In this document: piece after piece, positions 1 to 64,000 of the stretch | How the letters are laid out: every line of letters begins with the position of its first letter | Numbering within the stretch: the stretch's first letter is position 1 | IMG/VR virus record: IMGVR_UViG_3300005719_000009 | Coordinates: 12,125 to 76,124 of that record | Reading direction: 5' to 3' (one strand) | Origin: a virus | Taxonomy: Duplodnaviria; Caudoviricetes | Length of the DNA stretch: 64,000 bases | Program-made: the position numbers and the translations under genes | The notes under the pieces: generated by a model | What the model saw: only the letters and a program-made list of their open reading frames with translations | What the model was told of the DNA's origin: nothing | The model's database searches: none

Positions 1-57
1 CACTGCTAATGCAATTCAAACCGGGACTTTATGACGGAACTTTTCAAAAACCGTCAA

Positions 58-333
58 TTAATTATCAGCAATGGAATTTATTTCGTCCATAGCCGTTGAC
101 ATTCCTGCACTCGCTTCTTCAAGTGCATTTATAACATCAACCAGAGAGTCTATTGCAGACTGCATCGCTTCGCCTTTATCCCCATTCTGAAGACTCTCTG
201 GCATGTTATCGAATTTATTTTGTTCATTCTCTTGTATTTGCTCTATTTCGCCCTTCAGTTCTTCTATCAAATCCTGAATAGAGCCGCATCGTTCACTGAA
301 CTTAGTTAGTTGTTTGCGATCCTGTTTGTTCAT
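58..333 (-). CDS. conserved phage hypothetical protein (acidic, helical)
   Basis: 91 aa ORF; the MNKQDRK...FDNMPESLQNGDKGEAMQSAI pattern resembles a recurrent small phage family (recalled, not searched). Confidence 0.75.
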   Translation of the reverse strand: MNKQDRKQLTKFSERCGSIQDLIEELKGEIEQIQENEQNKFDNMPESLQNGDKGEAMQSAIDSLVDVINALEEASAGMSTAMDEINSIADN

Positions 334-466
334 GGTGAAAAGTTTTTTAATTATGAATTAATGACACGCAAGATAACACCATCAACCAACAACCGCAAGC
401 GTAAAAATACTCAATTTCAACAACGGCCTGCGAACAACAATCAATCATTCTATAAATTAGAATAAC

Positions 467-682
467 TCACATCATATTCCCGGCATCAGGAAGATGATCA
501 CGGTTACCCTCCATCAACTCCTTAAGCCGAGCAAGATATCTATCCAATTCTTCTCTGGTCGGGACATAGGGCACATCCGGGCTTTCGGGTATATTACTAC
601 CATCGCAAGTATGCTCAATAGGGACGCGCGTTTTTACTCCATGACGGATAAATGAACACGCCTGACAAAAATTTCTTCTCAT
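467..682 (-). CDS. hypothetical protein, possible Zn-binding (CxxC...HxC)
   Basis: 71 aa ORF with CQAC and HTC. Confidence 0.6.
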   Translation of the reverse strand: MRRNFCQACSFIRHGVKTRVPIEHTCDGSNIPESPDVPYVPTREELDRYLARLKELMEGNRDHLPDAGNMM

Positions 683-1182
683 AAAATAGTTGCCCGCATT
701 TGTGCGGCCTCCTATTAGTAATATCCATTCAGGTTACAGCCGGTCAACAAAATCCAAATCAATGTGGATAACTAAAGTTTAGGATTCTGTCACGCTTCGC
801 CGGTAAACACCGCTAAAAATACGCCCGACAACCGATACGCCATTTCGTCACGGCCAACCAAAATCCACCGGCTACAGGTAAGACCAGCCCCCTTTACTCG
901 CGTGTCGGCCAGCGAAGCACCCCCGTGGATAAACGACCCCGCGCGCCTTCGGGTTTCGCAAAACTGCTGACCGGGTAGGTATGCTTTCGACTTTTCGCGT
1001 TCATTATTAATGACTTATCGCTGGTTCGCGGGCGTTTTGGGCTTCGGATGAACTGTTTTTGCCGTTTGTAGCCGATATTGATCTGTTGCCGGGCGCTGTT
1101 GTGGCGTTGTTATAGCCTGTTTGCGGGGCTATTTGGGGTTTGTGCTGGGTTTGGTGTGTTTGTGTGGAGATCAGGCCCTTGG

Positions 1183-1272
1183 CGGGGGCGTGGGGGGGGA
1201 GGGGAGGCACACGTGGGCGAAGGTGTTAAAATATAGTTAAGGAGGAACTAGATTGAGTAGTTTTTGGGGGAT
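1183..1272. repeat. inverted repeat, left copy (visible inner 90 bp; probably extends leftward)
   Basis: exact reverse complement of 63911-64000; the match runs off the right edge of the window. Confidence 0.95.
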
Positions 1273-1286
1273 TATAAAAAATAACC

Positions 1287-1327
1287 GGAATATTATTTGG
1301 TATTTATAACGTTACACCATACCTTTA
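1287..1327 (+). promoter_or_regulatory. early promoter P1, Bacteroidota primary-sigma type
   Basis: TTTG (1296-1299), 20 nt, TACCTTTA (1320-1327); first 30 bp identical to 2823-2852. Confidence 0.85.
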
Positions 1328-1373
1328 CATAAACAAGCAAACAATATACAATAACAAGCTAAACGTTTAGCAA

Positions 1374-1775
1374 ATGTCGAACACATTAACAAACACCGAA
1401 GTATTAGTTACAGAATACCCTTCTTTTGAAACAGCATGGAGCGCAGCCACCAACACCGTTACTACATTCGCGGCCTTTCAAGGCATGGAAAGTAAAATTA
1501 AATACATTAAGCAGGCGCAACGTTGGTTTGTTACGGAAGACAATGAACTGTACTATTCATATATGACTAATGACGGCGTTCGTATCGTAACAAAAGCTGA
1601 GGTTCACAGTATGTTAAGCAATAGTGCCTTTCAGTACATACAAATAATGGTTAGCCCTGACACTGAATCGAACCCTAAGCGTACCGGTAAATTACGCTTC
1701 AGCGGTCAATTTACAGACAGGAAGGGAGCAATCAACCTGTCAAAGCAATCTGAAGTATTTGCTTTTGACAAATAA
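1374..1775 (+). CDS. early hypothetical protein
   Basis: 133 aa, first gene after P1. Confidence 0.75.
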   Translation: MSNTLTNTEVLVTEYPSFETAWSAATNTVTTFAAFQGMESKIKYIKQAQRWFVTEDNELYYSYMTNDGVRIVTKAEVHSMLSNSAFQYIQIMVSPDTESNPKRTGKLRFSGQFTDRKGAINLSKQSEVFAFDK

Positions 1776-1783
1776 CATATCGC

Positions 1784-1806
1784 TGGCCCGGTTAAATGCC
1801 GGGCCA
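1784..1806. other. intergenic GC-rich hairpin (8-bp stem, no U tract)
   Basis: TGGCCCGG-TTAAATG-CCGGGCCA. Confidence 0.6.
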
Positions 1807-1836
1807 CAATACCTAACGAAATAAACAACTTGTATT

Positions 1837-2061
1837 ATGAACACCTTCTTAAACTTGTACAACGAATTTAATTGCGATCGTTACGAAATGATTAGGCAAA
1901 TCACGGACATTAACACCACGCCATTAATCGCACGGATTTACGAACGCGGCATTCAGGAACAATACAACGCAAAATACCGACCGCATTATTACGGCCAAAA
2001 TGCAACAAAACGGCTATCGCGTCAATATGCGCACAATTCATTGCTTTTATCATTGCACTAA
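1837..2061 (+). CDS. early hypothetical protein
   Basis: 74 aa in a co-oriented tight gene array. Confidence 0.65.
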   Translation: MNTFLNLYNEFNCDRYEMIRQITDINTTPLIARIYERGIQEQYNAKYRPHYYGQNATKRLSRQYAHNSLLLSLH

Positions 2062-2073
2062 ACAATTAACATC

Positions 2074-2268
2074 ATGCGTACAATAGAATTATTAGAAGAT
2101 ATGAAGAGTTGTGTTACACAAGGGGAAAAGAATATACCAGCGGGAACTATTATGGTAGAATACTATTCACAACTTTCATGGGTTTACTTCAAAGACAAAC
2201 AAGGCAACACCATGATAATTATGGGGCATAGTTCCACCGACTGGAATAAAGTTAAACAAATAAATTAA
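2074..2268 (+). CDS. early hypothetical protein
   Basis: 64 aa, A-rich leader. Confidence 0.65.
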   Translation: MRTIELLEDMKSCVTQGEKNIPAGTIMVEYYSQLSWVYFKDKQGNTMIIMGHSSTDWNKVKQIN

Positions 2269-2279
2269 ACACTTAATGT

Positions 2280-2516
2280 ATGAAACCAACAAATCATTAC
2301 ATAGATATGTTTCAGCCTGTTATTGACGCATGCAAAACCAGTGAAGAGTATGGGAAGGCATATATACGCATTTCGTCCTGTGTTGCTGGCATAATATTAG
2401 GTCGTGGCGTTAATCAATCACTGGAAGATTATTTGGCCGCAAACCCAGTAAAGAAAGTGTTTTTTGATTGGTGGCATTCGGTTAGGCATGATATTAACGC
2501 AAAATCTACATTTTAA
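2280..2516 (+). CDS. early hypothetical protein
   Basis: 78 aa. Confidence 0.65.
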   Translation: MKPTNHYIDMFQPVIDACKTSEEYGKAYIRISSCVAGIILGRGVNQSLEDYLAANPVKKVFFDWWHSVRHDINAKSTF

Positions 2517-2526
2517 ATATACCTGT

Positions 2527-2820
2527 ATGGTTTACTACGAATGGAGTTTAGAATACACTGATAAAGACGGCGATATAACAAACAGTGATTTTGCTGACAA
2601 GGTTGCAGATTTTGGCGCAGATGTTTTACAGGGGCGGCTGTGTCTTGTCAGAAATACAGGCAATGAAATAGACGGATTACAGGAAAGACACTGGGCATAT
2701 GTAAAAGATGGCAAGCTGCCGGTATTCTTTGAAGATAGCGCAGCCAGTGAAACCACTATTAAAGTACCTAAGCGTTTTCATGTAGAACTTGCGCATGCTG
2801 AAAAACATTTCCAAAAATAA
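2527..2820 (+). CDS. early hypothetical protein
   Basis: track ORF 2464-2820; ATG at 2527 (MVYYEW) avoids overlap with the previous gene. Confidence 0.65.
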   Translation: MVYYEWSLEYTDKDGDITNSDFADKVADFGADVLQGRLCLVRNTGNEIDGLQERHWAYVKDGKLPVFFEDSAASETTIKVPKRFHVELAHAEKHFQK

Positions 2821-2822
2821 CT

Positions 2823-2863
2823 GGAATATTATTTGGTATTTATAACGTTACATTATATATTTA
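2823..2863 (+). promoter_or_regulatory. early promoter P2
   Basis: TTTG (2832-2835), 20 nt, TATATTTA (2856-2863). Confidence 0.85.
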
Positions 2864-2883
2864 CAACATCAAATCAGAACAAC

Positions 2884-3081
2884 ATGAAACAGACTAAAGT
2901 ATTACCTCAATTACGCTACAACCAACTGAATATAATTCAGAAAATAAACGCAAAATCTAATGTGTTGACTATTATTTTAAACCCTACTGTGAGGGTTAGC
3001 AAATTGGCTCATTTATACAGCTCGGTATCTTACATATGGCCACAATATTATACTATTCCTTTTGTGGATACTTATAAGTAA
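2884..3081 (+). CDS. early hypothetical protein
   Basis: ATG at 2884 downstream of P2 (the track start at 2833 lies inside the promoter). Confidence 0.5.
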   Translation: MKQTKVLPQLRYNQLNIIQKINAKSNVLTIILNPTVRVSKLAHLYSSVSYIWPQYYTIPFVDTYK

Positions 3082-3082
3082 A

Positions 3083-3136
3083 GGTTAACTGATGAGCTGT
3101 TATTCAGCGAAACCGGTGTAATATCCGGTCTTAACC
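3083..3136 (+). ncRNA. type I hammerhead ribozyme
   Basis: stem I GGTTAA/TTAACC, core CTGATGA, stem II GCTG/CAGC, GAAA, stem III CCGG/CCGG, GUC cleavage triplet ending at 3130. Confidence 0.9.
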
Positions 3137-3153
3137 ACACAAACTGAAACAAT

Positions 3154-3258
3154 ATGAACACAACAACACACATTCATCCGCTGTTCCAGCTATTAATAGG
3201 AGCTATCATAATAGGCATTGGATTTTATTTTGCATACTATAAAAAGTACAATAACTAA
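3154..3258 (+). CDS. small single-pass membrane peptide (34 aa)
   Basis: hand translation MNTTTHIHPLFQLLIGAIIIGIGFYFAYYKKYNN; below track cutoff. Confidence 0.55.
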   Translation: MNTTTHIHPLFQLLIGAIIIGIGFYFAYYKKYNN

Positions 3259-3287
3259 TACAATCACCCTTTAATAACCTTTTAATC

Positions 3288-3503
3288 ATGCCACAACAAT
3301 CAGATAATCAAATAGGTATAAATTTTCGCTCCTTATTGGATGGCGAATTGTCCCAATTCATTCCTGATTACAATCAGCGTAATGAGTTCATTACACGGCT
3401 GGAAACCAGATTGATTCAAAACGACTGGATTACATTATCGGCTGGTACTACATTTGATCGCTCATTTATCGCTGGTCTTGACATAAAATTAATTAACCCA
3501 TGA
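3288..3503 (+). CDS. early hypothetical protein
   Basis: 71 aa; ATGA overlap with the next gene. Confidence 0.65.
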   Translation: MPQQSDNQIGINFRSLLDGELSQFIPDYNQRNEFITRLETRLIQNDWITLSAGTTFDRSFIAGLDIKLINP

Positions 3504-3736
3504 GCAATACAATTGATCAGCGCGAAAAAGATATTCAGGCGTTATGTGATGCCGTATTATATATGTCACCAAACTTTTACGACAACCCAAATGGTGGCTA
3601 TGAAAGTACTTGCCCTATTTGTCAGGCAATGGAAAGTCGGGGTGGCAGTACAGATATATGGGCCTCAATGGGCGAATTAACACACAAACCGAATTGCGCC
3701 TATCTTATAGCCAAAGATTTATCTACAGGACACTAA
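3500..3736 (+). CDS. early hypothetical protein, likely Zn-binding
   Basis: CPIC ... HKPNC. Confidence 0.7.
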   Translation: MSNTIDQREKDIQALCDAVLYMSPNFYDNPNGGYESTCPICQAMESRGGSTDIWASMGELTHKPNCAYLIAKDLSTGH

Positions 3737-3765
3737 ATTGATTAACTAATAAACTGTATGTATTT

Positions 3766-4017
3766 ATGAAACTAACATTAACCCGTAGTAAATCATCCCT
3801 AGAAAGATACTACTTAATACCCGGCTCAATGGGATGCGCGGGAGAACCGTTAAATCATGCAAATCACAAATACCTAATAGCTAATGGCGTTGATAATGGC
3901 AACGGATATCAGGGGTATATGTCAATATCTTATTTTTTAAAACAGGATTATATCCCAAAATCCGCAAAACAGAAAGTAATCAGATTATTATCGTCGGAGA
4001 ATCTAATATTTGATTAA
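3766..4017 (+). CDS. early hypothetical protein
   Basis: 83 aa. Confidence 0.65.
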   Translation: MKLTLTRSKSSLERYYLIPGSMGCAGEPLNHANHKYLIANGVDNGNGYQGYMSISYFLKQDYIPKSAKQKVIRLLSSENLIFD

Positions 4018-4050
4018 ATCAAACACTATTCAATAACATTTAAATCATTA

Positions 4051-4260
4051 ATGATGGGAAACAATTATGAAGTAATAGTAGGCAATGCCGGTACTATGCA
4101 ATACGAAAATTACACCCTTGCTAAAGAGTGCTATGATACATATGTAAGACTTTCTAAGGATAGCGAAACAAGAGTGTCAAATGAGCCGGTAACACTAATG
4201 AAAGACGGTGAAATAATTGCCGAATATATTCCTGAGGACCGCAATAGTTTAATTGATTAA
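4051..4260 (+). CDS. early hypothetical protein
   Basis: 69 aa, flanked by a ~25-bp direct repeat. Confidence 0.7.
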   Translation: MMGNNYEVIVGNAGTMQYENYTLAKECYDTYVRLSKDSETRVSNEPVTLMKDGEIIAEYIPEDRNSLID

Positions 4261-4278
4261 ATCAAACACTCTTCAATC

Positions 4279-4410
4279 ATGCCTCCTATACCATATACTT
4301 TAGTCTTAGGCCATACAGGCGGTTGGCACTGGCCAGCAAGCGATACAACCGTTATCAATACGCCTGATTATAATTTCTGGTTTACATTTCATTTCATAAC
4401 AATAAACTGA
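4279..4410 (+). CDS. small hypothetical protein (43 aa)
   Basis: hand translation MPPIPYTLVLGHTGGWHWPASDTT...; fills the intergenic gap. Confidence 0.45.
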   Translation: MPPIPYTLVLGHTGGWHWPASDTTVINTPDYNFWFTFHFITIN

Positions 4411-4417
4411 AACCACA

Positions 4418-4705
4418 ATGAAAACACAAATTAAAATCAATGGGCAAATCGGTGGCAATCACAGATTAGCAAACCGAATTTTAGCAGTTGGTAGCCGAAT
4501 AGAATCATGCGTAAATGGCATGTTTAATTCAAAGCTACTCACCTTTGAAACTAAACGGGCAGCAAAACAAGCGCTTTGGAAGTCCTATACTTCATTATGT
4601 GCCGAAGAGCCAACCGCCCGTGGTCATTTTGGCGGCATTAGGTATTCATCCGGATCAGCACTTTATTACGATGCCTCAGAAGCCGTTATTATCGATAATA
4701 AATAA
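4418..4705 (+). CDS. early hypothetical protein
   Basis: 95 aa. Confidence 0.7.
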   Translation: MKTQIKINGQIGGNHRLANRILAVGSRIESCVNGMFNSKLLTFETKRAAKQALWKSYTSLCAEEPTARGHFGGIRYSSGSALYYDASEAVIIDNK

Positions 4706-4743
4706 ACACAAGACTACAACCCTAACCTTCTAAACTCAAAATC

Positions 4744-4842
4744 ATGAAACGTTTATTCAAATCAATTTCACCCTTTTTCATTGGCATTCTTATTATGGTA
4801 GCCATATTCCTACTATTACACCATACCTCATTCAGTAACTTA
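4744..4842 (+). CDS. small membrane peptide (32 aa)
   Basis: hand translation MKRLFKSISPFFIGILIMVAIFLLLHHTSFST. Confidence 0.5.
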
Positions 4843-4871
4843 AACTATTCGCGGTAAAAACTAATTGAAAC

Positions 4872-4908
4872 TTTTATTTGGTATTTATAACCTCATTAAA
4901 TACCTTTG
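4872..4908 (+). promoter_or_regulatory. early promoter P3 (full consensus)
   Basis: TTTG (4877-4880), 20 nt, TACCTTTG (4901-4908); ATG only 5 nt later. Confidence 0.85.
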
Positions 4909-4913
4909 TGTAT

Positions 4914-5156
4914 ATGGGACGAAAATCAACAAAACATTCAGGCGAAATGTACGCATTAGCTCAGACTACAATTGAAGGCATGCGAATTGGAGAAGTACGC
5001 ATTATTGCATTGCCTTCAGATATGCCGTTTTTCAGAAAATATTTAAGCGAAATTGGCAAGCGCACAGACTGTAAGTATACAACAAAAACAATGTCTGACA
5101 AGCTACACATAATGCGTATTAAATACTCAAATATCTATTCCAAAAAAGTAGAATGA
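4914..5156 (+). CDS. small basic protein, candidate regulator (probably leaderless mRNA)
   Basis: ATG at 4914 (MGRKSTKH...) directly after the P3 -7 box; K/R-rich. Confidence 0.6.
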   Translation: MGRKSTKHSGEMYALAQTTIEGMRIGEVRIIALPSDMPFFRKYLSEIGKRTDCKYTTKTMSDKLHIMRIKYSNIYSKKVE

Positions 5157-5192
5157 TTTTAGTTAACAAAGTTTTCACTAAAACAATTGAAG

Positions 5193-5229
5193 TATTATTT
5201 GGTATTTATAACGTTATGTATTATCTTTA
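5193..5229 (+). promoter_or_regulatory. early promoter P4
   Basis: TTTG (5198-5201), 20 nt, TATCTTTA (5222-5229). Confidence 0.85.
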
Positions 5230-5249
5230 CACTATCAAACTAAAAACAC

Positions 5250-5483
5250 ATGCTGTACTACAAAGTAAAACCACACGCCGACCAAATAAACAAAGGAATC
5301 AGAACTAAAAAAGGATTTCTTATTAAAGATGAATTGTTTACGCCACGTGAAATAGAAAAAGCAATACAAGCTGGTAGAATTGATCACGAGTTCACAAAAA
5401 ACCATTTTAGCCGTATAGAAATAAGCCCCAAACGAACCTATTTCTTTTTTGGTGCCAGAAAATCAGCAGCAGATACTAAATAA
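5250..5483 (+). CDS. early hypothetical protein
   Basis: 77 aa after P4. Confidence 0.7.
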   Translation: MLYYKVKPHADQINKGIRTKKGFLIKDELFTPREIEKAIQAGRIDHEFTKNHFSRIEISPKRTYFFFGARKSAADTK

Positions 5484-5502
5484 ATTTATTTAAAAAACAC
5501 CT

Positions 5503-5667
5503 ATGCAACTACTTACAACATATTCATTCACAGCCAGTGACATTAACCTTATAACATTTGCGTTACGTCGGTTCGCTGAAACAGCTACCGTAGGCTCATT
5601 GGCGAAAGACGCAAAGAACTTAATTGAATACATAGAAGAGCAGAAAAAAGAAAAGGGCATTAAATAG
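5503..5667 (+). CDS. small hypothetical protein (54 aa)
   Basis: hand translation MQLLTTYSFTASDINLITFALRRFAE...; co-oriented with neighbours. Confidence 0.55.
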   Translation: MQLLTTYSFTASDINLITFALRRFAETATVGSLAKDAKNLIEYIEEQKKEKGIK

Positions 5668-5707
5668 CCGATGTTACGTAACACTATAACTAATTAACTA
5701 TAAACTT

Positions 5708-5905
5708 ATGGCACGCAGAAAATATCATACCGAAGCTACAGTTATACCGAAAACATTTGGGTCTGGGCATTCAGTAAATCATACTAAATACGGCAAAGGA
5801 AAGTGTGTTGGGTTTGTTCAGGGGAAATATTGGCGCATTCATTTTGACAGCGGGGATGTTCGAGATTTTTTACCCGCTAAATTATTTTCAAGTCTAATAA
5901 ACTAA
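5708..5905 (+). CDS. small beta-barrel (SH3/Tudor-like) hypothetical protein
   Basis: VNHTKYGKGKCV...RIHFDSGDVRDF pattern. Confidence 0.55.
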   Translation: MARRKYHTEATVIPKTFGSGHSVNHTKYGKGKCVGFVQGKYWRIHFDSGDVRDFLPAKLFSSLIN

Positions 5906-5918
5906 TTAACTCTATTGT

Positions 5919-6176
5919 ATGAATCATTTTGCCGCTATAGAACATTCCGTAAAAACCTCTTTTAGAGAAAATTATTCACTGTATAAAGAAAAATACCCTT
6001 CGATTAATTCAATTCCAACAAACCGGGCGTGTGCTAATGCACTTGATTACGCCGACAGCATATATCATTTACGTGAAATAGAGCAGGAACAAAATGAAAT
6101 AAAAGCCGGGGTCACATTAACACATTACGAAGACTGGGTTATTTCTGAATTAAAAGATTTAGCAAAAACAATATAA
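5919..6176 (+). CDS. early hypothetical protein
   Basis: 85 aa. Confidence 0.65.
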   Translation: MNHFAAIEHSVKTSFRENYSLYKEKYPSINSIPTNRACANALDYADSIYHLREIEQEQNEIKAGVTLTHYEDWVISELKDLAKTI

Positions 6177-6197
6177 CTAATTACTATAACACCTTAA

Positions 6198-6398
6198 ATG
6201 CCTTATATTATGATCACCACAAAAAACAGACAAGACGAAAACCTGCACACAGTTGAACAAATAAAAGCAGCAGGCAATAAAATATACACAACCAAAGGAG
6301 ACGAAGGGCTGCATACATCATACGGCAATACCCATACATTATGGACAGAAGCAGAGCCGGGACTATATAAGCCATACCACGCATACACGCGCAATTAA
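6198..6398 (+). CDS. early hypothetical protein
   Basis: 66 aa. Confidence 0.6.
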   Translation: MPYIMITTKNRQDENLHTVEQIKAAGNKIYTTKGDEGLHTSYGNTHTLWTEAEPGLYKPYHAYTRN

Positions 6399-6432
6399 CA
6401 ATGCATTATAACACCTTAAATACTTTACTATT

Positions 6433-6678
6433 ATGAACACAACAACACAACAACCAATAGAATTTACTAAATTAAAACATGATCAAAATGGTAACCCGCG
6501 ATATGTATGTAGCTGGCTGGCATTCAAAACAAAAACATACGCTGAAGCTATTAAGTTGGCAAATAAAATAGGCGGCAGAAAGTACAACAATAAAACGTTT
6601 GGTGGTGGTATCGTATTCACTTCATTTAATCCAAAAATAGAAGAAAAGCTGATTCGTGAAATTGCGGCAAAACAATAA
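6433..6678 (+). CDS. conserved phage hypothetical protein
   Basis: HDQNGNPRYV...ANKIGGRKY...GGGIVF; starts MNTTTQQP like the next gene. Confidence 0.75.
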   Translation: MNTTTQQPIEFTKLKHDQNGNPRYVCSWLAFKTKTYAEAIKLANKIGGRKYNNKTFGGGIVFTSFNPKIEEKLIREIAAKQ

Positions 6679-6708
6679 AATTAACAAACACATTAAAAAC
6701 ACAACACA

Positions 6709-7623
6709 ATGAACACAACAACACAACAACCCGCATCAAACGACCTCCGCTATACCATCAATACACATGATGCAGACGGAAATACAATGACTATAAAAAT
6801 AAGGCTTAACGACGAATTCAAAAACGGTCATCAGGATTTTGCAATCACTGCCGACATATACCAAAAAGGGAAGCCAAAAACAGACCGCTACTTTATAGCC
6901 GGTGGTTGCTGCCATGATGAAATATTAGCCGCCCGCCCGGACTTGAAATTGTTTGTCGATCTTCACTTATGTGATTATAAAGGCATCCCAATGCATGCAG
7001 TCCAAAATGGGTTTTATCATTTATATAATGGGTTTAATAACACAAAAGCTGATAACCCATCATTTGTTAGTGAGTTTTGCCAATACTACAGAATAACAAC
7101 CATACAATTTGCTGCACTTTGCGAATGCGAAAATACAACTCAATACGCCTTACAGCTTCAGAATTTAGGCATATTAAAACAATGGGAAACACAAGCAAAC
7201 GAAGCAATTAGTCTATTAGAAAAAATGACAGGTAAAAAGTTTTTGGTTGATAGTAAAAGAACACAATACAACGCCCCAACCCCCGAACAAATACAGGAAG
7301 AAAAAGAAAAACAGGCAAACGGGTACTATACACCCGCGGCCAAAGAACAACGAGAAAATGACAAAAAGAATGCATTGCACGCCAAAATAGATGCCGAATG
7401 GGATCAAAAAGTAAAAGAAATTAGCACAGAATACAGCCTTAAAAAACGCGTATTAGACATCGGGGGCGAAGCAGCACTAAAAAATTGCATCTATTATAAT
7501 CATACAAAACAATTAGCATTTAACTGGAAAGGATACGACCGCATAAGCGACGAGCTTATAAACAAAATAAAGGCTGAAATAATATTGCCTGACGGCGTAA
7601 CAATTAGAGACGAAAAGAAATAA
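6709..7623 (+). CDS. conserved phage hypothetical protein, possible metal-binding
   Basis: 304 aa; GGCCHDEI...LHLCD..G.PMH. Confidence 0.8.
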   Translation: MNTTTQQPASNDLRYTINTHDADGNTMTIKIRLNDEFKNGHQDFAITADIYQKGKPKTDRYFIAGGCCHDEILAARPDLKLFVDLHLCDYKGIPMHAVQNGFYHLYNGFNNTKADNPSFVSEFCQYYRITTIQFAALCECENTTQYALQLQNLGILKQWETQANEAISLLEKMTGKKFLVDSKRTQYNAPTPEQIQEEKEKQANGYYTPAAKEQRENDKKNALHAKIDAEWDQKVKEISTEYSLKKRVLDIGGEAALKNCIYYNHTKQLAFNWKGYDRISDELINKIKAEIILPDGVTIRDEKK

Positions 7624-7652
7624 CTACTACCGAACCACTACAAGACTAAGGC

Positions 7653-7952
7653 ATGAAAATATACAAATATGAGCCCACCTATTTTGTAAGATTGCAAATA
7701 GTAAAACAAAAAGAAGAGGCCGAATACTTGACTCTGCACGAAACCACCATTGAAGAAGTAAAAGAAATGTGCAAAAAAGTAGTAGTAAGCCAAAACATTA
7801 CCCCATTTGAAAAAGGGTATAAAACAACTATCAACATAAGAGAAGCAACAGGAGGCACCAATGGAAAATCCACTTCTTTATCATTCAGGGGTATTAATCC
7901 AATCAAAGTAAAAGATCTTATTGTTGATTACATTGAATCTAATTATAAATAG
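7653..7952 (+). CDS. early hypothetical protein
   Basis: 99 aa. Confidence 0.7.
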   Translation: MKIYKYEPTYFVRLQIVKQKEEAEYLTLHETTIEEVKEMCKKVVVSQNITPFEKGYKTTINIREATGGTNGKSTSLSFRGINPIKVKDLIVDYIESNYK

Positions 7953-8031
7953 TTGTGTTGTTCATTAATGGCTGAAACCTATCAGCACAACCAAATAGGG
8001 AGTAGGCCATTTAATTTAAATATTTAAAACT

Positions 8032-8250
8032 ATGCAAACAGAATTTACATGCGGGATATATCACGCGATACAGGTTGAAAGCAGATGGGAGATAACCGTA
8101 AATAAATATACATTAGCCGTAGTAACTATTGATGGCAAAAATGTAAAATTCTCTGATTTGCCAGTTCATTTGAAAATTGACGATCTAATAGAAATAGTCG
8201 TATTAATGAACAACATTAAACGACAATACAAGCAATTTCACAATGCGTAA
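8032..8250 (+). CDS. early hypothetical protein
   Basis: 72 aa. Confidence 0.65.
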   Translation: MQTEFTCGIYHAIQVESRWEITVNKYTLAVVTIDGKNVKFSDLPVHLKIDDLIEIVVLMNNIKRQYKQFHNA

Positions 8251-8422
8251 ATTAACCTACAAACAAAAGCGCATCATAGAGGCGCATCAATCAAACTCTT
8301 TAAAAAAAGACAACAAAGGGTACTACTATAGCGTACCCACGTCAATAAGACGTAGCGGCGAAATGAGAGTGCAACAAAAAGAAATTAACACATTAATAAA
8401 ATTAGGACTATGGAACAAATAA
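8243..8422 (+). CDS. small basic hypothetical protein (59 aa)
   Basis: hand translation MRKLTYKQKRIIEAHQ...INTLIKLGLWNK; overlaps both neighbours. Confidence 0.55.
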   Translation: MRKLTYKQKRIIEAHQSNSLKKDNKGYYYSVPTSIRRSGEMRVQQKEINTLIKLGLWNK

Positions 8423-8706
8423 AGCCTTTATCTAAGGCGCTAAAAATAGCTGAAGAACAAATACCAATAACACCGGATGATTCAGAATTATTAAAAGCAG
8501 GCAAATTATTGGCGCGAACTTCTTTTGTTTCTGGTGCTAAATGGCAGAAAGACGAAGACGCCGAAATATTAAAAGCATTGTCTAGTGTATACAACGAATA
8601 CATGCAGAGCACAAAAAAGAATGGCAAACAACCATACACGGTACTTGTTTCCATGAATTTTCAAACAATGCAACACGTAGCAACTATTTTAAACAAACAC
8701 CTATAA
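8410..8706 (+). CDS. early hypothetical protein
   Basis: 98 aa; SFVSGAKWQK motif. Confidence 0.65.
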   Translation: MEQIKPLSKALKIAEEQIPITPDDSELLKAGKLLARTSFVSGAKWQKDEDAEILKALSSVYNEYMQSTKKNGKQPYTVLVSMNFQTMQHVATILNKHL

Positions 8707-8709
8707 TTT

Positions 8710-8946
8710 ATGTCTAAATCAATTTTGAAACTCGTTAAAACAGAAAACCTAAAAGGGGAAATATGGTATCACATTTACCACAATGACACATGCCTTAAAG
8801 CTTTTGTTGACGACACGTGCATTGATAGCGGAACGCCATCAGAAAAGACACTAAATGAAGCCTTAGACTTTTTCAATAAAATGAAGCTCCGCCAAAAGGA
8901 TGGCTACCCGAAAGTAACAACACTTGAATCATACGGAATGGATTAA
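8710..8946 (+). CDS. early hypothetical protein
   Basis: 78 aa. Confidence 0.7.
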   Translation: MSKSILKLVKTENLKGEIWYHIYHNDTCLKAFVDDTCIDSGTPSEKTLNEALDFFNKMKLRQKDGYPKVTTLESYGMD

Positions 8947-8954
8947 TTTAACAT

Positions 8955-9248
8955 ATGAAACTTACAAAACAACAGAGGCGCGAAATATATAAAAAGGCTT
9001 TAAAAATGCTGCATAATGAAATAAGTAACGGAACACAATGCACAGCCGTTTGCCCTAACTTATTCGATGTTTCACAACAAATGGGCATTGAAGAAGGGTT
9101 CCTATCGATTTCAGTAGATTTCCCCGAATTTTATTCGCAGAAACCAGCCGACCGAAAACTAATTGACGTGTGGTGGGATTATGACAAAAACGGCAACCTA
9201 CAAAGGGAAGAAGCTTTATTAAAAGCAATAGAACTGACTAAAGACTAA
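8955..9248 (+). CDS. early hypothetical protein
   Basis: 97 aa. Confidence 0.7.
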   Translation: MKLTKQQRREIYKKALKMLHNEISNGTQCTAVCPNLFDVSQQMGIEEGFLSISVDFPEFYSQKPADRKLIDVWWDYDKNGNLQREEALLKAIELTKD

Positions 9249-9424
9249 GCCCTACAAAAATACTAACCAAAAAAACATCAGTATGCCCCACTGAGCTACG
9301 CGGTAGCAAAACGAGGGTTCACGAAATCAGTCGTTATGAAAAACTAAATGATGGTCAGATTTGCGTCGCACACTTACTATATCGGTAAAGTCTGACTAAT
9401 AGTTGTTCACAGTTATTGATTTGT

Positions 9425-9494
9425 TGTAACCCGGCCAACCACCGGGTTACATGGGAGGCAATGGAAGCGTAGGTTCGACTCCTACCCCTCCCGC
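9425..9494 (+). ncRNA. tRNA-like element (acceptor stem plus T arm, no D or anticodon arm) preceded by a 10-bp hairpin
   Basis: GGGAGG (9453-9458)/CCTCCC (9487-9492); T arm GTAGG-TTCGACT-CCTAC (9469-9485); upstream TGTAACCCGG/CCGGGTTACA. Confidence 0.65.
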
Positions 9495-9529
9495 TAAATA
9501 TTTAAAACTAAAACCACGATCTAAAAATC

Positions 9530-9751
9530 ATGAATCCACAACAACTTATTGGAACCGCCTTTGAATATTCCACAATTTCAAGCTTATCCATTGGCATATC
9601 AAACGACATGGTAACATTGATTTCTTTAATGCGTATGTACGACCGACCGCATGAAGAAATGAAACTCCTTTCTGATGTGCGCCTATTGCTAACTCAATAC
9701 CACTTCACATACACACAATCAGCACTTGAAAAAAGTCTATTAAACAAATAA
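9530..9751 (+). CDS. early hypothetical protein
   Basis: 73 aa. Confidence 0.6.
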   Translation: MNPQQLIGTAFEYSTISSLSIGISNDMVTLISLMRMYDRPHEEMKLLSDVRLLLTQYHFTYTQSALEKSLLNK

Positions 9752-9764
9752 ATATAATCAACAA

Positions 9765-10049
9765 ATGAACACCCCACACAAATACAGAAGATCAGCAATT
9801 CACTTTTGGATACTGCTCCCTCTTGCTATTATCATTGCAGTTATATTATTGAGCAGTTGCCGCCCACAACGTGGCTGCAATGGCACACGCGGAATGTCCG
9901 GCTATTCCAGCGTTGACAAAAAAATATTCACCACATTACACCTCGCATGGCTGAAGTGTCGTGAAACCGGCAAAGTAATCGCAACTGATATGAATGGAAA
10001 TATTATCTGTACATACTACGAAACCCCATCTATATGCAAGGAACGATAA
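9765..10049 (+). CDS. putative lipoprotein
   Basis: hydrophobic N-terminus and lipobox LSSC. Confidence 0.65.
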   Translation: MNTPHKYRRSAIHFWILLPLAIIIAVILLSSCRPQRGCNGTRGMSGYSSVDKKIFTTLHLAWLKCRETGKVIATDMNGNIICTYYETPSICKER

Positions 10050-10234
10050 CATGGATAAACTGTGATGACAAGTTGCCGGAAAATGAACACGGTCAACCTT
10101 GCTCTAATGACATTTTACTTATTGCACCGGGTCAGAGACCAACTACAGGGTCTTACTGGGCACTCGCAGATCAATTTTCTCATTCAGCCGGGAATTGGCG
10201 ACCGACTCATTGGGCTTACATAAATTACCCATAA
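10034..10234 (+). CDS. DUF551-like phage protein
   Basis: WINCDDKLPE ... PTHWAY signature. Confidence 0.7.
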   Translation: MQGTITWINCDDKLPENEHGQPCSNDILLIAPGQRPTTGSYWALADQFSHSAGNWRPTHWAYINYP

Positions 10235-10246
10235 ACAAAAACAAAC

Positions 10247-10453
10247 ATGAAACAAAAAACAACCCAAGACCCACTAATTAAAAAGTTCGGCGTTCCTAAA
10301 TACAAGGAAGGCGACAAAGTAACTACTTCGGTTACCGGAAAAGAAGTACTTACAATAAAAGGCGAAGCATGGAACAATGGCTTTAGCTGGATGTATAACT
10401 TTAAAGAAAAAACAATGTCTGCTGGTCAATCGTATATAAAACCAGCAAACTAA
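10247..10453 (+). CDS. early hypothetical protein
   Basis: 68 aa; PKYKEGDKV motif. Confidence 0.6.
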   Translation: MKQKTTQDPLIKKFGVPKYKEGDKVTTSVTGKEVLTIKGEAWNNGFSWMYNFKEKTMSAGQSYIKPAN

Positions 10454-10482
10454 ATCTCTAAACAAAATAAACAAAATCAAAA

Positions 10483-11019
10483 ATGAAACATTTAATCTTT
10501 GCCCTATTAATGGGGATCGGTATTGCCAGCATGGCACAGAACGGTGGCCAATATCCCGAAAACAATACAGCCAAACTTGAATACATGGGAGGCGGTAAAA
10601 TTAAGATCATAAACAAACAATCTTTCCCATGCGACTTCAAAGTGAACGACAGCAAGACTGAGAGCGATATAACAATCCCAGCCAATTCGAACTACCTGTA
10701 TCAACTGCCTCCTGACTTATTAACAAATATCCACTTTAAGGTTAAGTGCGTTACAAACAATGGCATTACTGACTTAGGATGGATTGAACTATTCTTAACG
10801 TCACTACCATTGAAGTTTGTTAGCTTCAGCACAACGAGAATATCAGACACAGAGTTCTGGGTTGACTTTGAAGTAGCAGAAGTAACAAACGTGAAACAAT
10901 TCAATATAAAAGCATCCTTAGATGCAAAGGTGTGGAAGGTTATTACTATCTTATTCCCTGATGAAATACAACCTAATCGTAAATATTCGGTAAAAATAAA
11001 TCTAAGTCAATGGAAATGA
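10483..11019 (+). CDS. secreted protein with host-like Ig-type 'LPV/LPL..F' module
   Basis: signal peptide MKHLIFALLMGIGIASMA then Q; C-terminal LPLKFVSF...FNIKASLDAKVW resembles modules of Bacteroidota T9SS cargo. Confidence 0.65.
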   Translation: MKHLIFALLMGIGIASMAQNGGQYPENNTAKLEYMGGGKIKIINKQSFPCDFKVNDSKTESDITIPANSNYLYQLPPDLLTNIHFKVKCVTNNGITDLGWIELFLTSLPLKFVSFSTTRISDTEFWVDFEVAEVTNVKQFNIKASLDAKVWKVITILFPDEIQPNRKYSVKINLSQWK

Positions 11020-11408
11020 AACACACGCCGGGGCCGTGGAAATTCCCTTTCAATCAACTCCCGGAAACGACCACAAAGATTACTGTATTGCCTGAAAATG
11101 ACCCCAATAACGGCATTGGTTGGGATTTTAAAACAATTTACATATCAGACAACGACAACAACGTATTAGCAGAGGTGAAGGCATTTACATGCAAAGGCTT
11201 CATTAACGACTTTAATCAATGGGAAGCGAACGCCAAGCTAATCGCCGCAGCACCAGCCATGTACGACGCCATTCAATGCGCATTAAACATAAAAGACCTT
11301 TGGAGCGCTGACCCACAGGGTACTATATCTGCTGATCGCGAAGGCGAAATGCAAGCCCTTAAACTAATGCAAGAAAAGTTTGAAGCAATCATCAAAACTC
11401 TTGACTAA
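11010..11408 (+). CDS. conserved phage hypothetical protein
   Basis: KHTPGPW ... EANAKLIAAAP motif. Confidence 0.75.
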   Translation: MEMKHTPGPWKFPFNQLPETTTKITVLPENDPNNGIGWDFKTIYISDNDNNVLAEVKAFTCKGFINDFNQWEANAKLIAAAPAMYDAIQCALNIKDLWSADPQGTISADREGEMQALKLMQEKFEAIIKTLD

Positions 11409-11440
11409 CCAATAATAATTATCAATTAAATAAAAACAAC

Positions 11441-11617
11441 ATGAAAAAAACACTTTTAGCGTTAACTATTGTCTCTTTGGCTACTGCATGTAAAAAAGAC
11501 TACATTTCCAAAGACCACAAAACAGAAACAACTGTTTATCTACAAATCGAAGCTCCTGACAATGACAACTTAACAACAACGGTATCGGATATTAAAACCG
11601 TAAAAGTAAAGCAATGA
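11441..11617 (+). CDS. small lipoprotein (58 aa)
   Basis: hand translation MKKTLLALTIVSLATACKKDY...; lipobox ATAC. Confidence 0.65.
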   Translation: MKKTLLALTIVSLATACKKDYISKDHKTETTVYLQIEAPDNDNLTTTVSDIKTVKVKQ

Positions 11618-11722
11618 CGAAGTGGCCCGTAAATGCCATTACTAAATAGCTTCTTTGTAGTCACCACCAACCAAAAGCCGGGGTATTGGGCAGTGTGGCC
11701 CCGGCAATTTTAATTTAAAACT

Positions 11723-12205
11723 ATGCATACAGAAAAACACTTTCAATTCGCCACACTCCTACAACAACACACCGGCATCGTATACAGCACCATATCGAAA
11801 TATGGGCACGAAGGCATCAGCCATGAGGACTTGTTTCAGGAGGTAGCCCTTAGAGCGTGGCAGGCTTATGATAGATTCAGGGGTGATGCAAAATTTAGCA
11901 CATGGCTGGCATATATCACCCGTAACACATGCGTTGATGCGTGGAGAAGATTAAAAACAACCGTTCAAACTGTAGCCTTTAGCAACTGTTTGTTTGAGGT
12001 AGATTTAGCAGACAATACTGAGGAATATCAAGAGCCGGTTTCGCTACCCACAATCGACTCCTTTACTACTATTGAAAAAACAACCCTTAACTACATTTTA
12101 GAGGGTTTAAGCTATAAACAAATAAGCGCTCTTACAGGAGAACCAACTAATAGAATCGCAGTGAGAATGCACCGGATCAAAAAAGAATTTGCAAAGCACT
12201 TATAA
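11723..12205 (+). CDS. ECF-type sigma-70 factor
   Basis: region 2 DLFQEVALRAWQAYDRFRGDAKFSTWL..ITRN..VD; region 4 GLSYKQISALTG...AVRMHRIKK. Confidence 0.9.
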   Translation: MHTEKHFQFATLLQQHTGIVYSTISKYGHEGISHEDLFQEVALRAWQAYDRFRGDAKFSTWLAYITRNTCVDAWRRLKTTVQTVAFSNCLFEVDLADNTEEYQEPVSLPTIDSFTTIEKTTLNYILEGLSYKQISALTGEPTNRIAVRMHRIKKEFAKHL

Positions 12206-12229
12206 CTATTTAGTTCGAGAAGGTAACAC

Positions 12230-12263
12230 AAAAAAGGGGCGATCACTCTTGATCTGGCCCCTT
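12230..12263 (-). terminator. intrinsic terminator at the early/late convergence
   Basis: GGGGC/GCCCC stem followed by T6 on the - strand, downstream of the endolysin. Confidence 0.65.
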
Positions 12264-12305
12264 ACTTACTCTTTAAGAACCCGCGAAACATCCAAAAATC
12301 GGGGT

Positions 12306-12914
12306 TTAGTTAATAATCGCCTTGCATCTTTCGTAAAACATTTCCCGTTCATCGAGCCCGTTAAAGCCGCCATTAATCCTTAACGTTATATATTCAACAG
12401 GATGAATGTATTTTATTTTTTTCTGGTATTTAACTTTAATTAGAACATGATCCCCCATGTTGGCGATAGTGTTGAAATCATGATGCGCCCAATAATCACA
12501 GGCGCTCCACACGGCATAATTTGGTTCAGCCAACAACGTAGGATTACCCCTGAAATCTACGTGTGATCGCCCTGATTCATTCCACGATATAGTAGCCCTT
12601 GTATAATTAGCCGCTCCGGTTACCATAAATATCCCTCTCCCTTTATACAATCTACCATCCCCGTCTTTTTGAGGCGTATTACCTAAATCAACTCTTGTGT
12701 CGTATGCATCACCCGTAGCGTATTCTTGCAGAGAATTAAATGAATCCGTTTCGTACGCCGCCTGTGCTATAAAATGGCAATACTCCGATTTTGTATCTAT
12801 GCCATAATGCGGGAAATAATCATTCATGCGATCTGCCAATGGTGCCAAGAGCTTGTACCCGCTTTTTTTACTCCCCGGTGCAATTTGTTTAAGTATATCT
12901 GCTGTAATGATCAT
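12306..12914 (-). CDS. endolysin, glycoside hydrolase family 19
   Basis: HFIAQAAYET, DLGN...GDG..YKGRG, INGGFNGL..R motifs; ATG at 12914 overlaps the upstream stop. Confidence 0.9.
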   Translation of the reverse strand: MIITADILKQIAPGSKKSGYKLLAPLADRMNDYFPHYGIDTKSEYCHFIAQAAYETDSFNSLQEYATGDAYDTRVDLGNTPQKDGDGRLYKGRGIFMVTGAANYTRATISWNESGRSHVDFRGNPTLLAEPNYAVWSACDYWAHHDFNTIANMGDHVLIKVKYQKKIKYIHPVEYITLRINGGFNGLDEREMFYERCKAIIN

Positions 12915-13339
12915 AAAAATACCTTCCACGCAATAGTTATAGAATAAAACATCGAGTACCAGAATACGATTTTCTTGCCGTCATAGTCAATGCCAAATAT
13001 CCTCCTTTCAACCTTGTCCCACCACGCCTTAGGTGGATTAGCCGCAGACTGATGATACCACGGCAAATGTCTGCGCAAATTCAACGGAATGTCAAAAGAT
13101 AATTGCCGATTACAAAATGCAGACATACAATATACAATTACATCTATGTATGGAAATTTACACCACGTTATTTCAGGCTTATTTGCCAACCAGTAAAGAA
13201 TAATTGAAAATACAGCATACGAGATGAAATTTACGCCATGCGCAATAGCCTTATCTTTTAATATTCGGTATGCATCAATACGAGAATTGATCAGATTGAA
13301 CCCGACAAGACAGCATTGATTTACGAGATACGCAATCAT
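12911..13339 (-). CDS. multi-pass membrane protein (lysis region)
   Basis: several hydrophobic segments. Confidence 0.65.
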   Translation of the reverse strand: MIAYLVNQCCLVGFNLINSRIDAYRILKDKAIAHGVNFISYAVFSIILYWLANKPEITWCKFPYIDVIVYCMSAFCNRQLSFDIPLNLRRHLPWYHQSAANPPKAWWDKVERRIFGIDYDGKKIVFWYSMFYSITIAWKVFL

Positions 13340-13557
13340 GACTTACTTTTGTCACCAAACCAAAAATAGCACCATCCAATAACGAGAGTAACCCCAGAGG
13401 CAATTGCGAGAATATCCCAGAACCTCCACCAGAAAGAATGGTTGGCGTAGTCACTAAGCCCCGGATATATAACAGGGCCAAACACGCAATTAAGCGCCGT
13501 AAACAACCAAAGCAAGTCTTTTAAGTTTTCTTTGAACCATGATTTTTGTGCTGACAT
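13336..13557 (-). CDS. two-TM membrane protein, holin candidate
   Basis: two hydrophobic helices, basic C-terminus. Confidence 0.55.
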   Translation of the reverse strand: MSAQKSWFKENLKDLLWLFTALNCVFGPVIYPGLSDYANHSFWWRFWDILAIASGVTLVIGWCYFWFGDKSKS

Positions 13558-13580
13558 ATAAATTGTTTTGATTAAATTAA

Positions 13581-14351
13581 TTACTTACGCCTTCTTAATG
13601 ACAGCGGTAAATTCATTTGTGTTTCAACCATTGTCCCATGTGTTCCCCAATAGCCCTTTACTCCATATTGCACCTTATACTTAGTTTGATACATTAAACC
13701 AACGCCAGCCATTTCAGGAAATGGCGACCATAAAACGCCCCATGAAAAATAAAGCTGCCCCTTAACGCCGGAGGCATTAACCGCATCCTTACTTATGTCC
13801 TTACTATCCTGAAGACTTTGGCCTAATTTTGATTTCTCTTGATCTTGTTGCGCTATCCTGTCTGTCTGTAGTTTTTCTTTAATACGTAACGAAAGTTTAA
13901 GCTGCTCATTATCTGACTTATATTGTTGCACTAATTTCTGCCCATTAGAAAGTTCAGTAAAACAACCATTACAATCAACTATAAATTCGTTTGGGACATA
14001 TGTATGTGACGTATCTGTATCCGGCGTGATTTCTTTATGCTTTGCAAGTAGCAAACTAATTCTTATATTCGCCACATCCAATTCATTGTTGATTCTTTCA
14101 ACCTGATTTTCTTTTATTTCTAATTGCCCATTAGCGACTTCCAGAGCGACTTCATAGTCTCTTTTGTTTGCCGCAAACTCAACGCTATCCCTTTTTGTTT
14201 TAGCAATAAGCGAATCATTTTTCGTTTTTAACTCATTACTTTCTTTAAAAGCATATTTTGCATTACCGCAACCTCTAAATAGCATAAATATCAATAAGGC
14301 CACACCAACAATTGATATTATAATAAGAACCGGACTAATTTTTATACTCAT
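13581..14351 (-). CDS. membrane-anchored coiled-coil protein, spanin-like
   Basis: N-terminal TM ending FRGC, long coiled coil, beta-rich aromatic C-terminus. Confidence 0.55.
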   Translation of the reverse strand: MSIKISPVLIIISIVGVALLIFMLFRGCGNAKYAFKESNELKTKNDSLIAKTKRDSVEFAANKRDYEVALEVANGQLEIKENQVERINNELDVANIRISLLLAKHKEITPDTDTSHTYVPNEFIVDCNGCFTELSNGQKLVQQYKSDNEQLKLSLRIKEKLQTDRIAQQDQEKSKLGQSLQDSKDISKDAVNASGVKGQLYFSWGVLWSPFPEMAGVGLMYQTKYKVQYGVKGYWGTHGTMVETQMNLPLSLRRRK

Positions 14352-14385
14352 ATTGTCATTGTTTTAACACGGCCAAATATAATAT

Positions 14386-14835
14386 CTATTGTTTGAATAT
14401 GTGTTTCTTGTTAGAAAATCCTATCAACATTGCACTAATAGTGCTTACGGTTAAAACACACATATATAAGATATAAGATGTTTTATAATTGTATATAAAC
14501 ATCGACAAATCAAATACATGATATGCAAAATAAATCAGCCACACTAAATACAAGCGAAAACTATACCGTTGCCATTGAAGATAATTTTCATAGTTTATAG
14601 AATACGCCTGACATGCGCCTGCATAAAGTATAGATGTTAGCAACATGCCGTCTTCGATCATTTTGAAATACCACAAAATATTCAGATCGGGCACTGAAAA
14701 TCCCGGTTTAATAAACCACCCGGAAACTATATAATTTACAGACTTTGGGCTTGCCCACATTATCAATGTATGTAGTTCTGTTAACAGGTGTGCGCCTATT
14801 AACAGAACTATTATTGTATAGTATCTTTTCTTCAT
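14386..14835 (-). CDS. multi-pass membrane protein
   Basis: about four hydrophobic segments. Confidence 0.65.
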   Translation of the reverse strand: MKKRYYTIIVLLIGAHLLTELHTLIMWASPKSVNYIVSGWFIKPGFSVPDLNILWYFKMIEDGMLLTSILYAGACQAYSINYENYLQWQRYSFRLYLVWLIYFAYHVFDLSMFIYNYKTSYILYMCVLTVSTISAMLIGFSNKKHIFKQ

Positions 14836-15029
14836 GGTGGAGTTCCGGGGCCATGTGGGGGATTGCTTCCTCCTTCACTATTGATACTTTGTCTTTCTAA
14901 CTTAACACACGCTTCACGGTGCAATACCTCTCGCGCCCGTTCCATTATAAGCCACGCGTCTGCATAAGTAATACCATTTAATGAAGCAATCAATTCTCTC
15001 GCTTTTTGTAAAATTTGATCTGAATCCAT
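14832..15029 (-). CDS. hypothetical protein
   Basis: 65 aa; ATGA overlap with the next gene. Confidence 0.55.
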   Translation of the reverse strand: MDSDQILQKARELIASLNGITYADAWLIMERAREVLHREACVKLERQSINSEGGSNPPHGPGTPP

Positions 15030-15049
15030 ATTGTTGCGTTATTTTTGTT

Positions 15050-15346
15050 TTATGCTGCTTTTTTTTTACGATTTTGTATCTTTCTTTTTATTGTCATGCG
15101 TTTCCACTTTGACTTTATCCAAAGCGCTAAATCGTTGCCAAGCACTGTTGCACATCCAGACACGATAGCACTCAGCCCAACTGCAATAATCTTCAATAAC
15201 CCTTCAATGATAATAGAAGTAGCTCCATGTAATGAGCTACCAAACAGAAAAACACCAGAAATAAGGCCACCGCCAAAGCTTCCTTTAATAAATAGATTAA
15301 TCTTCTCTTGCCATACAGCTTTGAGCCATTCATAGATACGGTGCAT
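15050..15346 (-). CDS. holin candidate
   Basis: two TM segments and a very basic tail (KRKIQNRKKKAA). Confidence 0.55.
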   Translation of the reverse strand: MHRIYEWLKAVWQEKINLFIKGSFGGGLISGVFLFGSSLHGATSIIIEGLLKIIAVGLSAIVSGCATVLGNDLALWIKSKWKRMTIKRKIQNRKKKAA

Positions 15347-15384
15347 TGTATATTTGATTTTTGGTTAATGTGCTGCATGGTTTT

Positions 15385-15837
15385 TTAATTTTGACCGGGT
15401 AGTATTATTCCTTCCTTATCGGCTTGCGCCTTGAGTAGTTTTTCACTTTTACCGAAAATAAACCACCCTATATTTTGACACAAGTACCCGAATACTACTG
15501 CCACGACATTTAAAAAATTAATGAAATAAACCTTCCATTTAGCTGCCTCCATATTCTTTAGCTCTTCTTTGTTCAACTCCATATTTATGAAATTAGGAAG
15601 AACAAACAACCCTATCAGCAAAATTACTACAGCGAAAGCAAAAGATGCCGTTTCTTTTGTAAAATGCATCTTTAATGCATCTGAAAATGTTACCGTAGGT
15701 TTGTTCCTTTGTATCTCCCAGCTCTTTTTAAAGGCGTACGCTAATTGACCCAGAAACCAACCTATAACCAAGATTACATAATTACTCATTTCATTTGAAT
15801 TTATGTGATTATTTAATACTTCCTTATTAGCCTCCAC
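15385..15837 (-). CDS. three-TM membrane protein, holin candidate
   Basis: three hydrophobic segments; true start may be an internal Met. Confidence 0.6.
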   Translation of the reverse strand: MEANKEVLNNHINSNEMSNYVILVIGWFLGQLAYAFKKSWEIQRNKPTVTFSDALKMHFTKETASFAFAVVILLIGLFVLPNFINMELNKEELKNMEAAKWKVYFINFLNVVAVVFGYLCQNIGWFIFGKSEKLLKAQADKEGIILPGQN

Positions 15838-18800
15838 GCAAGAGACTGATCAACCATGAAATCATATGTTTTCCCCCAATCAAGTGTTGTAAATGTCGAC
15901 CCGGTAGCATTATCTGTTACAGCAGCGGACAAGCTATATTTGTTGCTGCCCGCTGAAAATCTCATAAGCAACGTCACCGACTGACCATTAATTACAGCAG
16001 ATGGCAATGTTAGTGTTCTCCCTGTTGTTAACACATCTGACACTTCTGCAATAATCGTATTAGACGCAACTGTGTAATCAGCATCGGTATTGTTCGCATC
16101 TACATCATACGTAATGCCAGAAAACAGATTAACCCTTCCGCTGGATGTAACGGTAAAGGCCGAAACTGTGCTGCCTCCTGTCCCAACAGATAAAGAATTA
16201 CCCCCGCCTGAAATAATTCTATTCCCCGCCAATGTTGCATCCCCGCTATACAATGTAGTTATAGATGAAGCGATGGAACTTTGTGCAACCTTTCTCACTA
16301 TACTATCCGCGCCAAGCACTAATACAGAGTCTGTACTCAGCCCGTTCCCTCTCACCCTCATCAACTTAACCGTGTCCGATACTCTTAAGGCTGTTCCTAT
16401 TATAGTTCCTTCTAAAGACGCATCCGTTTCCTGACCTATCCAAACCCTACTCGTACCGCCATTGCTTGAAGCTGCACCTATAACAACATTACCGGCAATT
16501 GAACCCGTGTTTCTATTAAATCCGTATAAGTAAACCTTATTAGATGCATCCGACCTATATTGACCTATAAATCCCGTAGATGATGTAACGCCACCGGTTA
16601 ATACGGACGCAGACGCAGATATATTATTATCGACAAAAAGTCCATTAGCCGTAGGGTTGGATGTTGAATTAATCACAACATTGCTACCAAAAGCATTCAA
16701 TCTAATTACACGCGTAGTTGAAAATGGAACACCACCTTGAACTTGTGCATCACCGTTATAAAATAAGTTTATTCCAGCGGTTGACATATTTGTTAAATCA
16801 ATCCCCGTAGCTGTTACACTTGTTCCTGATTTAATATATCCGTCAGTTTGTATAAGACTCGATTTTATTCCGCCATAAATGTTTATCGCCCCAAACTGTC
16901 TTTCGCTATTCGTAATTGGGGTATTCATTATAATAGAACTGTAAGGCATTTTAAGCAGCCTGCCAACACTATCTACCCCTAATGGTATTGTTTGCCCGCT
17001 TCCGGTTTTCAAATTTCTTACCACAATACTATCGAATTCGGATTGCCTGTTTACTATTAGCTGCCGCCCATTATCGTACGCGCTATAATGAAAGCTATCT
17101 ATGATAGCTTTCGTCCATATATCCTGCCCGGTAGAATCTGGGTGTAATGCATCTGGGATAATAGTAGTTCCATATTGTTGTGTTGCATTAAGCATATTAA
17201 CGAAACTGGTGCCATAAACTGTATGTATAGAATCTATTCCATTTACGTATTGCTGAATGCGTGCTAACGGGGTACTGAAAATAGTAAAGTATGCGGGACT
17301 TACTAATAGTATATCCCGCATGTAAGAACCCCAGCCACGCGCAATACATGTATCTAATGTTCTTTTCCACCATACAATAAAATTTACATATGTTAAGGTT
17401 GTTCCATTTTCATTAGTTATATCATTTGTACCAAACTCAAAAATTATACCTCTTAGCGAATCTGATTTAACCGGAATATTCGACAGCATTGTTGTATTGT
17501 TCTGCACTGTAGTCCCTGATTGACATAAGTTTCGCTCCCGCATACCAAAAAACCTCGTAACCTTCCCACTAAATCTTTGAGTTAAGGGTACGGTTAAACC
17601 GGATGAACCTGCGCCAATGGAATTTCCAAAAAAATACAACGCCGTGCCCGTGTCGGCAGATTTCCTAAGATACATTGACCTATCGGTTGCATTGCCTATC
17701 CTAAGAACTGTATCGATATTGGCGTTATTGGCCCCAACTCCACTGCCACTTCCGACCCAGCTTGCCATTGGTTGAATTAGCCCCGTTGTAGTGTTATACC
17801 CAATTGGTTTTATATTTGCAGTGTCTGTTTGTTGCGTTAAGGAAGGGAATCCATTAAATAATATTCTTCCTGTTGATTTCTGAATTATTATTCCAGTATA
17901 AATGCCAGAAACATTTTCCCCGATTTGAATACCCGTCGTTGAGTCTATTAATATACGCCTTGAATTTAATGGCTGAGTAGATATCAACTGTATGTGATCT
18001 TGATTAGCATACACTGTATTTATGCTACTAAAATCCTCATATCTTCCAGACATAACCGCATTCGTGTTATCTATAGTAAATCTGGTAGTACTCGCCACCC
18101 CATTAGCTGCTATAATATCAAGTTCATTTGTTCCTACGGATATGTTTGTTGTTTTAACTAAAGGGCCACCTAATTGAATCGTATCAGCATCCTTAGATAG
18201 ACCATTATTCGCATAAGAAGGGAATGACAATTGCGTTAAATCATATTGCGTTGCTATTTCTGTACTATCAACATCCGTAGTAATGGAGGTGGTAGTGGTA
18301 GTATGATTAATCCCAAATCCCGGATTCAATCTCTTAATTGTATCATTTATCAAAAGCGTATCTCCTGCCCCTGATGCATTTGCCAAAGGAGGCGTCAATG
18401 TCCCATTTGTTGCTGATGTGATTTGCCCTTTTGAATTAAAAGTAATATCACAATTCGTACAACTGCTACCAGTAATTACATCTATCAACGAAATCAATCC
18501 ACTCCCATTATCTGAAAAGTTGCTGGCACTGAATGTGGCGGCTCCTTTAGTTCCAGATGTATTTGCATTCGTTATGCCTATCGCACCAGTTGTTGAACTA
18601 TACGTTATTGGAGAGGTGCCAGACAACAACCCTCGTACTTTTAAGTAAAAATTTGGTATCGCTCCCGTATCGAGTGTTGCCAGCGTTCCGTTGCCGCGAA
18701 TATATTGCAGCGTAGTGCCAGCACCCGTAACCGAAAGAGTCCCGGCCCCCGTAACGGGAGAGTTGTTAACAGTAAACGCAGAAGGCATTGACAACCCAAC

Positions 18801-19277
18801 ACTTGTCACAGTCCCAGAACCGCTCGTATTAAATACATGAATAAATGACTCTGAGCCATTTTTTTGCTTAAACAAACTATCATTTCTGGAATAAACATTC
18901 TGAACCCATTTATTAGCAGTATCAATCTTTCTTAGGTACGGCAACAACATGGCTGTTGTATCAGAAATACTCAGCTTTAGGTTTATCCTATTACTTAATG
19001 AAGTCGTATCAATAGTAGTACCTATGCCATCTTGAATCCAGCGACTCCCAATCCAAATCCACTGAGTCGTGTCTACTCCGGGACGCGGCCATGTAATCGT
19101 CATGCCGAATTTAGTTGGAGTCCAACTTGTATCCCTACGCGAAACAACCGTGCCGGAGTCAGGCACGGTATATGTATTCTTAATCCATCCATTTATCGTT
19201 TGCGAAGGCACCCCGCTTTGAGATTGAGCGCTTAAATAAAACAAACAAAACAGTACTATATAAACTATATATCTCAT
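15813..19277 (-). CDS. tail-fibre-like protein with Sec signal peptide and SGNH/GDSL esterase domain
   Basis: signal peptide MRYIVYIVLFCLFYLSAQS then Q; fibre repeat GTVTSVGLSMPSAFTV..SPVT.AGTL; SGNH blocks FGNS, GTND, DALHP. Confidence 0.75.
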   Translation of the reverse strand: MRYIVYIVLFCLFYLSAQSQSGVPSQTINGWIKNTYTVPDSGTVVSRRDTSWTPTKFGMTITWPRPGVDTTQWIWIGSRWIQDGIGTTIDTTSLSNRINLKLSISDTTAMLLPYLRKIDTANKWVQNVYSRNDSLFKQKNGSESFIHVFNTSGSGTVTSVGLSMPSAFTVNNSPVTGAGTLSVTGAGTTLQYIRGNGTLATLDTGAIPNFYLKVRGLLSGTSPITYSSTTGAIGITNANTSGTKGAATFSASNFSDNGSGLISLIDVITGSSCTNCDITFNSKGQITSATNGTLTPPLANASGAGDTLLINDTIKRLNPGFGINHTTTTTSITTDVDSTEIATQYDLTQLSFPSYANNGLSKDADTIQLGGPLVKTTNISVGTNELDIIAANGVASTTRFTIDNTNAVMSGRYEDFSSINTVYANQDHIQLISTQPLNSRRILIDSTTGIQIGENVSGIYTGIIIQKSTGRILFNGFPSLTQQTDTANIKPIGYNTTTGLIQPMASWVGSGSGVGANNANIDTVLRIGNATDRSMYLRKSADTGTALYFFGNSIGAGSSGLTVPLTQRFSGKVTRFFGMRERNLCQSGTTVQNNTTMLSNIPVKSDSLRGIIFEFGTNDITNENGTTLTYVNFIVWWKRTLDTCIARGWGSYMRDILLVSPAYFTIFSTPLARIQQYVNGIDSIHTVYGTSFVNMLNATQQYGTTIIPDALHPDSTGQDIWTKAIIDSFHYSAYDNGRQLIVNRQSEFDSIVVRNLKTGSGQTIPLGVDSVGRLLKMPYSSIIMNTPITNSERQFGAINIYGGIKSSLIQTDGYIKSGTSVTATGIDLTNMSTAGINLFYNGDAQVQGGVPFSTTRVIRLNAFGSNVVINSTSNPTANGLFVDNNISASASVLTGGVTSSTGFIGQYRSDASNKVYLYGFNRNTGSIAGNVVIGAASSNGGTSRVWIGQETDASLEGTIIGTALRVSDTVKLMRVRGNGLSTDSVLVLGADSIVRKVAQSSIASSITTLYSGDATLAGNRIISGGGNSLSVGTGGSTVSAFTVTSSGRVNLFSGITYDVDANNTDADYTVASNTIIAEVSDVLTTGRTLTLPSAVINGQSVTLLMRFSAGSNKYSLSAAVTDNATGSTFTTLDWGKTYDFMVDQSLAWRLIRKY

Positions 19278-19885
19278 AATGCAATATATTGTAATCCTTG
19301 TATAACAAATAGATCGTTGTTTTGGAATGAGGTTCCCGTTGGCCCTATTGTAATCGTAACAGATGTTGGCGTATATACGGGCGTAAATGAAACTCTATCA
19401 GTTGCGCCAATAGGCAACTCAACGCCATCCTTGATCACAAATATAGATTTATCAATAATCCCGCTCAACGACAAAACAATTTGCGTTTGCCCATTAGTTG
19501 GCAATGTTACATTAACGCCATTTACACTCTGAGGCGACGATGTGACCCCAACGGTAAACTGCAAGTATACTTGCTGAATTGTAGAAATAACGCCTGTTGC
19601 CGGATTCACGATTGTGCCACTGCCGCCACTTCCTATTATTTGCAATGCCTGTCCGACAAAAGGCTGACACAATGAAAAAAGATAATTCATCCTACCGGCT
19701 AAAGAGCTACTTGATGGGTTGTAACTATTCAGCCAGTTAACAGCACTCTTTACAATGTATATTAATCTGGATAATCCAGTACGTTCATATTTGCCGCGAA
19801 ACAAATACCCTTTGGATTCTGAATCTTTAGCCAGAAACTGACACACATCCGCTATTTGCAATATTTCCGTTACAGTGTATGCCAT
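19274..19885 (-). CDS. putative virion or fibre-attachment protein
   Basis: helical N-terminal half and beta-rich C-terminal half; translationally coupled to the fibre gene. Confidence 0.55.
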   Translation of the reverse strand: MAYTVTEILQIADVCQFLAKDSESKGYLFRGKYERTGLSRLIYIVKSAVNWLNSYNPSSSSLAGRMNYLFSLCQPFVGQALQIIGSGGSGTIVNPATGVISTIQQVYLQFTVGVTSSPQSVNGVNVTLPTNGQTQIVLSLSGIIDKSIFVIKDGVELPIGATDRVSFTPVYTPTSVTITIGPTGTSFQNNDLFVIQGLQYIAL

Positions 19886-20394
19886 TAGAAATATTTATTT
19901 TGATTTACAATCAAATTTTGTATTCTCGAAAGAGCAGCCTGCGCTGATGCTTGTTGCCCCTTTGAAGCAGCCTGAATAGAATTATCTATCTCAGTTTGTA
20001 AAACTCCCAAATAATGGTAGAAAGTAGAATCATTCAAAATACTTGGATTTGATTGAATGGCTCCTATTTGCTGATCTTCAAACTGCCGAGAATTACCAAT
20101 AAAATTAAACAAATCAGATGCGCTATACGCAGAAGGGGGCGGCAATGGCGAAGATGATTGCCAAGTCAAAACAATTAATAAGCAAAGATCAACATTAAGA
20201 ACATTCAATGTAATCGATGCGCCTGAAGATAATGGGAAATCAATCGTATCACCCCCAACCAATGTGCCATCCGCCTGATATAAACTTATTGTTCGACCAG
20301 TCAAGTTACCATCTGATCCGGTGCTTGTATCTGTAATCACAAAACTGCCGGGGCTTATCAAGCTGCTAACCGTAAATGCTCCGTTAAAGGCCAT
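19885..20394 (-). CDS. putative virion structural protein
   Basis: S/T-rich beta N-terminus, helical C-terminus; position in the tail module. Confidence 0.55.
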   Translation of the reverse strand: MAFNGAFTVSSLISPGSFVITDTSTGSDGNLTGRTISLYQADGTLVGGDTIDFPLSSGASITLNVLNVDLCLLIVLTWQSSSPLPPPSAYSASDLFNFIGNSRQFEDQQIGAIQSNPSILNDSTFYHYLGVLQTEIDNSIQAASKGQQASAQAALSRIQNLIVNQNKYF

Positions 20395-20419
20395 GGTAAA
20401 TATTAATTTTTAATATGCA

Positions 20420-20938
20420 TTATTGATTTTTAACCTTAATCATTATTTTCTTTTGCCCATCCGTAGGGGCAACATTAACATCCATCGGCACTCTTCCTGC
20501 TAATTGTTGATTAATTTGACTAATAGAGGTTCTGAATCCGGGGCCAACGCCATACCCAAGTGCCTTTGTTTTTGAAAGAACATCTTTGATATATGGATCA
20601 CTTGACCCAATGTCATAAAAGGCGTTTAATTTTTCCTCTACAGGAAGTTTCTGCACATCCGGTCTGGTGTTAAATATATAAGCGTGGTTCATTAATTTTT
20701 GCGCAGCATCATTGCCAATCAAACGAGTTAAGCTACCGTATATCCCCGCCTTATCTTCAGGCTTTAATATATTCCCCTTGCCTACCAACTCCATCAACCT
20801 ATCCCTAATGTCTAAATCCCTATCAATGGTTGTTCCTCCGGCAGCATGATATGTAGCTCCTTTTACGCCCCCTCCGCTATTTATTGGATCACCAGTTGCG
20901 GGATTAGCTATTCTCAATACTATTTTTTTGTTTTCCAT
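20420..20938 (-). CDS. hypothetical protein (virion module)
   Basis: 172 aa, 1-nt overlap with the large gene. Confidence 0.65.
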   Translation of the reverse strand: MENKKIVLRIANPATGDPINSGGGVKGATYHAAGGTTIDRDLDIRDRLMELVGKGNILKPEDKAGIYGSLTRLIGNDAAQKLMNHAYIFNTRPDVQKLPVEEKLNAFYDIGSSDPYIKDVLSKTKALGYGVGPGFRTSISQINQQLAGRVPMDVNVAPTDGQKKIMIKVKNQ

Positions 20939-23900
20939 TATTGGTGTGGTTTATGTGGTTTACTTATTTTTGTTTTTGATACTTTTGTTGGCTTCGTACC
21001 GGAGTTTACACTTCCACCTCCACCACTTTCATACGTTGTTGTACCAACGCCCACAAAGCTCGGCAATCCAGTATACAGTAGCGACATTGGGCCTTGCTCC
21101 TGCCACGCGTCTTTCACGTCGTTTATGATCATTGGTGTTAAGTGTTCCTTTACCTCGTCCGTCAGGTTAACATCTGCACCTACTGCTGTTCTTCCAGATA
21201 GAACATCTAATCCTATTGATGGAACTGGTGCTAATTTGCCACGGAAAAAACTAAACAACTTATCGGCTTTTGTATGTTGACCAAACCCACTGCCAAGCGG
21301 AACGATATTCCCATTGCTTTTCTTTTCCACCCCAGACATTAATTGTGAAGCAACCCTTATGTATTGCTGAAACCCGCCCCATATGTCCCATCTGGTATCT
21401 CCTGCATGTATTTTCCCGAAATCAGGGCTATTTGGGTTAGCCTCAACTTTAACGCCCGGAATCATTGCAAACAAAGTTAACGTTGTCGTGCCAGCCATAA
21501 TCAAATTAGCCATATCATTCAACGCCATTAATCTCACCTCTTTAGGCAATGACGCATACCATACTGGATTTAGTAGATTTATTCTTGATGCTATCAATCT
21601 GGGTGAGAAGAACATACTATTTAAAACTTTTGCCGCAGGCTCTAAATCTCCCAACTCGCCTCTACCAGTAGCTGCATTTATAAATGCCCCCAGACCCTCG
21701 TATACATCCGGCCTCGTTTGTGGAGTTATACCTCGATCCGCCAAATCCTTAGCATACATAGTAAATACATCAACTCTTAACTTATTCAAATACGCCACAT
21801 AAGCACGTTCACTTTTAGAAATAAGACCAGCCCCCGGAATTAATTTCTTGCCTCCCACTTTAAGGGTTTCTCCTATTATTGGTATTTTCTCAGCAAGATT
21901 CGTCATAAATGCTTCCTCTTTCGCTGACAAATGTAAATTGTTTGGATCGGCTATGTATAATCCGAATTTAGATAAAACATTTTTATAGTAATCACTTTCC
22001 TTTAAATCATAAAGCCACTTATCAAACCTATCTGGATTAATTGCCTGTCTAATGCTTTCCGCAAACGCCTTAGCGGCCATAAGCGGATGCGAAGTAGTAA
22101 GCACCAGCCCCTGCCTTAAAGGTGCTGATAAATCCACAGAAGCCATAAGCGTACGCGGGATGCCCAAAAATTCCCTAAATCGATCCCATCCCTTTTGCCC
22201 TCTTGTTCTGTTATTATACGCATTCTGCGCTATCTGCTTTTGCCATTCAATTTTCTTTTTAACATAAGCCTCTTTTAGCGTTTGTGCTTCCTTATCAAGC
22301 TCAATAGTGTTTTTTTCTTCTGGTTCAAAATCACCGGCATCTATTTTTCGCTGTATTTCCTCTGTCATTTTTTTATACCTTGACTTCAATGCTATCAATT
22401 TCTCTGACTCTGCTTTCTCTGGCCTGCCTTGCAATTCTTTTATTTGTTTTCGCAAATCCTCTATTTCCGCACTACGAAGCAATCTCGCTCGATTGCTTTT
22501 GGGTTGCGGCCCAGCTTTCAAAGCTTCCAGCCTATTTATATACTTTGCCTGAAGGTGTATTTCATAAGCCTTTTCTTGGAGGTCGTTTTTTGTTTGCTTT
22601 TTTGAATATTCCCCTGCTATTATATCGTGAATGTTTTTTTCACTTATCCCTTCAACTACGTCCTTCAGTTGCTCATGTATGTTATTTATTATTTCAGGCA
22701 ATTTCTCAATCCCCTCTTCAATTAAACTCTTAACCAATTTAGCCACATGAGGCGCTATTGCCGCCAACTGCGCAGTGCCGGGCAGGCTTATCATTGCTCC
22801 CTTTTCTCCCTTCGCTACTTTAAGCAAATCATCCCTCATTTTTGCTATAATATCTTTCCGTTCATTTACATAGTCTTCGTGAGTTCTTGATTTTGACGTT
22901 TGCTTCTTCTCAGATACCGCCTTCTTTAAAACACCTTCCGCCTTTAGTTTTGCATTTTCTGCGGCAAGCTTTTCAACTCTTGCTCGATACGCGTCCCTGC
23001 TTGCCTGCATATCATCATATCTTGCCTTCACTCCTGCCGCCTGTTCTTCCGTCAATGGAACACCTAAATTTGCGTCTTTTGCCTGCTGGAAAAACGACGA
23101 AAGCGTTTCATCATTAAGCATAAACATTCTTCTGGCTCTAAATGCGGCCCCTTCTTCCGATCCGGCCTTGTCGCTGGCCCGGCTAAGTCGTTCAATTGCA
23201 TCAAGCGTAGAATTAAATTCAGGAGTATTAACTTCTAAATTTTTCAACTTCACGTTTAACGCTCCCACCATTTTTGCAAACGCTACCTGCTCTGTATCTG
23301 TCATTGATTTGTCTCTGCCAGATAATAGCCTATCGGCTTTACCTTCAAAATCATACCCGTCTCTTATTAGGCTGTCGGCTTCTCTTTCAAGCGTTATATC
23401 GTCTTTTGTTGCGCGTGGTATCCTGTCAGTAAGCCCTAACTCACTGTATATTTTTTCAGTATCAGCATGAGCCAATCTACCAACATCCCCATCTTCTGGA
23501 TTAAATGGCAAATCAAACATATTTGGAGGTATCCCATCGCTCATTTTTGTTTCACTCTGACCAGCACTTTCTCCTTCGGTTGCACCTTGCGCTCCGGCAA
23601 CTTCACCTGAATCGGGTATTCCTTCGCCCATCTGCTGGCTATCTCCGGGTGTTTCGCCCATAGAAACTTCCTCTGGGCCTCCGATTTGAACGGCATTTTC
23701 TTCTGGTTTTGTTTTAAATTCTTCAAAATCTATATCTTCGGCATTGATTTTTTTGCCCTTATTCTTATTTAATAACACATTAGCCCATTTATCAAAATCT
23801 CCATTTTTTATATCAGCAATATCAACATGCGTATATTTGGATATTTCACTTTCACTCATGACCCCTTGCTTATACTGCCTATATAAAATTCTTTTTTCTT

Positions 23901-26022
23901 CAGCCGACAATACTTTAGAAGCCTTTAGCATGCCCAAAACATCCACTTCTTGTTGATTAATTTGCTCTGTGTAGGATTGCGGATATAATTCTTTTGCCTT
24001 ATTCACTATCTCTTCGCCAAATGTCTCAATAGTTTGATTTAATGAATTTGGATCAGCAGCCTGTTCTGCTATATCTTTAAAATACCCCTCCAATTCCTTT
24101 TCGGTAGCATTCCTTAATGTATCAGTAACGAACCCCTCAATATTTCCTTTCTTAAATTCCTTATCAACGACTTTTTGCAATTCGCCTCGATCAGCCCCTT
24201 TCGATATATTTACAATTTCCTCATCCAGTTTTTTTATATCCTCTTTAATATCCGGATGATATGCTTTGTCTACTCTTTCAAGTTCTTCTTGAAGCAAATT
24301 CCTTTCTTTTATTTTTGCCTGAACCTTCAGGCGATCTAATTCAGGAATGTCTTCCGGAATGGAAGCATTTAATTGTTTTTGATCTCTTATTGCCTTTTGT
24401 GCTGCTTGTAACTCCTCAGTACTTATATACCCTGTCTCTTGGAGATTATTAAACTCCTGATCTATCACGTGCTCCGGCAATTTAGCCACACTGTGCACTA
24501 TTTCATTGTATGTTGATTTTTTCAACAACTTAGGCGCTTTCGCAAGCATAGCAATACCTGCCGTCATAGTCACACCGCCTACCAGTTGAGGCAAAGTTCC
24601 TTCCATTGTATCAACAGGTATCCCAGCTTTTTGCGACATTAAATTCTTAACAACTTGCCCGCTGGCCCCTATTGCGCCAACTCCTAACCCTTCCATTATT
24701 TTCTTTGCGCCCTCTTCCCCAATTTGCTTCAACCCGCTACGAACCGAATTTTGTAGCAATGGAGTTGCTATATTAGTTGGCTTCAATGCCGCCTCGCCGC
24801 CTACAAAACCCATTGCGGCCCCGGTTGCAGCATCTACTGTTGCCTGTTTTTCGGCTAACTCCTTCGCTTGCTGATAAGCGGTGTAATCGGCCATTTCAGG
24901 ATGCGTCCTTTTTATTTCAGCATAATTCATTTGCAACGCAGAAGCATAACCTAACTTATACATTTCATGCGCAGATATCCCAGACGCAGCAGCAGCCCCG
25001 GCGATAGGAGTGCCTAAGTAATTAGCTATCGCTCCCCCAACAATTGGCTTTATGGGTTGACCGCCTATCATAGCCCCGGCCTCTCCTGAAGTTCCAACAG
25101 GCACATCAATCGGGGTGTCCGGGTCTTGCTCTTTTATTTTACTATTTAGTTCTGATATTATTGCCGATTCGTTATCCGTTTTAGTGTACAATTCGTAATC
25201 CTTAAACAATTCATTCTTCTGCCTAAACCCTAAAGCCAAACTCCCCAAAAAACCATGTGGGGTATACAATACCCCTCTCAATGGGTCATAGTCAACATCA
25301 CCTTTTATTATCTTGTCTACATTTTTACTTATTTTATTTTCCTTATCAGGATTATCTTGTCGATCTAACCTGTATATGTCAGCTTTTAGTCTATTTGCTT
25401 CTGATGGATTTGTTTTGCTTAAATCTTTAACCCGTTGATTGATGGCAGTTCTTACCATGCCGGGGTTTTCTGCCATTTCTGCTTTAAACTGCTGTATCTC
25501 ATCATTGGTCACAGTAGTTTGCGGCCTTAGCTTACTTTCAATTTCAGCAACCTGCGGGCTTACCGGCATACCCTCTTTTGGATTACCCCCCAACAAAATG
25601 CTTTTCGATCTCCCCTCAATATCTTTTTTGTTATTATATATAAGATTGCCAATATTCCTATCAATATCTTGTATATGCGCATTAACTCTATCAGAGGCCT
25701 GTGCCGTCTTTATTGTATGATCATCGATAGGCACCACATTCGCCTCTACCATCGGCTTGTATTTCTGACTTGGCACATTCAACCAATCTGTCATTGGCTT
25801 GAATTGGACTTGCGTTTGCTCTTGCTGTTTTGGCTTAGGCTGCTCCTGAACAGCTTCTTCTGTTACAACAGGATCATATGTTGCCTTTGGGTTGAAAGTT
25901 GGTTTTTTACCTTTAGGCGTAGGCGTATCCTGAACGGCTTCGTAAGAAGCATTCGGATCAAACGATGGCTTTTCGCCAGTAGAAGGAAATGTTCTGCTAC
26001 TCATACTGCCCAGTTTTTTCAT
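20938..26022 (-). CDS. large internal virion/DNA-ejection protein (polyvalent-protein-like C-terminus)
   Basis: 1694 aa, helical, Gly/Ala hydrophobic stretches; C-terminal WDIWGGFQQY...RGKLAP resembles large polyvalent proteins; podovirus-like position. Confidence 0.7.
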   Translation of the reverse strand: MKKLGSMSSRTFPSTGEKPSFDPNASYEAVQDTPTPKGKKPTFNPKATYDPVVTEEAVQEQPKPKQQEQTQVQFKPMTDWLNVPSQKYKPMVEANVVPIDDHTIKTAQASDRVNAHIQDIDRNIGNLIYNNKKDIEGRSKSILLGGNPKEGMPVSPQVAEIESKLRPQTTVTNDEIQQFKAEMAENPGMVRTAINQRVKDLSKTNPSEANRLKADIYRLDRQDNPDKENKISKNVDKIIKGDVDYDPLRGVLYTPHGFLGSLALGFRQKNELFKDYELYTKTDNESAIISELNSKIKEQDPDTPIDVPVGTSGEAGAMIGGQPIKPIVGGAIANYLGTPIAGAAAASGISAHEMYKLGYASALQMNYAEIKRTHPEMADYTAYQQAKELAEKQATVDAATGAAMGFVGGEAALKPTNIATPLLQNSVRSGLKQIGEEGAKKIMEGLGVGAIGASGQVVKNLMSQKAGIPVDTMEGTLPQLVGGVTMTAGIAMLAKAPKLLKKSTYNEIVHSVAKLPEHVIDQEFNNLQETGYISTEELQAAQKAIRDQKQLNASIPEDIPELDRLKVQAKIKERNLLQEELERVDKAYHPDIKEDIKKLDEEIVNISKGADRGELQKVVDKEFKKGNIEGFVTDTLRNATEKELEGYFKDIAEQAADPNSLNQTIETFGEEIVNKAKELYPQSYTEQINQQEVDVLGMLKASKVLSAEEKRILYRQYKQGVMSESEISKYTHVDIADIKNGDFDKWANVLLNKNKGKKINAEDIDFEEFKTKPEENAVQIGGPEEVSMGETPGDSQQMGEGIPDSGEVAGAQGATEGESAGQSETKMSDGIPPNMFDLPFNPEDGDVGRLAHADTEKIYSELGLTDRIPRATKDDITLEREADSLIRDGYDFEGKADRLLSGRDKSMTDTEQVAFAKMVGALNVKLKNLEVNTPEFNSTLDAIERLSRASDKAGSEEGAAFRARRMFMLNDETLSSFFQQAKDANLGVPLTEEQAAGVKARYDDMQASRDAYRARVEKLAAENAKLKAEGVLKKAVSEKKQTSKSRTHEDYVNERKDIIAKMRDDLLKVAKGEKGAMISLPGTAQLAAIAPHVAKLVKSLIEEGIEKLPEIINNIHEQLKDVVEGISEKNIHDIIAGEYSKKQTKNDLQEKAYEIHLQAKYINRLEALKAGPQPKSNRARLLRSAEIEDLRKQIKELQGRPEKAESEKLIALKSRYKKMTEEIQRKIDAGDFEPEEKNTIELDKEAQTLKEAYVKKKIEWQKQIAQNAYNNRTRGQKGWDRFREFLGIPRTLMASVDLSAPLRQGLVLTTSHPLMAAKAFAESIRQAINPDRFDKWLYDLKESDYYKNVLSKFGLYIADPNNLHLSAKEEAFMTNLAEKIPIIGETLKVGGKKLIPGAGLISKSERAYVAYLNKLRVDVFTMYAKDLADRGITPQTRPDVYEGLGAFINAATGRGELGDLEPAAKVLNSMFFSPRLIASRINLLNPVWYASLPKEVRLMALNDMANLIMAGTTTLTLFAMIPGVKVEANPNSPDFGKIHAGDTRWDIWGGFQQYIRVASQLMSGVEKKSNGNIVPLGSGFGQHTKADKLFSFFRGKLAPVPSIGLDVLSGRTAVGADVNLTDEVKEHLTPMIINDVKDAWQEQGPMSLLYTGLPSFVGVGTTTYESGGGGSVNSGTKPTKVSKTKISKPHKPHQ
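23541..23696 (-). CDS. overprinted 51-aa MPFKS-type small protein inside the ejection gene
   Basis: alternative frame MPFKSEAQRKFLWAKHPEIASRWAKEYP...; A-rich leader; stop overlaps an in-frame ATG of the host gene. Confidence 0.7.
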   Translation of the reverse strand: MPFKSEAQRKFLWAKHPEIASRWAKEYPIQVKLPERKVQPKEKVLVRVKQK

Positions 26023-27544
26023 TCCAAGTATACGTATAACCGCCCTGCTTAACGACTCTTGGCTTACCGGCTGGCAACGGGTGTGATTCCGTTTTTGTCG
26101 CCCCTTTCATTGTCCCGCTTAATTGTTTTTTTGTTTGCCCTTTATACCCCAATGCCAAATATGCCTGATCCAAAGATATCGGCTTACTAAAATCTTCGTC
26201 TATTACCGGATTGCCACTTTCGTCCTTCGCTACGCTTACGCCTATCTTTTTACCGCTTTTATCGTGTTCCTCTTGATATTTATAAAATATCGGCAACACC
26301 TTATCATCCAGCGTAACGAATAACCTATCTGGCTCCTGCCCATTTCTTGACAAAGATTTAGCAACTACTCCATCTAATTGTATTTCATGCGCTCCTTTAA
26401 TTGTAAGTGGATTGTTTGGGTCTTGAAATGTTGTTGGCTGTCCCTGTCTTGCTTCATCAATCCGCTTGCTCCAATAATTATCAACCCACGAATCATTCAA
26501 TTCTGCATCATTTGGATTTAATTTTTTCCTTAATGCTATCAAGTCTTTTGCATCCGCTTGTTTTATTGCCTGCATTTGTTTTTGCCTATTGAACTTCAAA
26601 TCCTCAATGGCCTTTAGATTTTGTCTGAAGGCAGGCGCTACCTCGCGTGGCGCATTGTCAATAGCATACTTCATTGCCTGATATGACGCAAAATTTTCTG
26701 CTTTACTGTCTGGATTTTTAGGCAACAACTCTTGTGGCTCTTGCAACCCTATTTTCTCCCAATATTCCTTTGGCAATGATTGGTATTTTTTTATAGTGCT
26801 TGCAATTTCTTCTTCTGGCAAATGATCCCATTGATATGCAGCATCTCTCCCGGATTGACGCATAGCCATTGCCCCCAACAAATAATCCTTCACCTGACCC
26901 GGAGTGTTCCCATATTCGTGCATTGGTGTTTTAAACTGTAACCCATCATCAACCAACACCTCTTTACCTGCAATCTTTCTCGGAGTACCCACCGCCTCTT
27001 TTATCATTTTACCAAAATCAGTGCTCATCCCTTTATATCTGTAGTCGTCAAAATTAGTCAAGTCCCCATATTCAGGATGATTCCCGACTGCACTTAATGG
27101 CGTATTCATCAAAGTTGCTATTCTTTTCCCATAGTCATCCGCCATTCCATTTGGATTTCGCATAGCCTCAGATACAAGATTTTTTTGCAATTCCTTTAAC
27201 TCTTGACTTTTATTAGAAGCAGAAAACACATTCTGATATGCCCTTTGGGCGGCTTGCTGTAATTGATTATACGCAAGCGGGTCTTTCTGCAAATCTTTAT
27301 TAAATAATAACTGTTGTTTTAACCCTTTATAATCCTGCCATGACTTTATCACTTCAGGAGTATCTACGGCCCGAACCTTGCCTATTTCCTTTTGAATGCT
27401 GGCATCCAAAGCAGCATTTTCTTGCTGTTGCCTAACTTGCCTTATCTTTTGCTCCTGATATAATTGTTGCGCAGCCCGATCTAAATAAGGCGTAGTTACC
27501 GCTACAATATCCCCATACGGAGCGTTGATTCTTTGTGTTGCCAT
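25997..27544 (-). CDS. putative internal virion/ejection protein
   Basis: 515 aa, Q-rich coiled coils, follows the pilot-like gene. Confidence 0.6.
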   Translation of the reverse strand: MATQRINAPYGDIVAVTTPYLDRAAQQLYQEQKIRQVRQQQENAALDASIQKEIGKVRAVDTPEVIKSWQDYKGLKQQLLFNKDLQKDPLAYNQLQQAAQRAYQNVFSASNKSQELKELQKNLVSEAMRNPNGMADDYGKRIATLMNTPLSAVGNHPEYGDLTNFDDYRYKGMSTDFGKMIKEAVGTPRKIAGKEVLVDDGLQFKTPMHEYGNTPGQVKDYLLGAMAMRQSGRDAAYQWDHLPEEEIASTIKKYQSLPKEYWEKIGLQEPQELLPKNPDSKAENFASYQAMKYAIDNAPREVAPAFRQNLKAIEDLKFNRQKQMQAIKQADAKDLIALRKKLNPNDAELNDSWVDNYWSKRIDEARQGQPTTFQDPNNPLTIKGAHEIQLDGVVAKSLSRNGQEPDRLFVTLDDKVLPIFYKYQEEHDKSGKKIGVSVAKDESGNPVIDEDFSKPISLDQAYLALGYKGQTKKQLSGTMKGATKTESHPLPAGKPRVVKQGGYTYTWNEKTGQYE

Positions 27545-27547
27545 TTA

Positions 27548-28267
27548 TTAATACGGATTTTCAAAACCAGAGTAATCTGAACCAGCCCCATATCCATTAT
27601 AATACGTAGGATCGCCTGTTGATCCTGCGTTCATTTTCTTTTGCCCCCCCGCGCCTCCGCCTCCTTGCCCAAACAATAACTGAGCACCACCGCCCAATAA
27701 TCTGTCCGCACCAGACAACAAATTTTGATTTCCCTGCCCGAGTAACCCCATATAGTAATTCTTATCCTCTTGGTATGGCTGCATTTTGTTTACACTAAAA
27801 GCCTTATCTCTGTACTGGGCTGTTTGCGCACCTATGCCATACAGCGTTCTTTGATTTTGCATCCTTGCCTGTGCATCTGCGGCATCTAAGTTCAATGTCG
27901 CATCATTTGATTGACGCGCTAATTTAGGTAGCGCCATTAATGCGGAGCGCCTATCAGCAGCCCCGGCCAATAATGAATTTTGTGTTCTTTGGATGTTCTG
28001 CATAGCATTGTTATACTGCTGAGAAGGCAACCCTTCATTAGCCGATAGCTCTGCCATCTTTTGATTCCGAAGAATCTCCTGCGGTATATCATACTGAGGT
28101 CGGCTTAGTTTTGCCAACTCCTTTTTCGCTTTCCTCCTTTGAAAAAAACCTACCGCCCCAGACAATAGGCCTCCCGCAATGTTTGACGTTGCCTGAGCGA
28201 GACCACCGCCTCCCTGCCCTCCGCCTGAAGAACCCATACTGCTCATTAACATGCTTGCAACTGGCAT
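27548..28267 (-). CDS. putative ejection/pilot protein
   Basis: Gly-rich hydrophobic N-terminus (GGLLSGAVGFF) then Q/A-rich helices. Confidence 0.65.
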   Translation of the reverse strand: MPVASMLMSSMGSSGGGQGGGGLAQATSNIAGGLLSGAVGFFQRRKAKKELAKLSRPQYDIPQEILRNQKMAELSANEGLPSQQYNNAMQNIQRTQNSLLAGAADRRSALMALPKLARQSNDATLNLDAADAQARMQNQRTLYGIGAQTAQYRDKAFSVNKMQPYQEDKNYYMGLLGQGNQNLLSGADRLLGGGAQLLFGQGGGGAGGQKKMNAGSTGDPTYYNGYGAGSDYSGFENPY

Positions 28268-28269
28268 AA

Positions 28270-28662
28270 TTAAATACTTAAAAGTGTTATTAAATTATTC
28301 GACTTTTCCACCCTCATCCCAAATCTTTTTAGAAAATTTATGGCCCTTGTATTAACATTGAAAAGGAAACATTCAAAATGCTCCCCCACGTTGTCTTTAA
28401 TAAATTCAGAAAAAAGAATAAGATTCTCCTTGTTTCTAAATTTCGGATTTAGACAGAAACTTATCAACAGTCGTTCCGAATAAAATACATACCCAATTTC
28501 CGAATTTACAAAAATACATTTCCTATCACGTGAATGTTCAACTATTTTTCTATACACATCTTCAGCCGCCTCTTCTATAGTTGTGACCATACTTGTCGGG
28601 TCGTAGTACCTTAAAAGATCAACATCTTCTTTGAAATGATTGTATATATCTTCTTTCATCAT
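28270..28662 (-). CDS. GNAT-fold virion assembly protein (T7 gp13-like position)
   Basis: NTRAINFLKRFGM acetyltransferase-like motif; between tail tube and ejection genes; ATGA overlap at 28659-28662. Confidence 0.6.
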   Translation of the reverse strand: MMKEDIYNHFKEDVDLLRYYDPTSMVTTIEEAAEDVYRKIVEHSRDRKCIFVNSEIGYVFYSERLLISFCLNPKFRNKENLILFSEFIKDNVGEHFECFLFNVNTRAINFLKRFGMRVEKSNNLITLLSI

Positions 28663-31600
28663 AAATTTCTCGGATCGGCCTTCCACGTTACATATGGCGC
28701 GTATAAATACGAGTCAGTATTTCCAGAATAAGACAACTTGACTATGATAATATTCCCCGTCATATAATCGCCTTCCCATAATGCAACGGCTTCGTCCGAC
28801 ATGCTATTTTGATCTCTATTAAAGGCGGCATATCTACTTGGGTTTTCAAGAATATCAAAATCCTCTTCCATAATCAGGCTTTCCTGCTGAACCAACGTTT
28901 GACTATTTACCCTATTAGTTGCAATATCCCCTTTCGTTGGCGCGGCCCATGTTTTATTACTCTGATAAGAAATGGCATTGAATACCTTCTTTACCGCCTC
29001 CGATTCATTAAACACGACCGTTATGCTTGGCGTATATTGTACTCCAAAAAAATTAGAAACAAATGCATCACTACTTTGCTCCCACAATTCGCCATTCTTA
29101 AACGCATATAATTTGTTTTCTGCACAAATTATACTATCTGCATCAATGTCTATTTTCGAATAAAATGAATTATATGATTCTTCGAAAGCGAAAACCTCAC
29201 CCGGAGCATCTTGCGTACCTTGCGCCAAAAGCAAATATTCGGCAACATTATCCGGTCTTATATTAAACGTTCCAAGCACCTTTTGTTTACCTCCAAATTC
29301 GTAATCTCCCGGATTCAAGTATTTTGGCAGATTGTCAGAAGCCCATGTTTTCACTTTATACAGCTCCGAGAGGTCAGTCATGCCATCCCTCGACAGCCTC
29401 CATATAACGTTTTTAATTGGGTCAACCCCATAATAAACAAAGCCACTTTGCACAACGCTCATCGGCAAAGACCCAACCCCATATTCTCCTGCATAATATT
29501 GGACATTATTTTTCGTAATTATACCATCAGTAGTTACAACTTGATTATTGCCATCATTACTCGCGATATACTTAGAATATATTCCAGTTTGCCCACATTT
29601 TCGTTCTTGGAAAAACGTAAGCACCCTATCCCATACACTCATACGCATAATGCCTCCCTTAGATCGATCCACTGTGTCAAAATTCTCCGGGTAAAACCGG
29701 CTTGTTTGATTGACGTTAGTATCCTCCTGATATGGCATAGACCATCTGTGCATTGTAGGGTATGTTACCCGGTTTGCATTTTCATCAAATATCCACTCCC
29801 TCCCATTTGAGTTTACCGCAGACTGATAATAATCGGAAAAATTCGGGTCAATGCATTTTTGACTTATAACATGGTCAATGGTAAATGTTAATTCTGATGC
29901 CGAAAACGTTATGCTTCTTTTTTTGCTCCCTACGGATGCAGCAATTAAAAATATCCTGTCGTTTTCTAATGTAATAGAACTATTAATTGTAAACGTATGC
30001 GCCCCTTCAGAGGCATCAAACGCCCCTACTAAATTCAATTGATCAGTATATATATTCTGCAAATAAATTCGCCATGCATCACCCCCCGGATTCACTTCCC
30101 CAAAAGTCAGCGTTATTGTTCCTGAAATTTTAAATGTTGTAGAAGCTACTGCCTTTAAAAACCACCGGGAGTCCGCTGGCGGATCAAAGCTGCCGCCTAA
30201 ATTTGCTAAAGGAGCGCTTTGCGCCGTTACATTAGAATCAGTATATGTTGACCCGGTAAAATTCAATCCTATTAAAAACGTATCGCTTTGGCTCCCAGTG
30301 CTGCCTTGCGTTACAGAATATCTATATACATTCCCTGTTTGTATAGCTCTGTTTTTAATGTAAAAATCCCCTTTAAAAAATTCGTACGTAGCCGGTGTGG
30401 CATAATTCGATGTTTGATTTTGAAGCATGCCTTGATGAAATCTATTGCTTAGTGTCGGATTGGCAATGGCATATCTCTGACCAAATTCATAATACAAATT
30501 AAGATTATTTGCTACCGGGCGCGCTGGCGTATAAATCTCAATAAAATAATTATCGTACCCAGTTCCAAAATCAAAAGACCCGTCTGTTGGCGGTAGTATG
30601 ATTTTAATAAATTGACCGGATTTCGCTTCCCCATTTATTGCCGGGTTTATTACTGATGCGACCACTTCATAGTCCCGTACATCGCCATATATATTCGCTG
30701 TTGACCCGTCTCCATTATAACGCTTCATTACCTTTACACGGTCCCCCGGCGTGAACCCATAGGCAAGTGGACTTCCGGGATTTAAATTAACAAACGCATT
30801 CAATGACTCAATACTGAAATATGCGTATTTCACAATCCCCGTTATATCTACTGTATCCTTAAATGTTCTATCTGAAATCCATTGAACAAAAGTTTGCTTA
30901 CTAAGGTCTTTTGTCCGAACCCATTGAAAATAATAAGCCCAATCAGGTGGCTGATGATAAATACTGGCCAAAAAACGCTGAATAAACGGCGACGTAGGAG
31001 ATGCCTCCAAATACGCCAAAGATGTGACAGAAAAACCAGATGTATATACGGCACCATTTGTCCTGTATTTTTCATCAAAATACACAATCGCATAGCCATG
31101 CCTGCTCGACCAATCATACGCGGGGAAAGATGTGTTGATAGTCGAATTGTATGAATAATCTGACAATATATTAGTTCTTGCCAAACTAATTCCGGCCTTA
31201 GAAATATACAAATCATTAGGCCCACTACTTATTATGGTGTACCCTTGCGAAAGAGCGTCTACCCTTAACCCCTCAATCACCGCTGCGGCATCATCCCCGG
31301 TAGAAAGAGAATACGATACCGTTGATCCGTTTGTTAAATAAACCACATAATCATCAAGAGAAGACGATGGGGATTGAACTGTGCCCCTCACAACTATATG
31401 TATAACCCCCGTCCCAAACCCACTTTTCCCGTCTTGATTTGCTATCAAATTACTGAACAATACCCCGCTGTAGTACGGCGTCACATCGGATTGCGTTATG
31501 TTGCTTGTGTTGCCATTAAATGAAAAATCCGTTAAATTAGGGTACCCCTCTGTTACGTTACCGTAATCAAGCGTGTTGCCGTTTAATAGGGCTTGCGCTA

Positions 31601-32558
31601 TACAAGCCTGTGGCACGTAGTCCTGCAACTGATCGCTTTCCGCAATTAAAATATTATTATACCCTTTGTCATTATAGAATAGATATGTTGCTATGTCATT
31701 ATCCGGTATCCCTTCTGCGTCTTTATCAATTGAGGCTATAACATACCAATCACTCATTACATTCCCGAAAGAATGTGCTGCCATTAATTCCACCTTTCTC
31801 ACATTAGCTGGCCCTGTTTGATATGTTATTGCAATCCTACAATTTTTTGTAGGATCGGCATCGGTAGTCTGATCAAATGCATTGTATGGTATTGGCATTT
31901 CACTTTGACTACTTGTTATTGACTTATCGTGATCGTCGAAATCCCACCTTGTTTTAAAGCGAAATATTTTTTTTCTTAAATTATTTACAATACTTGATGC
32001 ATCATTTTCATAAACAACGTACGGCGGTATGTCTGCTGGCTCTTTTGCAACATCTATATAAGATCGCTGTATACTACCATACCCAGAAGCTAATGCCCGA
32101 TCTATGTTTATTTTAGTCGGCCTCCCAATAGAATCTACAAAATACAATATATCCCCCTGCGTACTATCCCCATATATAACATCGATATTGTACAAGATAT
32201 TAGCCGTAAACGCAAGAGGATCGCCGGTTGTATTTATACCTACCTCTATTAACCTTTGAAATGTCTTGGGGATGGTGTTATATACATAAATACCGTGATT
32301 GCCACTTGAATTATAGTTAAAAACATAAATACGCTTTGATATTGTATCGTACTTGTTTCCTATGTTTTTATTCACCCCAACTATAGGAAGTAAAGGGTTG
32401 GCCAAAAGTAAGTTGCCAGCCTTAACCTTTACGCGCCTGTTTGGGGGCACCCCATCAAACTCAACATTCCTTGCATCTCGATGCAATACCTTCCCTATCG
32501 ATTCCAGTGGAGAATCCAAATCAAGTGTGCCTGCTAATTGTTTTAATTCCGTTGGCAT
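28659..32558 (-). CDS. tail tubular/nozzle (stabilisation) protein
   Basis: 1299 aa, beta-rich; N- and C-terminal motifs (DARNV, YGVDP, FFGVQY) typical of podovirus nozzle proteins. Confidence 0.7.
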   Translation of the reverse strand: MPTELKQLAGTLDLDSPLESIGKVLHRDARNVEFDGVPPNRRVKVKAGNLLLANPLLPIVGVNKNIGNKYDTISKRIYVFNYNSSGNHGIYVYNTIPKTFQRLIEVGINTTGDPLAFTANILYNIDVIYGDSTQGDILYFVDSIGRPTKINIDRALASGYGSIQRSYIDVAKEPADIPPYVVYENDASSIVNNLRKKIFRFKTRWDFDDHDKSITSSQSEMPIPYNAFDQTTDADPTKNCRIAITYQTGPANVRKVELMAAHSFGNVMSDWYVIASIDKDAEGIPDNDIATYLFYNDKGYNNILIAESDQLQDYVPQACIAQALLNGNTLDYGNVTEGYPNLTDFSFNGNTSNITQSDVTPYYSGVLFSNLIANQDGKSGFGTGVIHIVVRGTVQSPSSSLDDYVVYLTNGSTVSYSLSTGDDAAAVIEGLRVDALSQGYTIISSGPNDLYISKAGISLARTNILSDYSYNSTINTSFPAYDWSSRHGYAIVYFDEKYRTNGAVYTSGFSVTSLAYLEASPTSPFIQRFLASIYHQPPDWAYYFQWVRTKDLSKQTFVQWISDRTFKDTVDITGIVKYAYFSIESLNAFVNLNPGSPLAYGFTPGDRVKVMKRYNGDGSTANIYGDVRDYEVVASVINPAINGEAKSGQFIKIILPPTDGSFDFGTGYDNYFIEIYTPARPVANNLNLYYEFGQRYAIANPTLSNRFHQGMLQNQTSNYATPATYEFFKGDFYIKNRAIQTGNVYRYSVTQGSTGSQSDTFLIGLNFTGSTYTDSNVTAQSAPLANLGGSFDPPADSRWFLKAVASTTFKISGTITLTFGEVNPGGDAWRIYLQNIYTDQLNLVGAFDASEGAHTFTINSSITLENDRIFLIAASVGSKKRSITFSASELTFTIDHVISQKCIDPNFSDYYQSAVNSNGREWIFDENANRVTYPTMHRWSMPYQEDTNVNQTSRFYPENFDTVDRSKGGIMRMSVWDRVLTFFQERKCGQTGIYSKYIASNDGNNQVVTTDGIITKNNVQYYAGEYGVGSLPMSVVQSGFVYYGVDPIKNVIWRLSRDGMTDLSELYKVKTWASDNLPKYLNPGDYEFGGKQKVLGTFNIRPDNVAEYLLLAQGTQDAPGEVFAFEESYNSFYSKIDIDADSIICAENKLYAFKNGELWEQSSDAFVSNFFGVQYTPSITVVFNESEAVKKVFNAISYQSNKTWAAPTKGDIATNRVNSQTLVQQESLIMEEDFDILENPSRYAAFNRDQNSMSDEAVALWEGDYMTGNIIIVKLSYSGNTDSYLYAPYVTWKADPRNL

Positions 32559-33296
32559 TTATGCTAATAATTTTTGCCCATTAGATTCTCTAATCACGGC
32601 ATTTATATTCTGTAAATTCACTTTCTTCTTCGGCATCCTTCTCCGAGCATTTATCTTTTCTGCTATATATTCATCCCGCGTCCCCTGTTTAGACTTCCAT
32701 TTTATAAATGCGATAACAGCCTCCTGACATGCCGTTAATATTTGATAATCGCCGTTATTTTCAGGGCTACTTATGTATTCAAGGATTATACTATCAAACC
32801 TAAATTCAGGCGAAAGTATAATCAAGTTATTTGCTTCATCCACCTTACACTCACCGTATTGCACAAGCCCACCACCAACACCAAATAATGGCTGATATTG
32901 ACCGTTATAATAATAATTCAAATAATATGGATTATTTAATAATGATGGGAAGGCATCTGTAATGTCAGATGACAGTTTAGATATCCTATTTGGATTTGTA
33001 TCGGCATACGTAGTTATGGCATTATTTATTTTAAGGGTACTAACTTCCCCGTTGTTATTCAAAATTCCTATTTTAACCCATGAAATGTAATCATGTGGGA
33101 ATGCCACGGTTTTATTTCCTCCAACCGGCAATCTCACCGTAATTGTTTCAGCGGTAATATCAAATAATAAATCAACAAGCGCCCTGAACCCGAGAACCCA
33201 CGCTCTATCAAACTCGCCACCAGATTGATTGTTTTCGTCGAGACAGTATGAAACAACTGTTTTCAAAGGAACATACTTTGCTATATCTGTAGGCAT
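32559..33296 (-). CDS. tail ring/adaptor protein
   Basis: VAFPHDYISWVKI motif; one of three 221-245 aa genes after the capsid block. Confidence 0.6.
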   Translation of the reverse strand: MPTDIAKYVPLKTVVSYCLDENNQSGGEFDRAWVLGFRALVDLLFDITAETITVRLPVGGNKTVAFPHDYISWVKIGILNNNGEVSTLKINNAITTYADTNPNRISKLSSDITDAFPSLLNNPYYLNYYYNGQYQPLFGVGGGLVQYGECKVDEANNLIILSPEFRFDSIILEYISSPENNGDYQILTACQEAVIAFIKWKSKQGTRDEYIAEKINARRRMPKKKVNLQNINAVIRESNGQKLLA

Positions 33297-33301
33297 TTAA
33301 T

Positions 33302-33967
33302 TTATGATTTTTGTGTTGTATTACCAGCCCCTATATTATCTTCAATAACATCTTTAGGCATCTTATATCGCTGCGTCAATTTTTGATACGCTAAATTATA
33401 AATGCCTTCTATGGCATCATCTGGCAGATTTAACCGTTCCGTCATAGACGATGTTCGCGTATTCAACATTTCTACATATACTGGCATATCAAATAACGGA
33501 GTTCCATCGTTCGCGGTAATATAAATAGTCTCACCTCTTATTATGGCCTCTGCCCCTGCCGGTCGAGGCATGTTTTTTCTATACCCAGCCCTCTTTGTTT
33601 TTATAAGAGCTATCTCTTGCCCGATGCCATTCGCGGCATTCGCGAAATATACCCTGCTTATGCTATATCCTAATGGTAAAGACACAGGCGGCTGAGGCAA
33701 TGTAGCATACCATTCCCCCGTAACCGCATCTTGAACGAGCGCAGACAAGGCGTATCTTGTCATATATCCATCCGGCACTTCCAATGTTCCCAACACCTTA
33801 GCCCCGGCGTACACTTGCCCTACTGCATTGTAAGCTAATGCCTGATCAATATGCAACAATGCTTCTTTTTCAGAAAACGAAAACTCATCATCTGGGAAAT
33901 CATTTGCAATGTCTTGTCTCAGCCTTTGAACAAGTAACTTTTTTGTATATGGTATTAATGATGCCAT
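33302..33967 (-). CDS. tail ring/adaptor protein
   Basis: size, position and helical N-terminus. Confidence 0.55.
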   Translation of the reverse strand: MASLIPYTKKLLVQRLRQDIANDFPDDEFSFSEKEALLHIDQALAYNAVGQVYAGAKVLGTLEVPDGYMTRYALSALVQDAVTGEWYATLPQPPVSLPLGYSISRVYFANAANGIGQEIALIKTKRAGYRKNMPRPAGAEAIIRGETIYITANDGTPLFDMPVYVEMLNTRTSSMTERLNLPDDAIEGIYNLAYQKLTQRYKMPKDVIEDNIGAGNTTQKS

Positions 33968-34638
33968 TAGTTTCCTGTATTAATTACGCTTTTGCCGTAT
34001 TGAGTAAAGTCATTGTCGTGGTACGAAACACCAAATGAATCAAGTGTTCTTTTGGTTATTTCAAGGATATCTTCTTGCATCCATTGCGGCTGCACACTTG
34101 CCCCGGAACTATACACTTGCCTTCCTGATACTATCGTGTACCCCCAAACTACATCTGTAGGTGTAGCTATGTAGTCTATCTCCGCCTCGGTTACAGTTGA
34201 TGGAAAGAAGGTGTACTTATTTAAGTAAGGCGTATAATAATAACAGTCCTCCGAAATTAATGGCGGATCAATTACATTGTCGTTAACAGTAGCTATCTGG
34301 TTTTTATTTATATGTAAAACGGCTTTGCCATTTATCCTAAGAGCAAGTAAGTATGAAAAATCAGAAGGTTTAGGCCCATCACCAGAAGTTATTGTAATAG
34401 TGTCATTTTTTGTAAATGGCGATAACTTGGTCTCTATTGTTTCGTTTTCAATTAACCCTGTATTCGCCCCCGACTTGCCATTGCTCCGGGCCTGAAATCT
34501 CCCTTTTAAATCCATAAAATACGCCAACTGCTCACTATTCCACGCATAAAAAAACTCAGTAGCCGACACGCTGCCGCTTTGATTTTTTCTTAGTAAGAAT
34601 CTAAGAAACCCATAAAGTTGATCAACATTCCATGCCAT
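33967..34638 (-). CDS. head-tail connector/ring protein
   Basis: KNQSG...EF...WNSEQL; P..P.D..Y.L; Y..P.....W pattern. Confidence 0.6.
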   Translation of the reverse strand: MAWNVDQLYGFLRFLLRKNQSGSVSATEFFYAWNSEQLAYFMDLKGRFQARSNGKSGANTGLIENETIETKLSPFTKNDTITITSGDGPKPSDFSYLLALRINGKAVLHINKNQIATVNDNVIDPPLISEDCYYYTPYLNKYTFFPSTVTEAEIDYIATPTDVVWGYTIVSGRQVYSSGASVQPQWMQEDILEITKRTLDSFGVSYHDNDFTQYGKSVINTGN

Positions 34639-34645
34639 AATAAAG

Positions 34646-34679
34646 AATAAAAGCCTACCACTATAGGATAGGCTTTATT
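34646..34679 (-). terminator. putative intrinsic terminator
   Basis: AAAGCCTA/TAGGCTTT stem with T-rich tail on the - strand. Confidence 0.55.
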
Positions 34680-34702
34680 TTAGATGATATTTATGAAAGA
34701 AC

Positions 34703-35686
34703 TTAATCAAACAACGCCTTCAGTTGAACCGCAAAATCTTCTCCTTCCTGCAATTGCGAGAACTCGAACAATTTTTGCCCAATCGCCTCATTTGATTTCA
34801 TGCCAGAAATATCACAAATCACATTATTGCTACCTCTCCATGTCGCTTTATTAGGATTAAATTTATTTGAAATCAACCCTTCTGTCAACGCCTTTTCAAT
34901 GTAATATTTCATCTCAATGCTCTTATTGCCATAGCTCTCTATAAAATTGGCTGCATTTTTAATTGCTTCCTTCTTATAAAGAACCCGCACTTCTTCTGGT
35001 GTCAATTCGTTTTCAGAATCAAAATCAAAAAGAGGTATTTCAAGATATGATGCATGAATCATCATTTTCTTAACCGTAGCTTCTTTTGCCAGTTGCATTG
35101 CTTTGTCAATCTCTTCGAGTTTTTTATTTTCTTTTGACATTCTCAAAGTAGGATCAACTGACACAAAGATGGCATCTGCCGATCTGGTTCTAAACGGGCT
35201 GTTGGCGTTCCAGCTACAAATATTCAAATACAAAAGCAACATGCGCTCGTCCCCATAACATCCGAACTTGCCTTCAAGAAAATTACGAGGCTTTGTTGAT
35301 TTTATAAATATTTCAATATCCTCCCTCTCCTTTGGTTGCTCGTCTGCAAATATTGAGCTACACCCATCATAATATCTCACTATCCGACGCTGGCCCTTCC
35401 AAATCACTTGCGATGTGAATACTATGTTCTGAAAAGGCTTAAACCGTTTGTGAGGCTCAGGACGGGCTTTCTGCCCAACTATGCCAATTACAGGCAATTC
35501 TCTTTCAATGTTTTCCGTAGCCAACTCAAACACATATTTCTTAAATGGGTCAAATTCCATTCTTAAGTATTCCGCTTCAAGTGGATATCTTTCTTTTTCA
35601 ATTGTTTGCTGTTGAGCTATAGGCGGTGTTGCAGATAGCCGCTTTTTCTCTTTTTTTGGGGCTAACTCTTTATTAGCTTGTGCCAT
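34703..35686 (-). CDS. hypothetical protein downstream of MCP
   Basis: 327 aa, charged. Confidence 0.7.
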   Translation of the reverse strand: MAQANKELAPKKEKKRLSATPPIAQQQTIEKERYPLEAEYLRMEFDPFKKYVFELATENIERELPVIGIVGQKARPEPHKRFKPFQNIVFTSQVIWKGQRRIVRYYDGCSSIFADEQPKEREDIEIFIKSTKPRNFLEGKFGCYGDERMLLLYLNICSWNANSPFRTRSADAIFVSVDPTLRMSKENKKLEEIDKAMQLAKEATVKKMMIHASYLEIPLFDFDSENELTPEEVRVLYKKEAIKNAANFIESYGNKSIEMKYYIEKALTEGLISNKFNPNKATWRGSNNVICDISGMKSNEAIGQKLFEFSQLQEGEDFAVQLKALFD

Positions 35687-35701
35687 ATTTTTAAATTATA
35701 T

Positions 35702-35735
35702 AAGGGGCAATACATGTCATCATGCATTGCCCCTT
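35702..35735 (-). terminator. stem-loop immediately after the MCP stop
   Basis: AAGGGGCAAT/ATTGCCCCTT. Confidence 0.55.
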
Positions 35736-35740
35736 ACGGA

Positions 35741-37147
35741 TTAAGAAATCAAACCTTTTAATATAGAAAATTGCTCGGCTGCTGTTACACGTGATCCAAC
35801 ATATGCGATTTGTTCATATTTGTTAGATGCCTCTGTTGTTTTTGTAGGCTTTGTATAACCTAAATCCCAACTGTAAATACGCTGTGAAGTTGGTATATCC
35901 GGGTTTTGCTGATATACCCATTGCATATAAGGACGCGTAGAACTATCTTTTGCATCCTGTGTCATGCCCTGTGGAACGCCAAACCCGAAGTTTGCCCGAT
36001 AATCGCCTACCGTTGGAGTATACCCGAAAACCGCCTGTGCGGTAAACCCTTTGTAACGGTGAAAGTGGAAGTCAAAAGTATCAGTAGAGAAACTCTTGAA
36101 GCCGTAGCTTACAGAAGCTTCTGCACTTTGCCCTACGCTGCCATAACTTATTGCTCCGTTACGATAAATACCAAACAGCAAGTTGTTTATATCCTGCCGT
36201 TGCTTTAAATCCTGAAGGAAGTGGTATTCACGTGGGCCACCATTCGCATCTAATACATTGGTGAAATTCTGAAAATCGCCAATCATGAAGTTATTTGTCA
36301 CATAATCCACTTCAGAGCCACGTGCAATTACATCAGGCAAAACCCCCACCGTACCAACGGTGCCGGAAATGTTCGCGTAAGGCACCCCTTCCATTACAGC
36401 ATCTTCAATATTCAGCATCATTTGGTCATTCATGGTCTTAACCGCCAAATATGGCAGGTAATAATTACCACCACCAAAATCAATCTGAGTTTTGTTCATG
36501 CCAGCCAAGTCGCTCGCCTTAACAGAAGCACGTGCAACTGTAGCAGTGTTGTCATAACGATACAACTTCTGCTGCTGTGTGCCCTGACTGTCGGACGCCT
36601 CCCCAGCTAACTGATTACCGAAGGTTTCCAGCCCCTCACCAGCCAATACAGTTGTGCCGGTTCCAGAGTGCACAGTATATGCCCCCATTGGGGTAAGCTC
36701 CAATACAAAGGCACTTGTGGTTCGCGTTACATTGGTAACCTTAAACTTCAAACCATTTGAGCGGAATTTTACCGTCTGGTTCAAAAGGAACGGCGATTGT
36801 GTCCCGGCAGTTCCATCATTATAGGATTGGGGGCTTTTAAGTGTCACATTCACAGCAGCACCACTTGCTCCCTGCGCAACAGTTGTAGCCACTAAACCAG
36901 AACCATAAGGACGGCCCTTTTCAAAATGCGAAAAAGTATTAGTAGTTGTATTTGTTTCCTCGATATTGGTTCTGCCCAAAATCTCCATTGCCAACATGTA
37001 CGAGTTGTTACCGTACTTAGCAATAAGACCCGGAATATAATCAGGGATAACAAAATTCAAGTCATTAAAAATACCGGTTGTTAGCCCGAGTGGATAACCC
37101 ACCGGGCCGGGCTGACCGGTTGCGCCTCTTACTATAGCACTTGGCAT
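35741..37147 (-). CDS. major capsid protein
   Basis: 468 aa after a scaffold-like gene, followed by a hairpin; residue pattern of crAss-related Bacteroidota phage MCPs (recalled). Confidence 0.8.
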   Translation of the reverse strand: MPSAIVRGATGQPGPVGYPLGLTTGIFNDLNFVIPDYIPGLIAKYGNNSYMLAMEILGRTNIEETNTTTNTFSHFEKGRPYGSGLVATTVAQGASGAAVNVTLKSPQSYNDGTAGTQSPFLLNQTVKFRSNGLKFKVTNVTRTTSAFVLELTPMGAYTVHSGTGTTVLAGEGLETFGNQLAGEASDSQGTQQQKLYRYDNTATVARASVKASDLAGMNKTQIDFGGGNYYLPYLAVKTMNDQMMLNIEDAVMEGVPYANISGTVGTVGVLPDVIARGSEVDYVTNNFMIGDFQNFTNVLDANGGPREYHFLQDLKQRQDINNLLFGIYRNGAISYGSVGQSAEASVSYGFKSFSTDTFDFHFHRYKGFTAQAVFGYTPTVGDYRANFGFGVPQGMTQDAKDSSTRPYMQWVYQQNPDIPTSQRIYSWDLGYTKPTKTTEASNKYEQIAYVGSRVTAAEQFSILKGLIS

Positions 37148-37177
37148 ATTAAAAAATTAAAAAATTAGGAGTTATTG

Positions 37178-38377
37178 TTAATACCCTCCGTACCCCTTCA
37201 ACGAAGCCCTCATTTGCTTATCTAATTCACTTGGCTCTTGCGTTTGCGCTATTTGCCTTACTAAGCCGCCTTGTGTATTATCTGGCAAACTTGCCTTTAT
37301 AGCTGCGTTTTTCCCCTGATTGATTGCTGCCATAATAATTTTATCCTTATTATTGGCATAATAGATGGCATCCAAAAACAATTGTCTATTCGGGCTTCCA
37401 TCCGAATTAGTAAATGTCTGCCAAAACTTATCAGCGTCACACGCAGTTTCTACAGCTTTTGAAAATCCTTCCGCATCTGGCTCGTAATGAAACTCGAAGG
37501 CAATTTTATTGGCTTCATCATTAAAATTGATCTTAGTTTCGATAGCCTTTGGGGTCAAAGATTTATAAGCTTCTTTTGTCTCCAAATCCGACTTAGCTTT
37601 TTCTTCCAACATTTTCTTATATTGGATATAGCCTTCATCGGTAGGAGTTTCTATATCTGGGATGGAGAATTTCGTTCTTGCTTTTTCGAGATCGGGCCTT
37701 GTTAATTTAGCCTCAATCATCAAGTCCATTTGTTTTTCCGTAACCTGATCCTGCCAGTTGGATATTCTTTCCTGATACTCGGCATCTTCCTCTCCAACAT
37801 TCTGTGCGGGTTTTGGCGGGATTGAAAATTGCTTACCAAACCGGTAGTTTATTTCATCGGGGGTGAGGTCTTTGTATTTTAGCTGCATCCCCATTTTCAC
37901 AATGTCTGCTGCCGTTTCCTTTGTCACTTCGCCGGTCATGAGACTTTCAAGCCTCATTTCGCGATCCAAGTGCTGCCAAACTTCTTTTCTATCCCCCTTA
38001 GCAATAGCTCTCAAAAAAGCTGCACTTTCATCATCGGGCACCTGAAATTCTTGTGGCCGAGGCGCTGCCCTGAAAGCTCGCAAGTCCTCTATGTCTTTTA
38101 CTGCTGCTTCCGGGGTGTCATATCCGAATTTCTCCTTAAAAAGATCGAATGGATTAGACGCAACGGTTGTTGCGGAAGCGCCTGCGCCATCTGTTGACGA
38201 AGTGGCGCTTTCTATTCCACGTGAAACATCTGAACTTTCTGAATTTTCAGTAGAAGCAGGGGGCATGCCGCCATTAAGGCTTAATGCCATTTGCTGTGCT
38301 AATTCCGTCTTAAAATCTGGTTGTACTGTTTCCGTAGACTGATGTACTACTACAGGTTCATTAACATTGTCTGCCAT
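37178..38377 (-). CDS. capsid scaffolding-like protein
   Basis: acidic, helical, disordered N-terminus; directly upstream of MCP. Confidence 0.65.
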   Translation of the reverse strand: MADNVNEPVVVHQSTETVQPDFKTELAQQMALSLNGGMPPASTENSESSDVSRGIESATSSTDGAGASATTVASNPFDLFKEKFGYDTPEAAVKDIEDLRAFRAAPRPQEFQVPDDESAAFLRAIAKGDRKEVWQHLDREMRLESLMTGEVTKETAADIVKMGMQLKYKDLTPDEINYRFGKQFSIPPKPAQNVGEEDAEYQERISNWQDQVTEKQMDLMIEAKLTRPDLEKARTKFSIPDIETPTDEGYIQYKKMLEEKAKSDLETKEAYKSLTPKAIETKINFNDEANKIAFEFHYEPDAEGFSKAVETACDADKFWQTFTNSDGSPNRQLFLDAIYYANNKDKIIMAAINQGKNAAIKASLPDNTQGGLVRQIAQTQEPSELDKQMRASLKGYGGY

Positions 38378-38448
38378 ATTGATTGGGAATGTTTTATGGC
38401 AGTAAAATTAGTTTTATATCCAGCAGTTTCTTTTGGAGTAATAAGCAT

Positions 38449-38469
38449 AGGGTATCAAAGTGATACCCT
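38449..38469. promoter_or_regulatory. 9-bp palindrome between terL and the scaffold gene
   Basis: AGGGTATCA-AAG-TGATACCCT. Confidence 0.45.
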
Positions 38470-38489
38470 CATTGTATATAAACGTATAA

Positions 38490-40577
38490 TTAATTGAGTT
38501 TCGCCCTGTATGTGCGTAGTATTTGCTTTGGTTTTGTCTTTGGCTTGTCGCCGCCTCTGGGTCGCGGCCTGCCTAACATTGGCAATAAGCTCATCATAAA
38601 GCTAACGGTAAGGTGAAATGGCGTTCGTTCGGAGTGGTTATAATGCATCGAGTCTTCAAGTAAAGGAATATATTCGACCCTGTGTACATTTCCGTTGTAC
38701 ACCACCATGCTATCTCCGTCGTAATACTTTTTGGCAACCTCCAATTGCTTTGCAAGCTCAAATGGGTTGCCAGATTGGGTTCCGGGAAGTATTTTTTGTT
38801 TTGGCTTTGTAAGATCGACTGCCGGAGTCCATTCAAGGCACTGCAACGCATCCCATTCTAAAAAATCTTCATAGAACCATGTCCCTGCATCAATTTCAAC
38901 ATTCATTTTACACCCAAAAAACAAACAAGTCAGGAACATTTGTCGGTTGAATTGCTTTATTAATTTTGGCCTATCTAAGAAAAAGAAAACAGGCCTTAGC
39001 CCGGTTTCTTTGCCATCTATAATGCATGATTTTTTAGTCACACATATAGCCCCATCCGATCCCCCGTCCGCAAAGATGTTTTTATATGTATCTGCCCCGC
39101 CGCTATACATCAGCGTATTTTCAGGTTCTATGGTGCCGTTGCTATCCCTATACAAATTAGGCTCTACTGGAAGCTCTTTGATCCAACAAGGCCCACTTTT
39201 ATCGTCAACCCATTTTACAATTATTTTCTTTTCTTCGTTATCATAATCTTCATCCCATCTTCCTTGTCTCCAAAACGCCACCTCTGGATTCTTTTTTAAA
39301 AACTCTATGCGCTCTATGAAGTTTTCCTCATTAAATTCACATGTTCCTGTTTCGAACGCGAACATGTCGTATTCATCGAGTGGGTAATCCCTTCGATGAT
39401 CCATTAGCTCTTTATCCTTTAGCCCTTCTCGTTCACGTAATATTATTGTCCGTGAGCCTTCGGTAATCCAGCAACCATCGTTACCCAATACAGGCTCGAC
39501 AGGATCATCAATAACACTTTCGCCAAATTTATCTATACACCCATCGTACCCTTCAAGGGCAGTGTCGAATATCCTTACAACCTTACTTGGTGTATGTATA
39601 CCATATGGCTTGCCTGTTTTAGGGTTTATTTCATTCTGATCGGCGGCATCCCAAAATTTCCTGAAATTCTCGCCGCCTTTTTTCTTTGGATTAACTGTTG
39701 TCGGTATATACGCAAAGCCTACCTTTTTCTTACCTCTTCTTAGACATGACTTTACTTTACTCCAATATGTATTAACATCTACTTTCTCCCATTTCCCCCA
39801 CTCATCTCCTAAGAAATAAGATAAGCGACCGCTATCATAACTATTGAGTGTTGTTGGCTGGTAGTCGATGTAGCTATTAAGCCCTTCCCTTTTTATGTTA
39901 GCGCCTTTTTTCTTTTTTTCTGTGGGCTTAATGAATTTCACGTATGTATCACTACTACCATCCATGTCTTCTACAAAGCAAGGCAACATGGCCCTGAAAC
40001 CGCGAAGAAAAAGCATTTGGAATATTTTCTTAATGGATTCATCATTATATGAAACCATCCCTCCAATCATCTCTTTATTGCGGCCACATATCCACCACTC
40101 AAAAAACGTACCCTCCGTTGTGGCCCCTTTACGGCGAGACTTACCGCGTGTCATTGCTAACACCGGTATATCATCTCTTAATAAATATTCTTTTAAAATG
40201 AAAATTTTTCTTGTGCAGTTTCTGTAGTCAGGCCTATCCCCGGTTTCAAGAGTCCAATAATTAACATACCCATACATGGAGCCGGGAATAAACGTCAATA
40301 CTCCATTTATCATGGCATAGATGCCATGCGTCATTCTGTCTTTTTCTCTTTCAACCCATTTTTTCTGTACGTCTGTATATGTATGTTCTTTGTTTACGAT
40401 AGCTACAATATCGTCATCAGTAAATGGGACTTCCGTTCTGCGGAAAAATTGCTCCGATTGAGGGAGGTCAGAATACATTATTTCTTCCCCTTCAATGTAC
40501 TCGCCATCTTCCGTAACCGAAGCCTTTCTTAATTCTCTGTACTCTGCATCTATTCCCTGTATGTGTAATACTCCCAT
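38490..40577 (-). CDS. terL: terminase large subunit
   Basis: Walker A-like GKSRRKGAT, Walker B-like LGDEWGKW, nuclease GGADTY...SDGA and NVEID. Confidence 0.85.
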   Translation of the reverse strand: MGVLHIQGIDAEYRELRKASVTEDGEYIEGEEIMYSDLPQSEQFFRRTEVPFTDDDIVAIVNKEHTYTDVQKKWVEREKDRMTHGIYAMINGVLTFIPGSMYGYVNYWTLETGDRPDYRNCTRKIFILKEYLLRDDIPVLAMTRGKSRRKGATTEGTFFEWWICGRNKEMIGGMVSYNDESIKKIFQMLFLRGFRAMLPCFVEDMDGSSDTYVKFIKPTEKKKKGANIKREGLNSYIDYQPTTLNSYDSGRLSYFLGDEWGKWEKVDVNTYWSKVKSCLRRGKKKVGFAYIPTTVNPKKKGGENFRKFWDAADQNEINPKTGKPYGIHTPSKVVRIFDTALEGYDGCIDKFGESVIDDPVEPVLGNDGCWITEGSRTIILREREGLKDKELMDHRRDYPLDEYDMFAFETGTCEFNEENFIERIEFLKKNPEVAFWRQGRWDEDYDNEEKKIIVKWVDDKSGPCWIKELPVEPNLYRDSNGTIEPENTLMYSGGADTYKNIFADGGSDGAICVTKKSCIIDGKETGLRPVFFFLDRPKLIKQFNRQMFLTCLFFGCKMNVEIDAGTWFYEDFLEWDALQCLEWTPAVDLTKPKQKILPGTQSGNPFELAKQLEVAKKYYDGDSMVVYNGNVHRVEYIPLLEDSMHYNHSERTPFHLTVSFMMSLLPMLGRPRPRGGDKPKTKPKQILRTYRAKLN

Positions 40578-40578
40578 G

Positions 40579-43083
40579 CTACTGTGCCATTTCTTGTTGC
40601 TGCATTTGTTGCATAACCTGTTGCTGTTGTTCGGGTGGCATTTGTGCTAATTGTTGCTGCATCTGCGCCTGTTGTTGCTTTTCTTGTTCTTCTTCAATCA
40701 GGGCTTCCTCCATTTCCTGATTCTCTTTGGCAAGAGGTATTGTTATATTAGGAACCAATTGCTGAATAGCAGGCAAGAACATTTTTATCATTTGACCACT
40801 TTCGTCTTTAGCTGCACTTGCTAACACGCCTTTAAGCAATTCCAGTTCTTTTTGCTTAGACACCCTGAAATCCTCCATGTCCTTTTCGGCAGATAATTTT
40901 TCAGCCTGCAATTGCTTATCCGAATCTGCTTTCATTTGCAAACTTTGCTGCTGAATCTGGGCGTTTTGCTGCTGCAACTTTTGACTATCCTCAATCGCTT
41001 TTCTGCGATTGCTTTCATATGTAGTGGTTAAATACCAATTAGCCAGCTTGTAATTATATTCATCCATTATCTCACGAATCATCAAAGCATCCTTCAGTGT
41101 AATTGAAGGGTTGCCTTGCGCATCTGGCATTTGACTGAACCGATCAATATCCCGCTCTAATCGTTGTCTCTCATACTCAGTAGACTTGGTTTTAACTTTT
41201 AAATCAAATCTGGTATTAATCATGTCATTTTCAGACTCAGGTTCTTCCTTCACAATATCATTCCATTTCAAAAGACATAACTTATAAAATGTTTCTTCCC
41301 AAAGCTGATTATTTGCGTTTAATATAAAATCTGTTACGTTAAATGAGCTTTCGTTTTGCCCTTCAGCAAGTTTGGCAGGCGTTCTATCGCCAACGTCGCT
41401 ACCATCTCTGTATTGTGGCACACCCCAAAGTTGCCTAAGCTCCATTATTTGACCGGCCAAGACATTTGTTAGCCCAATAATCTTGTCAATACTTTCGTCA
41501 CGAACCGTATTGCTAAGTGGCGGCGTTTCCCGCTGCAAAGGATCGACTCCTTTACTACTCCACAATTCATTCCCGGTTTGATCATATATGCGAACAACTT
41601 CTTCCCACTCAATCGTATCCCCATTGCCAAAGTCTAAATTACGAGCGCTTTCAACGTCAATGCGTATCCCAGATGGCTTTACCTTTGCAACAAGTTGCTT
41701 TCTTTTTAATTTAGTTGTTTGATATTCCCGCAGTACTTCCATGCCGCGCTCAAACAACCCCGGAACGTATTCACCATCATTGTTTGGGATATTAACAGTG
41801 TACGAAGACAGCGGCTTTGATACCTTTGTATATGGTGTAATTATTATATCGGGTTGGCCCCAATACAGCATTTTATCTCCGTAAGGAGCATATATGCCCC
41901 TCATCCATGTATTCTTCTGCCTCTTTAAAATCTCTACATTATCCGGCTTCGGCTGCTCAATAGTTTGACCATCCTTTGTGGTCTGCTGATAAGGGATTGA
42001 TTTTTTCTGGGTTATATTTGTCTTCCCGTAGGCATCTGTTTTTTCAACATAATAAACATCTTCCCCACAATTTATTTCGCAGTCGAATACAAGTATTGAG
42101 CAATCGTCATAAGGTCTGCTTTGATTGTATGTAGTGAACGCGTAATTATCATTCCACATGTAATTAAATGTGCCAATATTCTTATTTGTTGACAGCTTTG
42201 CAAGCTCGTATATTTCCTTCTCTGTTAGGCCATTTGGATTCTCGGGAGATTTACCCAATCTATATCTCGCATCCTTTACTTTTAAATTATAGAACTCTCC
42301 TATTTTTGCTATTTCATGCTCCCCGCTATCGTTAAGAAAAAAGTCATACACCATATTTGTTGGAATACATTTCCTAACAGTGTATTCTTTTGGCGCACAT
42401 CGTTCAATTTTTGTACACCCGAAGTTGAGTACCGTTAAGTCGAATAACGTTTTCCTGTTAAGTATGCGTTCGAACTTAATATCATTTTGAACTTTATTAA
42501 GAAATTTTTCAAACTTTATTTCTTTTGGCAATCTGTCTTCCAATTCAAAATGCACTTTAGCAGACATTTCATCATCCGGAACATACGCGTTTGGCGGCTC
42601 TAAAATAAGACCGGTGGCTTCCTGAGCCTGATTGATATTATCAACATCATGCATCCGGTATAATGCCTCAAACACTCGTTGCTCTTTTTCGGTCATAGAC
42701 CCATCATCAATAGCCGTAACGCATGGATAAGTTTTATTCTTGGCCATGCTTTCTATTAAAGTCCCCATGAACTGGGCCGCAATCCTGCTCTGGGTATAAT
42801 CGATATTAATATATGATTTGTTTGCGTCGGATACATTTATGTAGTCAAGAAATTCATTCATTTTTTGACTACCCTTGCACCAAAGAAGCAGTTCAATCCA
42901 CCGGGCGTTACGCATCTTGAAATAGTTAAGACTCGTATCATCCGATGTTTGCTGTGAGTGAAAAGCTTTAACAATTAGCTTTCCTTTTTCCTTATTTCTT
43001 TTTTCTTCCGGGGATAAAAAAAACCTACCTAAGAGCGGATCGGTGAACTGGGGATTGGACGTGTCATTATATATATCGGGCAT
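40579..43083 (-). CDS. portal protein
   Basis: 834 aa, helical, Q-rich coiled-coil C-terminus, adjacent to terL; size like crAss-type portals. Confidence 0.8.
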   Translation of the reverse strand: MPDIYNDTSNPQFTDPLLGRFFLSPEEKRNKEKGKLIVKAFHSQQTSDDTSLNYFKMRNARWIELLLWCKGSQKMNEFLDYINVSDANKSYINIDYTQSRIAAQFMGTLIESMAKNKTYPCVTAIDDGSMTEKEQRVFEALYRMHDVDNINQAQEATGLILEPPNAYVPDDEMSAKVHFELEDRLPKEIKFEKFLNKVQNDIKFERILNRKTLFDLTVLNFGCTKIERCAPKEYTVRKCIPTNMVYDFFLNDSGEHEIAKIGEFYNLKVKDARYRLGKSPENPNGLTEKEIYELAKLSTNKNIGTFNYMWNDNYAFTTYNQSRPYDDCSILVFDCEINCGEDVYYVEKTDAYGKTNITQKKSIPYQQTTKDGQTIEQPKPDNVEILKRQKNTWMRGIYAPYGDKMLYWGQPDIIITPYTKVSKPLSSYTVNIPNNDGEYVPGLFERGMEVLREYQTTKLKRKQLVAKVKPSGIRIDVESARNLDFGNGDTIEWEEVVRIYDQTGNELWSSKGVDPLQRETPPLSNTVRDESIDKIIGLTNVLAGQIMELRQLWGVPQYRDGSDVGDRTPAKLAEGQNESSFNVTDFILNANNQLWEETFYKLCLLKWNDIVKEEPESENDMINTRFDLKVKTKSTEYERQRLERDIDRFSQMPDAQGNPSITLKDALMIREIMDEYNYKLANWYLTTTYESNRRKAIEDSQKLQQQNAQIQQQSLQMKADSDKQLQAEKLSAEKDMEDFRVSKQKELELLKGVLASAAKDESGQMIKMFLPAIQQLVPNITIPLAKENQEMEEALIEEEQEKQQQAQMQQQLAQMPPEQQQQVMQQMQQQEMAQ

Positions 43084-43121
43084 TTTTGCTGAAATTTAAT
43101 TAAAATTAGTTAAATTTCTAA

Positions 43122-43661
43122 TTAAATCATCCCCACTACCATGTCCTCATGAACTTTGGTTACCCTTTTCTCTATACCATTCCAGTTATACACAATGTCG
43201 TAGGCCGCGTTTGGGCGATGGAAAATTAGCTGTTCAAATTGATATGGCGCTCGGCCAGCATTAATTACTTTTACCCGGTTTATATGCGTTTTCATTTGCT
43301 CTACCGGGATCGGTATTTCGTATTCTATGGGAACTCGCCTGCAAATTATATTCCCACACATAGGCTTTATGTTGCCAAATGTATCCAAAACACCGAACAG
43401 GGTTTTATTAAACGGCACACTGTAAAGGTCATCCATAAGGTAGTATGGAGATGGAGGATAGAAGTGATTATGATGAAAAATCGCAATGTCCCCCTCCTTG
43501 ATATACGTGTTGCCTTGCACTATAACGCCAACTACCGGGCTTTTTTCCCGGTAGTTGTGTTCAAAAGGAAGGGCTGTTCTTACTGTTATACCTCCGATTG
43601 ATATGCGATCCTTCTGCTTCATATCAACCCGAACAATTATCTTGTTATTTACTGGTTTCAT
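43122..43661 (-). CDS. tandem (two-domain) GroES-like co-chaperonin
   Basis: two GroES-like starts MKPVNNKIIVRV and IKPMCGNIICRRV; IKEGDIAIF; ends EDMVVGMI. Confidence 0.65.
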   Translation of the reverse strand: MKPVNNKIIVRVDMKQKDRISIGGITVRTALPFEHNYREKSPVVGVIVQGNTYIKEGDIAIFHHNHFYPPSPYYLMDDLYSVPFNKTLFGVLDTFGNIKPMCGNIICRRVPIEYEIPIPVEQMKTHINRVKVINAGRAPYQFEQLIFHRPNAAYDIVYNWNGIEKRVTKVHEDMVVGMI

Positions 43662-43956
43662 ATACGATACCGATTATTTCTTCGCCTTGTAAGACTAAAT
43701 ATGTTTGACCTTCGTACTCTATTTCAAAACCGCACCCTTTATGAAATAGCGCTTTCTTGCCTTTCCCATTCTTTATATTATGGTCTTTCACCAAAGACCC
43801 GATACTGAATATCGTTCCCTTGTTAGGCTTAACCTTCCCTTCAGATGGGAGCAATAAACCAGATGTTTCTGATTCTGTCTTGTCCCTAAGTACAAAAACG
43901 CAATTATTTGTTGCTTTTGGTTGATTGTTCATATTATACAGATTACATTGTGTCAC
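43645..43956 (-). CDS. groES: co-chaperonin GroES
   Basis: SGLLLP...KPNKGTIFSIG...IEYEGQTYLVLQGEEIIGIV; true start probably an internal Met. Confidence 0.85.
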   Translation of the reverse strand: MTQCNLYNMNNQPKATNNCVFVLRDKTESETSGLLLPSEGKVKPNKGTIFSIGSLVKDHNIKNGKGKKALFHKGCGFEIEYEGQTYLVLQGEEIIGIVYETSK

Positions 43957-45505
43957 AAATAAGGCATTCGGAGGTAAGGATCATCCCAGCAGATGAGGCT
44001 GCATTCTGTAAAGCGCACCTAAGCACCTTGGTTGGGTCGATTACACCAGCCTCAACCAAATCCTCAATAACATCTGTCTTTGCATTATATCCGAAACTTC
44101 CGGCCAACCCTTTAACTTGTTTTAATATTTGCTCTGCATCTGTTCCGGCATTAAGGCAAATTTGCTTAAGAACCATTTCCATTGCAGAATCAACAACTTC
44201 ATTCCCAGATTTAACCCTTAACAATGTTGTTCCGCCGCCTGCCACATACCCTTCAGAAATGGCTGCTTTGGTGGCCCTTACTGAATCATCAAACCGATCT
44301 AATCTTTCTTTCATTTCGGTTTCCGTAGCAGCGCCAACCTGAATAACAGCAACGCCCCCAGTTAATTTTGCTATTCGCTTTTCAATTGGAAATTTTTCGT
44401 CTTCGTTTTTAGCTTGTGCTAAATTCATACGCAATTCATCCAGCAAATTTTGAAGCAAATCCTTATCTGTATCGCCGCCAATTATAACAGTTTCTTCTTT
44501 GTTAACGATAACCTTTTTCGCGAAACCTAAATTAGCTGGCTCTATTTCTTTTATATTGACACCACGCAAATCGCTAACATAGGAGCCCCCTGTTAATAAT
44601 GCAATATCTTCCATTTCCAAGCGTCTCGCCTCGCCAAAAGCAGGAGCCTTAACAACACAAACCCGTACCCGACCCTGAATAGTATTCATGGCCAAAAAAG
44701 CAAGACCCTCATCAACAGCATCTTCGCATATTATCAACAACGGATGCCCTTGTTTCATTGATATTTCAAGCGCTCTTTGAATTTGAGTATGATGATTTAT
44801 CCTGTTTTGGTAAATCAAAATCAATGCTTCCTCAAACTCGCATATTTGCTTTTCCTTGTTGTTTACAAATAAAGGAGAAACCCAACTCTGCTCCCACTTA
44901 TACCCATCAGAGATTTTTATTTCAGTGTCAACACTTTTACTTGGCTCCAAATCAATTATACCCTCATCCCCGATCTTTTCAAACGCCTTCGCAATCCACT
45001 CCCCGATTTCCGGGTCATTATTGGCTGAAATGGTGGCTATTTGTCGAATACGATTTATATCCCCCTTTATTGGCGTGGAAACATCTTTTAGCCTATCAAC
45101 AACAAGCCCAACAGCTTTGTCAATTTCTTTTTTCAATTCCATTGGATTAGCTCCTTGATTTATCAAGGCGATACCCTTTTCAGCAATCGCCTCGGCTAAA
45201 ACAACGGTAGTCGTCGTCCCATCACCGGCCTGATCAACTGATTTCTGGGATGCTTCCTTTATCATTAAAACTCCCGCTTGCTCAAATGGATCATCATGCA
45301 CTTCAAATGCCTTGGCAGTAGTATACCCATCTTTGGTAACGTGTATTGGTAAGTTATGTACCCCATAATCAACAACCATGCTTTGTGATATTAATACATT
45401 TCTGCCCATTGGTCCTAATGTAACCTTCACAGCAGCCGCGATCTTCTTAATGCCAGATAGCAATTTTGCACGAGCATCAGGCCCGTACAACGTCTTTTTG
45501 TTCAT
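43943..45505 (-). CDS. groEL: chaperonin GroEL
   Basis: VKVTLGPMGRNV, TKDG, AGDGTTT, KAPAFG, GGVAVIQVGAATETEMKE, GVIDPTKV. Confidence 0.97.
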   Translation of the reverse strand: MNKKTLYGPDARAKLLSGIKKIAAAVKVTLGPMGRNVLISQSMVVDYGVHNLPIHVTKDGYTTAKAFEVHDDPFEQAGVLMIKEASQKSVDQAGDGTTTTVVLAEAIAEKGIALINQGANPMELKKEIDKAVGLVVDRLKDVSTPIKGDINRIRQIATISANNDPEIGEWIAKAFEKIGDEGIIDLEPSKSVDTEIKISDGYKWEQSWVSPLFVNNKEKQICEFEEALILIYQNRINHHTQIQRALEISMKQGHPLLIICEDAVDEGLAFLAMNTIQGRVRVCVVKAPAFGEARRLEMEDIALLTGGSYVSDLRGVNIKEIEPANLGFAKKVIVNKEETVIIGGDTDKDLLQNLLDELRMNLAQAKNEDEKFPIEKRIAKLTGGVAVIQVGAATETEMKERLDRFDDSVRATKAAISEGYVAGGGTTLLRVKSGNEVVDSAMEMVLKQICLNAGTDAEQILKQVKGLAGSFGYNAKTDVIEDLVEAGVIDPTKVLRCALQNAASSAGMILTSECLICDTM

Positions 45506-45654
45506 ATTGTTTTTTTAAAAAATTGATTGATAATAAATCTTACCGCAGCCCGAATAGACATGCCATTATCATCTGCGTAGAGTTTTAGTTTTTCGTATAT
45601 CCACCAATTGAGGGATATGCCGAATTTCTTGTGGGTACTATTCTTATCTGCCAT
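45502..45654 (-). CDS. ribbon-helix-helix regulator (50 aa, absent from ORF track)
   Basis: hand translation MADKNSTHKKFGISLNWWIYEKLKLYADDNGMSIRAAVRFIINQFFKKTI; ATGA overlap with groEL. Confidence 0.75.
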   Translation of the reverse strand: MADKNSTHKKFGISLNWWIYEKLKLYADDNGMSIRAAVRFIINQFFKKTI

Positions 45655-45672
45655 TGATACCTATTTGGTATC

Positions 45673-45704
45673 CAAAGATATTTGAAATCTTAATTATACA
45701 CAAA
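45673..45704 (-). promoter_or_regulatory. consensus Bacteroidota promoter for the RHH-groEL-groES-portal operon
   Basis: - strand TTTG, 20 nt, TATCTTTG. Confidence 0.8.
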
Positions 45705-45757
45705 AACTGATAGAATTTTACTATCAACATTAGATAACTTTTTAATATATACCTAAA

Positions 45758-46021
45758 ATGGCAAGTAATGTAACCGCGTTGTTGAACGTGTACCAAATGG
45801 ATCAATCAGTAATGGATCGTAATGCTCCTAAGAAATTCGCATTCCCAACACAAGGATGCCTGCTTAGTGATTGTTCCGATTCACCTGCTCGAAGTTTAAG
45901 TTCTGGTTATAACGTTTATTCGTTAATAACCGTTCCTTCCAGTGCTGCCGCCAATTCTACCGGGCACCTTTATTATGTGGCTGAAACATTGGCCCAATTG
46001 GTTACCATCTTCAACGCTTAA
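45758..46021 (+). CDS. solitary + strand gene, possible minor virion protein
   Basis: 87 aa, S/A-rich, C-terminal YYVAETLAQLV; has its own terminator. Confidence 0.6.
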   Translation: MASNVTALLNVYQMDQSVMDRNAPKKFAFPTQGCLLSDCSDSPARSLSSGYNVYSLITVPSSAAANSTGHLYYVAETLAQLVTIFNA

Positions 46022-46025
46022 AATT

Positions 46026-46054
46026 AAAAACCGCTCTACTGGGCGGTTTTTTTT
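46026..46054. terminator. bidirectional intrinsic terminator
   Basis: AAAAACCGCTC-TACT-GGGCGGTTTTTTTT between convergent genes. Confidence 0.8.
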
Positions 46055-46890
46055 ATTCTTTCCCTAACCTTTTCATAGTACTGTTTCGATGTTCCATTTA
46101 ATTCATGGAAGTAACTCTCTAATCCCTCCTGTGCAAAAAAATCATACGCCTTTTCACCAATAGGAATACAGTTAGGAGCAGCCCCGCACAATTCTAATAT
46201 TCTGGGAACCTTTTGCCCTTCCGATAATTGAAATGCCTGCGTTTGGTTTGTAATATGAAACTTGCACTGCTTAATAGCCTGTGCAAGCTCTAAAAAGTTA
46301 TTAACATTCAGCTTCCTTATGTTCAGATCATGGGTCATGGTGAACACATTGTATTCGCGCATTGTGCCACAAAACAACAAATCGTCTTCATAAGGCTTCA
46401 GGAATGAATAGTTGATGTTGTGGTTCAAATACCGCTCTGACCGGGTAATGAGGATTTTACCTTTTGCGAAATCTTTTTCAGCATCAGGTACATTTAACCA
46501 TACGCCTGAAAGATCACATGCCATGTCTGGATATACGTAGAAATACCACCGGTTAATCGAAAAAGAAGGCATACCCACGTATGTATCTCTGAATGCCCCT
46601 AATGGCACTTCAATTTCCTCGCCATCCCATGTTTTAACATCGGCTATACAAGGCTGTTCCATTAGCAGGGGGATCATCATATCGATCATTTTTTGATTTA
46701 GCATGACCTGCTTACCGTCTTCTGATTTTGTCGGATGCACGGCCCCTTCGTAATATAACGCTGGTATATCCTTGACTAAATAAAGAATTATCCTCCTTTT
46801 TGTCTTTCTATAAAACTCATTCATTGCTGGTATACTCGCGTGTACGTCACCGATATTTCCCGTGTGGGAGAATGTGGCTAATTTTTCCAT
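46036..46890 (-). CDS. glycosyltransferase, GT-B fold (GT9-like)
   Basis: N-terminal TGNIGDVHASIPAM; C-terminal LELAQAIKQCKFHITNQT. Confidence 0.65.
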   Translation of the reverse strand: MEKLATFSHTGNIGDVHASIPAMNEFYRKTKRRIILYLVKDIPALYYEGAVHPTKSEDGKQVMLNQKMIDMMIPLLMEQPCIADVKTWDGEEIEVPLGAFRDTYVGMPSFSINRWYFYVYPDMACDLSGVWLNVPDAEKDFAKGKILITRSERYLNHNINYSFLKPYEDDLLFCGTMREYNVFTMTHDLNIRKLNVNNFLELAQAIKQCKFHITNQTQAFQLSEGQKVPRILELCGAAPNCIPIGEKAYDFFAQEGLESYFHELNGTSKQYYEKVRERIKKTAQ

Positions 46891-47513
46891 TTCTTATTTT
46901 GCTTTATTTTTTTAATATGTGAAATGCTTACTTTGTATCTTTCTGAAAGTGCCTTATCCGATTCTAATGATGCTCTTATGTTGTATGCTTGTTGTATCGA
47001 TAACTTAGTGCTGCTCCTGTTTTGATTATTAACAGAGGCGGTAACAAATGAACATCTTTCAGGAGAGTATAAGTCGGGCGTTACCCCTAACTGATTAGCT
47101 TTAATGTCTTTATCCAATTGAAGTCCTTCCTTCCAGCCGTTTTCTATAGCCCAATTAAAAAACGAAACAAAGTTTTTATCCCATATATCACAAACACGAA
47201 CTCCTTTGTCTACGTAATTTTTATGTGATGCATGATTTTTGCTCCTGCATCTTGCCTTCATGCCCTTCCAGACATCGTACAAGGGATGTTCCCTGTACTC
47301 GAAAGTAGTTCTTGGCGTTCTATTACAACCGCAACTTTTCCAATGCCCCCTATTCAACTCATAGCCAACAACTATCTTTTCATTCCCACAATCGCATAAA
47401 CAAAGAAACCTTGTTGCCTTGTTATTTGATGGCATCTTTTCTTTTACTAAAAGCATTCCGAATCTTTGGCCGATCAGGTCAAGTCTTTTGGGGCCTCCCT
47501 TATTCACCATCAC
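46878..47513 (-). CDS. HNH-type homing endonuclease-like protein
   Basis: DLIGQRFGMLLV...CLCDCGNEK, VWKGMKARC, GVRVC..W...F..F..W, QLDK, YSPERC.F...SVNNQN. Confidence 0.8.
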   Translation of the reverse strand: MMVNKGGPKRLDLIGQRFGMLLVKEKMPSNNKATRFLCLCDCGNEKIVVGYELNRGHWKSCGCNRTPRTTFEYREHPLYDVWKGMKARCRSKNHASHKNYVDKGVRVCDIWDKNFVSFFNWAIENGWKEGLQLDKDIKANQLGVTPDLYSPERCSFVTASVNNQNRSSTKLSIQQAYNIRASLESDKALSERYKVSISHIKKIKQNKKWKN

Positions 47514-47698
47514 TGAATATCTTTAATCAGCCACAAATATATTTCTTCTGCGTTTTCCAATAACGTACTTGTTACATGAGCCTGACCGGTGCTTTGGGCG
47601 TACTGAACAGCTAATTTTCTACAGGCAATTTTTTCTATATTAACCCATAATTCGTGTTGTGCTTTTTGGTTGCTTTTTGAAATTTCTTCTGGTGTCAT
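47510..47698 (-). CDS. small phage hypothetical protein
   Basis: MTPEEIS...RKLAVQYA...LENAEEIYLWL. Confidence 0.65.
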   Translation of the reverse strand: MTPEEISKSNQKAQHELWVNIEKIACRKLAVQYAQSTGQAHVTSTLLENAEEIYLWLIKDIQ

Positions 47699-47718
47699 AT
47701 TTTTATTTTTTGATGTTC

Positions 47719-47982
47719 TTAATTTCCGTTGCCGTCTTTGAAACACTCATATAATTTAGGATTTTCTGTTTTGTCTTTTTTTAATAATTCATATTCATCT
47801 GTCCAATTAATATTACCATACTTTTCAATCAGCTTAGGCATATAATCTGGCACAATAAAATTCATGTTCTGAAGTAGATTCCTTGTGTTTGGTACTCCCG
47901 GTGGCTTTACCTGAAGCTGAGTAATAATATCTGGTGCCACCACAATCATAACTATTTGCCTCAAAAAACTACCTCTATTCAT
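47719..47982 (-). CDS. small protein containing a copy of the MCP N-terminal arm
   Basis: NFIVPDYMPKLIEKYGN vs MCP NFVIPDYIPGLIAKYGN (12/17 identical); Tat-like start MNRGSFLR. Confidence 0.75.
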   Translation of the reverse strand: MNRGSFLRQIVMIVVAPDIITQLQVKPPGVPNTRNLLQNMNFIVPDYMPKLIEKYGNINWTDEYELLKKDKTENPKLYECFKDGNGN

Positions 47983-49016
47983 GCTGGTATTTTTTGATGA
48001 TTAGGTAATGTTTCGTAAAGTTGTTCCGGGATGGTTTGCTTTATTTTAGCAACATCCGAATCATTAAGCTGCGTATCGTGATATGCAGATATTGCCCATA
48101 AATGCGTTAACCCATTCTCCATAATCGTTCTTTCCTGTTGTTGTCTTTCTTTTCCCGGCAACCATCTAACCTCTGTTGGGATATTATAAATCTTTTTATT
48201 ATTTGCCAATAACCAATAGTTAAACCATTGGCCCGGTTCGTACCCAATTCTGTATATTATTTTTGCCCGATTATCCAATAGTAAATTCGGAACATCATCA
48301 GAGTATGTTCGTTGCCCATATGTTCTTACTGATTCCTGTAATCTTCCCATGCCGTTATGCATAGGCCCGACAACAGGCATGTAGTGAGTAGCCTTTTGCT
48401 CTGCCTTCTGCGGGAAATATGGTTTATATCCTTCAGACAACTCAATATAATCTTCCGGGCAAATCAAAAAGTTATTGACTATGCTTTTATGAACCATAAT
48501 ATGGCAAGCAAAAGACTCCTTCATAGCCATATTCGGGAAATAAAAATACTCTATATTTTTGCAATACAAAGCTGCTTCAAGCCATGCGCCTCTTCTGTAT
48601 AATGCACCTGCCGGATGCATATAAGCGCCACCAGATAATTCAAGGTGAGAACCAGCAGCATCACAACCAGAGTCTATGAATTGCAAATAATAATCCAGCC
48701 AACCTTCCTTAGTTGGGAAGCTATCGCTCTCCATGCATATAACCCATTCATTGGAGGCCATTTCAAATAGCACATCATACCCTATGCCATGTGATTGCAG
48801 CTTATCTTTAGGATACGGGAACACGGTTATTTGATCTTTGAATGGTTCAAGATATTTTATACTCCCATCATCTGCGTTGTTGTCGCATATGAGTATTTCA
48901 ATGTCATGATCGCCTTTATACTTTAATATTTGCGCAACAGTATAGGCTGTCATTTTGCCTGTCTTCCAGTGGCATAAAATTATGCTAAACTTCATTTTAT
49001 GTTTATTTTTTTTCAA
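47979..49016 (-). CDS. glycosyltransferase, GT-A fold (GT2-like)
   Basis: FSIILCHW, EILICDNNADDGS, VICMESDSFP. Confidence 0.8.
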   Translation of the reverse strand: MKKNKHKMKFSIILCHWKTGKMTAYTVAQILKYKGDHDIEILICDNNADDGSIKYLEPFKDQITVFPYPKDKLQSHGIGYDVLFEMASNEWVICMESDSFPTKEGWLDYYLQFIDSGCDAAGSHLELSGGAYMHPAGALYRRGAWLEAALYCKNIEYFYFPNMAMKESFACHIMVHKSIVNNFLICPEDYIELSEGYKPYFPQKAEQKATHYMPVVGPMHNGMGRLQESVRTYGQRTYSDDVPNLLLDNRAKIIYRIGYEPGQWFNYWLLANNKKIYNIPTEVRWLPGKERQQQERTIMENGLTHLWAISAYHDTQLNDSDVAKIKQTIPEQLYETLPNHQKIPA

Positions 49017-49314
49017 CTACCCATTTGTACCCGTCATAATCAAATGTAATAGCAGTTACATCTGGCCATGAAACAACCTTATACGTGTTTAACGATTCAG
49101 CATATTTAACAAACTCTTCATATTCTATGCCTGTAAGATACAATCTCGACATGAATGAGGCCGGAGCGCCAGCATAGTCCAATATTCTCGCATACGCTTT
49201 CAATAAACCAGAGCAACTAATTTCACCAGTAAATGAATTATCTGTGTATAAATCATTGCTTTTAAAGAATGCCAACAATCTTCTGCAATTTTCAATAATT
49301 GTCTCTCTGGTCAT
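49003..49314 (-). CDS. hypothetical protein
   Basis: 103 aa within the modification cluster. Confidence 0.6.
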   Translation of the reverse strand: MTRETIIENCRRLLAFFKSNDLYTDNSFTGEISCSGLLKAYARILDYAGAPASFMSRLYLTGIEYEEFVKYAESLNTYKVVSWPDVTAITFDYDGYKWVVEKK

Positions 49315-49315
49315 T

Positions 49316-50137
49316 TTAATTTTTTTTGCCTAAAAAAAGAGGGTTCCCTTGATACTCAATTCCAATATTGCTTTCAAATCTTTGTTTTTCAAATTCGTTA
49401 TTTGAATAAATGTCTTTTAGATACATATTCTTATCTCGTCTCTCAAACGCAGCATATCTATCCCCTTTTTTAAGCAAGCGTTCCTTCATGCTGTTATAGT
49501 TTTCAGTTGCGAATTTTACCCACCCCGGATCGGTACCCCCTAAGTTATCTATATCATCTACAATAGACATGTAATTTTTAAAATACACAATCTCCTTTAC
49601 ATCGTTAAAAACTTGCGCTTTAAATGAATTATCCATGTCTTTTTCCAAATCTGCCATACGAAACGCCGCCTTATGGTATGGCCTAAAATCGCTGTACCCT
49701 ATAGGTACCAAAGATTCATGTATTCTGCCTGACCATTTCAATTCGTGTCTGTTATAGAATCTAAACCATCTATGCGGATCGGTAGCGTGATCAAAGTAAT
49801 AACAATTGTAATCAGGGCATACAATATTCAAAATGCCATTATCTTTTTCAATAATTTCACTTGTATTCAAATACAGGATAGTACTATTAAATGCCCACCC
49901 TGCCAAAATATTAAGTATTGAGCTAAACCCGTTATGGAAGATATAGTCGAATGGAACTGGTATTATTTTCAAGTTGAATATGTGACGATAAGATTGCAAT
50001 ATCTCTCTATCTTCATCAAAAAGAAGCATATCGCCATATACTATTTCGTCGCATATTGTTGACAATGATTCGAATGTTTTCCTTAGAACCTTAACATTGC
50101 CACATCCCATCGTAATTCCAGTAATACCTGTTTTCAT
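49316..50137 (-). CDS. glycosyltransferase, GT2-like (degenerate DxD region)
   Basis: LRKTFESLSTICDEIVYGD, ILYLNTSE, RFYNR...KWSGRIHESL. Confidence 0.7.
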   Translation of the reverse strand: MKTGITGITMGCGNVKVLRKTFESLSTICDEIVYGDMLLFDEDREILQSYRHIFNLKIIPVPFDYIFHNGFSSILNILAGWAFNSTILYLNTSEIIEKDNGILNIVCPDYNCYYFDHATDPHRWFRFYNRHELKWSGRIHESLVPIGYSDFRPYHKAAFRMADLEKDMDNSFKAQVFNDVKEIVYFKNYMSIVDDIDNLGGTDPGWVKFATENYNSMKERLLKKGDRYAAFERRDKNMYLKDIYSNNEFEKQRFESNIGIEYQGNPLFLGKKN

Positions 50138-50784
50138 TTTACATCTTTAAATTTAACGTATAAACGACAATTGTCATCAAAGTGCCTTTTGGGAATAAAC
50201 CCCTTCATGCACATCAAAAGGTCAAATGAATGGTGCGAGAAGATAGTGCTATGACCGGCTTCGGGGGCCAAATATACATAATCTTCAAGTTCAACATTAT
50301 CTCTTTTTGCTACATCCAGAAAGCCGGTTTCAAAATATGCGAGGCCACCCATAACCAATGAACGATTAATAACATCCAACTCCATGAACGGGCTGCTGCA
50401 ATGTTCAATACACTCTACGCAAGTAACAACATGAAATTTGTTTTTTTCGGGCAGCTTTATGAAATCTTCATTGTAGGCATCATATCCAACGGCATTATAT
50501 CCAGCTTTATTCAAGTCATTAACAAGCCATCCATAACCGCAGCCAAAATCAAGAACATGAACATCTTCTTTTTTTATGCCGTTGGTCATAGTAGCTATAC
50601 GATCTATGCGTATTGGATTTTGGGTTACATTTCTGCCTTCGTGATGTTGCCCACCTACTAACCCTGTTTGATCAATAGGGTCACTAAAAACAACCTTACA
50701 GGATTCGCATTGGCAATACTCTGTGTTTTGTTTTACAATTCTTAAAGGGGCCGGATTATTGCAAATAGGACAATTTTTTTTCAT
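50134..50784 (-). CDS. class I SAM-dependent methyltransferase with N-terminal Zn ribbon
   Basis: CPIC/CESC; VLDFGCGYG; GYDAY; VVTCVECIEH. Confidence 0.85.
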   Translation of the reverse strand: MKKNCPICNNPAPLRIVKQNTEYCQCESCKVVFSDPIDQTGLVGGQHHEGRNVTQNPIRIDRIATMTNGIKKEDVHVLDFGCGYGWLVNDLNKAGYNAVGYDAYNEDFIKLPEKNKFHVVTCVECIEHCSSPFMELDVINRSLVMGGLAYFETGFLDVAKRDNVELEDYVYLAPEAGHSTIFSHHSFDLLMCMKGFIPKRHFDDNCRLYVKFKDVK

Positions 50785-51028
50785 GTTTTATTTTTTATAT
50801 CTCCGTGTTCTTATATCATTTAACATCAAGAAGTGATCTCATTTTATTTTAGTGTTTGTAATTGTTTTGAAAATGATTTAGGAGTCCATTTTGAGTGCCC
50901 GTAGCGTTCTCTACTTTTCATCATTGAATGCCAAAAATAAAGCGCTGCATCATACATCCGGATATTTCTATTGAAATAGATCGGTTATTTTTAAGGTACC
51001 ACCATTTTCTTTTATTAAATCCCATAAC

Positions 51029-51289
51029 TTAGTTTATTTGAATTGACTCTTTTGATTTAATACTTAAAATGCAAAATCCCTTCTTGCAAAATCTATCATC
51101 TGCAAGAATGTGCGTTATTGTGCCATACCATTCTTCCCCTGAATATTGCTTCAGTTCAGTATCCCATTCCTGCAAGCAAACATCATCGCCAACCATAAAC
51201 GGGCGATCATGTTTTCTAACTTCAAATGTTTTTTTGTTCGAAATAATTTCAGCGAAAAATGGCCTTTCTGTTTTTAATGCGTGTAACAT
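51029..51289 (-). CDS. ASCH/DUF3850-family protein
   Basis: HALKT..PFFAEI....KTFEVRKHDRPFMVGD...LQEWD. Confidence 0.85.
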   Translation of the reverse strand: MLHALKTERPFFAEIISNKKTFEVRKHDRPFMVGDDVCLQEWDTELKQYSGEEWYGTITHILADDRFCKKGFCILSIKSKESIQIN

Positions 51290-51290
51290 T

Positions 51291-51524
51291 TTAACTTTGT
51301 TTTTTTATTTCAATATTAATTTCTCTCGGGTCTTTATGTACTCCGACTTTTAGTTTTTCAATTAATTCATCGGCCTTTTTCTCATAATATTTTTTTTGCT
51401 GCTTCAGAACTACGCCATAATTTTTCTCCCATAGTAAAGTAAACTTACGCAAGTTGGTTATTACATGGATTAGTTCTTCAGCAACCTGAATAAGTTCTTC
51501 TTCTGAATTTATTTTCACAATCAT
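51291..51524 (-). CDS. hypothetical protein
   Basis: 77 aa. Confidence 0.6.
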   Translation of the reverse strand: MIVKINSEEELIQVAEELIHVITNLRKFTLLWEKNYGVVLKQQKKYYEKKADELIEKLKVGVHKDPREINIEIKKQS

Positions 51525-51542
51525 TGGTGTGGTTTTTAAATA

Positions 51543-51980
51543 TCAAAATGGCAAGTCAGAGTCATCCGTGGATGCATTTGGGGGATCGCCAAACGGCTTA
51601 TAACCTTGATCACTGCTTGCCGGTGCTGATTGTGCTTGTGATTGGTTCTGCGTACTATCGTCTCTTCTGCCGCTACTCAATAACTGAAGAGAGAATACTC
51701 TTAAATTCAAATACGGCTGCGGCTCCCCTTCTTTCTTTTTCCATATCTTAGCTTCAGGTATTCCCTCTACGTACACCAGAGTACCTTTCCTCATATATTG
51801 AGCAATATTTGTATTTTCTACCCACCAAGAGCAGCTTACCCATGTAGTTTTTTCTTTTTGTATGCCGTTGTCTCTCCATTTATCTGTGTGGGCTACACTG
51901 AAATTCAAAACGCTTTCAGTGCCGTGATATTTAACTTCAACGTCTTTACCAAGATGCCCAATTGCTACCATTTTTAACAT
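51543..51980 (-). CDS. ssb: single-stranded DNA-binding protein
   Basis: IGHLGKD, FSVAH, TTWVSC, KGTLVYVEG, acidic tail DDSDLPF. Confidence 0.93.
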   Translation of the reverse strand: MLKMVAIGHLGKDVEVKYHGTESVLNFSVAHTDKWRDNGIQKEKTTWVSCSWWVENTNIAQYMRKGTLVYVEGIPEAKIWKKKEGEPQPYLNLRVFSLQLLSSGRRDDSTQNQSQAQSAPASSDQGYKPFGDPPNASTDDSDLPF

Positions 51981-51986
51981 TTGTTA

Positions 51987-52313
51987 TCATTTTTCATTTA
52001 TAAAAAATTCAATCACATAGAACGCTTTTGCGATTTCTTTCATTCGTTGTATGTCATCTGTTTTTCCGCTGCACACATCCTTAACGAATATCCACATTTT
52101 TTCTTTTACCTCTTTTTCTAAAAGTTCAATAGCCGTTAATTTGCCATAATTAACAAGAAGGCAATATATCCATACCAATAATTTTCTTGTCCCTGTTAAC
52201 ATTATAACTGATTCGGTAAAAGCAATGTTATTATTTTCAAAATCGCGCACATGCTTTCTGCCTAACTCCCACATGTATTCCGTTTGTTTATTTCCTATTT
52301 CAACTGGATTCAT
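51987..52313 (-). CDS. hypothetical protein
   Basis: 108 aa, coupled to the ATPase gene. Confidence 0.65.
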   Translation of the reverse strand: MNPVEIGNKQTEYMWELGRKHVRDFENNNIAFTESVIMLTGTRKLLVWIYCLLVNYGKLTAIELLEKEVKEKMWIFVKDVCSGKTDDIQRMKEIAKAFYVIEFFINEK

Positions 52314-53236
52314 CCGCGCATATCTTTTCCTGTTACATCAATAATGTTAAACATATCCTTTATCCTACTCCTAACTCTAAACCCATACTTTTGTTCTAAT
52401 TCTAAAAAAGAATTATTTGTGCTCATCATAATATGGTTAAAAGTCTGCTTTCTTAAGTATGTCCCCTCTATGAAATTTTTGAAAAAGTTTATCACATTGC
52501 CATAATGCTTTGCTGATGATTCTTCAGTACCTACATCGTCTAAATACAAAATACCATATCCATCTAAGCGGATATTAACCTCCCCGTTCAATCTTATCTC
52601 ATCTGAAATTTCAAGCATACTCAAAATCAAAATCGGATTGAACCCGTTTTTGCAAATACATTTCACAAGATGTGTTTTGCCTAATCCAGAAACACCACGT
52701 ATCAATAGCCCCTTTTTAAAAGAATATCCAAGCTCTGTTTCAAACCTATTATCTCTGGAAACAAAAAAGCAAAGAGCCGTAATAAGTTTAGTGAAGTCAT
52801 TGCCATTCTTTTCTTTTATTATGAGTTTTTTACCAAACTCATTTTGACTTGTCCACGCCATTAATTTATAAATATTAGCGGCTGTCCATGTTTCTTGTAG
52901 TTCCTTTAATTTTCTCGCCTCTTCTAAAACATCTTTTACACGCTGTTCTTTCACCCACTTATCATAATGCTTTATTGAATTTGCGCGTTGAAGAATAAAG
53001 TCTTTGTCTATTTTTTCATCCCAATTAATTTGAGATATTTTAAAATCAATTTCATCTTCTGTTTTCAAAATACCCCTCATCTTCCATGCGCAATGTTCTT
53101 TTGCCGATCTTATTTCATGTTCAATAATTTTAGCTTCTTCATCAGGAGTAAGAATGTATTCTTCAATAGCATCATCAGGGCCGATCAAATTCAATCGTTT
53201 TGCCAACCGTTGAAGATTGTTGTTGATGTGTTCCAT
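52310..53236 (-). CDS. DnaC/IstB-like AAA+ ATPase (helicase loader)
   Basis: Walker A GVSGLGKT, Walker B LYLDDVGTE, MSTN, YGFRVRSRIKDMFN. Confidence 0.85.
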   Translation of the reverse strand: MEHINNNLQRLAKRLNLIGPDDAIEEYILTPDEEAKIIEHEIRSAKEHCAWKMRGILKTEDEIDFKISQINWDEKIDKDFILQRANSIKHYDKWVKEQRVKDVLEEARKLKELQETWTAANIYKLMAWTSQNEFGKKLIIKEKNGNDFTKLITALCFFVSRDNRFETELGYSFKKGLLIRGVSGLGKTHLVKCICKNGFNPILILSMLEISDEIRLNGEVNIRLDGYGILYLDDVGTEESSAKHYGNVINFFKNFIEGTYLRKQTFNHIMMSTNNSFLELEQKYGFRVRSRIKDMFNIIDVTGKDMRG

Positions 53237-53909
53237 TTTTATAATTATTTTTTAACCCAAAAAGACCTTGCCATCCTTTATTAAGAGATTGCTCAATTAT
53301 TTTTATTGCAATTTGATAATCATCCCCACTCATCTCTTTAAGCTCGTTTAAGACTCTAACTACCCCTCTTTCAGTATATGATTTAATTTTTTTCTTACTG
53401 CGTTCATCTATCCACTCGGCCCACTTTTCAATAAACTCTGGCTCTGAGAAAGGTAATGCTACTTTAAGTTGGTCGTTTTTTGTCATATGATTGTTTTTTG
53501 AATTAATATTTTTACCCTGCTTTAATCCTGTATTTATATCTTCATTTATATCTTCATTTTCATCTTCCATATGAGATGACATATGATTGTTCTTATGTGG
53601 TGATTTATGTGAACCCCCATTTCTGTTGTTTTTCCTTGAATTACAATAGTTTGAGCGTAGATACTTCTCTATACGAAGCCTCTCATTCCAGTATCTACCT
53701 TCTTTCACAAGAAACTTATCACTTATTTGTGGCCATATATGTTCATGCCTGTGACCTAACACTTGTTTTATCATATGTATCGACATATGATCTTTTTGAA
53801 ATTGCAACATTAGCAAGTCGATATACGCCCCTTTGCATTCAAAATCAAGATACATTGTACCTGAAATATAATCTCCGGGGTAAAATAAAAACGCAGGGTC
53901 TTTTGCCAT
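53175..53909 (-). CDS. replication initiator (DUF1376/YdaU-like N-terminus, helical C-terminus)
   Basis: DPAFLFYPGDY..GT......KGAY..LL..Q; central HMEDENED; C-terminal W.EW..ER...IEQS..KGWQGLF. Confidence 0.8.
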   Translation of the reverse strand: MAKDPAFLFYPGDYISGTMYLDFECKGAYIDLLMLQFQKDHMSIHMIKQVLGHRHEHIWPQISDKFLVKEGRYWNERLRIEKYLRSNYCNSRKNNRNGGSHKSPHKNNHMSSHMEDENEDINEDINTGLKQGKNINSKNNHMTKNDQLKVALPFSEPEFIEKWAEWIDERSKKKIKSYTERGVVRVLNELKEMSGDDYQIAIKIIEQSLNKGWQGLFGLKNNYKNGTHQQQSSTVGKTIEFDRP

Positions 53910-53930
53910 TTTAAATTTTGGATTAAGGGG

Positions 53931-54131
53931 TTATTTTACCATGTTCATGGCGTCTTCTTTTTGTTGCCCTGTTAGCTTGTTGTGCCTTCTGATTCGATTG
54001 TATATAGTTCTGCGAGTGATGCCTAATATGTTCGCCGCGCTGCCTTGATTGAAATTTGTGCGCTTTAGGGCTTCTACGACGGCATTGTATTCTAACTGTA
54101 TTTTTAATGCCTTAGCCGGGGTTATTTTCAT
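53931..54131 (-). CDS. Fis-family HTH protein
   Basis: EALKRTNFNQGSAANILGITRRTIYNRI. Confidence 0.85.
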   Translation of the reverse strand: MKITPAKALKIQLEYNAVVEALKRTNFNQGSAANILGITRRTIYNRIRRHNKLTGQQKEDAMNMVK

Positions 54132-54259
54132 TAAGATAAAAATTATACGGCTAAATTATTGTGGTTAATCGATGTTTCAAATTATATTTCTCAATTGTGG
54201 ATATTTATTCCCTTTTGGGAAATTGTTTTCACAATGGCCGTATCTGTTTATGCAAAACA

Positions 54260-54289
54260 GGGGGGGGTGTAAAAATTTACACCCCCCCC
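54260..54289. other. perfect 14-bp hairpin with G8/C8 homopolymer arms
   Basis: GGGGGGGGTGTAAA-AA-TTTACACCCCCCCC. Confidence 0.7.
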
Positions 54290-54312
54290 CAGAATTCGCA
54301 ACCGGCTTTTAT

Positions 54313-54591
54313 TTAGTATTTCATAAATAAATCAAACTCGCTTTCATGAAACACGTTATGCCTCCCGTTTAAAAAATAATTCTCTACTGAGGCACCTCCT
54401 AACTCTACTAATATAGGAGCAGGCTGGCCCCCATTTAGATGTGCAATTAATTTTGCTTCAACCCCTTTTCTGGTATGCATTGGCACCCCTTGTTTGGCTC
54501 TTTCCAAGTTAAACTGTATCATAATAATTCCATTATAAGTGAAGTAAATCCAGAATCGCCGGTAATGTACATCATGCCTTTTACTCGGCAA
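54313..54591 (-). CDS. hypothetical protein
   Basis: FNLERAKQG.P..TRKG..A motif; likely start at the internal MIQF. Confidence 0.6.
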   Translation of the reverse strand: MPSKRHDVHYRRFWIYFTYNGIIMIQFNLERAKQGVPMHTRKGVEAKLIAHLNGGQPAPILVELGGASVENYFLNGRHNVFHESEFDLFMKY

Positions 54592-55535
54592 AAAGTCAGT
54601 TCTTCATCCGGTGCAGTCTTTAATAGACGGTTAAGGATAACCGCATCATAATTAAATTTATCACCCATTGAGCCAATAACATCTATTTCTTTTTCATTAT
54701 CCACACCATAATCACTATTAACGGCTGACATTAACAATTTCCCATTAACTACTTCTAAATACGGGTGGCATAGTTTCTGTTTTGACATAGCCAAACTCAT
54801 TTCATTAAACGCTATCAGCTCTGATTTAGGGGCATGGAAATAAGTGGTCTTGTTGTAGTTAAAAAAGCTACGCATATCAACGTGAGTTGCTTCAGTTTTT
54901 TGAAAACCATAAAGGACTTTCCCGGCCTTAAAAAAAAGTTTCTTTTCGGTTTGTGAAAACTCCGCTGGGTCTATTGAGCTTACCCTTTCGGCAACACTTT
55001 TAGGAATGGCTGTTTTTGGCAATACCCGATCAATCTTTCTATAGAAAGCGATAAACCGGTCTGATGCCAATATGGAGTCGTCGCCTATAAATATATGAGA
55101 TATAATAAGATCATACTGCTCATCTTTTGTATATTTAGCTGCTGCGCCAAACAATTTAAGGATTGTATCTGTTAACGTAACTGTTTCTGTTGGCGGTTCT
55201 TCTGTTACCGGGTACAAGGCAATATCGCCCTGCTCGGAAGTGGTTTTTTGAGACCCATCGGAAATGGTTATTCTTTTGCCGCCGTCTACATGAAATGATA
55301 TATCTGATGCGTTCGTATATTCAATAAAATTAAATAGAACTCTTTCTTCAATAAGAAATGACCCATTGAAAGTTGACTCCTGAACTACAAACTCATTTAG
55401 ATTTGTCTTAGTGATTGTCCCATTGTTAAATTTGATATAATCAAGAATAGGTATAATGCCATTCTTTTTGATATGCGCTGAATTTTTTTTGAGTGACCGT
55501 ATGTCTGCCACAGGGACGTTAATAGTTTGTTTCAT
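54519..55535 (-). CDS. DNA sliding clamp (DnaN beta)-like protein
   Basis: 338 aa with three-domain length; IPIL..I, TNLN, ASDRF, F....L..LL motifs. Confidence 0.65.
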   Translation of the reverse strand: MKQTINVPVADIRSLKKNSAHIKKNGIIPILDYIKFNNGTITKTNLNEFVVQESTFNGSFLIEERVLFNFIEYTNASDISFHVDGGKRITISDGSQKTTSEQGDIALYPVTEEPPTETVTLTDTILKLFGAAAKYTKDEQYDLIISHIFIGDDSILASDRFIAFYRKIDRVLPKTAIPKSVAERVSSIDPAEFSQTEKKLFFKAGKVLYGFQKTEATHVDMRSFFNYNKTTYFHAPKSELIAFNEMSLAMSKQKLCHPYLEVVNGKLLMSAVNSDYGVDNEKEIDVIGSMGDKFNYDAVILNRLLKTAPDEELTFCRVKGMMYITGDSGFTSLIMELL

Positions 55536-55541
55536 GTTGTT

Positions 55542-55859
55542 TTAGAAAAGTTTATTTATTTGAGATTCTGTTTTTTGTTCTGATTTATCGGTATTCTTTT
55601 TAACATACTCTATCATTTTTTGAATACCTTCGGCATTGTAATCTGTTTGGTTTAGTCGGTATTTTAAATAAACACCTTCCCTGCCATATTTTGATTTAAA
55701 CTTTACTGGGGTTTTACTAACCTCTACGCCAAACTTCTTCTCTATGCCTCTACTTATTTCCCGAGGGGCATTAGTACATCCGAATTGCCTGAATGCGGTC
55801 ATTATACTTATAACTTCTCCTTTTAGTAGCGCTTGTGCGATTGCTGCTGTTTGTGTCAT
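55542..55859 (-). CDS. winged HTH protein
   Basis: QTAAIAQALLKGEVIS.MTAF..FG......REI. Confidence 0.65.
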   Translation of the reverse strand: MTQTAAIAQALLKGEVISIMTAFRQFGCTNAPREISRGIEKKFGVEVSKTPVKFKSKYGREGVYLKYRLNQTDYNAEGIQKMIEYVKKNTDKSEQKTESQINKLF

Positions 55860-55868
55860 GGGCTTTAA

Positions 55869-56072
55869 TTAAGGTTGGTTTTCTTTTAATCTTATGTCGT
55901 TATACGAAATATAACAAGCATCAATGCCGTATAGTTTTTCAATTTTAATACAGGCGTCTATACACCATTGTACAGCCTTTGATTGATTATCTGCCGCATC
56001 TTCATGCTGAAGCAACTGTAAAAACTCATGTTGCTTTTTCGTTATCTTAACTGTTAATTTTTTATCGTTCAT
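55869..56072 (-). CDS. RHH-like small regulator
   Basis: start at 56072: MNDKKLTVKITKKQHEFL...QSKAVQWCI. Confidence 0.55.
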   Translation of the reverse strand: MNDKKLTVKITKKQHEFLQLLQHEDAADNQSKAVQWCIDACIKIEKLYGIDACYISYNDIRLKENQP

Positions 56073-56082
56073 TTTTTGAGGC

Positions 56083-56283
56083 TTAGTTGTTAGGCAAATA
56101 TTGATTGAATTTACTACACAAGAATTGCATTGATCTTTTTTTGCCATCTTCAGACATGCCATTTAATGATTGGCATATAATTGACAATAGCTCAATTTCG
56201 TTGTCCGGAATTAATGTATCTACTCTTCTGGTGTAAGCTCTTTTTGGCTTAGTTGTTTCAACCGATTTTTTTGTACGTGCCAT
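56083..56283 (-). CDS. hypothetical protein with basic N-terminus
   Basis: 66 aa. Confidence 0.6.
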   Translation of the reverse strand: MARTKKSVETTKPKRAYTRRVDTLIPDNEIELLSIICQSLNGMSEDGKKRSMQFLCSKFNQYLPNN

Positions 56284-56309
56284 AATTTAAGTTTGTTTTA
56301 TATATAAAT

Positions 56310-56540
56310 TCAAATGAATTGCAATGCAGCAAATTCCGATTTTGCCATTTGAAGTTGCGCATCAAAATATTTAACATTTAATATTGCAGCTTCATGGCTA
56401 ATGAGCCTCTTATCCGCCTTATGCTTTCTGGCTTTTTCTTGCCATTTAGCAACGCCATTTTCGGCTATAATAATTTTACTTCGCCACATGTTTGCCTTTT
56501 TCATTATTATTCTGGCATGCTTATATGATTCTTCTGTCAT
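56310..56540 (-). CDS. hypothetical protein
   Basis: 76 aa. Confidence 0.6.
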   Translation of the reverse strand: MTEESYKHARIIMKKANMWRSKIIIAENGVAKWQEKARKHKADKRLISHEAAILNVKYFDAQLQMAKSEFAALQFI

Positions 56541-56546
56541 GGTTTA

Positions 56547-56789
56547 TTATATTTTCCATTCATGATTAGGGTCAGGAACAAATGTTAATGATGTTCTCCA
56601 TTCGTATCCTTCTGTGTAATCTGGCTGATTATAACCGGTGTTAATTGGGCTTCTAACTTCATCAATAGAAGCTACAAGCCAACCTCCGAATATTTTTGCC
56701 CTGCGCAAACTGAAGCCGTGATCATGCTTTATGTTTTCCCATTTTAATTCAGCCATGTGTGTTTTTTGTTTGATTAAAATATTTACCAA
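56547..56789 (-). CDS. conserved phage hypothetical protein
   Basis: RAKIFGGWLV ... TFVPDPNHEW; true start probably MAELKW. Confidence 0.7.
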   Translation of the reverse strand: MVNILIKQKTHMAELKWENIKHDHGFSLRRAKIFGGWLVASIDEVRSPINTGYNQPDYTEGYEWRTSLTFVPDPNHEWKI

Positions 56790-57174
56790 ATAACAAGGTA
56801 TTACTTACGTAAGTGTCCCATTGCGACATGAATTTAGGTTCGCCAATCCTAAACCAATCCGCACAGTTTTCTATGTGAAATAGATAGGTGGTGTGATCCT
56901 TATTTATTTTTCCGGCTATTGCATCGCATGATTCATTCGTAAGTACGTTTGCGAGGTAGAAGTAAATACGCCTGCATTTAACGAGGTCTTCTTTTCGTTT
57001 TTTGCCCAATACGGCCTCAATGGGTTCGTTAAAAGAATTGCAAACATCTAAAAGGATTTCATCAAGCGTTGGTGGGTTCTTTTTGCGGTTCTTCTTAATA
57101 TGGCCACGGATGGGAAGTGGGATTAAATTTTCTCGGATCATGGTTTGTCTTTTTAGTTTCCACAAAACTAACAA
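56749..57174 (-). CDS. DnaA C-terminal (domain IV) HTH-only protein
   Basis: LDEIL..VC..F......VLGKKR...LVKCR....YL...LT......IA..INKDHTT; true start probably MIREN. Confidence 0.8.
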   Translation of the reverse strand: MLVLWKLKRQTMIRENLIPLPIRGHIKKNRKKNPPTLDEILLDVCNSFNEPIEAVLGKKRKEDLVKCRRIYFYLANVLTNESCDAIAGKINKDHTTYLFHIENCADWFRIGEPKFMSQWDTYVSNTLLFGKYFNQTKNTHG

Positions 57175-57234
57175 TAATTTTCAAAACAAAAGATATTTTT
57201 TTGCATCTTCGTATACTTTGTATACTTTAGCGTC

Positions 57235-57429
57235 ATGAAAGAGGCGAAAGTAAAAAACAAATACGGCTCTATACGGGTTGAGCCGGGGGTAGCACAAGAG
57301 GCAAAAGAGTTATGTAAAAAGACAGGAATGTTATTGACATACTTTTGCAATGAAGCAATAAAAGAAAAGATTAACAAAACAAAAATAGAATTAAAATCTA
57401 AAAACTCAAATCATGAAAAAAAAGATTGA
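57235..57429 (+). CDS. ribbon-helix-helix regulator
   Basis: YGSIRVEPGVAQEAKELCKKTGMLL..FCNEAI; divergent from the replication operon. Confidence 0.65.
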   Translation: MKEAKVKNKYGSIRVEPGVAQEAKELCKKTGMLLTYFCNEAIKEKINKTKIELKSKNSNHEKKD

Positions 57430-57883
57430 TGTAGTCCTTACACAGTACTCTCAGCCACATGTTCTAAAACACAGAATGAATGAGGCTGATTTGAAGCATG
57501 GGGATACTGTAACTGCTAATATATCTCCGGTTAGAATTGAAAGCGTTTTTGGCAAAATGGTAATGTATTTTTGTCCTACACAAAATATAAACATCTTAAA
57601 TAAGCTTGAAACGGGAGACGGCCTTCCACTTCCTGAGGAAGCCACTATAAAGAATATCACGGTTCCGGATGACATTAAGCCGGGGTTATATAATATTATA
57701 AATGCCACGCTTCACTCAAACGGCACTATGCAAGTTATCGCAAATGAAAATACATTCTTCGAGGAATACAACGAAGCTGATGAGTTTAAGAAGCGATTCC
57801 CGGCACATATTCCAGACGCACCCAAAAATACAGGTATTTTAAGCCGGTTTACTGAGCGTACATTTTTATCATTCTTGCATTGA
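57413..57883 (+). CDS. hypothetical protein
   Basis: 156 aa. Confidence 0.65.
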   Translation: MKKKIDVVLTQYSQPHVLKHRMNEADLKHGDTVTANISPVRIESVFGKMVMYFCPTQNINILNKLETGDGLPLPEEATIKNITVPDDIKPGLYNIINATLHSNGTMQVIANENTFFEEYNEADEFKKRFPAHIPDAPKNTGILSRFTERTFLSFLH

Positions 57884-57901
57884 TATAATTGCAAATATCA
57901 A

Positions 57902-58444
57902 ATGAAGGCGACATGTGCTTACTGCGGAAATAAATTTGAAATACATACAGGCCACTTTAACAGAGCTAATAAGGTCGGCCTTAATGTTTATTGTTGCAAA
58001 AAACACTCAACATTGGGGCGAAGGAGCAGTGAAACAAAAGAAGAAAAAAAGGCTGTTAAAATGTGGTACGATATGCTTTTGAGAGTATCCATGACCGAAG
58101 ATGACAGGATGCTCCACAGTCTTCAGAATGCCGTTTATTTCAATATTGATTACGCTAATAATCCAGAAAAATACAAAGAAATAAGAAGGATTAAAATGCC
58201 TAAGCATGTAGAATACTGCCGACAGCCTGCATATAAAAAGCGCAAAAAAAAGTACGATGAGCAGTACCGGGCAAAAATAAACTACGGCTCTTTCTGGGAA
58301 GCGGCAGTAGTTTTAAAGGAGCTTGAAAACGTAATCGATGCTCGGGAGGCAAAAAAAGAAAATAAATTATTTAACAAATCAACATCAAAAAGAAAAAGGT
58401 TATGGCAAAAGATGTTAAAAACAAACTTACGGCAGTTAACTTGA
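57902..58444 (+). CDS. Zn-finger-containing hypothetical protein
   Basis: CAYC...YCC motif. Confidence 0.7.
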   Translation: MKATCAYCGNKFEIHTGHFNRANKVGLNVYCCKKHSTLGRRSSETKEEKKAVKMWYDMLLRVSMTEDDRMLHSLQNAVYFNIDYANNPEKYKEIRRIKMPKHVEYCRQPAYKKRKKKYDEQYRAKINYGSFWEAAVVLKELENVIDAREAKKENKLFNKSTSKRKRLWQKMLKTNLRQLT

Positions 58445-58629
58445 AAAACGTGCTATGGGATACACTAAATCAGGTTAAGGATGGTAAAATGGATGCCGGT
58501 GCAGCAGACTCTATAGCAACCCAAGGCCGCTAAATAGTACGCACCATCAATCTTCAGTTGCAGGTAGCAAGACAGTCTAAACGGCAAATACCAACCGAGA
58601 TTATCGACTTCAGTGAAAAATCAGAATAA
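58402..58629 (+). pseudogene. small gene interrupted by one in-frame TAA (58531-58533)
   Basis: MAKDVKN...IATQGR*IVRTINLQLQVARQSKR...SE*; reading continues plausibly through the stop. Confidence 0.6.
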
Positions 58630-58668
58630 AACTCAATATGACCGATATTTCAGTCTTTTAAGGCACTT

Positions 58669-58923
58669 TTGACTGAAATATCGGTCACTTCAATAAAACC
58701 AATGGGGAAAATATTAACAATTACAGTAACCGGTAGCCAATTAAGGAAATGGGACTACATAAAGACTCATTCAAACGGCGGCACGGCTATAGTAATAAAA
58801 ACAAAACCGGGCGTGTGTTTAGATACAATAACGTGCTACCCTTATAGCCAGCCAAAAAATAAATTCTCGGCTTTCTTTAAATTCCAGTGGTTGCGTATAC
58901 GTTTATTTTTAAAGATTATATAA
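58669..58923 (+). CDS. hypothetical protein
   Basis: 84 aa; likely start at the internal MGKIL. Confidence 0.5.
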   Translation: MTEISVTSIKPMGKILTITVTGSQLRKWDYIKTHSNGGTAIVIKTKPGVCLDTITCYPYSQPKNKFSAFFKFQWLRIRLFLKII

Positions 58924-59411
58924 TGGGATTGCGAGAGATTAGAGCCTTAAAAGAAGCCGCAGGTCAGCCTAAACCTAAAAAACAATATAATATCCCCAAA
59001 AAAAGCGCAAAGAAATTAAAGCAGGAATCTGAAGATAAAAAAGCAAAGAAAGACAGTAGCGCCGAAAAAGAACGGTGGTTTCAGGATCGCCGTAAGGAAA
59101 TGAAAGGGGTATGTAAAAACTGTGGCAAGCCATCATTCAAAAAAAGCCATGAATATTTCAGATTTTCAATAGCACATATTCTGGCAAAGCGCAAAAGCAT
59201 GTTTCCATCAGTAGCAACACATCCCGAAAACTGGGTGGAACTTTGCGCAGATTGCCACCATAATCTCGATACTTGTATGATAGGATTAAGCGACCTATCT
59301 TGCTGGGATGAGGTAGTAGTTAAATTCCAAAAAATCTACCCATTTATTGCGTATAAAGAAAAGAAACGCATTCCTGATATTTTATTACAATACATAAATA
59401 CAGATCAATAA
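58887..59411 (+). CDS. HNH/NinG-like nuclease-fold protein
   Basis: CKNCG...AHILAK......VATHPENWVELCADCH. Confidence 0.75.
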   Translation: MVAYTFIFKDYIMGLREIRALKEAAGQPKPKKQYNIPKKSAKKLKQESEDKKAKKDSSAEKERWFQDRRKEMKGVCKNCGKPSFKKSHEYFRFSIAHILAKRKSMFPSVATHPENWVELCADCHHNLDTCMIGLSDLSCWDEVVVKFQKIYPFIAYKEKKRIPDILLQYINTDQ

Positions 59412-59418
59412 ATAAACT

Positions 59419-59763
59419 ATGACTAAATATCAAATAAGATTCTGCGATAGTAAAGGGAATGGCTCCTTCGAGTACATTGATGTTAAATCAAAGAAAGGAG
59501 TAGAGAAAAAGGCTGCTGATAAGGCTACGGAATATATCGCTAATATAAGAAGCAGATATTCGAATTGGAACCCCTTCAGACAACCAGAGAAAGCAAAGAG
59601 AATTGTCCATGTATGGGAATGGGATTCAGATAAAAAGCAACCAAAGAGAGGCGGTCATCGGTTTAAGTTGGAATTGTATTTCATTGAAATGACATATGTA
59701 AGCGGCAGAAAGGCAAGAAACGAGTGGTATGAACCGGTAGAGACAACAATAAGTAGTAAATAA
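59419..59763 (+). CDS. hypothetical protein
   Basis: 114 aa. Confidence 0.65.
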   Translation: MTKYQIRFCDSKGNGSFEYIDVKSKKGVEKKAADKATEYIANIRSRYSNWNPFRQPEKAKRIVHVWEWDSDKKQPKRGGHRFKLELYFIEMTYVSGRKARNEWYEPVETTISSK

Positions 59764-59774
59764 AAAACTAAAAA

Positions 59775-59990
59775 ATGGCAGACAAGATAACAACAGTTCC
59801 TATACCCAACGCAGAGCTATTTTCGCACAACTTATCAGATTTACTATGTTGGTGGGAAGGATTTAAATTTGGTCTTAAAATATCTGGAACTGATCATTTC
59901 ATTGTTGCAGAATACGGGATCGAAGCAATTAGAAAACTTAACGAACAGGTTAAAGCTGAAATACAAAGACAAAACCCCAACAATATATGA
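59775..59990 (+). CDS. hypothetical protein
   Basis: 71 aa; DLLCWWEGF. Confidence 0.6.
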   Translation: MADKITTVPIPNAELFSHNLSDLLCWWEGFKFGLKISGTDHFIVAEYGIEAIRKLNEQVKAEIQRQNPNNI

Positions 59991-60193
59991 AATGCTTTCT
60001 CGGAGAAATATACATAACACACAGAAAAACCTTTTTTGGTTCCATCCCGCTCTCACACTTAGTGACTACCGAATTAATAGAAGCTGATAACTTGAAGGCG
60101 GCAAAAGAAAAATTTAATCTATATATTGAAGAACATTATGCGCCTAAGCTTAAAAAGTTCAAATACGTATCATTTGTAAGTAGCCCTATTTAG
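59987..60193 (+). CDS. hypothetical protein
   Basis: 68 aa, ATGA overlap. Confidence 0.55.
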   Translation: MKCFLGEIYITHRKTFFGSIPLSHLVTTELIEADNLKAAKEKFNLYIEEHYAPKLKKFKYVSFVSSPI

Positions 60194-60219
60194 AACTTAA
60201 ATTTTAAACAAAACACATA

Positions 60220-60663
60220 ATGAAAAAGCAATTTTTAATTTTAATTTCCGTAATTTATTTGTCATCATGTTCTGAGAATTATTCTAATGGCGAACGAATT
60301 GGATTGGTTACACAATTTTCTAATTCAGGTCAATTCTGGAAATCATGGGAGGGTCATTTAAACATGACGCAAACAGGCATGAACAGCAGCACCCCATTCG
60401 ACTTTTCCATAGACAATGATAACGAGCCGGAAGGCTTAGTGAAAGTATTGGATAGCGCTGCAACATTAGGCTGGAAGGTTAAAATAGTATACCACGAAAC
60501 AAACTTCAAAAACATTTTTAAAAATAGAGGGGAAACAGATCACTTTGTTACAAAGTGCGAAATACTTGATCGATCACCAATCCAAACGGCATTTGGCAAC
60601 ACACACCAAAATACAGGAAGAGTTATAGACACAATTTATGTAGTAATTGATAAAACAAAATAA
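60220..60663 (+). CDS. phage lipoprotein
   Basis: lipobox LSSC; YSNGERIG....S..G..WKSWEG. Confidence 0.8.
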   Translation: MKKQFLILISVIYLSSCSENYSNGERIGLVTQFSNSGQFWKSWEGHLNMTQTGMNSSTPFDFSIDNDNEPEGLVKVLDSAATLGWKVKIVYHETNFKNIFKNRGETDHFVTKCEILDRSPIQTAFGNTHQNTGRVIDTIYVVIDKTK

Positions 60664-60671
60664 AAAAATAT

Positions 60672-60950
60672 ATGAAAATGAGAAAGCAACTTGGGTTACA
60701 ATTCGGGATCGTTATTATTGCAGTAGCCGCCACCTATTCATTAATGTCGTTTAATCCAAATCAGGATAGAAAAATAACAATAACATTGCCAGAACAGGAG
60801 TGGAATGTAGTATTGCAGGGGCTTTCAGAATTGCCATTTAAAACATCTCAGGCAACAATCAACAGCATTATACAGCAAGCAAGCAATCAATTGACTGCGC
60901 CAAAGCAAAAGCCGGTAATTGATAGTGTTACTAAAATTAAAAGGCCATGA
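60672..60950 (+). CDS. membrane-anchored or secreted small protein
   Basis: N-terminal hydrophobic helix; VLQGLSELPFK. Confidence 0.65.
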   Translation: MKMRKQLGLQFGIVIIAVAATYSLMSFNPNQDRKITITLPEQEWNVVLQGLSELPFKTSQATINSIIQQASNQLTAPKQKPVIDSVTKIKRP

Positions 60951-61138
60951 TGAAAGGTGACATTGGCGATGCTTTTGAAAAGCTAAAGCAAGAAGTGTTT
61001 GTTAAGTATAAAGGGTGCTTAATAGATATTATTGGCACTGGCTACTACTGGAATGGGGTAAGGTACAACAGTTTGACATTAGCTAAGGAGCGAATTGATC
61101 AAGAATTCAAATCATTAGGGGAATCAATTACAAAATAA
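60947..61138 (+). CDS. hypothetical protein
   Basis: 63 aa. Confidence 0.6.
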   Translation: MMKGDIGDAFEKLKQEVFVKYKGCLIDIIGTGYYWNGVRYNSLTLAKERIDQEFKSLGESITK

Positions 61139-61171
61139 CTTATCTTCGTTGTTTACCAATGGCTTAGTCAT

Positions 61172-61206
61172 AAAATGGCCGAGGTTTCTACCTCGGCTTT
61201 ATTTTT
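61172..61206. terminator. bidirectional terminator between convergent blocks
   Basis: GCCGAGG-TTTCTA-CCTCGGC followed by TTTATTTTT. Confidence 0.75.
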
Positions 61207-61218
61207 AAATGATTCGAT

Positions 61219-61422
61219 TCACAATTCAAGTTGCTTTCCTTTTTCAGTTAAAACAATATAATCATAAGAGTGGTCGAAATCAACCAGCCCGTATTCAATT
61301 AATTTAATGTATGTTCTTCTAATTCTATCCTCGCATCTTACTTTCCCTTTTTGTCTAATAAGTTCTAATAAATTAACTTGCGGGGATGATAACTTCCTTG
61401 CTGTAATACTCATCGTAATCAA
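61219..61422 (-). CDS. small winged-helix-like protein
   Basis: LSSPQVNLLELI...RTYIKLIEYGLV...LTEKG. Confidence 0.6.
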   Translation of the reverse strand: MITMSITARKLSSPQVNLLELIRQKGKVRCEDRIRRTYIKLIEYGLVDFDHSYDYIVLTEKGKQLEL

Positions 61423-61565
61423 TTTTTTTAAGATTTGTTTTTTGATAGAATGGGTTCATGTTCATCCATCTTTCATGTTTTAGGTTTTCACATCTAAAAA
61501 GGAGTTTTGAAAGCTGATGAAAAACTATATCCCCTACTCTTATATTCATTTTAATTGCTAAGGTT

Positions 61566-61829
61566 TTATTGTATCATTTTAAGTACTTTGTTCATGGCTG
61601 CGTCGTACTCTCTTTTGGTGCATTTATTTAATTGAGCAGAGAAGCCGTAATTGCCTAAAAGCGTAAGCCTCCTAATTATATAAACTCCAATACAATTTGC
61701 TCTCCCTTTTTTGGTGGTGCCCGGTGAAAGGCAAACCTGAATTACTTTTTCATCATCCGGGAAGTTTAATTCGTTGTTTAATTTAAAATAACGAATGCCT
61801 TTGTTCCCGTCGTATTTGTAGTAGGTCAT
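61566..61829 (-). CDS. hypothetical protein
   Basis: 87 aa. Confidence 0.65.
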   Translation of the reverse strand: MTYYKYDGNKGIRYFKLNNELNFPDDEKVIQVCLSPGTTKKGRANCIGVYIIRRLTLLGNYGFSAQLNKCTKREYDAAMNKVLKMIQ

Positions 61830-61850
61830 TTTAATTTGATTGGTACAGAA

Positions 61851-62282
61851 TTAAGGTTTATTTATTACTTCTAATTCTATCCCTTCATTTGCCAGCAACT
61901 CCCTGAGCAATTCTATTTTTTCTTCAGGCGTTGTTTTCGTGTTGTCATTTATGTCAATGGCGTCCAACGAAAGCCTTGTATTTGATTTTTCATTATCTTC
62001 TACATAGTTCGTTTCTTCGATGCCGGTTACTGGATTGTATTCCGTTACTGGATATTTAAGCGCTTTAGCAAATAACGGAAGAAGGGGTTTTATTTCTTGC
62101 GGTTCCCCAAAGTTCAGTATTTCTTCTTTTTTAGCGCCGCATTGAAGCCCCCATTGTCCCAAGCAACACATAAATCCATCTTCATTCAGCAGAGCTACGG
62201 CACCCGAGCCTAATGCATGTGCGCCACCTGCCCCGCATATCCATTTACTGTAATCAAGGATTAACTTCTTTGGTTTGTCCAT
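61851..62282 (-). CDS. conserved phage hypothetical protein (MCCLG motif)
   Basis: W.CG......LLNEDGFMCCLGQW...INDN. Confidence 0.7.
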   Translation of the reverse strand: MDKPKKLILDYSKWICGAGGAHALGSGAVALLNEDGFMCCLGQWGLQCGAKKEEILNFGEPQEIKPLLPLFAKALKYPVTEYNPVTGIEETNYVEDNEKSNTRLSLDAIDINDNTKTTPEEKIELLRELLANEGIELEVINKP

Positions 62283-62288
62283 TTTAAA

Positions 62289-62627
62289 TTATTTCTGATT
62301 GTTTATATTGTCTGGATTTGTTGCCCCGGCAAATGATTCCAAGTCAGCCATAGCATTCATTATTCTGGTTCTTGAAGTAACATCATAATCTGGGAGCGCA
62401 TCGGTTAAGCGCCTTTTAAATTCCATCCATTTATCCATTGGGAAGGCTTCTATTTCAAGAGTGTTTAATATTCTAAACCTTTGGCAATCCTCTTTCCATC
62501 CAAATATTTCACCTATTTTGGCCCCAATTTCATCCTCCCGCTTTTTCTTATAGGAAGAAACTATTTTGGCGTAATTTGGATGATCATACCCGTCATACGT
62601 AGTCTCAAATTCAGTTATAAATCTCAT
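62289..62627 (-). CDS. hypothetical protein
   Basis: 112 aa. Confidence 0.65.
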   Translation of the reverse strand: MRFITEFETTYDGYDHPNYAKIVSSYKKKREDEIGAKIGEIFGWKEDCQRFRILNTLEIEAFPMDKWMEFKRRLTDALPDYDVTSRTRIMNAMADLESFAGATNPDNINNQK

Positions 62628-63022
62628 TGTTTATTTATTGTTTTTAATTTTAAATTATACGCAACTGCGAATGTTTCAAAAAACTCTTTCTTGTCTTTCT
62701 TTGGGCACAGGTTAAGGCCGACAACAATAAGAGCACGTTCTATAGAACCAAACAATTTCAATTGTTTTTCCATGAATAAGTTCCTTACAGAAAAAATCGC
62801 CTTAGCGCCTGAAATAGTAGCGTAAACGGCATCTACTTTATCAATACCAAATTCACAAAGCATTCCACGATAGTTAGCATTCCATGTAACAATAAACTTA
62901 TCATTGGAGTAGTAATCGCCACTCCTGCTTTCAAACTGGGCATCTACGTCATTAACGCGTAGGTATTCTTTTATCTTTTCAAGTGCCTTTCGTTTTGACT
63001 CCTTAATCTCTTTATCTGTCAT
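62624..63022 (-). CDS. hypothetical protein
   Basis: 132 aa. Confidence 0.65.
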   Translation of the reverse strand: MTDKEIKESKRKALEKIKEYLRVNDVDAQFESRSGDYYSNDKFIVTWNANYRGMLCEFGIDKVDAVYATISGAKAIFSVRNLFMEKQLKLFGSIERALIVVGLNLCPKKDKKEFFETFAVAYNLKLKTINKQ

Positions 63023-63044
63023 ATTTATGGTTTATTGATTACTT

Positions 63045-63287
63045 CTATAGTTCTATTTCTTTTATTTTTTTGGCTTCTACGCATTTATATAATTTCCGAA
63101 TGCCTCCGCGTGACCTTGAAACAAATAGTTGATCTCCCGGTTGCAAAGCATCAACCGCAGCAAGTATGCTTTTATCAGCCTCTGTCAATGGCGGCGGTTT
63201 TTGGCCATCAATAAGCCAATGATTTTCATAAAACTCCTGATGACTCATTTTAGAATAATCAAGTATTAGTTTCTTTGGCTTGCCCAT
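63045..63287 (-). CDS. hypothetical protein sharing its termini with 61851-62282
   Basis: starts MGKPKKLILDYSK. Confidence 0.65.
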   Translation of the reverse strand: MGKPKKLILDYSKMSHQEFYENHWLIDGQKPPPLTEADKSILAAVDALQPGDQLFVSRSRGGIRKLYKCVEAKKIKEIEL

Positions 63288-63305
63288 GTTTAATTTATTT
63301 TATTA

Positions 63306-63554
63306 TTATGCAATTCGAATTTCGTTCGCGCAAACAGGATGCACGGATATGGCATCCACTAAATTTGCCCCAGATTTTGTGATGACAAAGCCGCCTTGAT
63401 TACTAATCTGTACCCGATATTCATTCCCGTGAATATCCTTTAATGTTATTAACGAATGCCTACTTGTAGTGGCTGCGTCAAACTCATAAATACTTGGCAT
63501 ATAATTAATATTTAAGGTTAAATGCCATACTTCTGTCTTTCGGTGGAAATCCAC
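63306..63554 (-). CDS. hypothetical protein
   Basis: likely start at the internal MPSIY. Confidence 0.55.
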   Translation of the reverse strand: MDFHRKTEVWHLTLNINYMPSIYEFDAATTSRHSLITLKDIHGNEYRVQISNQGGFVITKSGANLVDAISVHPVCANEIRIA

Positions 63555-63850
63555 GCACTTCTATCGAAGCCGGAAAGCTCCTTCGGGCATAAGCCCTTCA
63601 ATTCTTCAAGGTTTTTGGGTTTTGTAGGATTGGCCTGCGCAACTGCAACCGGAGCAACATCCGTAGCTACAGGCTTCTTTTTTATTGCTTGCTTTTTGGG
63701 CAAGGCATTTTTAGGTGGCGCTGGCTCCCTTTTCGCCACTCCCTTTTCCCTATTTGCATAAACCCGGTGAACATCTGAGCAATATTGTTGCCGGGGCTTG
63801 TTTGGGGTAAACTCTTTCCCGCATTTCGAGTATTGGCATTTCTTTTTCAT
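63518..63850 (-). CDS. Zn-finger-like protein, first gene of the right early arm
   Basis: CQYSKCGKEF.P....QQYCS..H. Confidence 0.75.
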   Translation of the reverse strand: MKKKCQYSKCGKEFTPNKPRQQYCSDVHRVYANREKGVAKREPAPPKNALPKKQAIKKKPVATDVAPVAVAQANPTKPKNLEELKGLCPKELSGFDRSAWISTERQKYGI

Positions 63851-63857
63851 TCAACAA

Positions 63858-63893
63858 TGTTACGTAACAATCTTGAATAAGTGTTACGTAACA
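63858..63893. promoter_or_regulatory. two copies of the palindrome TGTTACGTAACA
   Basis: 63858-63869 and 63882-63893; third copy at 5672-5683. Confidence 0.65.
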
Positions 63894-63910
63894 GGATTTT
63901 TCTTTTCCAC

Positions 63911-64000
63911 ATCCCCCAAAAACTACTCAATCTAGTTCCTCCTTAACTATATTTTAACACCTTCGCCCACGTGTGCCTCCCCTCCCCCCCCACGCCCCCG
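63911..64000. repeat. inverted repeat, right copy (truncated by window edge)
   Basis: reverse complement of 1183-1272. Confidence 0.95.

Follow-up and report, generated by a model that had tools for sequence, protein, structure and literature searches.

A 90-nt inverted repeat with one copy at a contig end in an uncultivated tailed phage, and the "ITR genome" labels of its relatives

Genome ends and inverted repeats in described systems

The ends of tailed-phage DNA are catalogued as cos ends, direct repeats, headful ends, Mu-like ends, protein-primed ends and N15-type ends. The layout described here, in which one copy of a repeat lies at the DNA end and the other 5–13 kb from the opposite end, does not fit this catalogue. 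It was found in a virus record of IMG/VR, a contig of 76,124 nt, of which bases 12125–76124 form the window, that is, the whole stretch of 64,000 nt that was analyzed. Judged by TerL, the nearest cultured phages belong to the Pachyviridae and Pervagoviridae (Cellulophaga phages phi46:3 and phi18:3, and Tenacibaculum phage Gundel), and with ~29% identity between the TerL proteins they are only distant kin; a DNA search of cultured phages with window 1–1500 gave no match. Like the virus under study, they are Bacteroidota podophages, with genomes of 72–78 kb and GroES or GroEL genes, but they are too distant for the same family, and their assemblies close as circles, unlike those considered below. 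The genome of phi46:3, also too distant, was deposited as circular; this phage is temperate and carries an integrase and a repressor. For Gundel, the predicted ends are short direct terminal repeats (PMC8776804).

Protein-primed ITR replicons, such as phi29, PRD1 and Cp-1, carry identical inverted repeats at both ends, which is not the arrangement encountered here. Hairpin-ended genomes, such as those of poxviruses (A22) and rudiviruses with their resolvases, or of N15 with its TelN/telRL system, share with the present group the lack of a circular form and of terminal redundancy, and in the assembly of one relative there is a perfect palindromic junction at one terminus, adjoining a Holliday-junction resolvase gene. 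They differ in that here there is no protelomerase, the two ends are unlike each other, long terminal repeats are missing, terminase and portal genes are present, and the source contig shows no fold-back. Flip-flop isomers, as known from plastids, the L and S segments of herpes simplex virus and the yeast 2-micron plasmid, are alike in having a unique segment between inverted copies, in occurring in both orientations, and in keeping the copies identical within a genome by concerted evolution. Here, in contrast, the repeat is only 90–127 nt long, one copy is at the DNA end, no dedicated recombinase was recognized, and the two orientations are known as fixed in different lineages rather than as coexisting isomers.

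Plastid genomes with their LSC/IR/SSC structure also collapse in de Bruijn graphs, and in this respect the relatives designated G005, G008, G011 and probably G010 are alike, being loop contigs with k-long inverted stubs, an ITR label and a missing genome part. The likeness ends with the stick of the graph, which is single copy here instead of 2x, and with its far end, which is a dead end and not a second loop; moreover, the repeat is resolved in the source contig, where one copy is the last assembled sequence of the molecule. A collapse that turns into a false call of "ITR, hence complete" has been suspected before (PMC9610469, PMC8116208): Caudoviricetes with an ITR flag occur more often than expected, and artefacts may be among them (PMC9610469), and only 33% of ITR contigs were of high quality in CheckV (PMC8116208).

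Layout of the contig and its repeat

In IMG/VR, the record figures as linear, without end repeats and 100% complete by CheckV. Its features, in window coordinates unless the contig is named, are as follows.

1–682 (contig 87–12806 in full), minus strand: arm A, from the whole-contig ORF map and Pfam/PHROG matches
683–1182 (contig 12807–13306), no strand: non-coding region 'a', from composition and homology
1183–1272 (contig 13307–13396), plus strand: R, the internal repeat copy, from repeat search, self-BLAST and the k=31 graph
1278–1350, plus strand: first copy of a promoter-like 73-nt repeat, in arm E, from direct-repeat families D1 and D2
1374–12205 (contig 13498–24329), plus strand: arm E, from the ORF map and annotation
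12306–57141 (contig 24430–69265), minus strand: block S (virion, packaging, replication), from annotation, as are the seven genes that follow
35741–37147, minus strand: MCP, in block S
38490–40577, minus strand: TerL, in block S
40579–43083, minus strand: portal, in block S
43943–45505, minus strand: GroEL, in block S
51543–51980, minus strand: SSB, in block S
52310–53236, minus strand: DnaC-like helicase loader, in block S
54519–55535, minus strand: clamp-like protein, in block S
57235–61138 (contig 69359–73262), plus strand: block P, the marker for core orientation in relatives, from the ORF map
61219–63850 (contig 73343–75974), minus strand: arm D, nine small genes reading inward from R', from the ORF map
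63859–63868 and 63883–63892, no strand: the 10-nt palindrome GTTACGTAAC, present twice between the first arm D gene and R', from direct reading
63911–64000 (contig 76035–76124), minus strand: R', the inverted terminal repeat copy, from repeat search, self-BLAST and the k=31 graph

As an earlier note on this DNA had reported, window 1183–1272 is the exact reverse complement of 63911–64000 (90 nt, 100% identity, by repeat search and direct reading). The match is beyond chance, and in a self-BLAST of the whole contig, the pair was the sole repeat of at least 30 nt over such a distance, while exact searches with R in the IMG/VR and JGI/ENA metagenome contigs returned nothing besides the source record. 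R has a G-run (CGGGGGCGTGGGGGGGGAGGGGAGG) at its outer end and, at its inner end, borders directly on the first promoter-like element of arm E; R' ends exactly at the final base of the contig, a dead end in two different assemblies. The match had been said to run off the window edge, and it does reach position 64000, but this is the last base of the contig and no sequence lies beyond. The idea that the repeat bounds the phage has to be given up, as the internal copy is 13.3 kb from the left contig end and 12,124 nt precede window position 1; the left end itself (contig 1–90) has no similarity to R.

Each repeat copy stands directly upstream of an inward-reading gene arm, in identical orientation relative to that arm. 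The first arm E ORF starts at 1374, 101 nt from R, and the first arm D ORF at 63850, 60 nt from R', so that the early arms indeed begin just inside the repeat copies and read inward, as the earlier note had it. From its position, we infer that R may carry an upstream control sequence common to arms E and D. A motif at its inner edge, TWTTTGG, was considered as promoter evidence and dropped, since its 63 matches in the window, where 51 would be expected, amount to no enrichment (7 of 100 shuffles reached that number), and window 1100–1300, folded as single-stranded DNA, gave a z of −1.4, which is not significant. The promoter-like 73-nt family recurs at 2814, 5180 and, in part, 4869, and contains the palindrome TAACGTTA; the two GTTACGTAAC palindromes look like operator sites.

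Two outward-facing genes (window 58–333 and 467–682) had been proposed to fall within the repeat if it continued. They do face outward, but are only the first two of the ~34 small genes of arm A, which fills 12.7 kb outside the left repeat copy and reads away from R. This arm encodes an ECF-type sigma factor, an HNH endonuclease, a NUDIX protein and an exonuclease, and its final gene (contig 87–677) a RusA-like resolvase. Arm E likewise comprises ~34 small genes, reading inward from R, the last of them for an ECF-type sigma factor (11723–12205), and block S further holds three giant virion proteins as well as methyl- and glycosyltransferases.

Between arm A and R, region 'a' is GC-rich, and its plus strand is first C/A-rich and then G/T-rich (GC skew from −0.25 to +0.6). 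Its conserved core (window 913–1141) is homologous in the relatives G001, L093, G012 and G007. This non-coding core showed no covariation (RNAalifold, −9.5 kcal/mol), and Rfam had no match for it, the only hit on window 1–6000 being a sub-threshold hammerhead match unrelated to the repeat; it is probably a control or origin region acting at the DNA level rather than a structured RNA. A Chi-like role for the G/T-rich strand was also considered and dropped, because its polarity is wrong, the end that it has at the terminus being the 5' one.

The phage sequence occurs in three rhizosphere runs, examined as Logan k=31 contigs, and those of the probable source run were placed on contig 1–16000. One of them covers contig 1–10173 and stops exactly at base 1 with no overhang; another covers 10151–13396 and is unbranched across the outer edge of R (1182/1183), with a branch at the inner edge (1272/1273). 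In this graph, R thus has two inner neighbours, flank b (a 24-kb contig) and flank d (beside R'), and one outer neighbour. Mean depth was 15.8 in arm A, 17.4 over contig 10151–13396 and 19 in the core, so that the sequence outside R is not at twice the depth of the unique segment. In an independent second sample, one contig spans region 'a', R and flank b without differences, and at either contig end, two unrelated assemblies break off at the same base.

These data bear on the proposal of the earlier note that the repeat continues for more than 1.2 kb and includes the genes at 58–682. A second copy of that length would need a depth of ~21.7 or more in place of the 17.4 observed, which permits at most ~330 nt of extra copy; with one outer neighbour and a single-copy outer flank, the longer repeat is therefore excluded. 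As an assembler k, 90 would be unusual, being an even number, yet if this contig was assembled with a k of 90 or 91, the terminal 90 nt would be a stub and the terminal copy could be somewhat longer, within the same ~330 nt allowed by depth.

Relatives, core orientation and the "ITR genome" labels

A search with the MCP returned 24 relatives in IMG/VR at 68–90% identity; relatives have been binned with Flavobacteriales/Bacteroidetes MAGs. G002, L008 and L009 were left out of the comparison as too distant. The same repeat pair is seen in eight related assemblies, of which five bear the label ITR genome and count as 100% complete in CheckV. None of 25 related records bears a circular or DTR flag. 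Self-comparison gave terminal inverted stubs of 123 nt in G005, 120 nt in G006, 127 nt in G008, 76 nt in G010 and 123 nt in G011. Two relatives are laid out like the source contig, namely G007 (arms at 1–94 and 62898–62991, with 12.9 kb beyond the internal arm) and G012 (arms at 4663–4762 and 74837–74936, with 4.7 kb beyond it). In G001, G009 and G013 there is no exact repeat, yet their ends are G/T-rich with a G-run and resemble the arms found in most others. Seven mid-size related contigs end in ordinary internal breaks and show neither G/T-rich ends nor fold-backs, and in G028 and G029 the non-coding core and the repeat were undetectable. The repeat copies are 99–100% identical within a genome and unrelated in sequence between genomes (those of G007 and G010 are AT-rich), which points to continuing homogenization.

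These assemblies would be accounted for by a lollipop-shaped graph, in which a single-copy stick (arm A, non-coding core and R) joins a loop, X, made up of E-S-P-D and 62.6 kb long in the source contig. Where the repeat is shorter than the assembler's k, as in the present case, the whole molecule would come out as one contig; where it is longer, the loop alone would be reported with k-long inverted stubs and mislabelled as an ITR genome. Three of the stub lengths (123, 123 and 127) equal common assembler k values, 123 and 127 being the top k settings of JGI's MEGAHIT runs and of SPAdes. Furthermore, a 27-mer of the G011 repeat retrieved L093, a SPAdes contig from an unrelated bioreactor metagenome, which consists of an 8.5-kb A-like outward arm, the homologous non-coding stretch rich in G and T, and a 123-nt repeat identical to that of G011, and terminates at the inner edge of this repeat. 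L093 thus carries the missing arm, and G011 is therefore the loop only; together, the 67,992 nt of G011 and the 8,514 nt of L093 make 76.5 kb. A profile of the non-coding core is present in all contigs with an A arm (the source contig, G001, G007, G012, L093 and, weakly, G009) and in none of the five "ITR" contigs, save for the part that overlaps the repeat of G011. The "ITR genome" labels in this phage group are by-products of assembly from a family-wide lollipop graph.

The loop is found in both orientations. Read from arm A and the non-coding core, the order is E-S-P-D (type I) in the source contig, G007 and G009, and D-P-S-E (type II) in G001, G012 and G028/G029, so that three lineages stand against three or four with the opposite orientation of the core relative to arm A. 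When the segment between R and R' of the source contig was flipped in silico, 39 of the 42 genes shared with G001 were co-oriented with those of that genome, compared with 4 of 42 as assembled; region 'a' of the source aligns with the internal one of G001 in the same orientation beside arm A (score 96). Because G001 and G009 lack an exact repeat, their orientation is not an assembler's choice, and since the segment between the repeats occurs in both orientations among relatives, the repeat positions are inversion breakpoints. As the copies are identical within genomes and lie at these breakpoints, homologous recombination between R and R' would flip core X relative to arm A, with the orientation becoming fixed in different lineages.

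A site-specific invertible segment like those of Mu (G/Gin) and P1 (C/Cin) does not fit, as Pfam and PHROG scans found no serine invertase/resolvase or tyrosine recombinase domain and the repeats are entirely different sequences from one relative to the next. A Mu-like transposable phage was considered and dropped, as the scans showed no transposase and arm A, the flank, does not vary. The earlier note had offered an internal inverted repeat in a circular map with flip isomers as one of its explanations, and of this the inversion stands, both orientations being present in relatives, while the circular map is not borne out, since no closure was found in the source contig, the k=31 graph or the 25 related contigs.

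The two ends of the molecule

On balance, we regard the phage as a Bacteroidota podophage-like virus and its contig as a complete linear genome of ~76 kb, in the order left end, arm A, non-coding core, R, X, R' and right end. As judged from the assemblies, the molecule has two fixed, non-redundant ends, and the contigs of relatives end at homologous places. These ends look non-standard, with no direct repeat and no circle, and one of them is an inverted copy of an internal element. On the right, the terminal copy reaches the last base in three resolved genomes, with repeats of 90, 94 and 100 nt. On the left, the last arm A gene is conserved in the source contig, G012, L093, L100 and others, and in 9 of 10 contigs with a close homolog, the RusA-like gene is truncated by the contig end or lies at most 156 nt from it; its stop codon is 86 nt from the end in the source contig and 111, 130 and 150 nt from it in others. 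The exception is L102, which as a whole is an exact palindrome of 6,702 nt, its axis lying 142 nt beyond the stop codon of the RusA-like gene; L093 ends in a 29-nt fold-back, whereas neither end of the source contig has a fold-back or a terminal palindrome. A short motif, TGATTATCAAT…TTACAAC, recurs near the left ends.

The product of the terminal arm A gene is predicted to have a RusA fold, and the structural comparison supports this. Its AlphaFold model (pLDDT 75) has E. coli RusA as all of its top seven PDB matches (E 2.7e-5 to 1e-3, TM 0.65–0.74 on the target), and the protein has weak matches to three RusA PHROGs, although Pfam and PDB sequence profiles gave no support for RusA; D137, D147, D158 and D159 are invariant in the alignment. 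RusA-like resolvases are common in phages without any connection to telomeres, and to our knowledge, RusA-family enzymes have not been described as telomere resolvases. In agreement with the earlier note, Pfam/PHROG scans of ~50 proteins, including all ORFs above 280 aa, revealed no protein-primed polymerase and no protelomerase (TelN/TelK/ResT), and no terminal protein, integrase, invertase or transposase was recognized in such scans. The earlier view that the phage has ends of the inverted-terminal-repeat type, in need of an unusual end strategy, can be kept only in its second half: the repeat is short and not terminal on both sides, while the ends do look non-standard for a terminase phage.

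Against a complete linear molecule, the genome could be circular or derived from concatemers, with the assembler having broken it at a short inverted repeat, so that the contig end joins the contig start (a plastid-like circle, or a cos or pac one, in which R and R' flank arm A). The DnaC-like loader, the clamp and the SSB would fit ordinary theta or sigma replication of a circular template, and a cos phage sampled as virions also gives two dead ends. A circle needs two outer neighbours of R, region 'a' and contig base 1, however, and the k=31 graph has only one, at 16–19x. The contig that covers base 1 stops there without overlap into R, and no junction from R' to base 1 was present at usable depth, though at the internal copy the assembly passes through the same G-run with no difficulty, and G007 and G010 with their AT-rich repeats stop alike. 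Joined ends were likewise seen in none of the 25 related contigs, and on both sides, the contigs of many samples break off at homologous positions. We thus hold a circle to be unlikely.

More improbable still is a genome of ~89 kb with long terminal inverted repeats, in which the 13.4-kb stick (arm A, non-coding core and R) stands at both ends in poxvirus or rudivirus fashion and was collapsed in assembly. Such a genome would correspond to the earlier note's case of a repeat that continues. The palindromic L102 and the fold-back of L093 at the far end of the stick would agree with such a form, which could exist as a replication intermediate. Stick depth is 0.83–0.92 of that of the core and not 2x, and G001 and G009 are single contigs of 78.4–78.7 kb with one stick and no repeat. 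In all resolved cases, stick plus X is constant at 74.9–78.7 kb, while twice the stick plus X would vary from 79.6 to 89.4 kb for capsids whose MCPs are 70–90% identical.

A true ITR replicon R-X-R' of 62.8 kb, protein-primed or with two hairpins, to which a foreign arm A was misjoined through the repeat, is very hard to credit in spite of the five relatives labelled ITR at CheckV 100% and of repeat lengths within the range of PRD1 or adenovirus ITRs, since at least seven independent assemblies have arm A or a homolog of it attached to the core, two of them with no repeat to misjoin through, and arm A carries phage genes at the same depth, while the ITR contigs lack the conserved non-coding core and three of them have stubs of assembler-k length (123, 123 and 127), the missing G011 stick has been found, and the polymerase, terminal protein or protelomerase of such a replicon was not.

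With regard to the nature of the ends, the lack of circular assemblies, the fold-backs of two relatives and the resolvase gene beside the end point to closed or head-to-head ends; the host-type replication genes and the lack of a fold-back in the source contig point to cos ends sampled as virions.

For the linear molecule preferred here, the left end, ~100–150 nt past the RusA-like gene, may well be a hairpin or a head-to-head junction in replicating DNA, a reading to which we give a little short of an even chance; that it is an open cos-like end is a plausible, if tentative, reading. On the right, the identity of R' with R to the last base would reflect copying between the end and the internal copy. 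A simple cos model does not account for this identity, which recurs in three lineages whose repeats are unrelated. A fuller proposal, which is doubtful as a whole, is that the group never circularizes, that a left hairpin or head-to-head junction is resolved by the RusA-like enzyme, and that the right end is kept by pairing of R' with R, through strand invasion or a panhandle, which would regenerate the end and flip the 63-kb core, giving two isomers. Regeneration of the right end by such pairing would explain the identity to the last base in the three lineages, and, if the proposal were true, the phages would have a type of end outside those recognized for terminase-packaging phages.

For this group of Bacteroidota phages from soil, freshwater and bioreactors, the label "ITR, 100% complete" marks contigs that are missing 2–13 kb, and the missing part takes in the conserved, probable control or origin region together with a sigma factor and genes for recombination, so that statistics of genome length, gene content and completeness that rest on these labels are wrong. 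Four-fifths of the genome are found in either orientation among relatives. If the ends are hairpins or are maintained by recombination, they would widen the ways in which terminase phages are known to replicate and package linear DNA; if they are plain cos ends, the group would still illustrate clearly how most of a phage genome can be inverted through a repeat.

The conserved non-coding core and the RusA-like resolvase gene at the left end

A non-coding stretch of about 230 nt (window 913-1141) is kept across phages whose proteins are only 40-70% identical. It contains the boxes CACCCC, GGGTTTCG, ACCGGGT and AACTGTT, of which the last two always lie 86-89 nt apart, and a sharp switch of skew from C to G falls at the same place; this core is a candidate for either an origin of replication or a divergent control region. 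In the related phage contig G001, an XRE-type helix-turn-helix gene (7836-8156; L016) lies within the non-coding control region, and is absent from the corresponding place in the phage studied here.

The outward-reading left arm (arm A) ends in one gene:

L020:87-677 (coordinates of the whole contig), minus strand, RusA-like resolvase

Homologs are present in the related contigs G012, L093, L100 and L102, and the gene is always the final one ahead of the left genome end. Its product has 196 aa against 120 aa in E. coli RusA, an excess of about 70 residues, and since neither Pfam nor a PDB sequence profile matches the protein, it represents a divergent branch of RusA.

Two relatives' records and a shared short element

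All 6,702 nt of L102 (IMGVR_UViG_3300017784_008985) equal their own reverse complement with 0 mismatches, the AT-rich axis lying in a 284-nt spacer between facing exonuclease-like and RusA-like genes. Such a record would be counted by database users as a piece of a viral genome that carries duplicated genes. Bases 1-69 of another relative, G009 (IMGVR_UViG_3300010397_000044), are almost pure G; this 69-nt stretch is probably a two-colour sequencing artefact added at the G-run end of the contig, and therefore the first bases of that record are not to be trusted.

Within arm A, a 37-nt element (L020:10144-10180, 1,945-1,981 nt upstream of the window start) has a k-mer depth of 110, as against 16-19 for the phage. 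Many different flanks are attached to it in all three rhizosphere runs, several of them carrying CCCCCG…CGGGGG hairpins, and the element is a short sequence common to many other replicons of these samples.

Early-arm elements and sigma factors

Promoter-like direct repeats (TATTATTTGGTATTTATAACGTTAC) recur inside the early arm (arm E), each copy preceding a gene group:

window 1278-1350, direct repeat
window 2814-2886, direct repeat
window 4869-4907, direct repeat
window 5180-5252, direct repeat

A hammerhead HH9 match in the same arm (window 3074-3154) is weak, scoring 18.9 bits against a gathering score of 52 (E 0.63).

Two ECF-type sigma factor genes are encoded:

L020:9153-9614, minus strand, in arm A
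window 11723-12205, plus strand, last gene of arm E

The pair suggests that the phage redirects the host RNA polymerase in two steps.

Follow-up and report, generated by a model that had tools for sequence, protein, structure and literature searches.

Receptor-binding tailspikes and tail fibres such as those of the G7C-like phages, CBA120 (TSP4) and Solidus (gp83) join a conserved N-terminal part to an exchangeable enzyme domain, and G7C-like phages carry spikes with an SGNH deacetylase. Known tailspikes lack a signal peptide and fold inside the cytoplasm; as far as is known, every virion part of tailed phages is produced and put together there, normally without signal peptides. The glycosylation of mycobacteriophage virions also takes place in the cytoplasm. 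Bacteroidota O-glycosylate exported proteins at a D-S/T-x sequon outside the cytoplasm. In annotation practice, an absent signal peptide is taken as a sign of phage origin (PMC6199706), and PMC11256854 mentions phage-encoded glycosyltransferases that are thought to act on the capsid and tail-tube proteins of mycobacteriophages. The MAT adhesins of Bdellovibrio, which have a beta-rich conserved N-terminal domain of ~130 aa and a trimeric fibre, show that phage-like trimeric fibres can fold after Sec export (PMC10769870).

We analysed a window of 64,000 nucleotides (positions 12,125 to 76,124 of IMG/VR record IMGVR_UViG_3300005719_000009) from a complete phage genome of 76,124 bp, whose host was assigned to Bacteroidota (phylum level) from terminase relatives and prophage hits. 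A sequence-only reading had placed a tail-fibre-like gene at 15813-19277, and an ORF of 1154 codons indeed occupies this position on the minus strand. It is the only fibre-like or receptor-binding-protein (RBP)-like gene in the whole genome. The gene and its relevant neighbours are as follows.

12306..12929, minus strand: endolysin without leader, end of the lysis cassette (phrog_181, E 2e-38)
15385..15789, minus strand: holin-like membrane protein downstream of P0001, which opens the lysis cassette (sequence and relatives)
15813..19277, minus strand: P0001, 1154-aa leader-bearing fibre/esterase (ORF list and translation)
19274..19885, minus strand: upstream 203-aa gene, leaderless (translationally coupled, synteny conserved)
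28659..32558, minus strand: muzzle-type tail protein, 1299 aa, leaderless (PF25729 crAss_MUZ_C)

The start codon of P0001 and the stop codon of the 203-aa gene upstream share an ATGA, and the lysis cassette begins 24 nt downstream of P0001 with the holin-like gene, the likely start of which is the ATG at 15789. Synteny is strict in 11 related phages, where the fibre gene is the last tail gene and the lysis cassette comes next, in agreement with the earlier view that it closes the tail module. The gene had also been described as translationally coupled to a cytoplasmic structural gene; the overlapping neighbour is leaderless, and this 203-aa protein has no family match in Pfam or PHROGs. The PHROGs search returned no family for P0001 or for three small upstream genes either. 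The tail core is homologous to that of the Cellulophaga phage phi18:3 (Pachyviridae, NC_021794), with muzzle, ring and capsid homologues, and BLASTP matches of the 1299-aa muzzle protein are phi18:3 gp114 and crAss001 gp44.

Five parts of P0001 were delimited, listed here from its N-terminus.

19221..19277, minus strand: predicted signal peptide (Sec/SPI) ending at residue 17 or 19, Gln being at +1 in either case (sequence)
18828..19220, minus strand: mature N-terminal domain (~residues 20-150), presumed attachment, with sequons D90, D119 and D133 (conservation profile)
18378..18827, minus strand: phage fibre module (~residues 151-300), including the conserved CxxC pair C273/C276 at 18450-18461 (conservation profile)
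17121..17633, minus strand: SGNH/GDSL esterase domain, residues 549-719 (Pfam PF13472, E 7.9e-8)
15816..16115, minus strand: C-terminal beta-sandwich of tailspike type, residues 1055-1154 (model pLDDT 70-90)

Like the tailspikes described above, the 701 homologues of P0001 have a conserved N-terminus, presumed to be the attachment domain, while their C-terminal enzyme domains (SGNH, SASA, sialidase (BNR_2) and pectate lyase (Pectate_lyase_3)) are swapped. The fibre module is the most conserved stretch among the homologues and is common to many phage fibre genes, 44 of them leaderless. The phage-fibre repeats noted earlier correspond to this fibre module, which is present in a single copy (~residues 150-265). 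With 33.4 bits, the PF13472 match lies above the cut-off of 32.9, and all four SGNH blocks are present (GNS553, G588, GTN618D and D709-ALH712), so that the esterase domain proposed from the first inspection is retained. The same holds for its CxxC pair: the cysteines of P0001 are at 11, 273, 276, 585 and 644, and C273/C276 are conserved among homologues.

The full-length AlphaFold model has a mean pLDDT of 46.7 and only its C-terminal domain is usable; the SGNH region is at pLDDT <40 with the fold not recovered, and a model of mature residues 1-308 (11-sequence alignment) reaches 37.6. The C-terminal domain superimposes (VIA-align) on the tailspike gp83 of Acinetobacter phage Solidus (24qj_A) with a Z of 10.0 and an rmsd of 2.3 over 87 residues, on 6o38_A (Z 9.4) and on CBA120 TSP4 (Z 8.4/8.3). 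Sequence searches of the PDB with P0001 and its N-terminal profile gave nothing relevant, an ESM Atlas look-up of residues 18-150 returned only scores <0.9, and tblastn gave no match in 50,697 cultured phage records, whether the query was all of P0001 or only residues 1-330. With its terminal position in the tail module, a C-terminal beta-sandwich (Z 8-10) and intact esterase blocks, P0001 resembles the tailspike RBPs, and its assignment as a tail-fibre/tailspike-type receptor-binding esterase is strongly supported by comparisons across the family and with controls.

A type IX secretion (T9SS) cargo combines an N-terminal leader with a C-terminal beta-sandwich, and the last ~150 residues of P0001 are moderately conserved among homologues. 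The C-terminal domain might thus be a sorting signal by which the fibre is carried over the outer membrane too, and is displayed or released before lysis. We regard this as highly improbable, since no T9SS sorting domain was matched in Pfam (E up to 0.01) or NCBIfam (E up to 0.1), and all five chains at Z >=8 carry phage tailspike/baseplate entry titles, except 6o38.

Unlike known tailspike RBPs, P0001 and its homologues begin with a conserved predicted Sec/SPI leader. The N-terminus consists of MR, 13 hydrophobic residues and SAQSQ, and offers two candidate cleavage sites, A17|Q18 (L-S-A|Q) and S19|Q20 (A-Q-S|Q), each of which exposes Gln; Q20 aligns with a conserved Gln column of the homologues. 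The leader and the Gln recur in 114/120 homologues, the remaining six being truncated gene calls or fragments, and thus agree with the signal peptide and Gln at the cleavage site first noted for P0001. Within these 114 sequences, the n-region charge is at least +1 in 113, the -1 residue is A/S/G in 110, the -3 residue is A/V/S/G/T/L in 108 and Gln follows the h-region in all, with a median of 18 residues before it. The leader is also found in 69/81 representatives outside the 120-homologue set, and in nearly every cluster representative the match to the mature-domain profile has residues 19-23 as its first position. A profile search matched 1065 clusters (50% identity) at E up to 0.001, a count that includes proteins sharing only the fibre module, which the query profile also spanned.

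Other explanations of this N-terminus fit less well. A lipoprotein (SPII) lipobox is contradicted by C11, which follows L-F and varies among homologues, and a SAR anchor by the many I, V, L, F and Y residues of the h-region. A start-codon artefact is ruled out by the ATGA coupling and by protein-level conservation of residues 20-58. No conserved in-frame start past the leader was found in 12 genes, and the idea of a second, leaderless cytoplasmic isoform was dropped accordingly. Computationally, the leader and its conservation across homologues are clear, and comparisons across the family and with controls strongly support synthesis of P0001 with a Sec/SPI leader of Bacteroidota type and a predicted cut before Gln, as expected from the Q-rule (Gln at +1 of mature Bacteroidota proteins; PMC5837995).

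The second departure from known tailspikes is that P0001 and its homologues contain the host's glycosylation motif at 2.7-3.2x the chance level. P0001 contains 59 Asp, 26 D-[ST] and 20 canonical D-[ST]-[AILVMT] sequons, and seven D-[ST] (five canonical) lie in the first 135 residues; the earlier hand counts were exact. At the six non-canonical sites the third residues are G, S, G, G, C and F. Global shuffles of P0001 give 6.15 ± 2.33 sequons and none of 20,000 reaches 20, and local shuffling within 20-, 40- or 80-residue blocks gives 6.4 ± 2.3, with 0/5,000 reaching 20. The S/T content therefore fails to explain the excess, which settles one objection raised at the outset. The reversed motif is at chance (6 observed, 6.2 expected), as are motif variants that begin with E, N, Q, G, K, A or S (~1x).

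The homologues together contain 1778 sequons against 656 expected (2.7x; lowest homologue 1.36). For sequons D90, D119 and D133, 82-91% of aligned homologues retain the site, and the variable part alone has 2.3x, with enrichment in 117/120 homologues at non-conserved positions. In third place there is an excess of L (2.1), I (1.85), T (1.77), V (1.64), A (1.22) and M (1.19), and every other residue scores below 1 (for example F 0.32, Y 0.45 and W 0.29); motifs that begin with Glu are at 0.54. Both the third-residue spectrum and the depletion of Glu parallel glycoproteomic preferences, in which L, I, V, T, A, S and M are favoured and Glu is not tolerated (PMC12871550).

As controls we used protein classes from the 11 related phages and the phage under study. 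Sequons are at 2.78x in the fibres and 3.37x in a further 43 proteins that carry a leader or an N-terminal anchor, compared with 0.70x in 265 leaderless proteins and 0.41x in the 13 leaderless proteins of at least 1000 aa; the contrast with cytoplasmic phage proteins proposed as a test thus comes out as anticipated. The leaderless 1299-aa muzzle protein has 6 sequons (5.2 expected). Among fibres with the same module, 44 leaderless ones are at 0.62x and three leader-bearing ones at 2.07x. Selection for the O-glycosylation motif in P0001 is thus strongly supported by the comparisons across the family and with controls. Like P0001, Bacteroidota O-glycosylation and Q-rule substrates have the leader, the Gln at +1 and the motif D-S/T-(L/I/V/T/A/M), with an enrichment confined to non-cytoplasmic proteins (PMC12871550, PMC5837995, PMC10653852), but the known substrates are cellular proteins, and the word 'phage' does not occur in the review PMC12871550. 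A strict link between the phage's GT2 gene and the leader-bearing fibre was considered and rejected, GT2 being present in only 2/3 near-complete relatives.

The hydrophobic N-terminus might have no function in export and instead be an uncleaved membrane tether or a buried segment of a cytoplasmic fibre, the sequon excess being structural (beta-rich). This would fit the cytoplasmic location of other known tailed-phage fibres and the Leu, a less favoured residue, at -3 of A17|Q18. It is nevertheless very unlikely, because an h-region of 13 residues is too short for a stable anchor and because charge, h-region, small -1/-3 residues and Gln at +1 are conserved though the sequence drifts. A structural cause also sits poorly with the lack of excess in leaderless fibres with the same module, with the enrichment in small proteins from these phages that have a leader but no relation to the fibre, and with the avoidance of F, Y and W as third residue, which a beta-strand preference would favour.

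Since a host-type secretion signal is combined with ~3x the chance number of sequons, P0001 probably matures outside the cytoplasm. On balance, we lean towards P0001 being the exported, glycosylated receptor-binding fibre or spike of a crAss/Pachyviridae-like podovirus of Bacteroidota, joined to the particle at lysis. In such a route P0001 would be made as a Sec preprotein and cross the inner membrane unfolded. From established Bacteroidota biology, signal peptidase I would then cut before Gln, a host cyclase would turn the Gln into pyroglutamate, and the host general O-glycosylation system would place a glycan on ~20 D-S/T-x sites. The protein would fold and trimerise in the periplasm, where the CxxC pair could oxidise, while capsid-tail particles assemble in the cytoplasm. 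Once the holin/endolysin cassette ruptures the envelope, cytoplasmic particles and periplasmic fibres would mix and the fibres may dock through the N-terminal domain, which is the least certain step. The SGNH domain would act as a polysaccharide O-acetyl-esterase of the fibre, with the beta-sandwich distal. We know of no precedent in vivo for periplasmic assembly of a long trimeric fibre with docking after lysis.

Glycans on a structural protein would liken P0001, for which the glycan is predicted, to the mycobacteriophage virion proteins (PMC11256854), but the route would differ: the host would transfer the glycan en bloc in its periplasm, to its own sequon, once the protein has been exported by Sec. 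More tentatively, a whole clade of crAss/Pachyviridae-like phages might build virions in two compartments, with fibreless particles in the cytoplasm and pyroglutamate-capped, disulfide-bonded, host-glycan-coated fibres in the periplasm, joined at lysis into progeny that bear the producer's species-specific O-glycan; ~1,000 clusters (50% identity) match the fibre N-terminal region, some via the module alone. Our literature search found no paper describing an exported, sequon-rich tailed-phage fibre. If the sole RBP of a large phage clade is exported, the infectious particle would be complete only at lysis, and a virion part would gain host periplasmic modifications (O-glycan, pyroglutamate, disulfides). 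Progeny may then be marked or shielded by a host-specific glycan, which could affect protease resistance, gut or environmental immune recognition, adsorption and host range, and the esterase may work on the producer cell's own envelope from within. Such fibres would mature improperly in E. coli, and pipelines that drop leader-bearing proteins would miss the RBPs of many Bacteroidota phages.

Leader and sequons would suit any exported protein, and P0001 might be exported and glycosylated yet form no part of the virion, acting as an accessory envelope enzyme or adhesin of the infected cell. In the periplasm or at the cell surface it could strip O-acetyl groups from the receptor polysaccharide, which would block superinfection and prevent progeny from adhering to debris, or it could be released as a free enzyme; the enzyme domain is of the receptor-destroying kind, and Pg phages encode Q-rule proteins thought to alter the host surface (PMC10367356). 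Its N-terminal domain could hold it on some component of the host envelope, like that of the Bdellovibrio MAT adhesins, which have a similar layout of signal peptide, N-terminal domain, phage-like fibre and variable tips (PMC10769870). The MATs are, however, cellular adhesins of a predatory proteobacterium encoded outside any virion operon, and P0001 and its N-terminal profile had no sequence match when compared with solved chains for the MAT comparison. A purely non-virion role is unlikely, if a serious contender: P0001 is the sole fibre-like or RBP-like gene of a complete genome, it is translationally coupled within a virion operon of strictly conserved synteny, its fibre module is common to leaderless tail fibres and its C-terminal fold to tailspikes, and its positional analogues in phi18:3 (gp085-087) are reported in virions. 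The virion and infected-cell roles are compatible with each other.

For leader-bearing proteins in the virion, the nearest cultured case is phi18:3, whose gp085, gp086 and gp087 lie directly before the lysis cassette in a phage with a related tail core. Each starts with MK, a hydrophobic stretch and (S/A)Q, and each is annotated as a virion/tail protein 'based on experimental MS/MS proteomics'. These annotations suggest, indirectly and by analogy, a virion fate for P0001; MS on purified particles may catch abundant secreted proteins. The eight other MS-annotated virion proteins that we translated (gp104, gp112-115, gp120, gp121 and gp123) have no leader, nor do the translated Elemovirus proteins, including annotated tail fibres. 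The PhicrAss001 fibres gp22-26 were discarded as a cultured precedent, as they lack a leader. Our literature search found no paper that mentions the leaders of gp085-087. Homology of P0001 to gp085-087 was rejected for lack of detectable sequence similarity, and since the three proteins are also sequon-poor (1 observed against ~3 expected), the analogy is positional only. Because gp085-087 are leader-bearing yet not sequon-rich, export and glycosylation are separable.

P0001 is a predicted fibre and esterase protein with a Sec/SPI signal peptide (here, leader). What the sequence-only reading had observed about it is confirmed in every detail. The ATG of the gene overlaps the stop of the upstream 203-residue gene (ATGA), in line with the proposed coupling; genes for proteins of 169 and 172 residues also lie upstream. 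Its placement at the end of the tail module also holds, with the fibre gene directly before the lysis genes in 11 related phages of identical gene order (Gly-rich protein, 500-residue protein, 1630-1940-residue protein, three small proteins, fibre, lysis genes). The lysis cassette opens with a membrane protein, which starts about 24 nt past the P0001 stop, and its last gene encodes a leaderless endolysin. Since the initial 12 kb of the genome, upstream of the window, contains small early genes only, no gene of the phage other than P0001 is fibre-like or receptor-binding-like. In one relative (L005, 10001-13797), the fibre gene consists of two overlapping ORFs (319 and 960 residues), due to a frameshift or an assembly error. 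The gene and the parts of its product are:

15813-19277, minus strand: P0001 gene, 1154 residues (ORF and translation)
P0001 residues 1-17 or 1-19: leader
P0001 residues about 20-150: conserved domain (conservation profile)
P0001 residues about 150-300: fibre module with the conserved CxxC pair, highest conservation in the family
P0001 residues 300-1000: variable region (conservation profile)
P0001 residues 1000-1154: moderately conserved C-terminal part (conservation profile)

The sole Pfam match in P0001 is an SGNH/GDSL domain (residues 549-719), slightly over threshold, and it retains each of the four catalytic blocks (GNS553, G588, GTN618D and D709ALH712). The AlphaFold model of the full-length protein is poor outside residues 1055-1154. 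In the model, this segment resembles beta-sandwich domains of phage tailspikes and fibres, the predicted matches being Acinetobacter phage Solidus gp83 (Z 10.0), 6o38 (Z 9.4), CBA120 TSP4 (Z 8.4 and 8.3) and a Klebsiella phage baseplate chain (Z 8.1). Among the 120 homologues listed of 701, the N-terminal 20-35% of the protein is common and the C-terminal enzyme domains differ (SGNH, SASA esterase, BNR sialidase, pectate lyase). A fixed N-terminal anchor with exchangeable specificity domains classically marks a receptor-binding protein. P0001 is most probably a tailspike-type receptor-binding esterase, a known kind of protein.

CheckV rates the 76,124-bp IMG/VR record as complete; the window covers 64 kb of it. 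The DNA (38.8% GC) is that of a tailed phage, with a large terminase, portal, GroEL and endolysin encoded in the window. The closest cultured terminases (~29% identity) belong to the Cellulophaga podoviruses phi46:3, phi18:3, phi13:2 and phi19:3 (Pachyviridae) and to Flavobacterium elemoviruses. The virion proteins fall into PHROGs centred on Cellulophaga phage proteins, and the muzzle, ring-like and capsid proteins match phi18:3 gp114, gp113, gp112 and gp104. The terminase relatives and these phi18:3 matches indicate that the host is a member of Bacteroidota. Cellular matches to the fibre module come only from Chryseobacterium, a Flavobacteriales MAG and a Chitinophagaceae MAG. The muzzle-type protein links Pachyviridae-like tails to crAss-like tails:

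28659-32558, minus strand: muzzle-type virion protein, 1299 residues, with a crassvirus muzzle C-terminal domain and matches to phi18:3 gp114/gp115 and crAss001 gp44

The N-terminus of P0001 reads MR, 13 hydrophobic residues and SAQSQ. Both candidate cleavage sites, A17|Q18 and S19|Q20, would expose Gln, and Q20 is the Gln column common to the rest of the family. The leader has neither a lipobox nor SAR-like composition. A leader of this type is found in 114 of the 120 homologues, the remaining six being fragments or gene calls that begin inside the leader. Gln follows the h-region in all 114 (median of 18 residues before it), position -1 is A/S/G in 110, position -3 is A/V/S/G/T/L in 108 and the n-region is positive in 113. 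Gln at +1 of signal peptidase I substrates is the Bacteroidota-specific Q-rule (PMC5837995, PMC10653852). A profile search with the mature N-terminus matches 1065 clusters (50% identity) at E <= 0.001, some via the fibre module alone; the alignment begins at residues 19-23 in nearly all strong matches, and 69 of 81 matched representatives outside the 120 homologues carry a leader. No conserved internal start able to give a leaderless isoform was found in 12 genes of the fibre family. The Sec signal peptide, first seen in P0001 with Gln at its predicted cleavage site, holds up and is conserved across the family.

A recount of P0001 gives 59 Asp, 26 D-S/T and 20 canonical sequons (D-(S/T)-(A/I/L/V/M/T), the Bacteroidota O-glycosylation motif), exactly as previously counted by hand. 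Composition shuffles yield 6.15 +/- 2.33 sequons, with 0 of 20,000 reaching 20, and local shuffles give the same outcome; the reversed motif and alternative first residues occur at chance level. In 119 homologues, we find 1778 sequons versus 656 expected, the lowest single protein lying at about 1.36x. After D-S/T, only L, I, T, V, A and M occur in excess as the third residue; F, Y and W are strongly under-represented there, and Glu is depleted as the first motif residue. Glycoproteomics shows matching acceptor preferences and that Glu is not tolerated (PMC12871550), which speaks against a simple beta-strand preference. Of the homologues, 82-91% keep sequons D90, D119 and D133. In 117 of 120 homologues, the variable part is enriched 2.3x at non-conserved positions, which points to selection on density. 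Leader-bearing fibres can be much longer (L016, P0151 and P0163), with 2324 residues (L016 8882-15856; 25 sequons versus 8.6 expected), 2151 residues (37 module copies; 61 versus 21) and 1335 residues (42 versus 8.3).

Three controls tie the sequon excess to export. No enrichment was found in other proteins of the same phage (1694-residue protein, 3 versus 4.2 expected; muzzle, 6 versus 5.2). Across the 11 related phages and the window phage, the ratio is 2.78x for fibres and 3.37x for 43 other leader-bearing or N-terminally anchored proteins, against 0.70x for 265 leaderless proteins and 0.41x for 13 large leaderless virion proteins. Finally, 44 fibre genes found in other phages share the fibre module and have ordinary leaderless N-termini; these show 0.62x, versus 2.07x for three leader-bearing fibre genes with the same module. 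Family-wide statistics, together with three independent controls, thus give good support to the predicted export, as proposed by the sequence-only reading, and to the predicted selection for the host sequon. Since, according to a review, the motif is glycosylated solely in non-cytoplasmic proteins, engineered motifs get used and glycosylation functions across species (PMC12871550), a motif-bearing protein in the Bacteroidota periplasm is expected to be glycosylated, and we strongly infer that P0001 would be as well.

As best overall explanation, we somewhat favour an exported, glycosylated receptor-binding fibre that would dock on particles after lysis and so complete the virion. In favour of this fate, P0001 is the sole receptor-binding candidate, its gene is coupled into the virion operon and it carries fibre and tailspike modules. 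Docking after lysis is also physically reasonable, since spikeless P22 particles reportedly accept tail spikes in vitro. Furthermore, in Cellulophaga phage phi18:3 (L003, NC_021794), the three consecutive genes immediately ahead of the lysis cassette (gp085, gp086 and gp087; 32891-38583) each encode a Q-rule-type leader, and their products are annotated as virion/tail proteins on the basis of particle MS/MS. Eight further MS-annotated phi18:3 virion proteins were translated, and all are leaderless; we found no mention of the gp085-087 leaders in the literature. Leader-bearing virion proteins also occur in Cellulophaga phage phi46:3. A serious rival, which may coexist with the virion role, is a receptor-destroying function on the infected cell. 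Several points count against the virion fate: no sequence similarity was found between P0001 and gp085-087, these are sequon-poor (1 observed versus about 3 expected each) and contaminants can accompany particle preparations. Also on this side, PhicrAss001 fibres have no leaders, and Bdellovibrio exports phage-like fibres by Sec that serve the cell itself; like P0001, these combine a signal peptide with a conserved N-terminal domain, which is beta-rich in Bdellovibrio (PMC10769870).

Our literature search found no description of tailed-phage fibres with signal peptides or with host O-glycosylation sequons, nor of the maturation route proposed here for P0001. Mycobacteriophage virion glycosylation is known and is ascribed to phage-encoded glycosyltransferases, whereas P0001 would rely on host glycosylation. 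A Porphyromonas phage survey lists five Q-rule proteins without a known function (PMC10367356), and a Bacteroides phage study counted the absence of signal peptides in favour of a phage origin (PMC6199706).

Between the replication and head genes (46036-50784, minus strand) lie a methyltransferase (PF13489), a GT2 glycosyltransferase (PF00535) and two more unassigned genes. The GT2 gene is 70% identical in two of three near-complete relatives and missing in the third, so its presence is not strictly tied to that of the leader-bearing fibre. A 256-residue lysis-cassette protein (13581-14351, minus strand) has a membrane helix at its N-terminus and, after it, a conserved [KR]-G-C. In the related phages inspected, its homologues have 1-5 sequons versus about 0.6 expected, and the protein may be a spanin-like envelope component that is glycosylated as well. 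Just beyond the endolysin gene, on the opposite strand (10483-11019, plus), a 178-residue protein with a Q-rule leader (MKHLIFALLMGIGIASMAQ) and no assigned function is predicted to be a second exported phage protein; protein and leader are kept in two relatives (L007 18659-19216, L008 20222-20806). In the early region (60220-60663, plus strand), a predicted 147-residue lipoprotein, whose leader ends in LSSC, has 2 sequons versus 0.5 expected.

Follow-up and report, generated by a model that had tools for sequence, protein, structure and literature searches.

A small gene of a widespread phage family nested in the +1 frame of a large putative cargo gene of a crAss-like phage

Introduction

Does the single 1694-codon open reading frame at positions 20938 to 26022 (minus strand) of this phage sequence specify one protein, or is a part of it read twice? 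The window, that is, the whole stretch of 64,000 nucleotides analysed here, belongs to a crAss-like soil phage that probably infects Bacteroidota. The original prediction, made from the DNA itself, placed a hidden small gene inside the large one and coupled it to an internal restart of translation. From the comparisons described below, it is likely that about 150 bases of this putative virion gene are read in two frames, one of which would give the large protein an acidic linker, and the other a separate 51-residue protein of the family here termed MPFKS after its first residues. Neither this family nor its nesting was found described in the literature searched.

The large gene and its genomic setting

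The large gene occupies the cargo or ejection-protein position of a crAss-like virion module. It is situated three genes downstream of the muzzle gene, whose 1299-residue product (28659-32558) carries a crAss_MUZ_C domain scoring 51.3 bits against a cut-off of 27. The label of ejection protein given to it in the original prediction, and with it the designation as a virion cargo or ejection gene, is thus plausible by position only. The large protein belongs to no Pfam or PHROG family, and neither it nor a profile of its C-terminal domain has a meaningful sequence match among solved chains; the fold model of that domain is of low confidence (mean pLDDT 54). Metagenome contigs scanned with the big-frame region yielded no relative, and the 399-residue protein at the scaffold position of the window has no detectable relation to the approximately 400-residue marine host protein X.

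Three portions can be distinguished along the minus strand. The N-terminal part (residues 1-775; 23698-26022) is variable and ends near a mosaic junction at about 23710, some 14 nt upstream of the nested start codon. The linker that follows (codons 776-826; 23545-23697) is acidic and of low complexity, being rich in Gly, Glu, Ala, Gln and Ser, with 11 Gly, eight Glu and a single Lys. From about residue 843 onward, the protein consists of a conserved C-terminal module (20941-23496), which is inherited together with the nested gene.

A small gene in the +1 frame

The nested frame (23541-23696, minus strand) lies where the original prediction had placed it, wholly inside the 1694-codon frame. It comprises 51 codons, opens with an ATG at 23696-23694, closes with a TGA at 23543-23541, and is shifted by +1 relative to the large frame, as (26022-23696) mod 3 = 1. 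Its product is predicted to consist of a conserved core (codons 1-27; 23616-23696), folded into two short helices at residues 6-15 and 17-26 with pLDDT values of 76-90 in the AlphaFold2 model, and a variable, basic tail (codons 28-51; 23544-23615) that is predicted to be disordered and contains eight Lys/Arg as opposed to two Asp/Glu. Read by eye, this tail ends in an alternating run of hydrophobic and basic residues, with a similar ending in most of the nested copies found in relatives of the large gene.

Two further +1 frames of 40-45 codons occur in the same large gene, so that an open frame by itself is uninformative here and the evidence lies in the match to a family. Searched against 5.8e9 proteins, the 51-residue peptide finds 48 small homologues, the best with an E value of 9.4e-13. 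Against a profile of the MPFKS family built in this analysis, the nested copy scores 82.7 bits (E 3e-24 within its genome), and it retains nine of nine invariant residues (M1, P2, F3, K4, S5, H16, P17, I19 and A20) along with the near-invariant Q8, R9, E18 and W23. It also fits the fold pattern of the family, a short helical core followed by a variable basic tail, as judged from prediction and composition. The profile matches 3572 representative clusters at E<=1e-3 and 689 at E<=1e-10; in many of these, the match covers the N-terminal ~50 residues of a protein 270-1050 residues long. The recurrence of free-standing homologues in many uncultured phages, on which the original prediction had drawn, is borne out by these searches, and on the strength of the family match the nested frame is a real gene rather than a chance open reading frame.

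Among catalogued families, MPFKS partly overlaps phrog_1375, and both comprise small basic phage proteins of 40-90 residues. At E<=0.01, 23 of 49 MPFKS homologues match phrog_1375, the best of them at 9.4e-6; for the nested copy in the relative L006, the match has E 7.6e-8. The copy in the window does not score significantly against that model (E 0.16), and its family membership relies on the profile built here. A Pfam search with the peptide returned no family at E<=1, DUF3008 (PF11450) included; the latter is solely a language-model neighbour (0.82) and as such a weak lead. Solved structures searched with the peptide profile gave no meaningful match. The nested copy is the only MPFKS copy in the complete 76-kb genome (CheckV, 100% complete), and the same is true of the nested copy in the complete genome of the relative L012.

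Nesting in relatives and in unrelated host genes

In six relatives of the large gene (L003, L006, L009, L012, L127 and L130), an MPFKS frame starting with ATG is nested at the same site, again in the +1 frame. Although the large proteins of these relatives are only 33-49% identical to that of the window, the start codon, length and all invariant residues of the nested gene survive among them. Comparison thus shows the small gene to be intact and conserved in diverged relatives, contrary to the closed alternative frame that the original prediction had named as grounds for its own refutation. The copies of L009 and L127 represent a GVNV-containing subtype of the family.

The same layout extends beyond this gene family. 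Altogether, 40 distinct nested copies were found, all in the +1 frame and distributed over at least five unrelated host-gene families (that of the window and four others), the sequences compared being related, such that counts of copies do not equal independent events. The expectation that linkers of the NA(I/V)Q type in other large virion or polyvalent genes would conceal the same gene proved correct. Of the 80 best-matching viral loci, about half have MPFKS solely as a nested gene, a share that is not a population estimate because the loci were chosen by similarity to the copy in the window. In the locus L047, the opposite resolution is seen, the peptide and the host protein body being encoded in one frame. 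Among the best 150 profile matches, none fuses the peptide in frame to a C-terminal module of the type in the window.

The gene is not universal in this lineage. The genome of L004, a relative that is 95% complete, has no MPFKS copy anywhere, and none was seen in four further relatives with incomplete genomes. A free-standing copy had been expected in relatives lacking the nested one, and this idea was rejected, as none is carried there. Accordingly, the gene is dispensable in the lineage, and an argument for function from complementary distribution fails. In L004, the slot is instead occupied by a different nested small-gene family of an unrelated KAAxIYN type, for which a word-index search returned nothing and a scan of viral contigs found relatives.

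Constraint on the two reading frames

Across nested copies, nucleotide diversity at peptide codon positions 1, 2 and 3 is 0.22, 0.21 and 0.37, respectively. Identity in nested copies is 0.70 in the peptide frame versus 0.53 in the big frame, and within the big-gene family alone the corresponding values are 0.48 and 0.34. A strain of ~95% identity affords a closer view. Outside the overlap, 28 of its 32 listed differences fall at third positions of the big frame, whereas all three listed differences in the peptide core are synonymous for the peptide and non-synonymous for the big frame. The eight listed differences of the overlap, three of them at big-frame third positions, differ in this regard from the 32 outside it (Fisher p = 0.008), the comparison being of these eight while nine further differences of that contig are unlisted. 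For the core, the contention of the original prediction that the constraint belongs to the hidden frame agrees with both the codon-phase diversity and the strain differences.

These patterns bear on the proposal that the small gene is an unexpressed relic, swallowed by a gene fusion and preserved merely through constraint exerted on the DNA by the big frame. The absence of the small gene from some relatives would suit such a relic. In contrast, the big frame here is a freely varying, low-complexity linker that is less conserved than the peptide frame supposedly sheltered by it, core substitutions track the codon phase of the peptide, and the features that define the family persist where the flanks have diverged to the extent given above. 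We regard an unexpressed relic as very improbable.

The big frame, in turn, does not stand open by default. In none of 43 non-nested MPFKS copies is it open across the peptide. When the codons of the peptide are resampled synonymously, the probability of an open big frame is 0.0037 (~0.4%) for the window, and it lies between 0.0002 and 0.014 for nine of ten other nested copies, the exception being L046 at 0.17. The linker is kept open by the synonymous codon choice of the nested gene. As judged by comparison, both reading frames are shown to be under constraint and maintained by selection.

How the nested peptide may be made

To make the peptide, ribosomes would initiate independently at its start codon on the mRNA of the large gene. 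The start signal in this phage, where nearly all genes do without a Shine-Dalgarno motif, may be the A-rich leader (23697-23720), which also lacks such a motif. The adenine richness pointed out in the original prediction is real, with 13 A among the last 20 nt, and the nested leader resembles those of the other genes of the genome, which are Shine-Dalgarno-less and 48% A. In nested copies from genomes of at least 50% G+C, Shine-Dalgarno-like motifs are present at -9 to -14 in four of five cases.

Programmed frameshifting would instead yield the peptide as part of a larger product, either by a -1 shift at the end of the nested frame that joins it to the C-terminal module or by a +1 shift from the big frame that appends it as a tail to the N-terminal half. 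Large proteins with the peptide fused in frame are indeed common, in L047 it shares the frame of the host protein body, and possible shift sites can be pointed to: A_AAA_AAG immediately precedes the nested stop of L006, and G_GGT_TTT is common to eight closely related marine copies. However, canonical slippery heptamers occur in 13 of 43 nested copies and in 11 of 30 free-standing ones, and thus show no enrichment with nesting; they are absent from the window and from L003, L012, L127 and L130. Moreover, Met1 of the family is encoded by a retained ATG in every nested copy, and going upstream from it the +1 frame already meets a stop after 4-14 codons, so that a conserved +1 shift site could hardly be accommodated. 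Frameshifting is accordingly considered unlikely in the extreme, if a shade less so than the unexpressed relic.

A third product was also envisaged. In the original prediction, ribosomes finishing the peptide would restart at Met827 of the large frame, so that the locus would give the full-length protein, the peptide and an 868-residue C-terminal isoform. The overlap on which this idea was founded exists, in that the nested TGA and the ATG of Met827 (23542-23544) share bases as ATGA, and such coupling is used elsewhere, as in the free-standing homologue in L001. Met827, a candidate restart codon, also lies just upstream of the start of the conserved C-terminal module, and the inheritance of the nested gene and that module as a single block is what would be expected of a once-coupled gene pair. 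Conserved coupling, on the other hand, did not stand: the overlap is unique to the genome of the window, none of the six nested relatives has an ATG at or next to the peptide stop, which is TAA or TAG followed by non-start codons, and only L012 among them has a Met within about 10 codons of it. A restart isoform is therefore unlikely, albeit the least improbable of the alternatives weighed here. Given the joint inheritance of small gene and module, the ATGA may be a relic of an older arrangement in which the small gene was followed by, and coupled to, a gene for the C-terminal module.

Origin of the arrangement

Independent initiation within a doubly read region leaves the question of how the two frames came together. 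The 5' edge of the nested gene is where the breakpoints of homology and of recombination lie, and the site, as read from these comparisons, is a recombination junction. In four of the loci looked up, free-standing copies begin 1-3 nt behind the end of the upstream gene, and in three of these the upstream gene is large (1154-2612 residues). We infer that the small gene is the older of the two readings and the acidic linker the newer: an upstream gene would have become fused to a downstream module across the -1 frame of a small gene already in place.

The fact that the site is both a module boundary and a recombination junction would also be compatible with two separate genes flanking the small one, the big frame being open by chance or through an assembly error. 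Yet chance opening has the low probability calculated above (0.0037). Seven members of the family, assembled independently, keep the big frame open, and contigs from three additional sequencing runs show no listed difference from the window in the parts that they cover. A start codon that would serve a separate C-terminal gene is, furthermore, not conserved, and in L004, where MPFKS is missing, the N- and C-terminal parts are likewise fused in one 1814-codon frame. Two separate genes are barely conceivable on this evidence, the least probable of the readings considered.

In the preferred explanation, then, the big frame would supply a flexible acidic linker joining a variable N-terminal part to a conserved C-terminal module, while the +1 frame would specify a 51-residue protein with a two-helix core and a basic tail, drawn from an old and widespread phage family whose members elsewhere form free-standing genes or the N-terminal ~50 residues of large multidomain proteins. 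The peptide is probably a small adaptor or DNA-binding partner of large virion cargo proteins, although this step, suggested by gene neighbourhood, fusions and composition only, is the weakest of the explanation. A broader and more tentative reading, possible but still doubtful, is that large phage cargo and polyvalent genes grow in general by "reverse overprinting". Neighbouring genes would be fused by read-through of an older small gene in its -1 frame, with the linker as the de novo frame, and the slot would exchange small-gene cassettes, such as the MPFKS type, the GVNV subtype of L009 and L127 and the KAAxIYN type of L004. The MPFKS module would on this reading be a portable adaptor, either produced by itself or forming the first ~50 residues of cargo proteins, and would target or tether large internal proteins or DNA within the capsid.

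Implications

Gene callers skip same-strand genes nested in a longer open reading frame, and for this reason the MPFKS gene is unannotated in the phage and in every relative examined; in both relatives with listed gene calls, the large gene alone is called at the locus. On the sequence comparisons made, the hidden layout is found again in at least five unrelated large phage genes, each treated by gene callers as one gene. It reverses the usual direction of overprinting, in that an old, widespread gene lies inside a younger reading frame, and it suggests a specific way in which giant virion genes may be built from neighbours with the small gene between them retained. As the MPFKS family is now tied to virion cargo genes, the search for its role is narrowed. 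In addition, single silent changes can switch off either frame separately and thus provide a clean experimental handle; for instance, a T-to-C change that turns the nested ATG into ACG leaves the Asn of the big frame as it was (AAT to AAC).

Comparison with known systems

The closest architectural likeness is to the Rz/Rz1 spanin genes of phage lambda, where Rz1 is embedded in the +1 frame of Rz on the same strand with its own start, and both products are needed. The small frame in the window is similarly contained in a larger same-strand frame, shifted by +1 and equipped with its own ATG, and MPFKS units, like spanin pairs, are found embedded, overlapping (L047), separate (free-standing) or fused (as an N-terminal domain). 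The likeness is one of gene architecture, known here from sequence alone. Unlike Rz/Rz1, the MPFKS case has no lipobox, signal sequence or lysis context, it is carried by large virion or cargo-type genes that fall into at least five unrelated families, and the small gene is old and widespread while the overlapped part of the large gene is a low-complexity linker.

The virion setting resembles that of crAss001, whose cargo proteins are gp45 and gp46 and from which the muzzle-to-cargo gene order is taken (Bayfield et al. 2023, PMC10172136): the window has a crAss_MUZ_C gene with the host gene three genes later. The cargo status of the large protein, by contrast, follows only from position, and its sequence matches none of the solved chains.

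A further comparison is with the polyvalent proteins of phages and conjugative elements, which are giant, multidomain and enlarged by module fusion (Iyer et al. 2017, PMC5512222). Frameshifts and overlapping genes are not mentioned in that paper, as judged by a word search. Similarly, two host frames of nested copies match long PHROG families at their C-termini, the best PHROG match of the L027 host frame is DarB-like antirestriction, and many in-frame fusions of the MPFKS domain carry DUF6321 and glycine zippers. The large protein of the window departs from this class in having no recognised polyvalent-protein domain.

Finally, classical overprinting is exemplified by phiX174, with E in D, B in A, and K, where the nested frame is a de novo, taxonomically restricted gene (PMC8227390). 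The locus described here has in common with it a single stretch of DNA in two frames that bears the codon-phase signature of the dominant one. In contrast to phiX174, however, the nested frame here comes from a family of thousands, and it is the containing frame that is novel.

A nested gene and its setting

The nested ORF (23541-23696, minus strand) begins with an ATG at 23696 and runs for 51 codons to a TGA at 23541-23543, in the frame one base forward (+1) of an ORF of 1694 codons (20938-26022, minus strand), referred to here as the big gene. Codons 776-826 of the big gene, which lie across it, encode a glycine-rich and acidic linker, and the nested TGA shares bases with the in-frame ATG of codon 827. 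The original prediction, made from the sequence alone, was right in all of these elements, namely the nested ORF, its shifted frame on the same strand, the acidic linker and the overlap of TGA and ATG at codon 827.

The virus record, from metagenomes of rhizosphere and soil, is 76,124 bp long, is rated complete by CheckV, and codes for a portal, a large terminase, and GroEL- and GroES-like proteins. A virion protein of 1299 aa (28659-32558, minus strand) contains the C-terminal domain of the crAss muzzle (PF25729, 51 bits); despite a genome of only 76 kb, the phage has a crAss-like tail. Shine-Dalgarno motifs precede only five of the 52 genes and the leaders are A-rich, which would fit a Bacteroidota phage. 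The big gene lies three genes downstream of the muzzle gene, the position at which the cargo proteins of crAss001 are encoded (PMC10172136). Because its product has no match in Pfam, PHROG or the PDB, it is a putative ejection or cargo protein by position only.

The MPFKS small-protein family

Judged by homology, the small ORF is a gene. A search of 5.8 billion sequences found 48 small proteins similar to its peptide (best E 9.4e-13); the peptide has all nine invariant and all four near-invariant residues of the alignment of this MPFKS family, which overlaps phrog_1375 in part and is represented in this genome by the nested copy only. A profile search with the family returned 3572 representative clusters at E<=1e-3. 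Among the best 150 matches, about half are proteins of 40-100 aa, and in many of the remainder the module forms the first ~50 residues of proteins of 270-1050 aa, frequently along with DUF6321 or glycine zippers. The predicted fold comprises two short helices (residues 6-15 and 17-26), with a disordered, basic tail after them. Given the association with large virion-module genes, the N-terminal fusions, the helical core and the basic tail, the peptide might serve cargo proteins as a small adaptor or partner, or be an internal protein that binds DNA, although this is a guess with rather more chance of being wrong than right.

Among cultured phages, the only homologues found were gene 48 of the Streptomyces phage FlowerPower (L102; NC_048706.1, 27334-27552), a hypothetical protein of 72 aa, and its counterparts in three related Streptomyces phages. 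In the annotated layout of FlowerPower this gene is flanked by a "peptidase" gene and the holin gene, with overlaps at the ends. In L119, a phage whose portal is of the P22 type, another free-standing homologue (2679-2813) overlaps the genes on either side of it, that of a small HTH protein, at the position of the terminase small subunit, and that of the large terminase.

Conservation of the nesting

Six big-gene relatives (in viral loci L003, L006, L009, L012, L127 and L130) have an ATG-started family ORF at this very site, likewise in the +1 frame, and their big proteins are 33-49% identical to that of the window. The capsid-like protein of L125 and L126, contigs that overlap L127 and L130, respectively, and represent the same phages, is ~87% identical to that of the window (35741-37147), whereas the big gene of L127 and L130 is only 33% identical and mosaic. 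The big gene is thus evolving much faster than the capsid-like gene, and the nested gene has been kept nonetheless. In the 80 viral loci that best match the peptide, longer ORFs on the same strand enclose 40 distinct copies, without exception in the +1 frame. Their hosts belong to at least five unrelated families: the big-gene family itself; three groups of ORFs of about 1300 to >3100 codons; and X, a ~400-aa protein of AT-rich marine phages encoded at the scaffold position, between the portal and capsid-like genes. Two of the large-ORF hosts (L027 and L032) have C-termini that match long PHROG families, the best match of L027 being a family named DarB-like antirestriction. The expectation that NA(I/V)Q linkers of other large virion proteins may hide the same gene was thereby borne out.

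A divergent subtype, in which a GVNV..EWNKESKGL segment replaces the HPEIA helix, is nested in L009 (3038-3193) and L127 (about 10747-10920). As it is common to two phages with otherwise distant big genes, it is, on this distribution, a real subfamily. In L007, a 42-codon +1 ORF with an MP start (2522-2650) lies inside the homologue of the big gene; its SKQAQKYIWG stretch recalls the MPFKS core, it has no family match, and could be either a chance ORF or a copy that has diverged.

Along the big gene, DNA identity between L127 and L130 switches back and forth between ~99% and ~50%. Inserted just downstream of the big gene in L130, a close relative, is a gene (14150-14905) with NUMOD1/NUMOD3 domains and a faint GIY-YIG match, as in homing endonucleases, which is not at that place in L127 or the window.

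Constraint and expression

Both frames are constrained, as read from substitutions and codon choice. Nucleotide diversity among nested copies is 0.22, 0.21 and 0.37 at peptide codon positions 1, 2 and 3, the last being big-frame position 1, and identity is higher for the peptide than for the big frame, both in nested copies overall (0.70 vs 0.53) and among seven members of the window's family (0.48 vs 0.34). In a ~95% identical strain from another soil run, 28 of the 32 listed differences outside the overlap fall at big-frame third positions, and all three listed in the peptide core are synonymous for the peptide and alter the big protein (Fisher p = 0.008 for all eight listed differences in the overlap against the 32 outside, with nine more of that contig unlisted). 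The big-type frame is open across the peptide in none of 43 non-nested copies. Phe3 as TTT puts TAA in the big frame; nested copies read Gln at the overlying codon, which needs TTC, and this genome uses TTT 359 times vs 125 for TTC. When synonymous codons were resampled from each genome's own usage, the probability of the big frame being open across the window's peptide was 0.0037; for ten other nested copies it was 0.0002-0.014 in nine and 0.17 in L046.

Independent initiation at the nested ATG is the best-supported reading of these sequences. The family Met1 is ATG in all nested copies, the +1 frame closes only 4-14 codons upstream, and the nested leader is typical of starts in this genome. 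Where genomic G+C is 50% or above, GGAG-type motifs stand at -9 to -14 before four of five nested ATGs. Frameshift products are unlikely, since nested copies show no conservation of slippery heptamers and no enrichment in them. Restart at Met827, proposed as the source of a C-terminal isoform, found no support, as the ATGA overlap is unique to this genome.

Origin of the overlap

Similarity between big-gene family members begins at the nested gene in L006 and L009, and just past it in L005, L007, L008 and L011, while the ~95% strain departs from the window 14 nt 5' of the nested ATG. L127 and L130, which hold different peptide subtypes, share 90-100% DNA identity for about 630 nt upstream, falling to 55% at the first codon of the nested gene. 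In L004, a 42% identical relative the genome of which is 95% complete and lacks MPFKS copies altogether, a member of a second small basic family (MPxxYE start, KAAxIYN inside; 5423-5575, +1, also in L108) takes the place of the nested gene, with slot, frame and start context unchanged. Another copy of that family lies within a 1110-codon ORF of L117 (3001-3168), and the family has ten relatives in viral contigs, most of them free-standing with Shine-Dalgarno motifs. Free-standing MPFKS genes start 1-3 nt past the end of the upstream gene in four look-ups, and that gene is large (1154-2612 aa) in three of the four. In the marine phage L047 (5790-7044), the frames are resolved the opposite way: the peptide, preceded by AAGGAGG, shares its frame with the ~300-residue body of X, and the usual N-terminal extension of X is a separate 76-codon ORF overlapping the first 29 codons of the peptide. 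Taken together, these similarity edges, exchanges and layouts point to a small gene that predates the linker overlying it, and to a site that serves as a junction for the exchange of modules and small-gene cassettes.

Literature searches found no description of MPFKS-family nesting. The architecture matches that of Rz/Rz1, a gene pair that likewise occurs embedded, overlapping, separate or fused. It differs, however, in that MPFKS nesting occurs without a lysis context and in that the age order of the two frames is reversed.

Follow-up and report, generated by a model that had tools for sequence, protein, structure and literature searches.

The window analyzed here is a 64 kb stretch of a 76,124-bp phage contig (G+C, 38.8%). 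It carries a long block of leftward genes, extending from about 57.4 kb to 12.3 kb, in which replication genes are followed by a methyltransferase/glycosyltransferase cluster, a small open reading frame (ORF), and a 78-aa ORF together with an HNH endonuclease gene (Table 1). The block then continues with the genes for a 284-aa protein, GroEL/GroES, portal, TerL, a scaffold-like protein, the major capsid protein (MCP), and large ejection/tail proteins. In the window, as well as in the loci of clade-2 and other relatives (the two MCP clades are described below), the small gene is always co-oriented with the packaging and head genes and is located upstream of them. On the minus strand between 54258 and 43000, no terminator was found apart from one weak hairpin at 52634–52646, and a scan for sigma-70 promoters gave a result no better than that obtained with shuffles. 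The main minus-strand candidate upstream of the glycosyltransferase/head block is a strong terminator-like hairpin at 54258–54291, which has a G9/C8 stem.

Table 1. Features of the small gene, its neighbors, and the head genes to which it is compared (window coordinates)
Feature	Position	Strand	Basis
GT2 glycosyltransferase gene	47979..49016	-	Pfam PF00535, E 2.2e-8; translationally coupled to small gene
Small gene, 87 aa, leader plus MCP N-arm module	47719..47982	-	ORF; start coupled to GT2; purifying selection
Leader, residues 1–24, MNRGSFLRQIVMIVVAPDIITQLQ	47911..47982	-	Conserved in 58 members
MCP N-arm-like module, residues 32–87, core NFIVPDYMPKLIEKYGN	47722..47889	-	hhalign to MCP 22–83
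78-aa ORF and HNH endonuclease (211 aa)	46878..47746	-	phrog_374 HNH, E 2.8e-47; directly after small gene
Scaffold-like protein, 399 aa	37178..38377	-	phrog_16786; position between TerL and MCP
Major capsid protein (MCP), 468 aa, clade 1	35741..37147	-	phrog_13704 virion structural protein, E 7.8e-18
MCP N-arm segment, residues 22–83	36899..37084	-	Part copied by small protein

The order of the GT2 gene and the small gene is repeated in the relatives L001, L002, and L022. The ATG codon of the small gene overlaps the GT2 stop codon as ATGA, and this coupling is identical in L001 and L002. Two close homologues, with 57–61% identity over the full-length alignment, occupy the same place after the GT2 gene. 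A shorter form starting at Met12, as called in these homologues, was considered and rejected; the 87-aa form stands because its 11 additional N-terminal residues are conserved in frame and because, in three genomes, its start codon overlaps the stop codon of GT2. The pN values of the small gene (0.12–0.27) are well below the pS values (0.60–0.77), which corresponds to a dN/dS of about 0.2–0.3 at saturated synonymous sites, and its divergence is similar to that of the flanking genes. By these comparisons, the small ORF is a real gene under purifying selection.

The 78-aa ORF, the true start of which is probably a later ATG near 47698, and the HNH endonuclease gene look like a homing-type insertion beside the small gene, because neither is listed at this position in L001 or L022. 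Near the small genes of the window and of clade-2 relatives there are homing endonucleases and an intein; in the clade-2 relative L019, the TerL gene (11798–15043) encodes 1081 aa with Hom_end_hint/Hom_end (intein) domains, compared with about 691 aa in L020 and L021. GroEL/GroES (window 43122–45505) are present in the clade-1 loci that cover the region (this window, L001, L003, and L022), and no GroEL/GroES were found in the equivalent region of the clade-2 relatives (L019–L021 and L024; 20-kb loci), where the small gene directly follows GT9/DUF5672 and methyltransferase genes. The proposal, made from the sequence alone, that the small protein might serve as an adaptor for GroEL is therefore unlikely, since clade-2 relatives have the small gene and no chaperonin in these loci. 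The same reading had placed the gene 10 kb from the MCP gene within the glycosyltransferase cluster; the distance is 10.6 kb, and the position inside or beside that cluster holds only for this clade.

The MCP is identified by its PHROG match and also by gene order, following the portal, TerL, and scaffold-like genes. Its language-model neighbors are the SU10_MCP and Crass_capsid clusters (score 0.98), and 478 MCP homologues were found; Pfam gives no match, and a tblastn search of GenBank phages returned no match for the MCP or for the small protein. The N-arm is nearly invariant among 120 MCP homologues. In an AF2 model of the MCP built from 35 sequences, the mean pLDDT is 38.7, that of the N-arm is below 30, and residues 83–176 alone are confident. 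These residues (36620–36900, minus strand; pLDDT 70–87) form a beta-rich domain directly after the arm, which may be an E-loop insertion domain like the I-domain of crAss001, as judged from the model. The gene directly after the MCP gene (34703–35686, minus strand) encodes 327 aa, has counterparts of 303–306 aa in L011, L028, and L029, and sits where an auxiliary capsid protein like crAss001 gp36 might be expected; its only PHROG match is weak (E 0.0019). No prohead protease was recognized among the head-region proteins scanned with Pfam and PHROG.

The scaffold-like protein would be a candidate for binding the N-arm. Where an HK97-fold phage has a separate scaffold, the N-arm docks the scaffold C-terminus in the procapsid and later contacts neighboring capsomers, and the scaffolds of P22 and 80alpha dock on the MCP N-arm. 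The scaffolds of the two MCP clades are only about 20% identical to each other. The small-protein family has no similarity to the scaffold alignment (hhalign probability 0.4%). At about residues 93–105 of the scaffold (38060–38100, minus strand), there is a conserved Y-F-K-x-x-F-G motif that loosely resembles the arm motif L-I-x-K-Y-G, at the same hhalign value of 0.4%.

The similarity between the small protein and the MCP was first noticed as a match of residues 41–57 to MCP residues 31–47, with 12 identical residues of 17, and recomputation gives exactly this figure, with 37 of 51 nucleotides matching. Exactly five of the identical residues (P, P, L, Y, and N) use different codons, in line with the earlier count of at least five. 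At the DNA level, the two genes share no identical stretch longer than 8 bases, which bears out the further claim that the match is kept at the protein level rather than by a recent DNA duplication. Recent duplication or gene conversion from the MCP gene was accordingly rejected, with no pair of genes carrying a recent conversion. The alignment is both significant and longer than first noted: BLASTP aligns residues 24–69 with MCP 12–59 (19/48 identical; E 7e-10 as a single comparison, a value that withstands correction for the few thousand ORF pairs of this genome), and a profile–profile comparison by hhalign over 60 columns aligns residues 32–87 with MCP 22–83 (98.8% probability, E 4.8e-17). 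Throughout the whole 76-kb genome, the arm motif is found only in the MCP and the small ORF, and the leader of the small protein was found on no other ORF; the idea that the motif is a general capsid-targeting tag on many proteins was rejected on these grounds.

The likeness to the phage's own HK97-fold MCP covers MCP residues 22–83 and retains the invariant P..Y....KYG core and a predicted helix-turn-helix. In contrast to the MCP, the small protein is without an E-loop, P-domain, and A-domain and so would form no capsomer, and MCP residues 1–21 are replaced by an unrelated conserved leader. With 87 residues ending at about MCP residue 83, it falls short of a complete HK97 fold, and the homology is restricted to the N-arm. 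AF2 predicts helices at residues 3–15, 17–22, 34–39, 47–55, and 60–73 and no compact fold (pLDDT 66, pTM 0.23); the predicted helices 47–55 and 60–73 mirror the predicted MCP helices 35–45 and 51–56. Separate helices without a compact fold are as expected for a peptide that would fold on a partner. Many members of the family extend to an F-x-H-[FY]-E strand that matches MCP 72–76, and these alignments show the module to comprise the putative helix-turn-helix of the arm, which surrounds the invariant K-Y-G, and to reach as far as the first strand. The tail of the module in this gene, LLKKDKTENPKLYE, is specific to its sub-family; an origin by copying from another gene was rejected, as no other copy is present in the genomes searched. 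Residues 35–56 of the MCP itself (36980–37045, minus strand; L-I-A-K-Y-G-x-x-x-Y-x-x-x-x-E-I-L-G-R-T) give non-significant PDB matches to Myb/SANT repeats and Nop16 (E 0.05–0.8), which are probably due to chance, yet are consistent with a helix-turn-helix.

Exhaustive profile searching combined with a word-based search places the small protein in a family of about 60 clusters of 60–150-aa proteins; scans for the small protein in viral and metagenome contigs mostly returned MCP arms or short contigs. Neither the small protein nor the family matches any Pfam, PHROG, or NCBIfam family, and a profile search of the PDB gave nothing below E 0.05. Up to E 10, only four PDB chains matched the family profile, all at chance level; chance-level matches in the PDB searches included a Myb/SANT-like LIxKYGxxxW. 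A literature search for capsid mimics and N-arm paralogues found no relevant description, and we know of no published description of such a leader-tagged arm family.

The N-terminal leader is constant in layout across the family, with the consensus M-x-R-[RSKG]-S-phi-phi-[KR]-S-L-phi-x-phi-A-x-A-P-K-phi-phi-A-E. Among 58 leaders, Arg3 is invariant, Pro17 is present in 56, and the uncharged stretch is 9 residues long in 53; comparison of L019 with L021 gives a pN of 0.036 and a pS of 0.38 for the leader, indicating strong purifying selection. In the AF2 model, the leader forms two helices, the first of them amphipathic, separated by a Pro kink. The leader also occurs on unrelated cargo, namely a 53-aa ORF of L010 (151–309), a 93-aa ORF of G015, and L052 1309–1590, and the family members P0185–P0188 have lost the arm motif and kept the leader. 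These leaders on unrelated or degenerate cargo suggest a cassette site with a constant address tag.

The family spans at least two MCP clades of crAss/SU10-like phages of about 65–79 kb. Clade 1 comprises MCPs of 468–483 aa, which are of the type found in this phage; those clade-1 loci that extend far enough have GroEL/ES upstream. Clade 2 comprises MCPs of 476–484 aa with the arm LQLLTPQYYK.FVEKYG.ENWTWWL, in loci without chaperonin. Overall identity between the clades is about 29%. Both genes are readable in 11 genomes. In eight of these, the module type corresponds to the genome's own MCP clade (clade 1, 4/4; clade 2, 4/7), and these cognate versus non-cognate counts are by themselves not significant (hand-calculated one-sided Fisher p ~0.11). 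All four clade-1 genomes (this window, L022, L031, and L032) have clade-1-like modules. The clade-2 genomes L019, L021, L027, and L029 have modules identical to clade-2 arms at 25–30 of 54 positions and to clade-1 arms at 8–15 of 54, whereas the modules of the clade-2 genomes L020, L024, and L028 are clade-1-like. The tracking of the cognate MCP by the homologues, on which the sequence-only reading depended, is thus seen in part: it holds in these 8 of 11 genomes, with clade-2-like modules grouping with clade-2 arms, and breaks down in the three clade-2 genomes with non-cognate modules.

In the tree, the MCP arms of clade 2 are nested with seven small modules of the clade-2-like type (97/87, starred). 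An arrangement with all MCP arms as one clade apart from the small proteins is rejected by the AU test (delta lnL 54.5, p 1.7e-5), for a group that was named after the first tree had been seen. Because all small proteins share the leader, while the MCP arms are not one clade, the arm module must, on the evidence of the trees, have been exchanged with MCP genes at least twice. Moreover, proteins with identical leaders carry either type of module, and modules are therefore swapped as cassettes. Between L019 and L020, nucleotide identity is 0.75–0.87 in the leader, 0.33–0.50 in the module, and 0.73–0.85 at the 3′ end and downstream, a profile that by its shape is that of a cassette swap at the DNA level. 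The closest pair of genes has 6 non-synonymous versus 0 synonymous differences, which is not significant and is a hint only.

The small gene is not present in every relative. Profile searching of IMG/VR records did not find it in the complete genomes G002 (65.7 kb), G009 (78.7 kb), and G011 (75.9 kb); in these, as in several partial genomes, the search finds only the MCP's own arm. Because it is missing from three complete relatives, the small gene is regarded as accessory rather than as an essential or core assembly factor. Taken at the level of sequence comparison, the small protein is shown to consist of a conserved 24-residue, putatively amphipathic leader and a free-standing paralogue of the MCP N-arm, which is under selection and yet dispensable.

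The reading that we prefer, to which we assign a probability of roughly 0.4, is that the small protein would be a cytoplasmic competitive mimic of the N-arm that acts on the partners of the arm in head assembly and is used in phage–phage or phage–host conflict, probably against co-infecting relatives. The small gene would share its long leftward transcription unit with the head genes, and its product would stay in the cytoplasm, where the arm module would compete for whatever the MCP N-arm normally binds; the expected partners are the scaffold C-terminus in the procapsid and the neighboring capsomers in the shell. The leader would supply a second conserved contact. The protein would then act as a factor in conflicts, by modulating or sabotaging the assembly of capsids, most plausibly those of co-infecting relatives, rather than as a core part of assembly; it is read in this way because the gene is patchy in distribution, fast-evolving, sometimes of the other clade's type, and located among homing-endonuclease insertions. 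The non-synonymous differences of the closest pair, although not significant, fit the same reading.

Several points tell against the competitive-mimic reading. Gene conversion between paralogues together with horizontal transfer could give the observed pattern without selection for mimicry, and a phage that makes a mimic of its own arm would poison its assembly too, unless this is averted by timing or dose. The Tat-like features of the leader could mean that the protein leaves the cytoplasm. In addition, the presence of the leader on non-MCP cargo (the L010 and L052 ORFs given above, and P0186) may mean that the leader, not the arm, defines the function. A bolder version, which we put forward as speculative and consider somewhat doubtful, is a capsid-directed interference locus in which a constant address leader is re-armed again and again, through recombination, with N-arms newly captured from contemporary MCP genes of the phage's own or a rival clade, such that dominant-negative mimics would either sabotage head assembly in co-infecting relatives or make host sensors blind to the arm.

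It is also conceivable, if unlikely, that the small protein is exported or directed to the membrane. The leader would then be a short Tat- or Sec-type signal and the arm would act in the envelope, for instance in superinfection exclusion by binding the ejected proteins of incoming relatives, within an island of surface-modifying glycosyltransferase and methyltransferase genes. The layout of the leader resembles that of a SufI-type signal: the basic n-region, which contains R-R-x-phi-phi-K in 24 of 58 leaders, precedes a hydrophobic stretch rich in G/A/S/T, and Pro-Lys is followed by a phi-phi-A-E site, a candidate for cleavage on export. The weak language-model neighbors of the protein (0.80–0.83) include a TAT_signal cluster and a periplasmic hydrogenase small subunit, and scores below 0.9 are to be read as leads only. 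The leader is portable to other cargo and is constant across clades whose scaffolds have diverged as described above, which fits a host partner, and the small gene lies beside glycosyltransferase/methyltransferase genes in both clades. Another small ORF in L023 (2138–2422) starts in a classical Tat-like fashion, MDRRNFFRSLMGGALAGS, and matches only the first 11 leader positions.

The details of the leader, in contrast, do not fit a Tat signal well, and the Tat-like or amphipathic start noted from the sequence alone is part of a strongly conserved leader. This copy reads N-R-G-S-F-L-R, with RG instead of the twin arginine of S/T-R-R-x-F-L-K; position 4 of the 58 leaders is R in 24, S in 18, K in 11, and G in 4, so that RR is missing in 34 (in a smaller set of 54 leaders, RR, RS, RK, and RG number 22, 18, 11, and 3, respectively). 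The uncharged stretch is fixed at 9 residues, which to our knowledge falls below the length of all known Tat h-regions and is insufficient for a membrane helix, and h-regions of signal peptides are seldom this conserved in sequence. Among Tat HMMs, Pfam TAT_signal matched one of 27 members, at E 0.11, and NCBIfam gave no match. The small protein thus lacks the twin arginine, the h-region length, and the curated-model match that mark Tat signals.

A slightly less likely alternative than export is that the small protein is an anti-defense decoy or inhibitor, in which the arm would occupy a host immune sensor of the MCP N-arm and the leader would prevent activation or remove the sensor. The near invariance of the MCP N-arm would make it a good recognition target, and the accessory, fast-turnover, cassette-like behavior of the gene is typical of counter-defense genes. 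Defense systems that sense the MCP exist, such as Avs7 and Dsr1 (PMC13581612). However, it is the conserved core fold of the MCP monomer, not its extensions, that the characterized Avs sensors envelop, and a fragment consisting of the arm alone would not fill them (PMC13581612). The non-cognate modules in three of the seven clade-2 genomes are also hard to explain by a decoy, neither a defense-related context nor a PADLOC-type neighbor was seen around the small gene in its Pfam and PHROG annotation, and the gene lies among replication, glycosyltransferase, and head genes rather than in an early anti-defense block.

It is improbable that the small protein is a minor component of the virion, either a stand-in around the portal vertex, where penton N-arms are missing, or an internal protein loaded through binding of the arm module to the scaffold, as analogy might suggest. 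The SU10/crAss-like character of the MCP and the placing of the small gene upstream of, and in the same orientation as, the head genes would suit such a role. The three complete relatives without the gene and the occurrence of non-cognate modules speak against it, and no PDB chain, including crAss001 gp57 if deposited, matched the family profile beyond chance. In capsid-targeted internal proteins of the T4 IPI–III type, an N-terminal targeting sequence is removed by a prohead protease; among the head-region proteins scanned here no such protease was recognized, and a cleavage motif was not found. The gp57 protein of crAss001 is a small auxiliary protein of the portal vertex that forms a disulfide-bonded dimer and is not described as MCP-derived; this dimer has no counterpart in the small protein (PMC10172136).

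A link to glycosylation is very unlikely. In that case, capsid glycosylation would depend on recognition of the arm motif, with the small protein acting as a second acceptor, primer, or regulator, as might be suggested by the translational coupling to GT2 in clade 1 and, in clade 2, by a location immediately following the GT9/DUF5672 and methyltransferase genes; however, L007, L010, and L023 have no glycosyltransferase in their available upstream sequence, and the shared position may simply be an accessory region between the replication and head modules. Finally, a decaying, functionless partial duplicate of the MCP gene would account for the copying of a fragment only and for the dispensability of the gene, but can practically be dismissed given the open frame, a pN well below pS in all comparisons, the coupling of the start to GT2, and the retention of frame, leader, and K-Y-G core in about 60 diverged clusters.

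The known systems closest in logic to the competitive mimic are satellite scaffold mimics and MCP paralogues. Satellites encode small scaffold mimics that copy one side of a capsid-assembly interface; in SaPI1, the small protein CpmB mimics the C-terminus of the phage 80alpha scaffold and redirects capsid assembly. Like CpmB, the protein described here is small and accessory, copies one side of the scaffold–capsid interface, and would compete in assembly. Unlike it, the small protein copies the N-arm side and is phage-encoded and leader-tagged, whereas CpmB copies the scaffold side and comes from an element in conflict with the phage; the small-protein family also has no similarity to its cognate scaffold. 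The T4 vertex protein gp24 and SaPIbov5 Ccm are full-length MCP paralogues that arose by duplication and act on the capsid lattice; they keep the whole fold and become lattice subunits, whereas the small protein is an arm-only paralogue of 87 aa. We know of no phage-encoded, leader-tagged copy of the capsid side with repeated MCP exchange and cassette swapping that has been described to date.

Binding to the scaffold or to capsomers, if it occurs, would make the small protein a natural peptide that inhibits or regulates HK97-type assembly, and would provide a handle on phage–phage competition in Bacteroidota-type viromes associated with soil and plants. If the protein is instead exported or acts as a decoy, it would represent a new use of capsid sequence. 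Should the locus prove to be one of capsid-directed interference, it would be a polymorphic, cassette-type weapon against the most conserved interface of the capsid.
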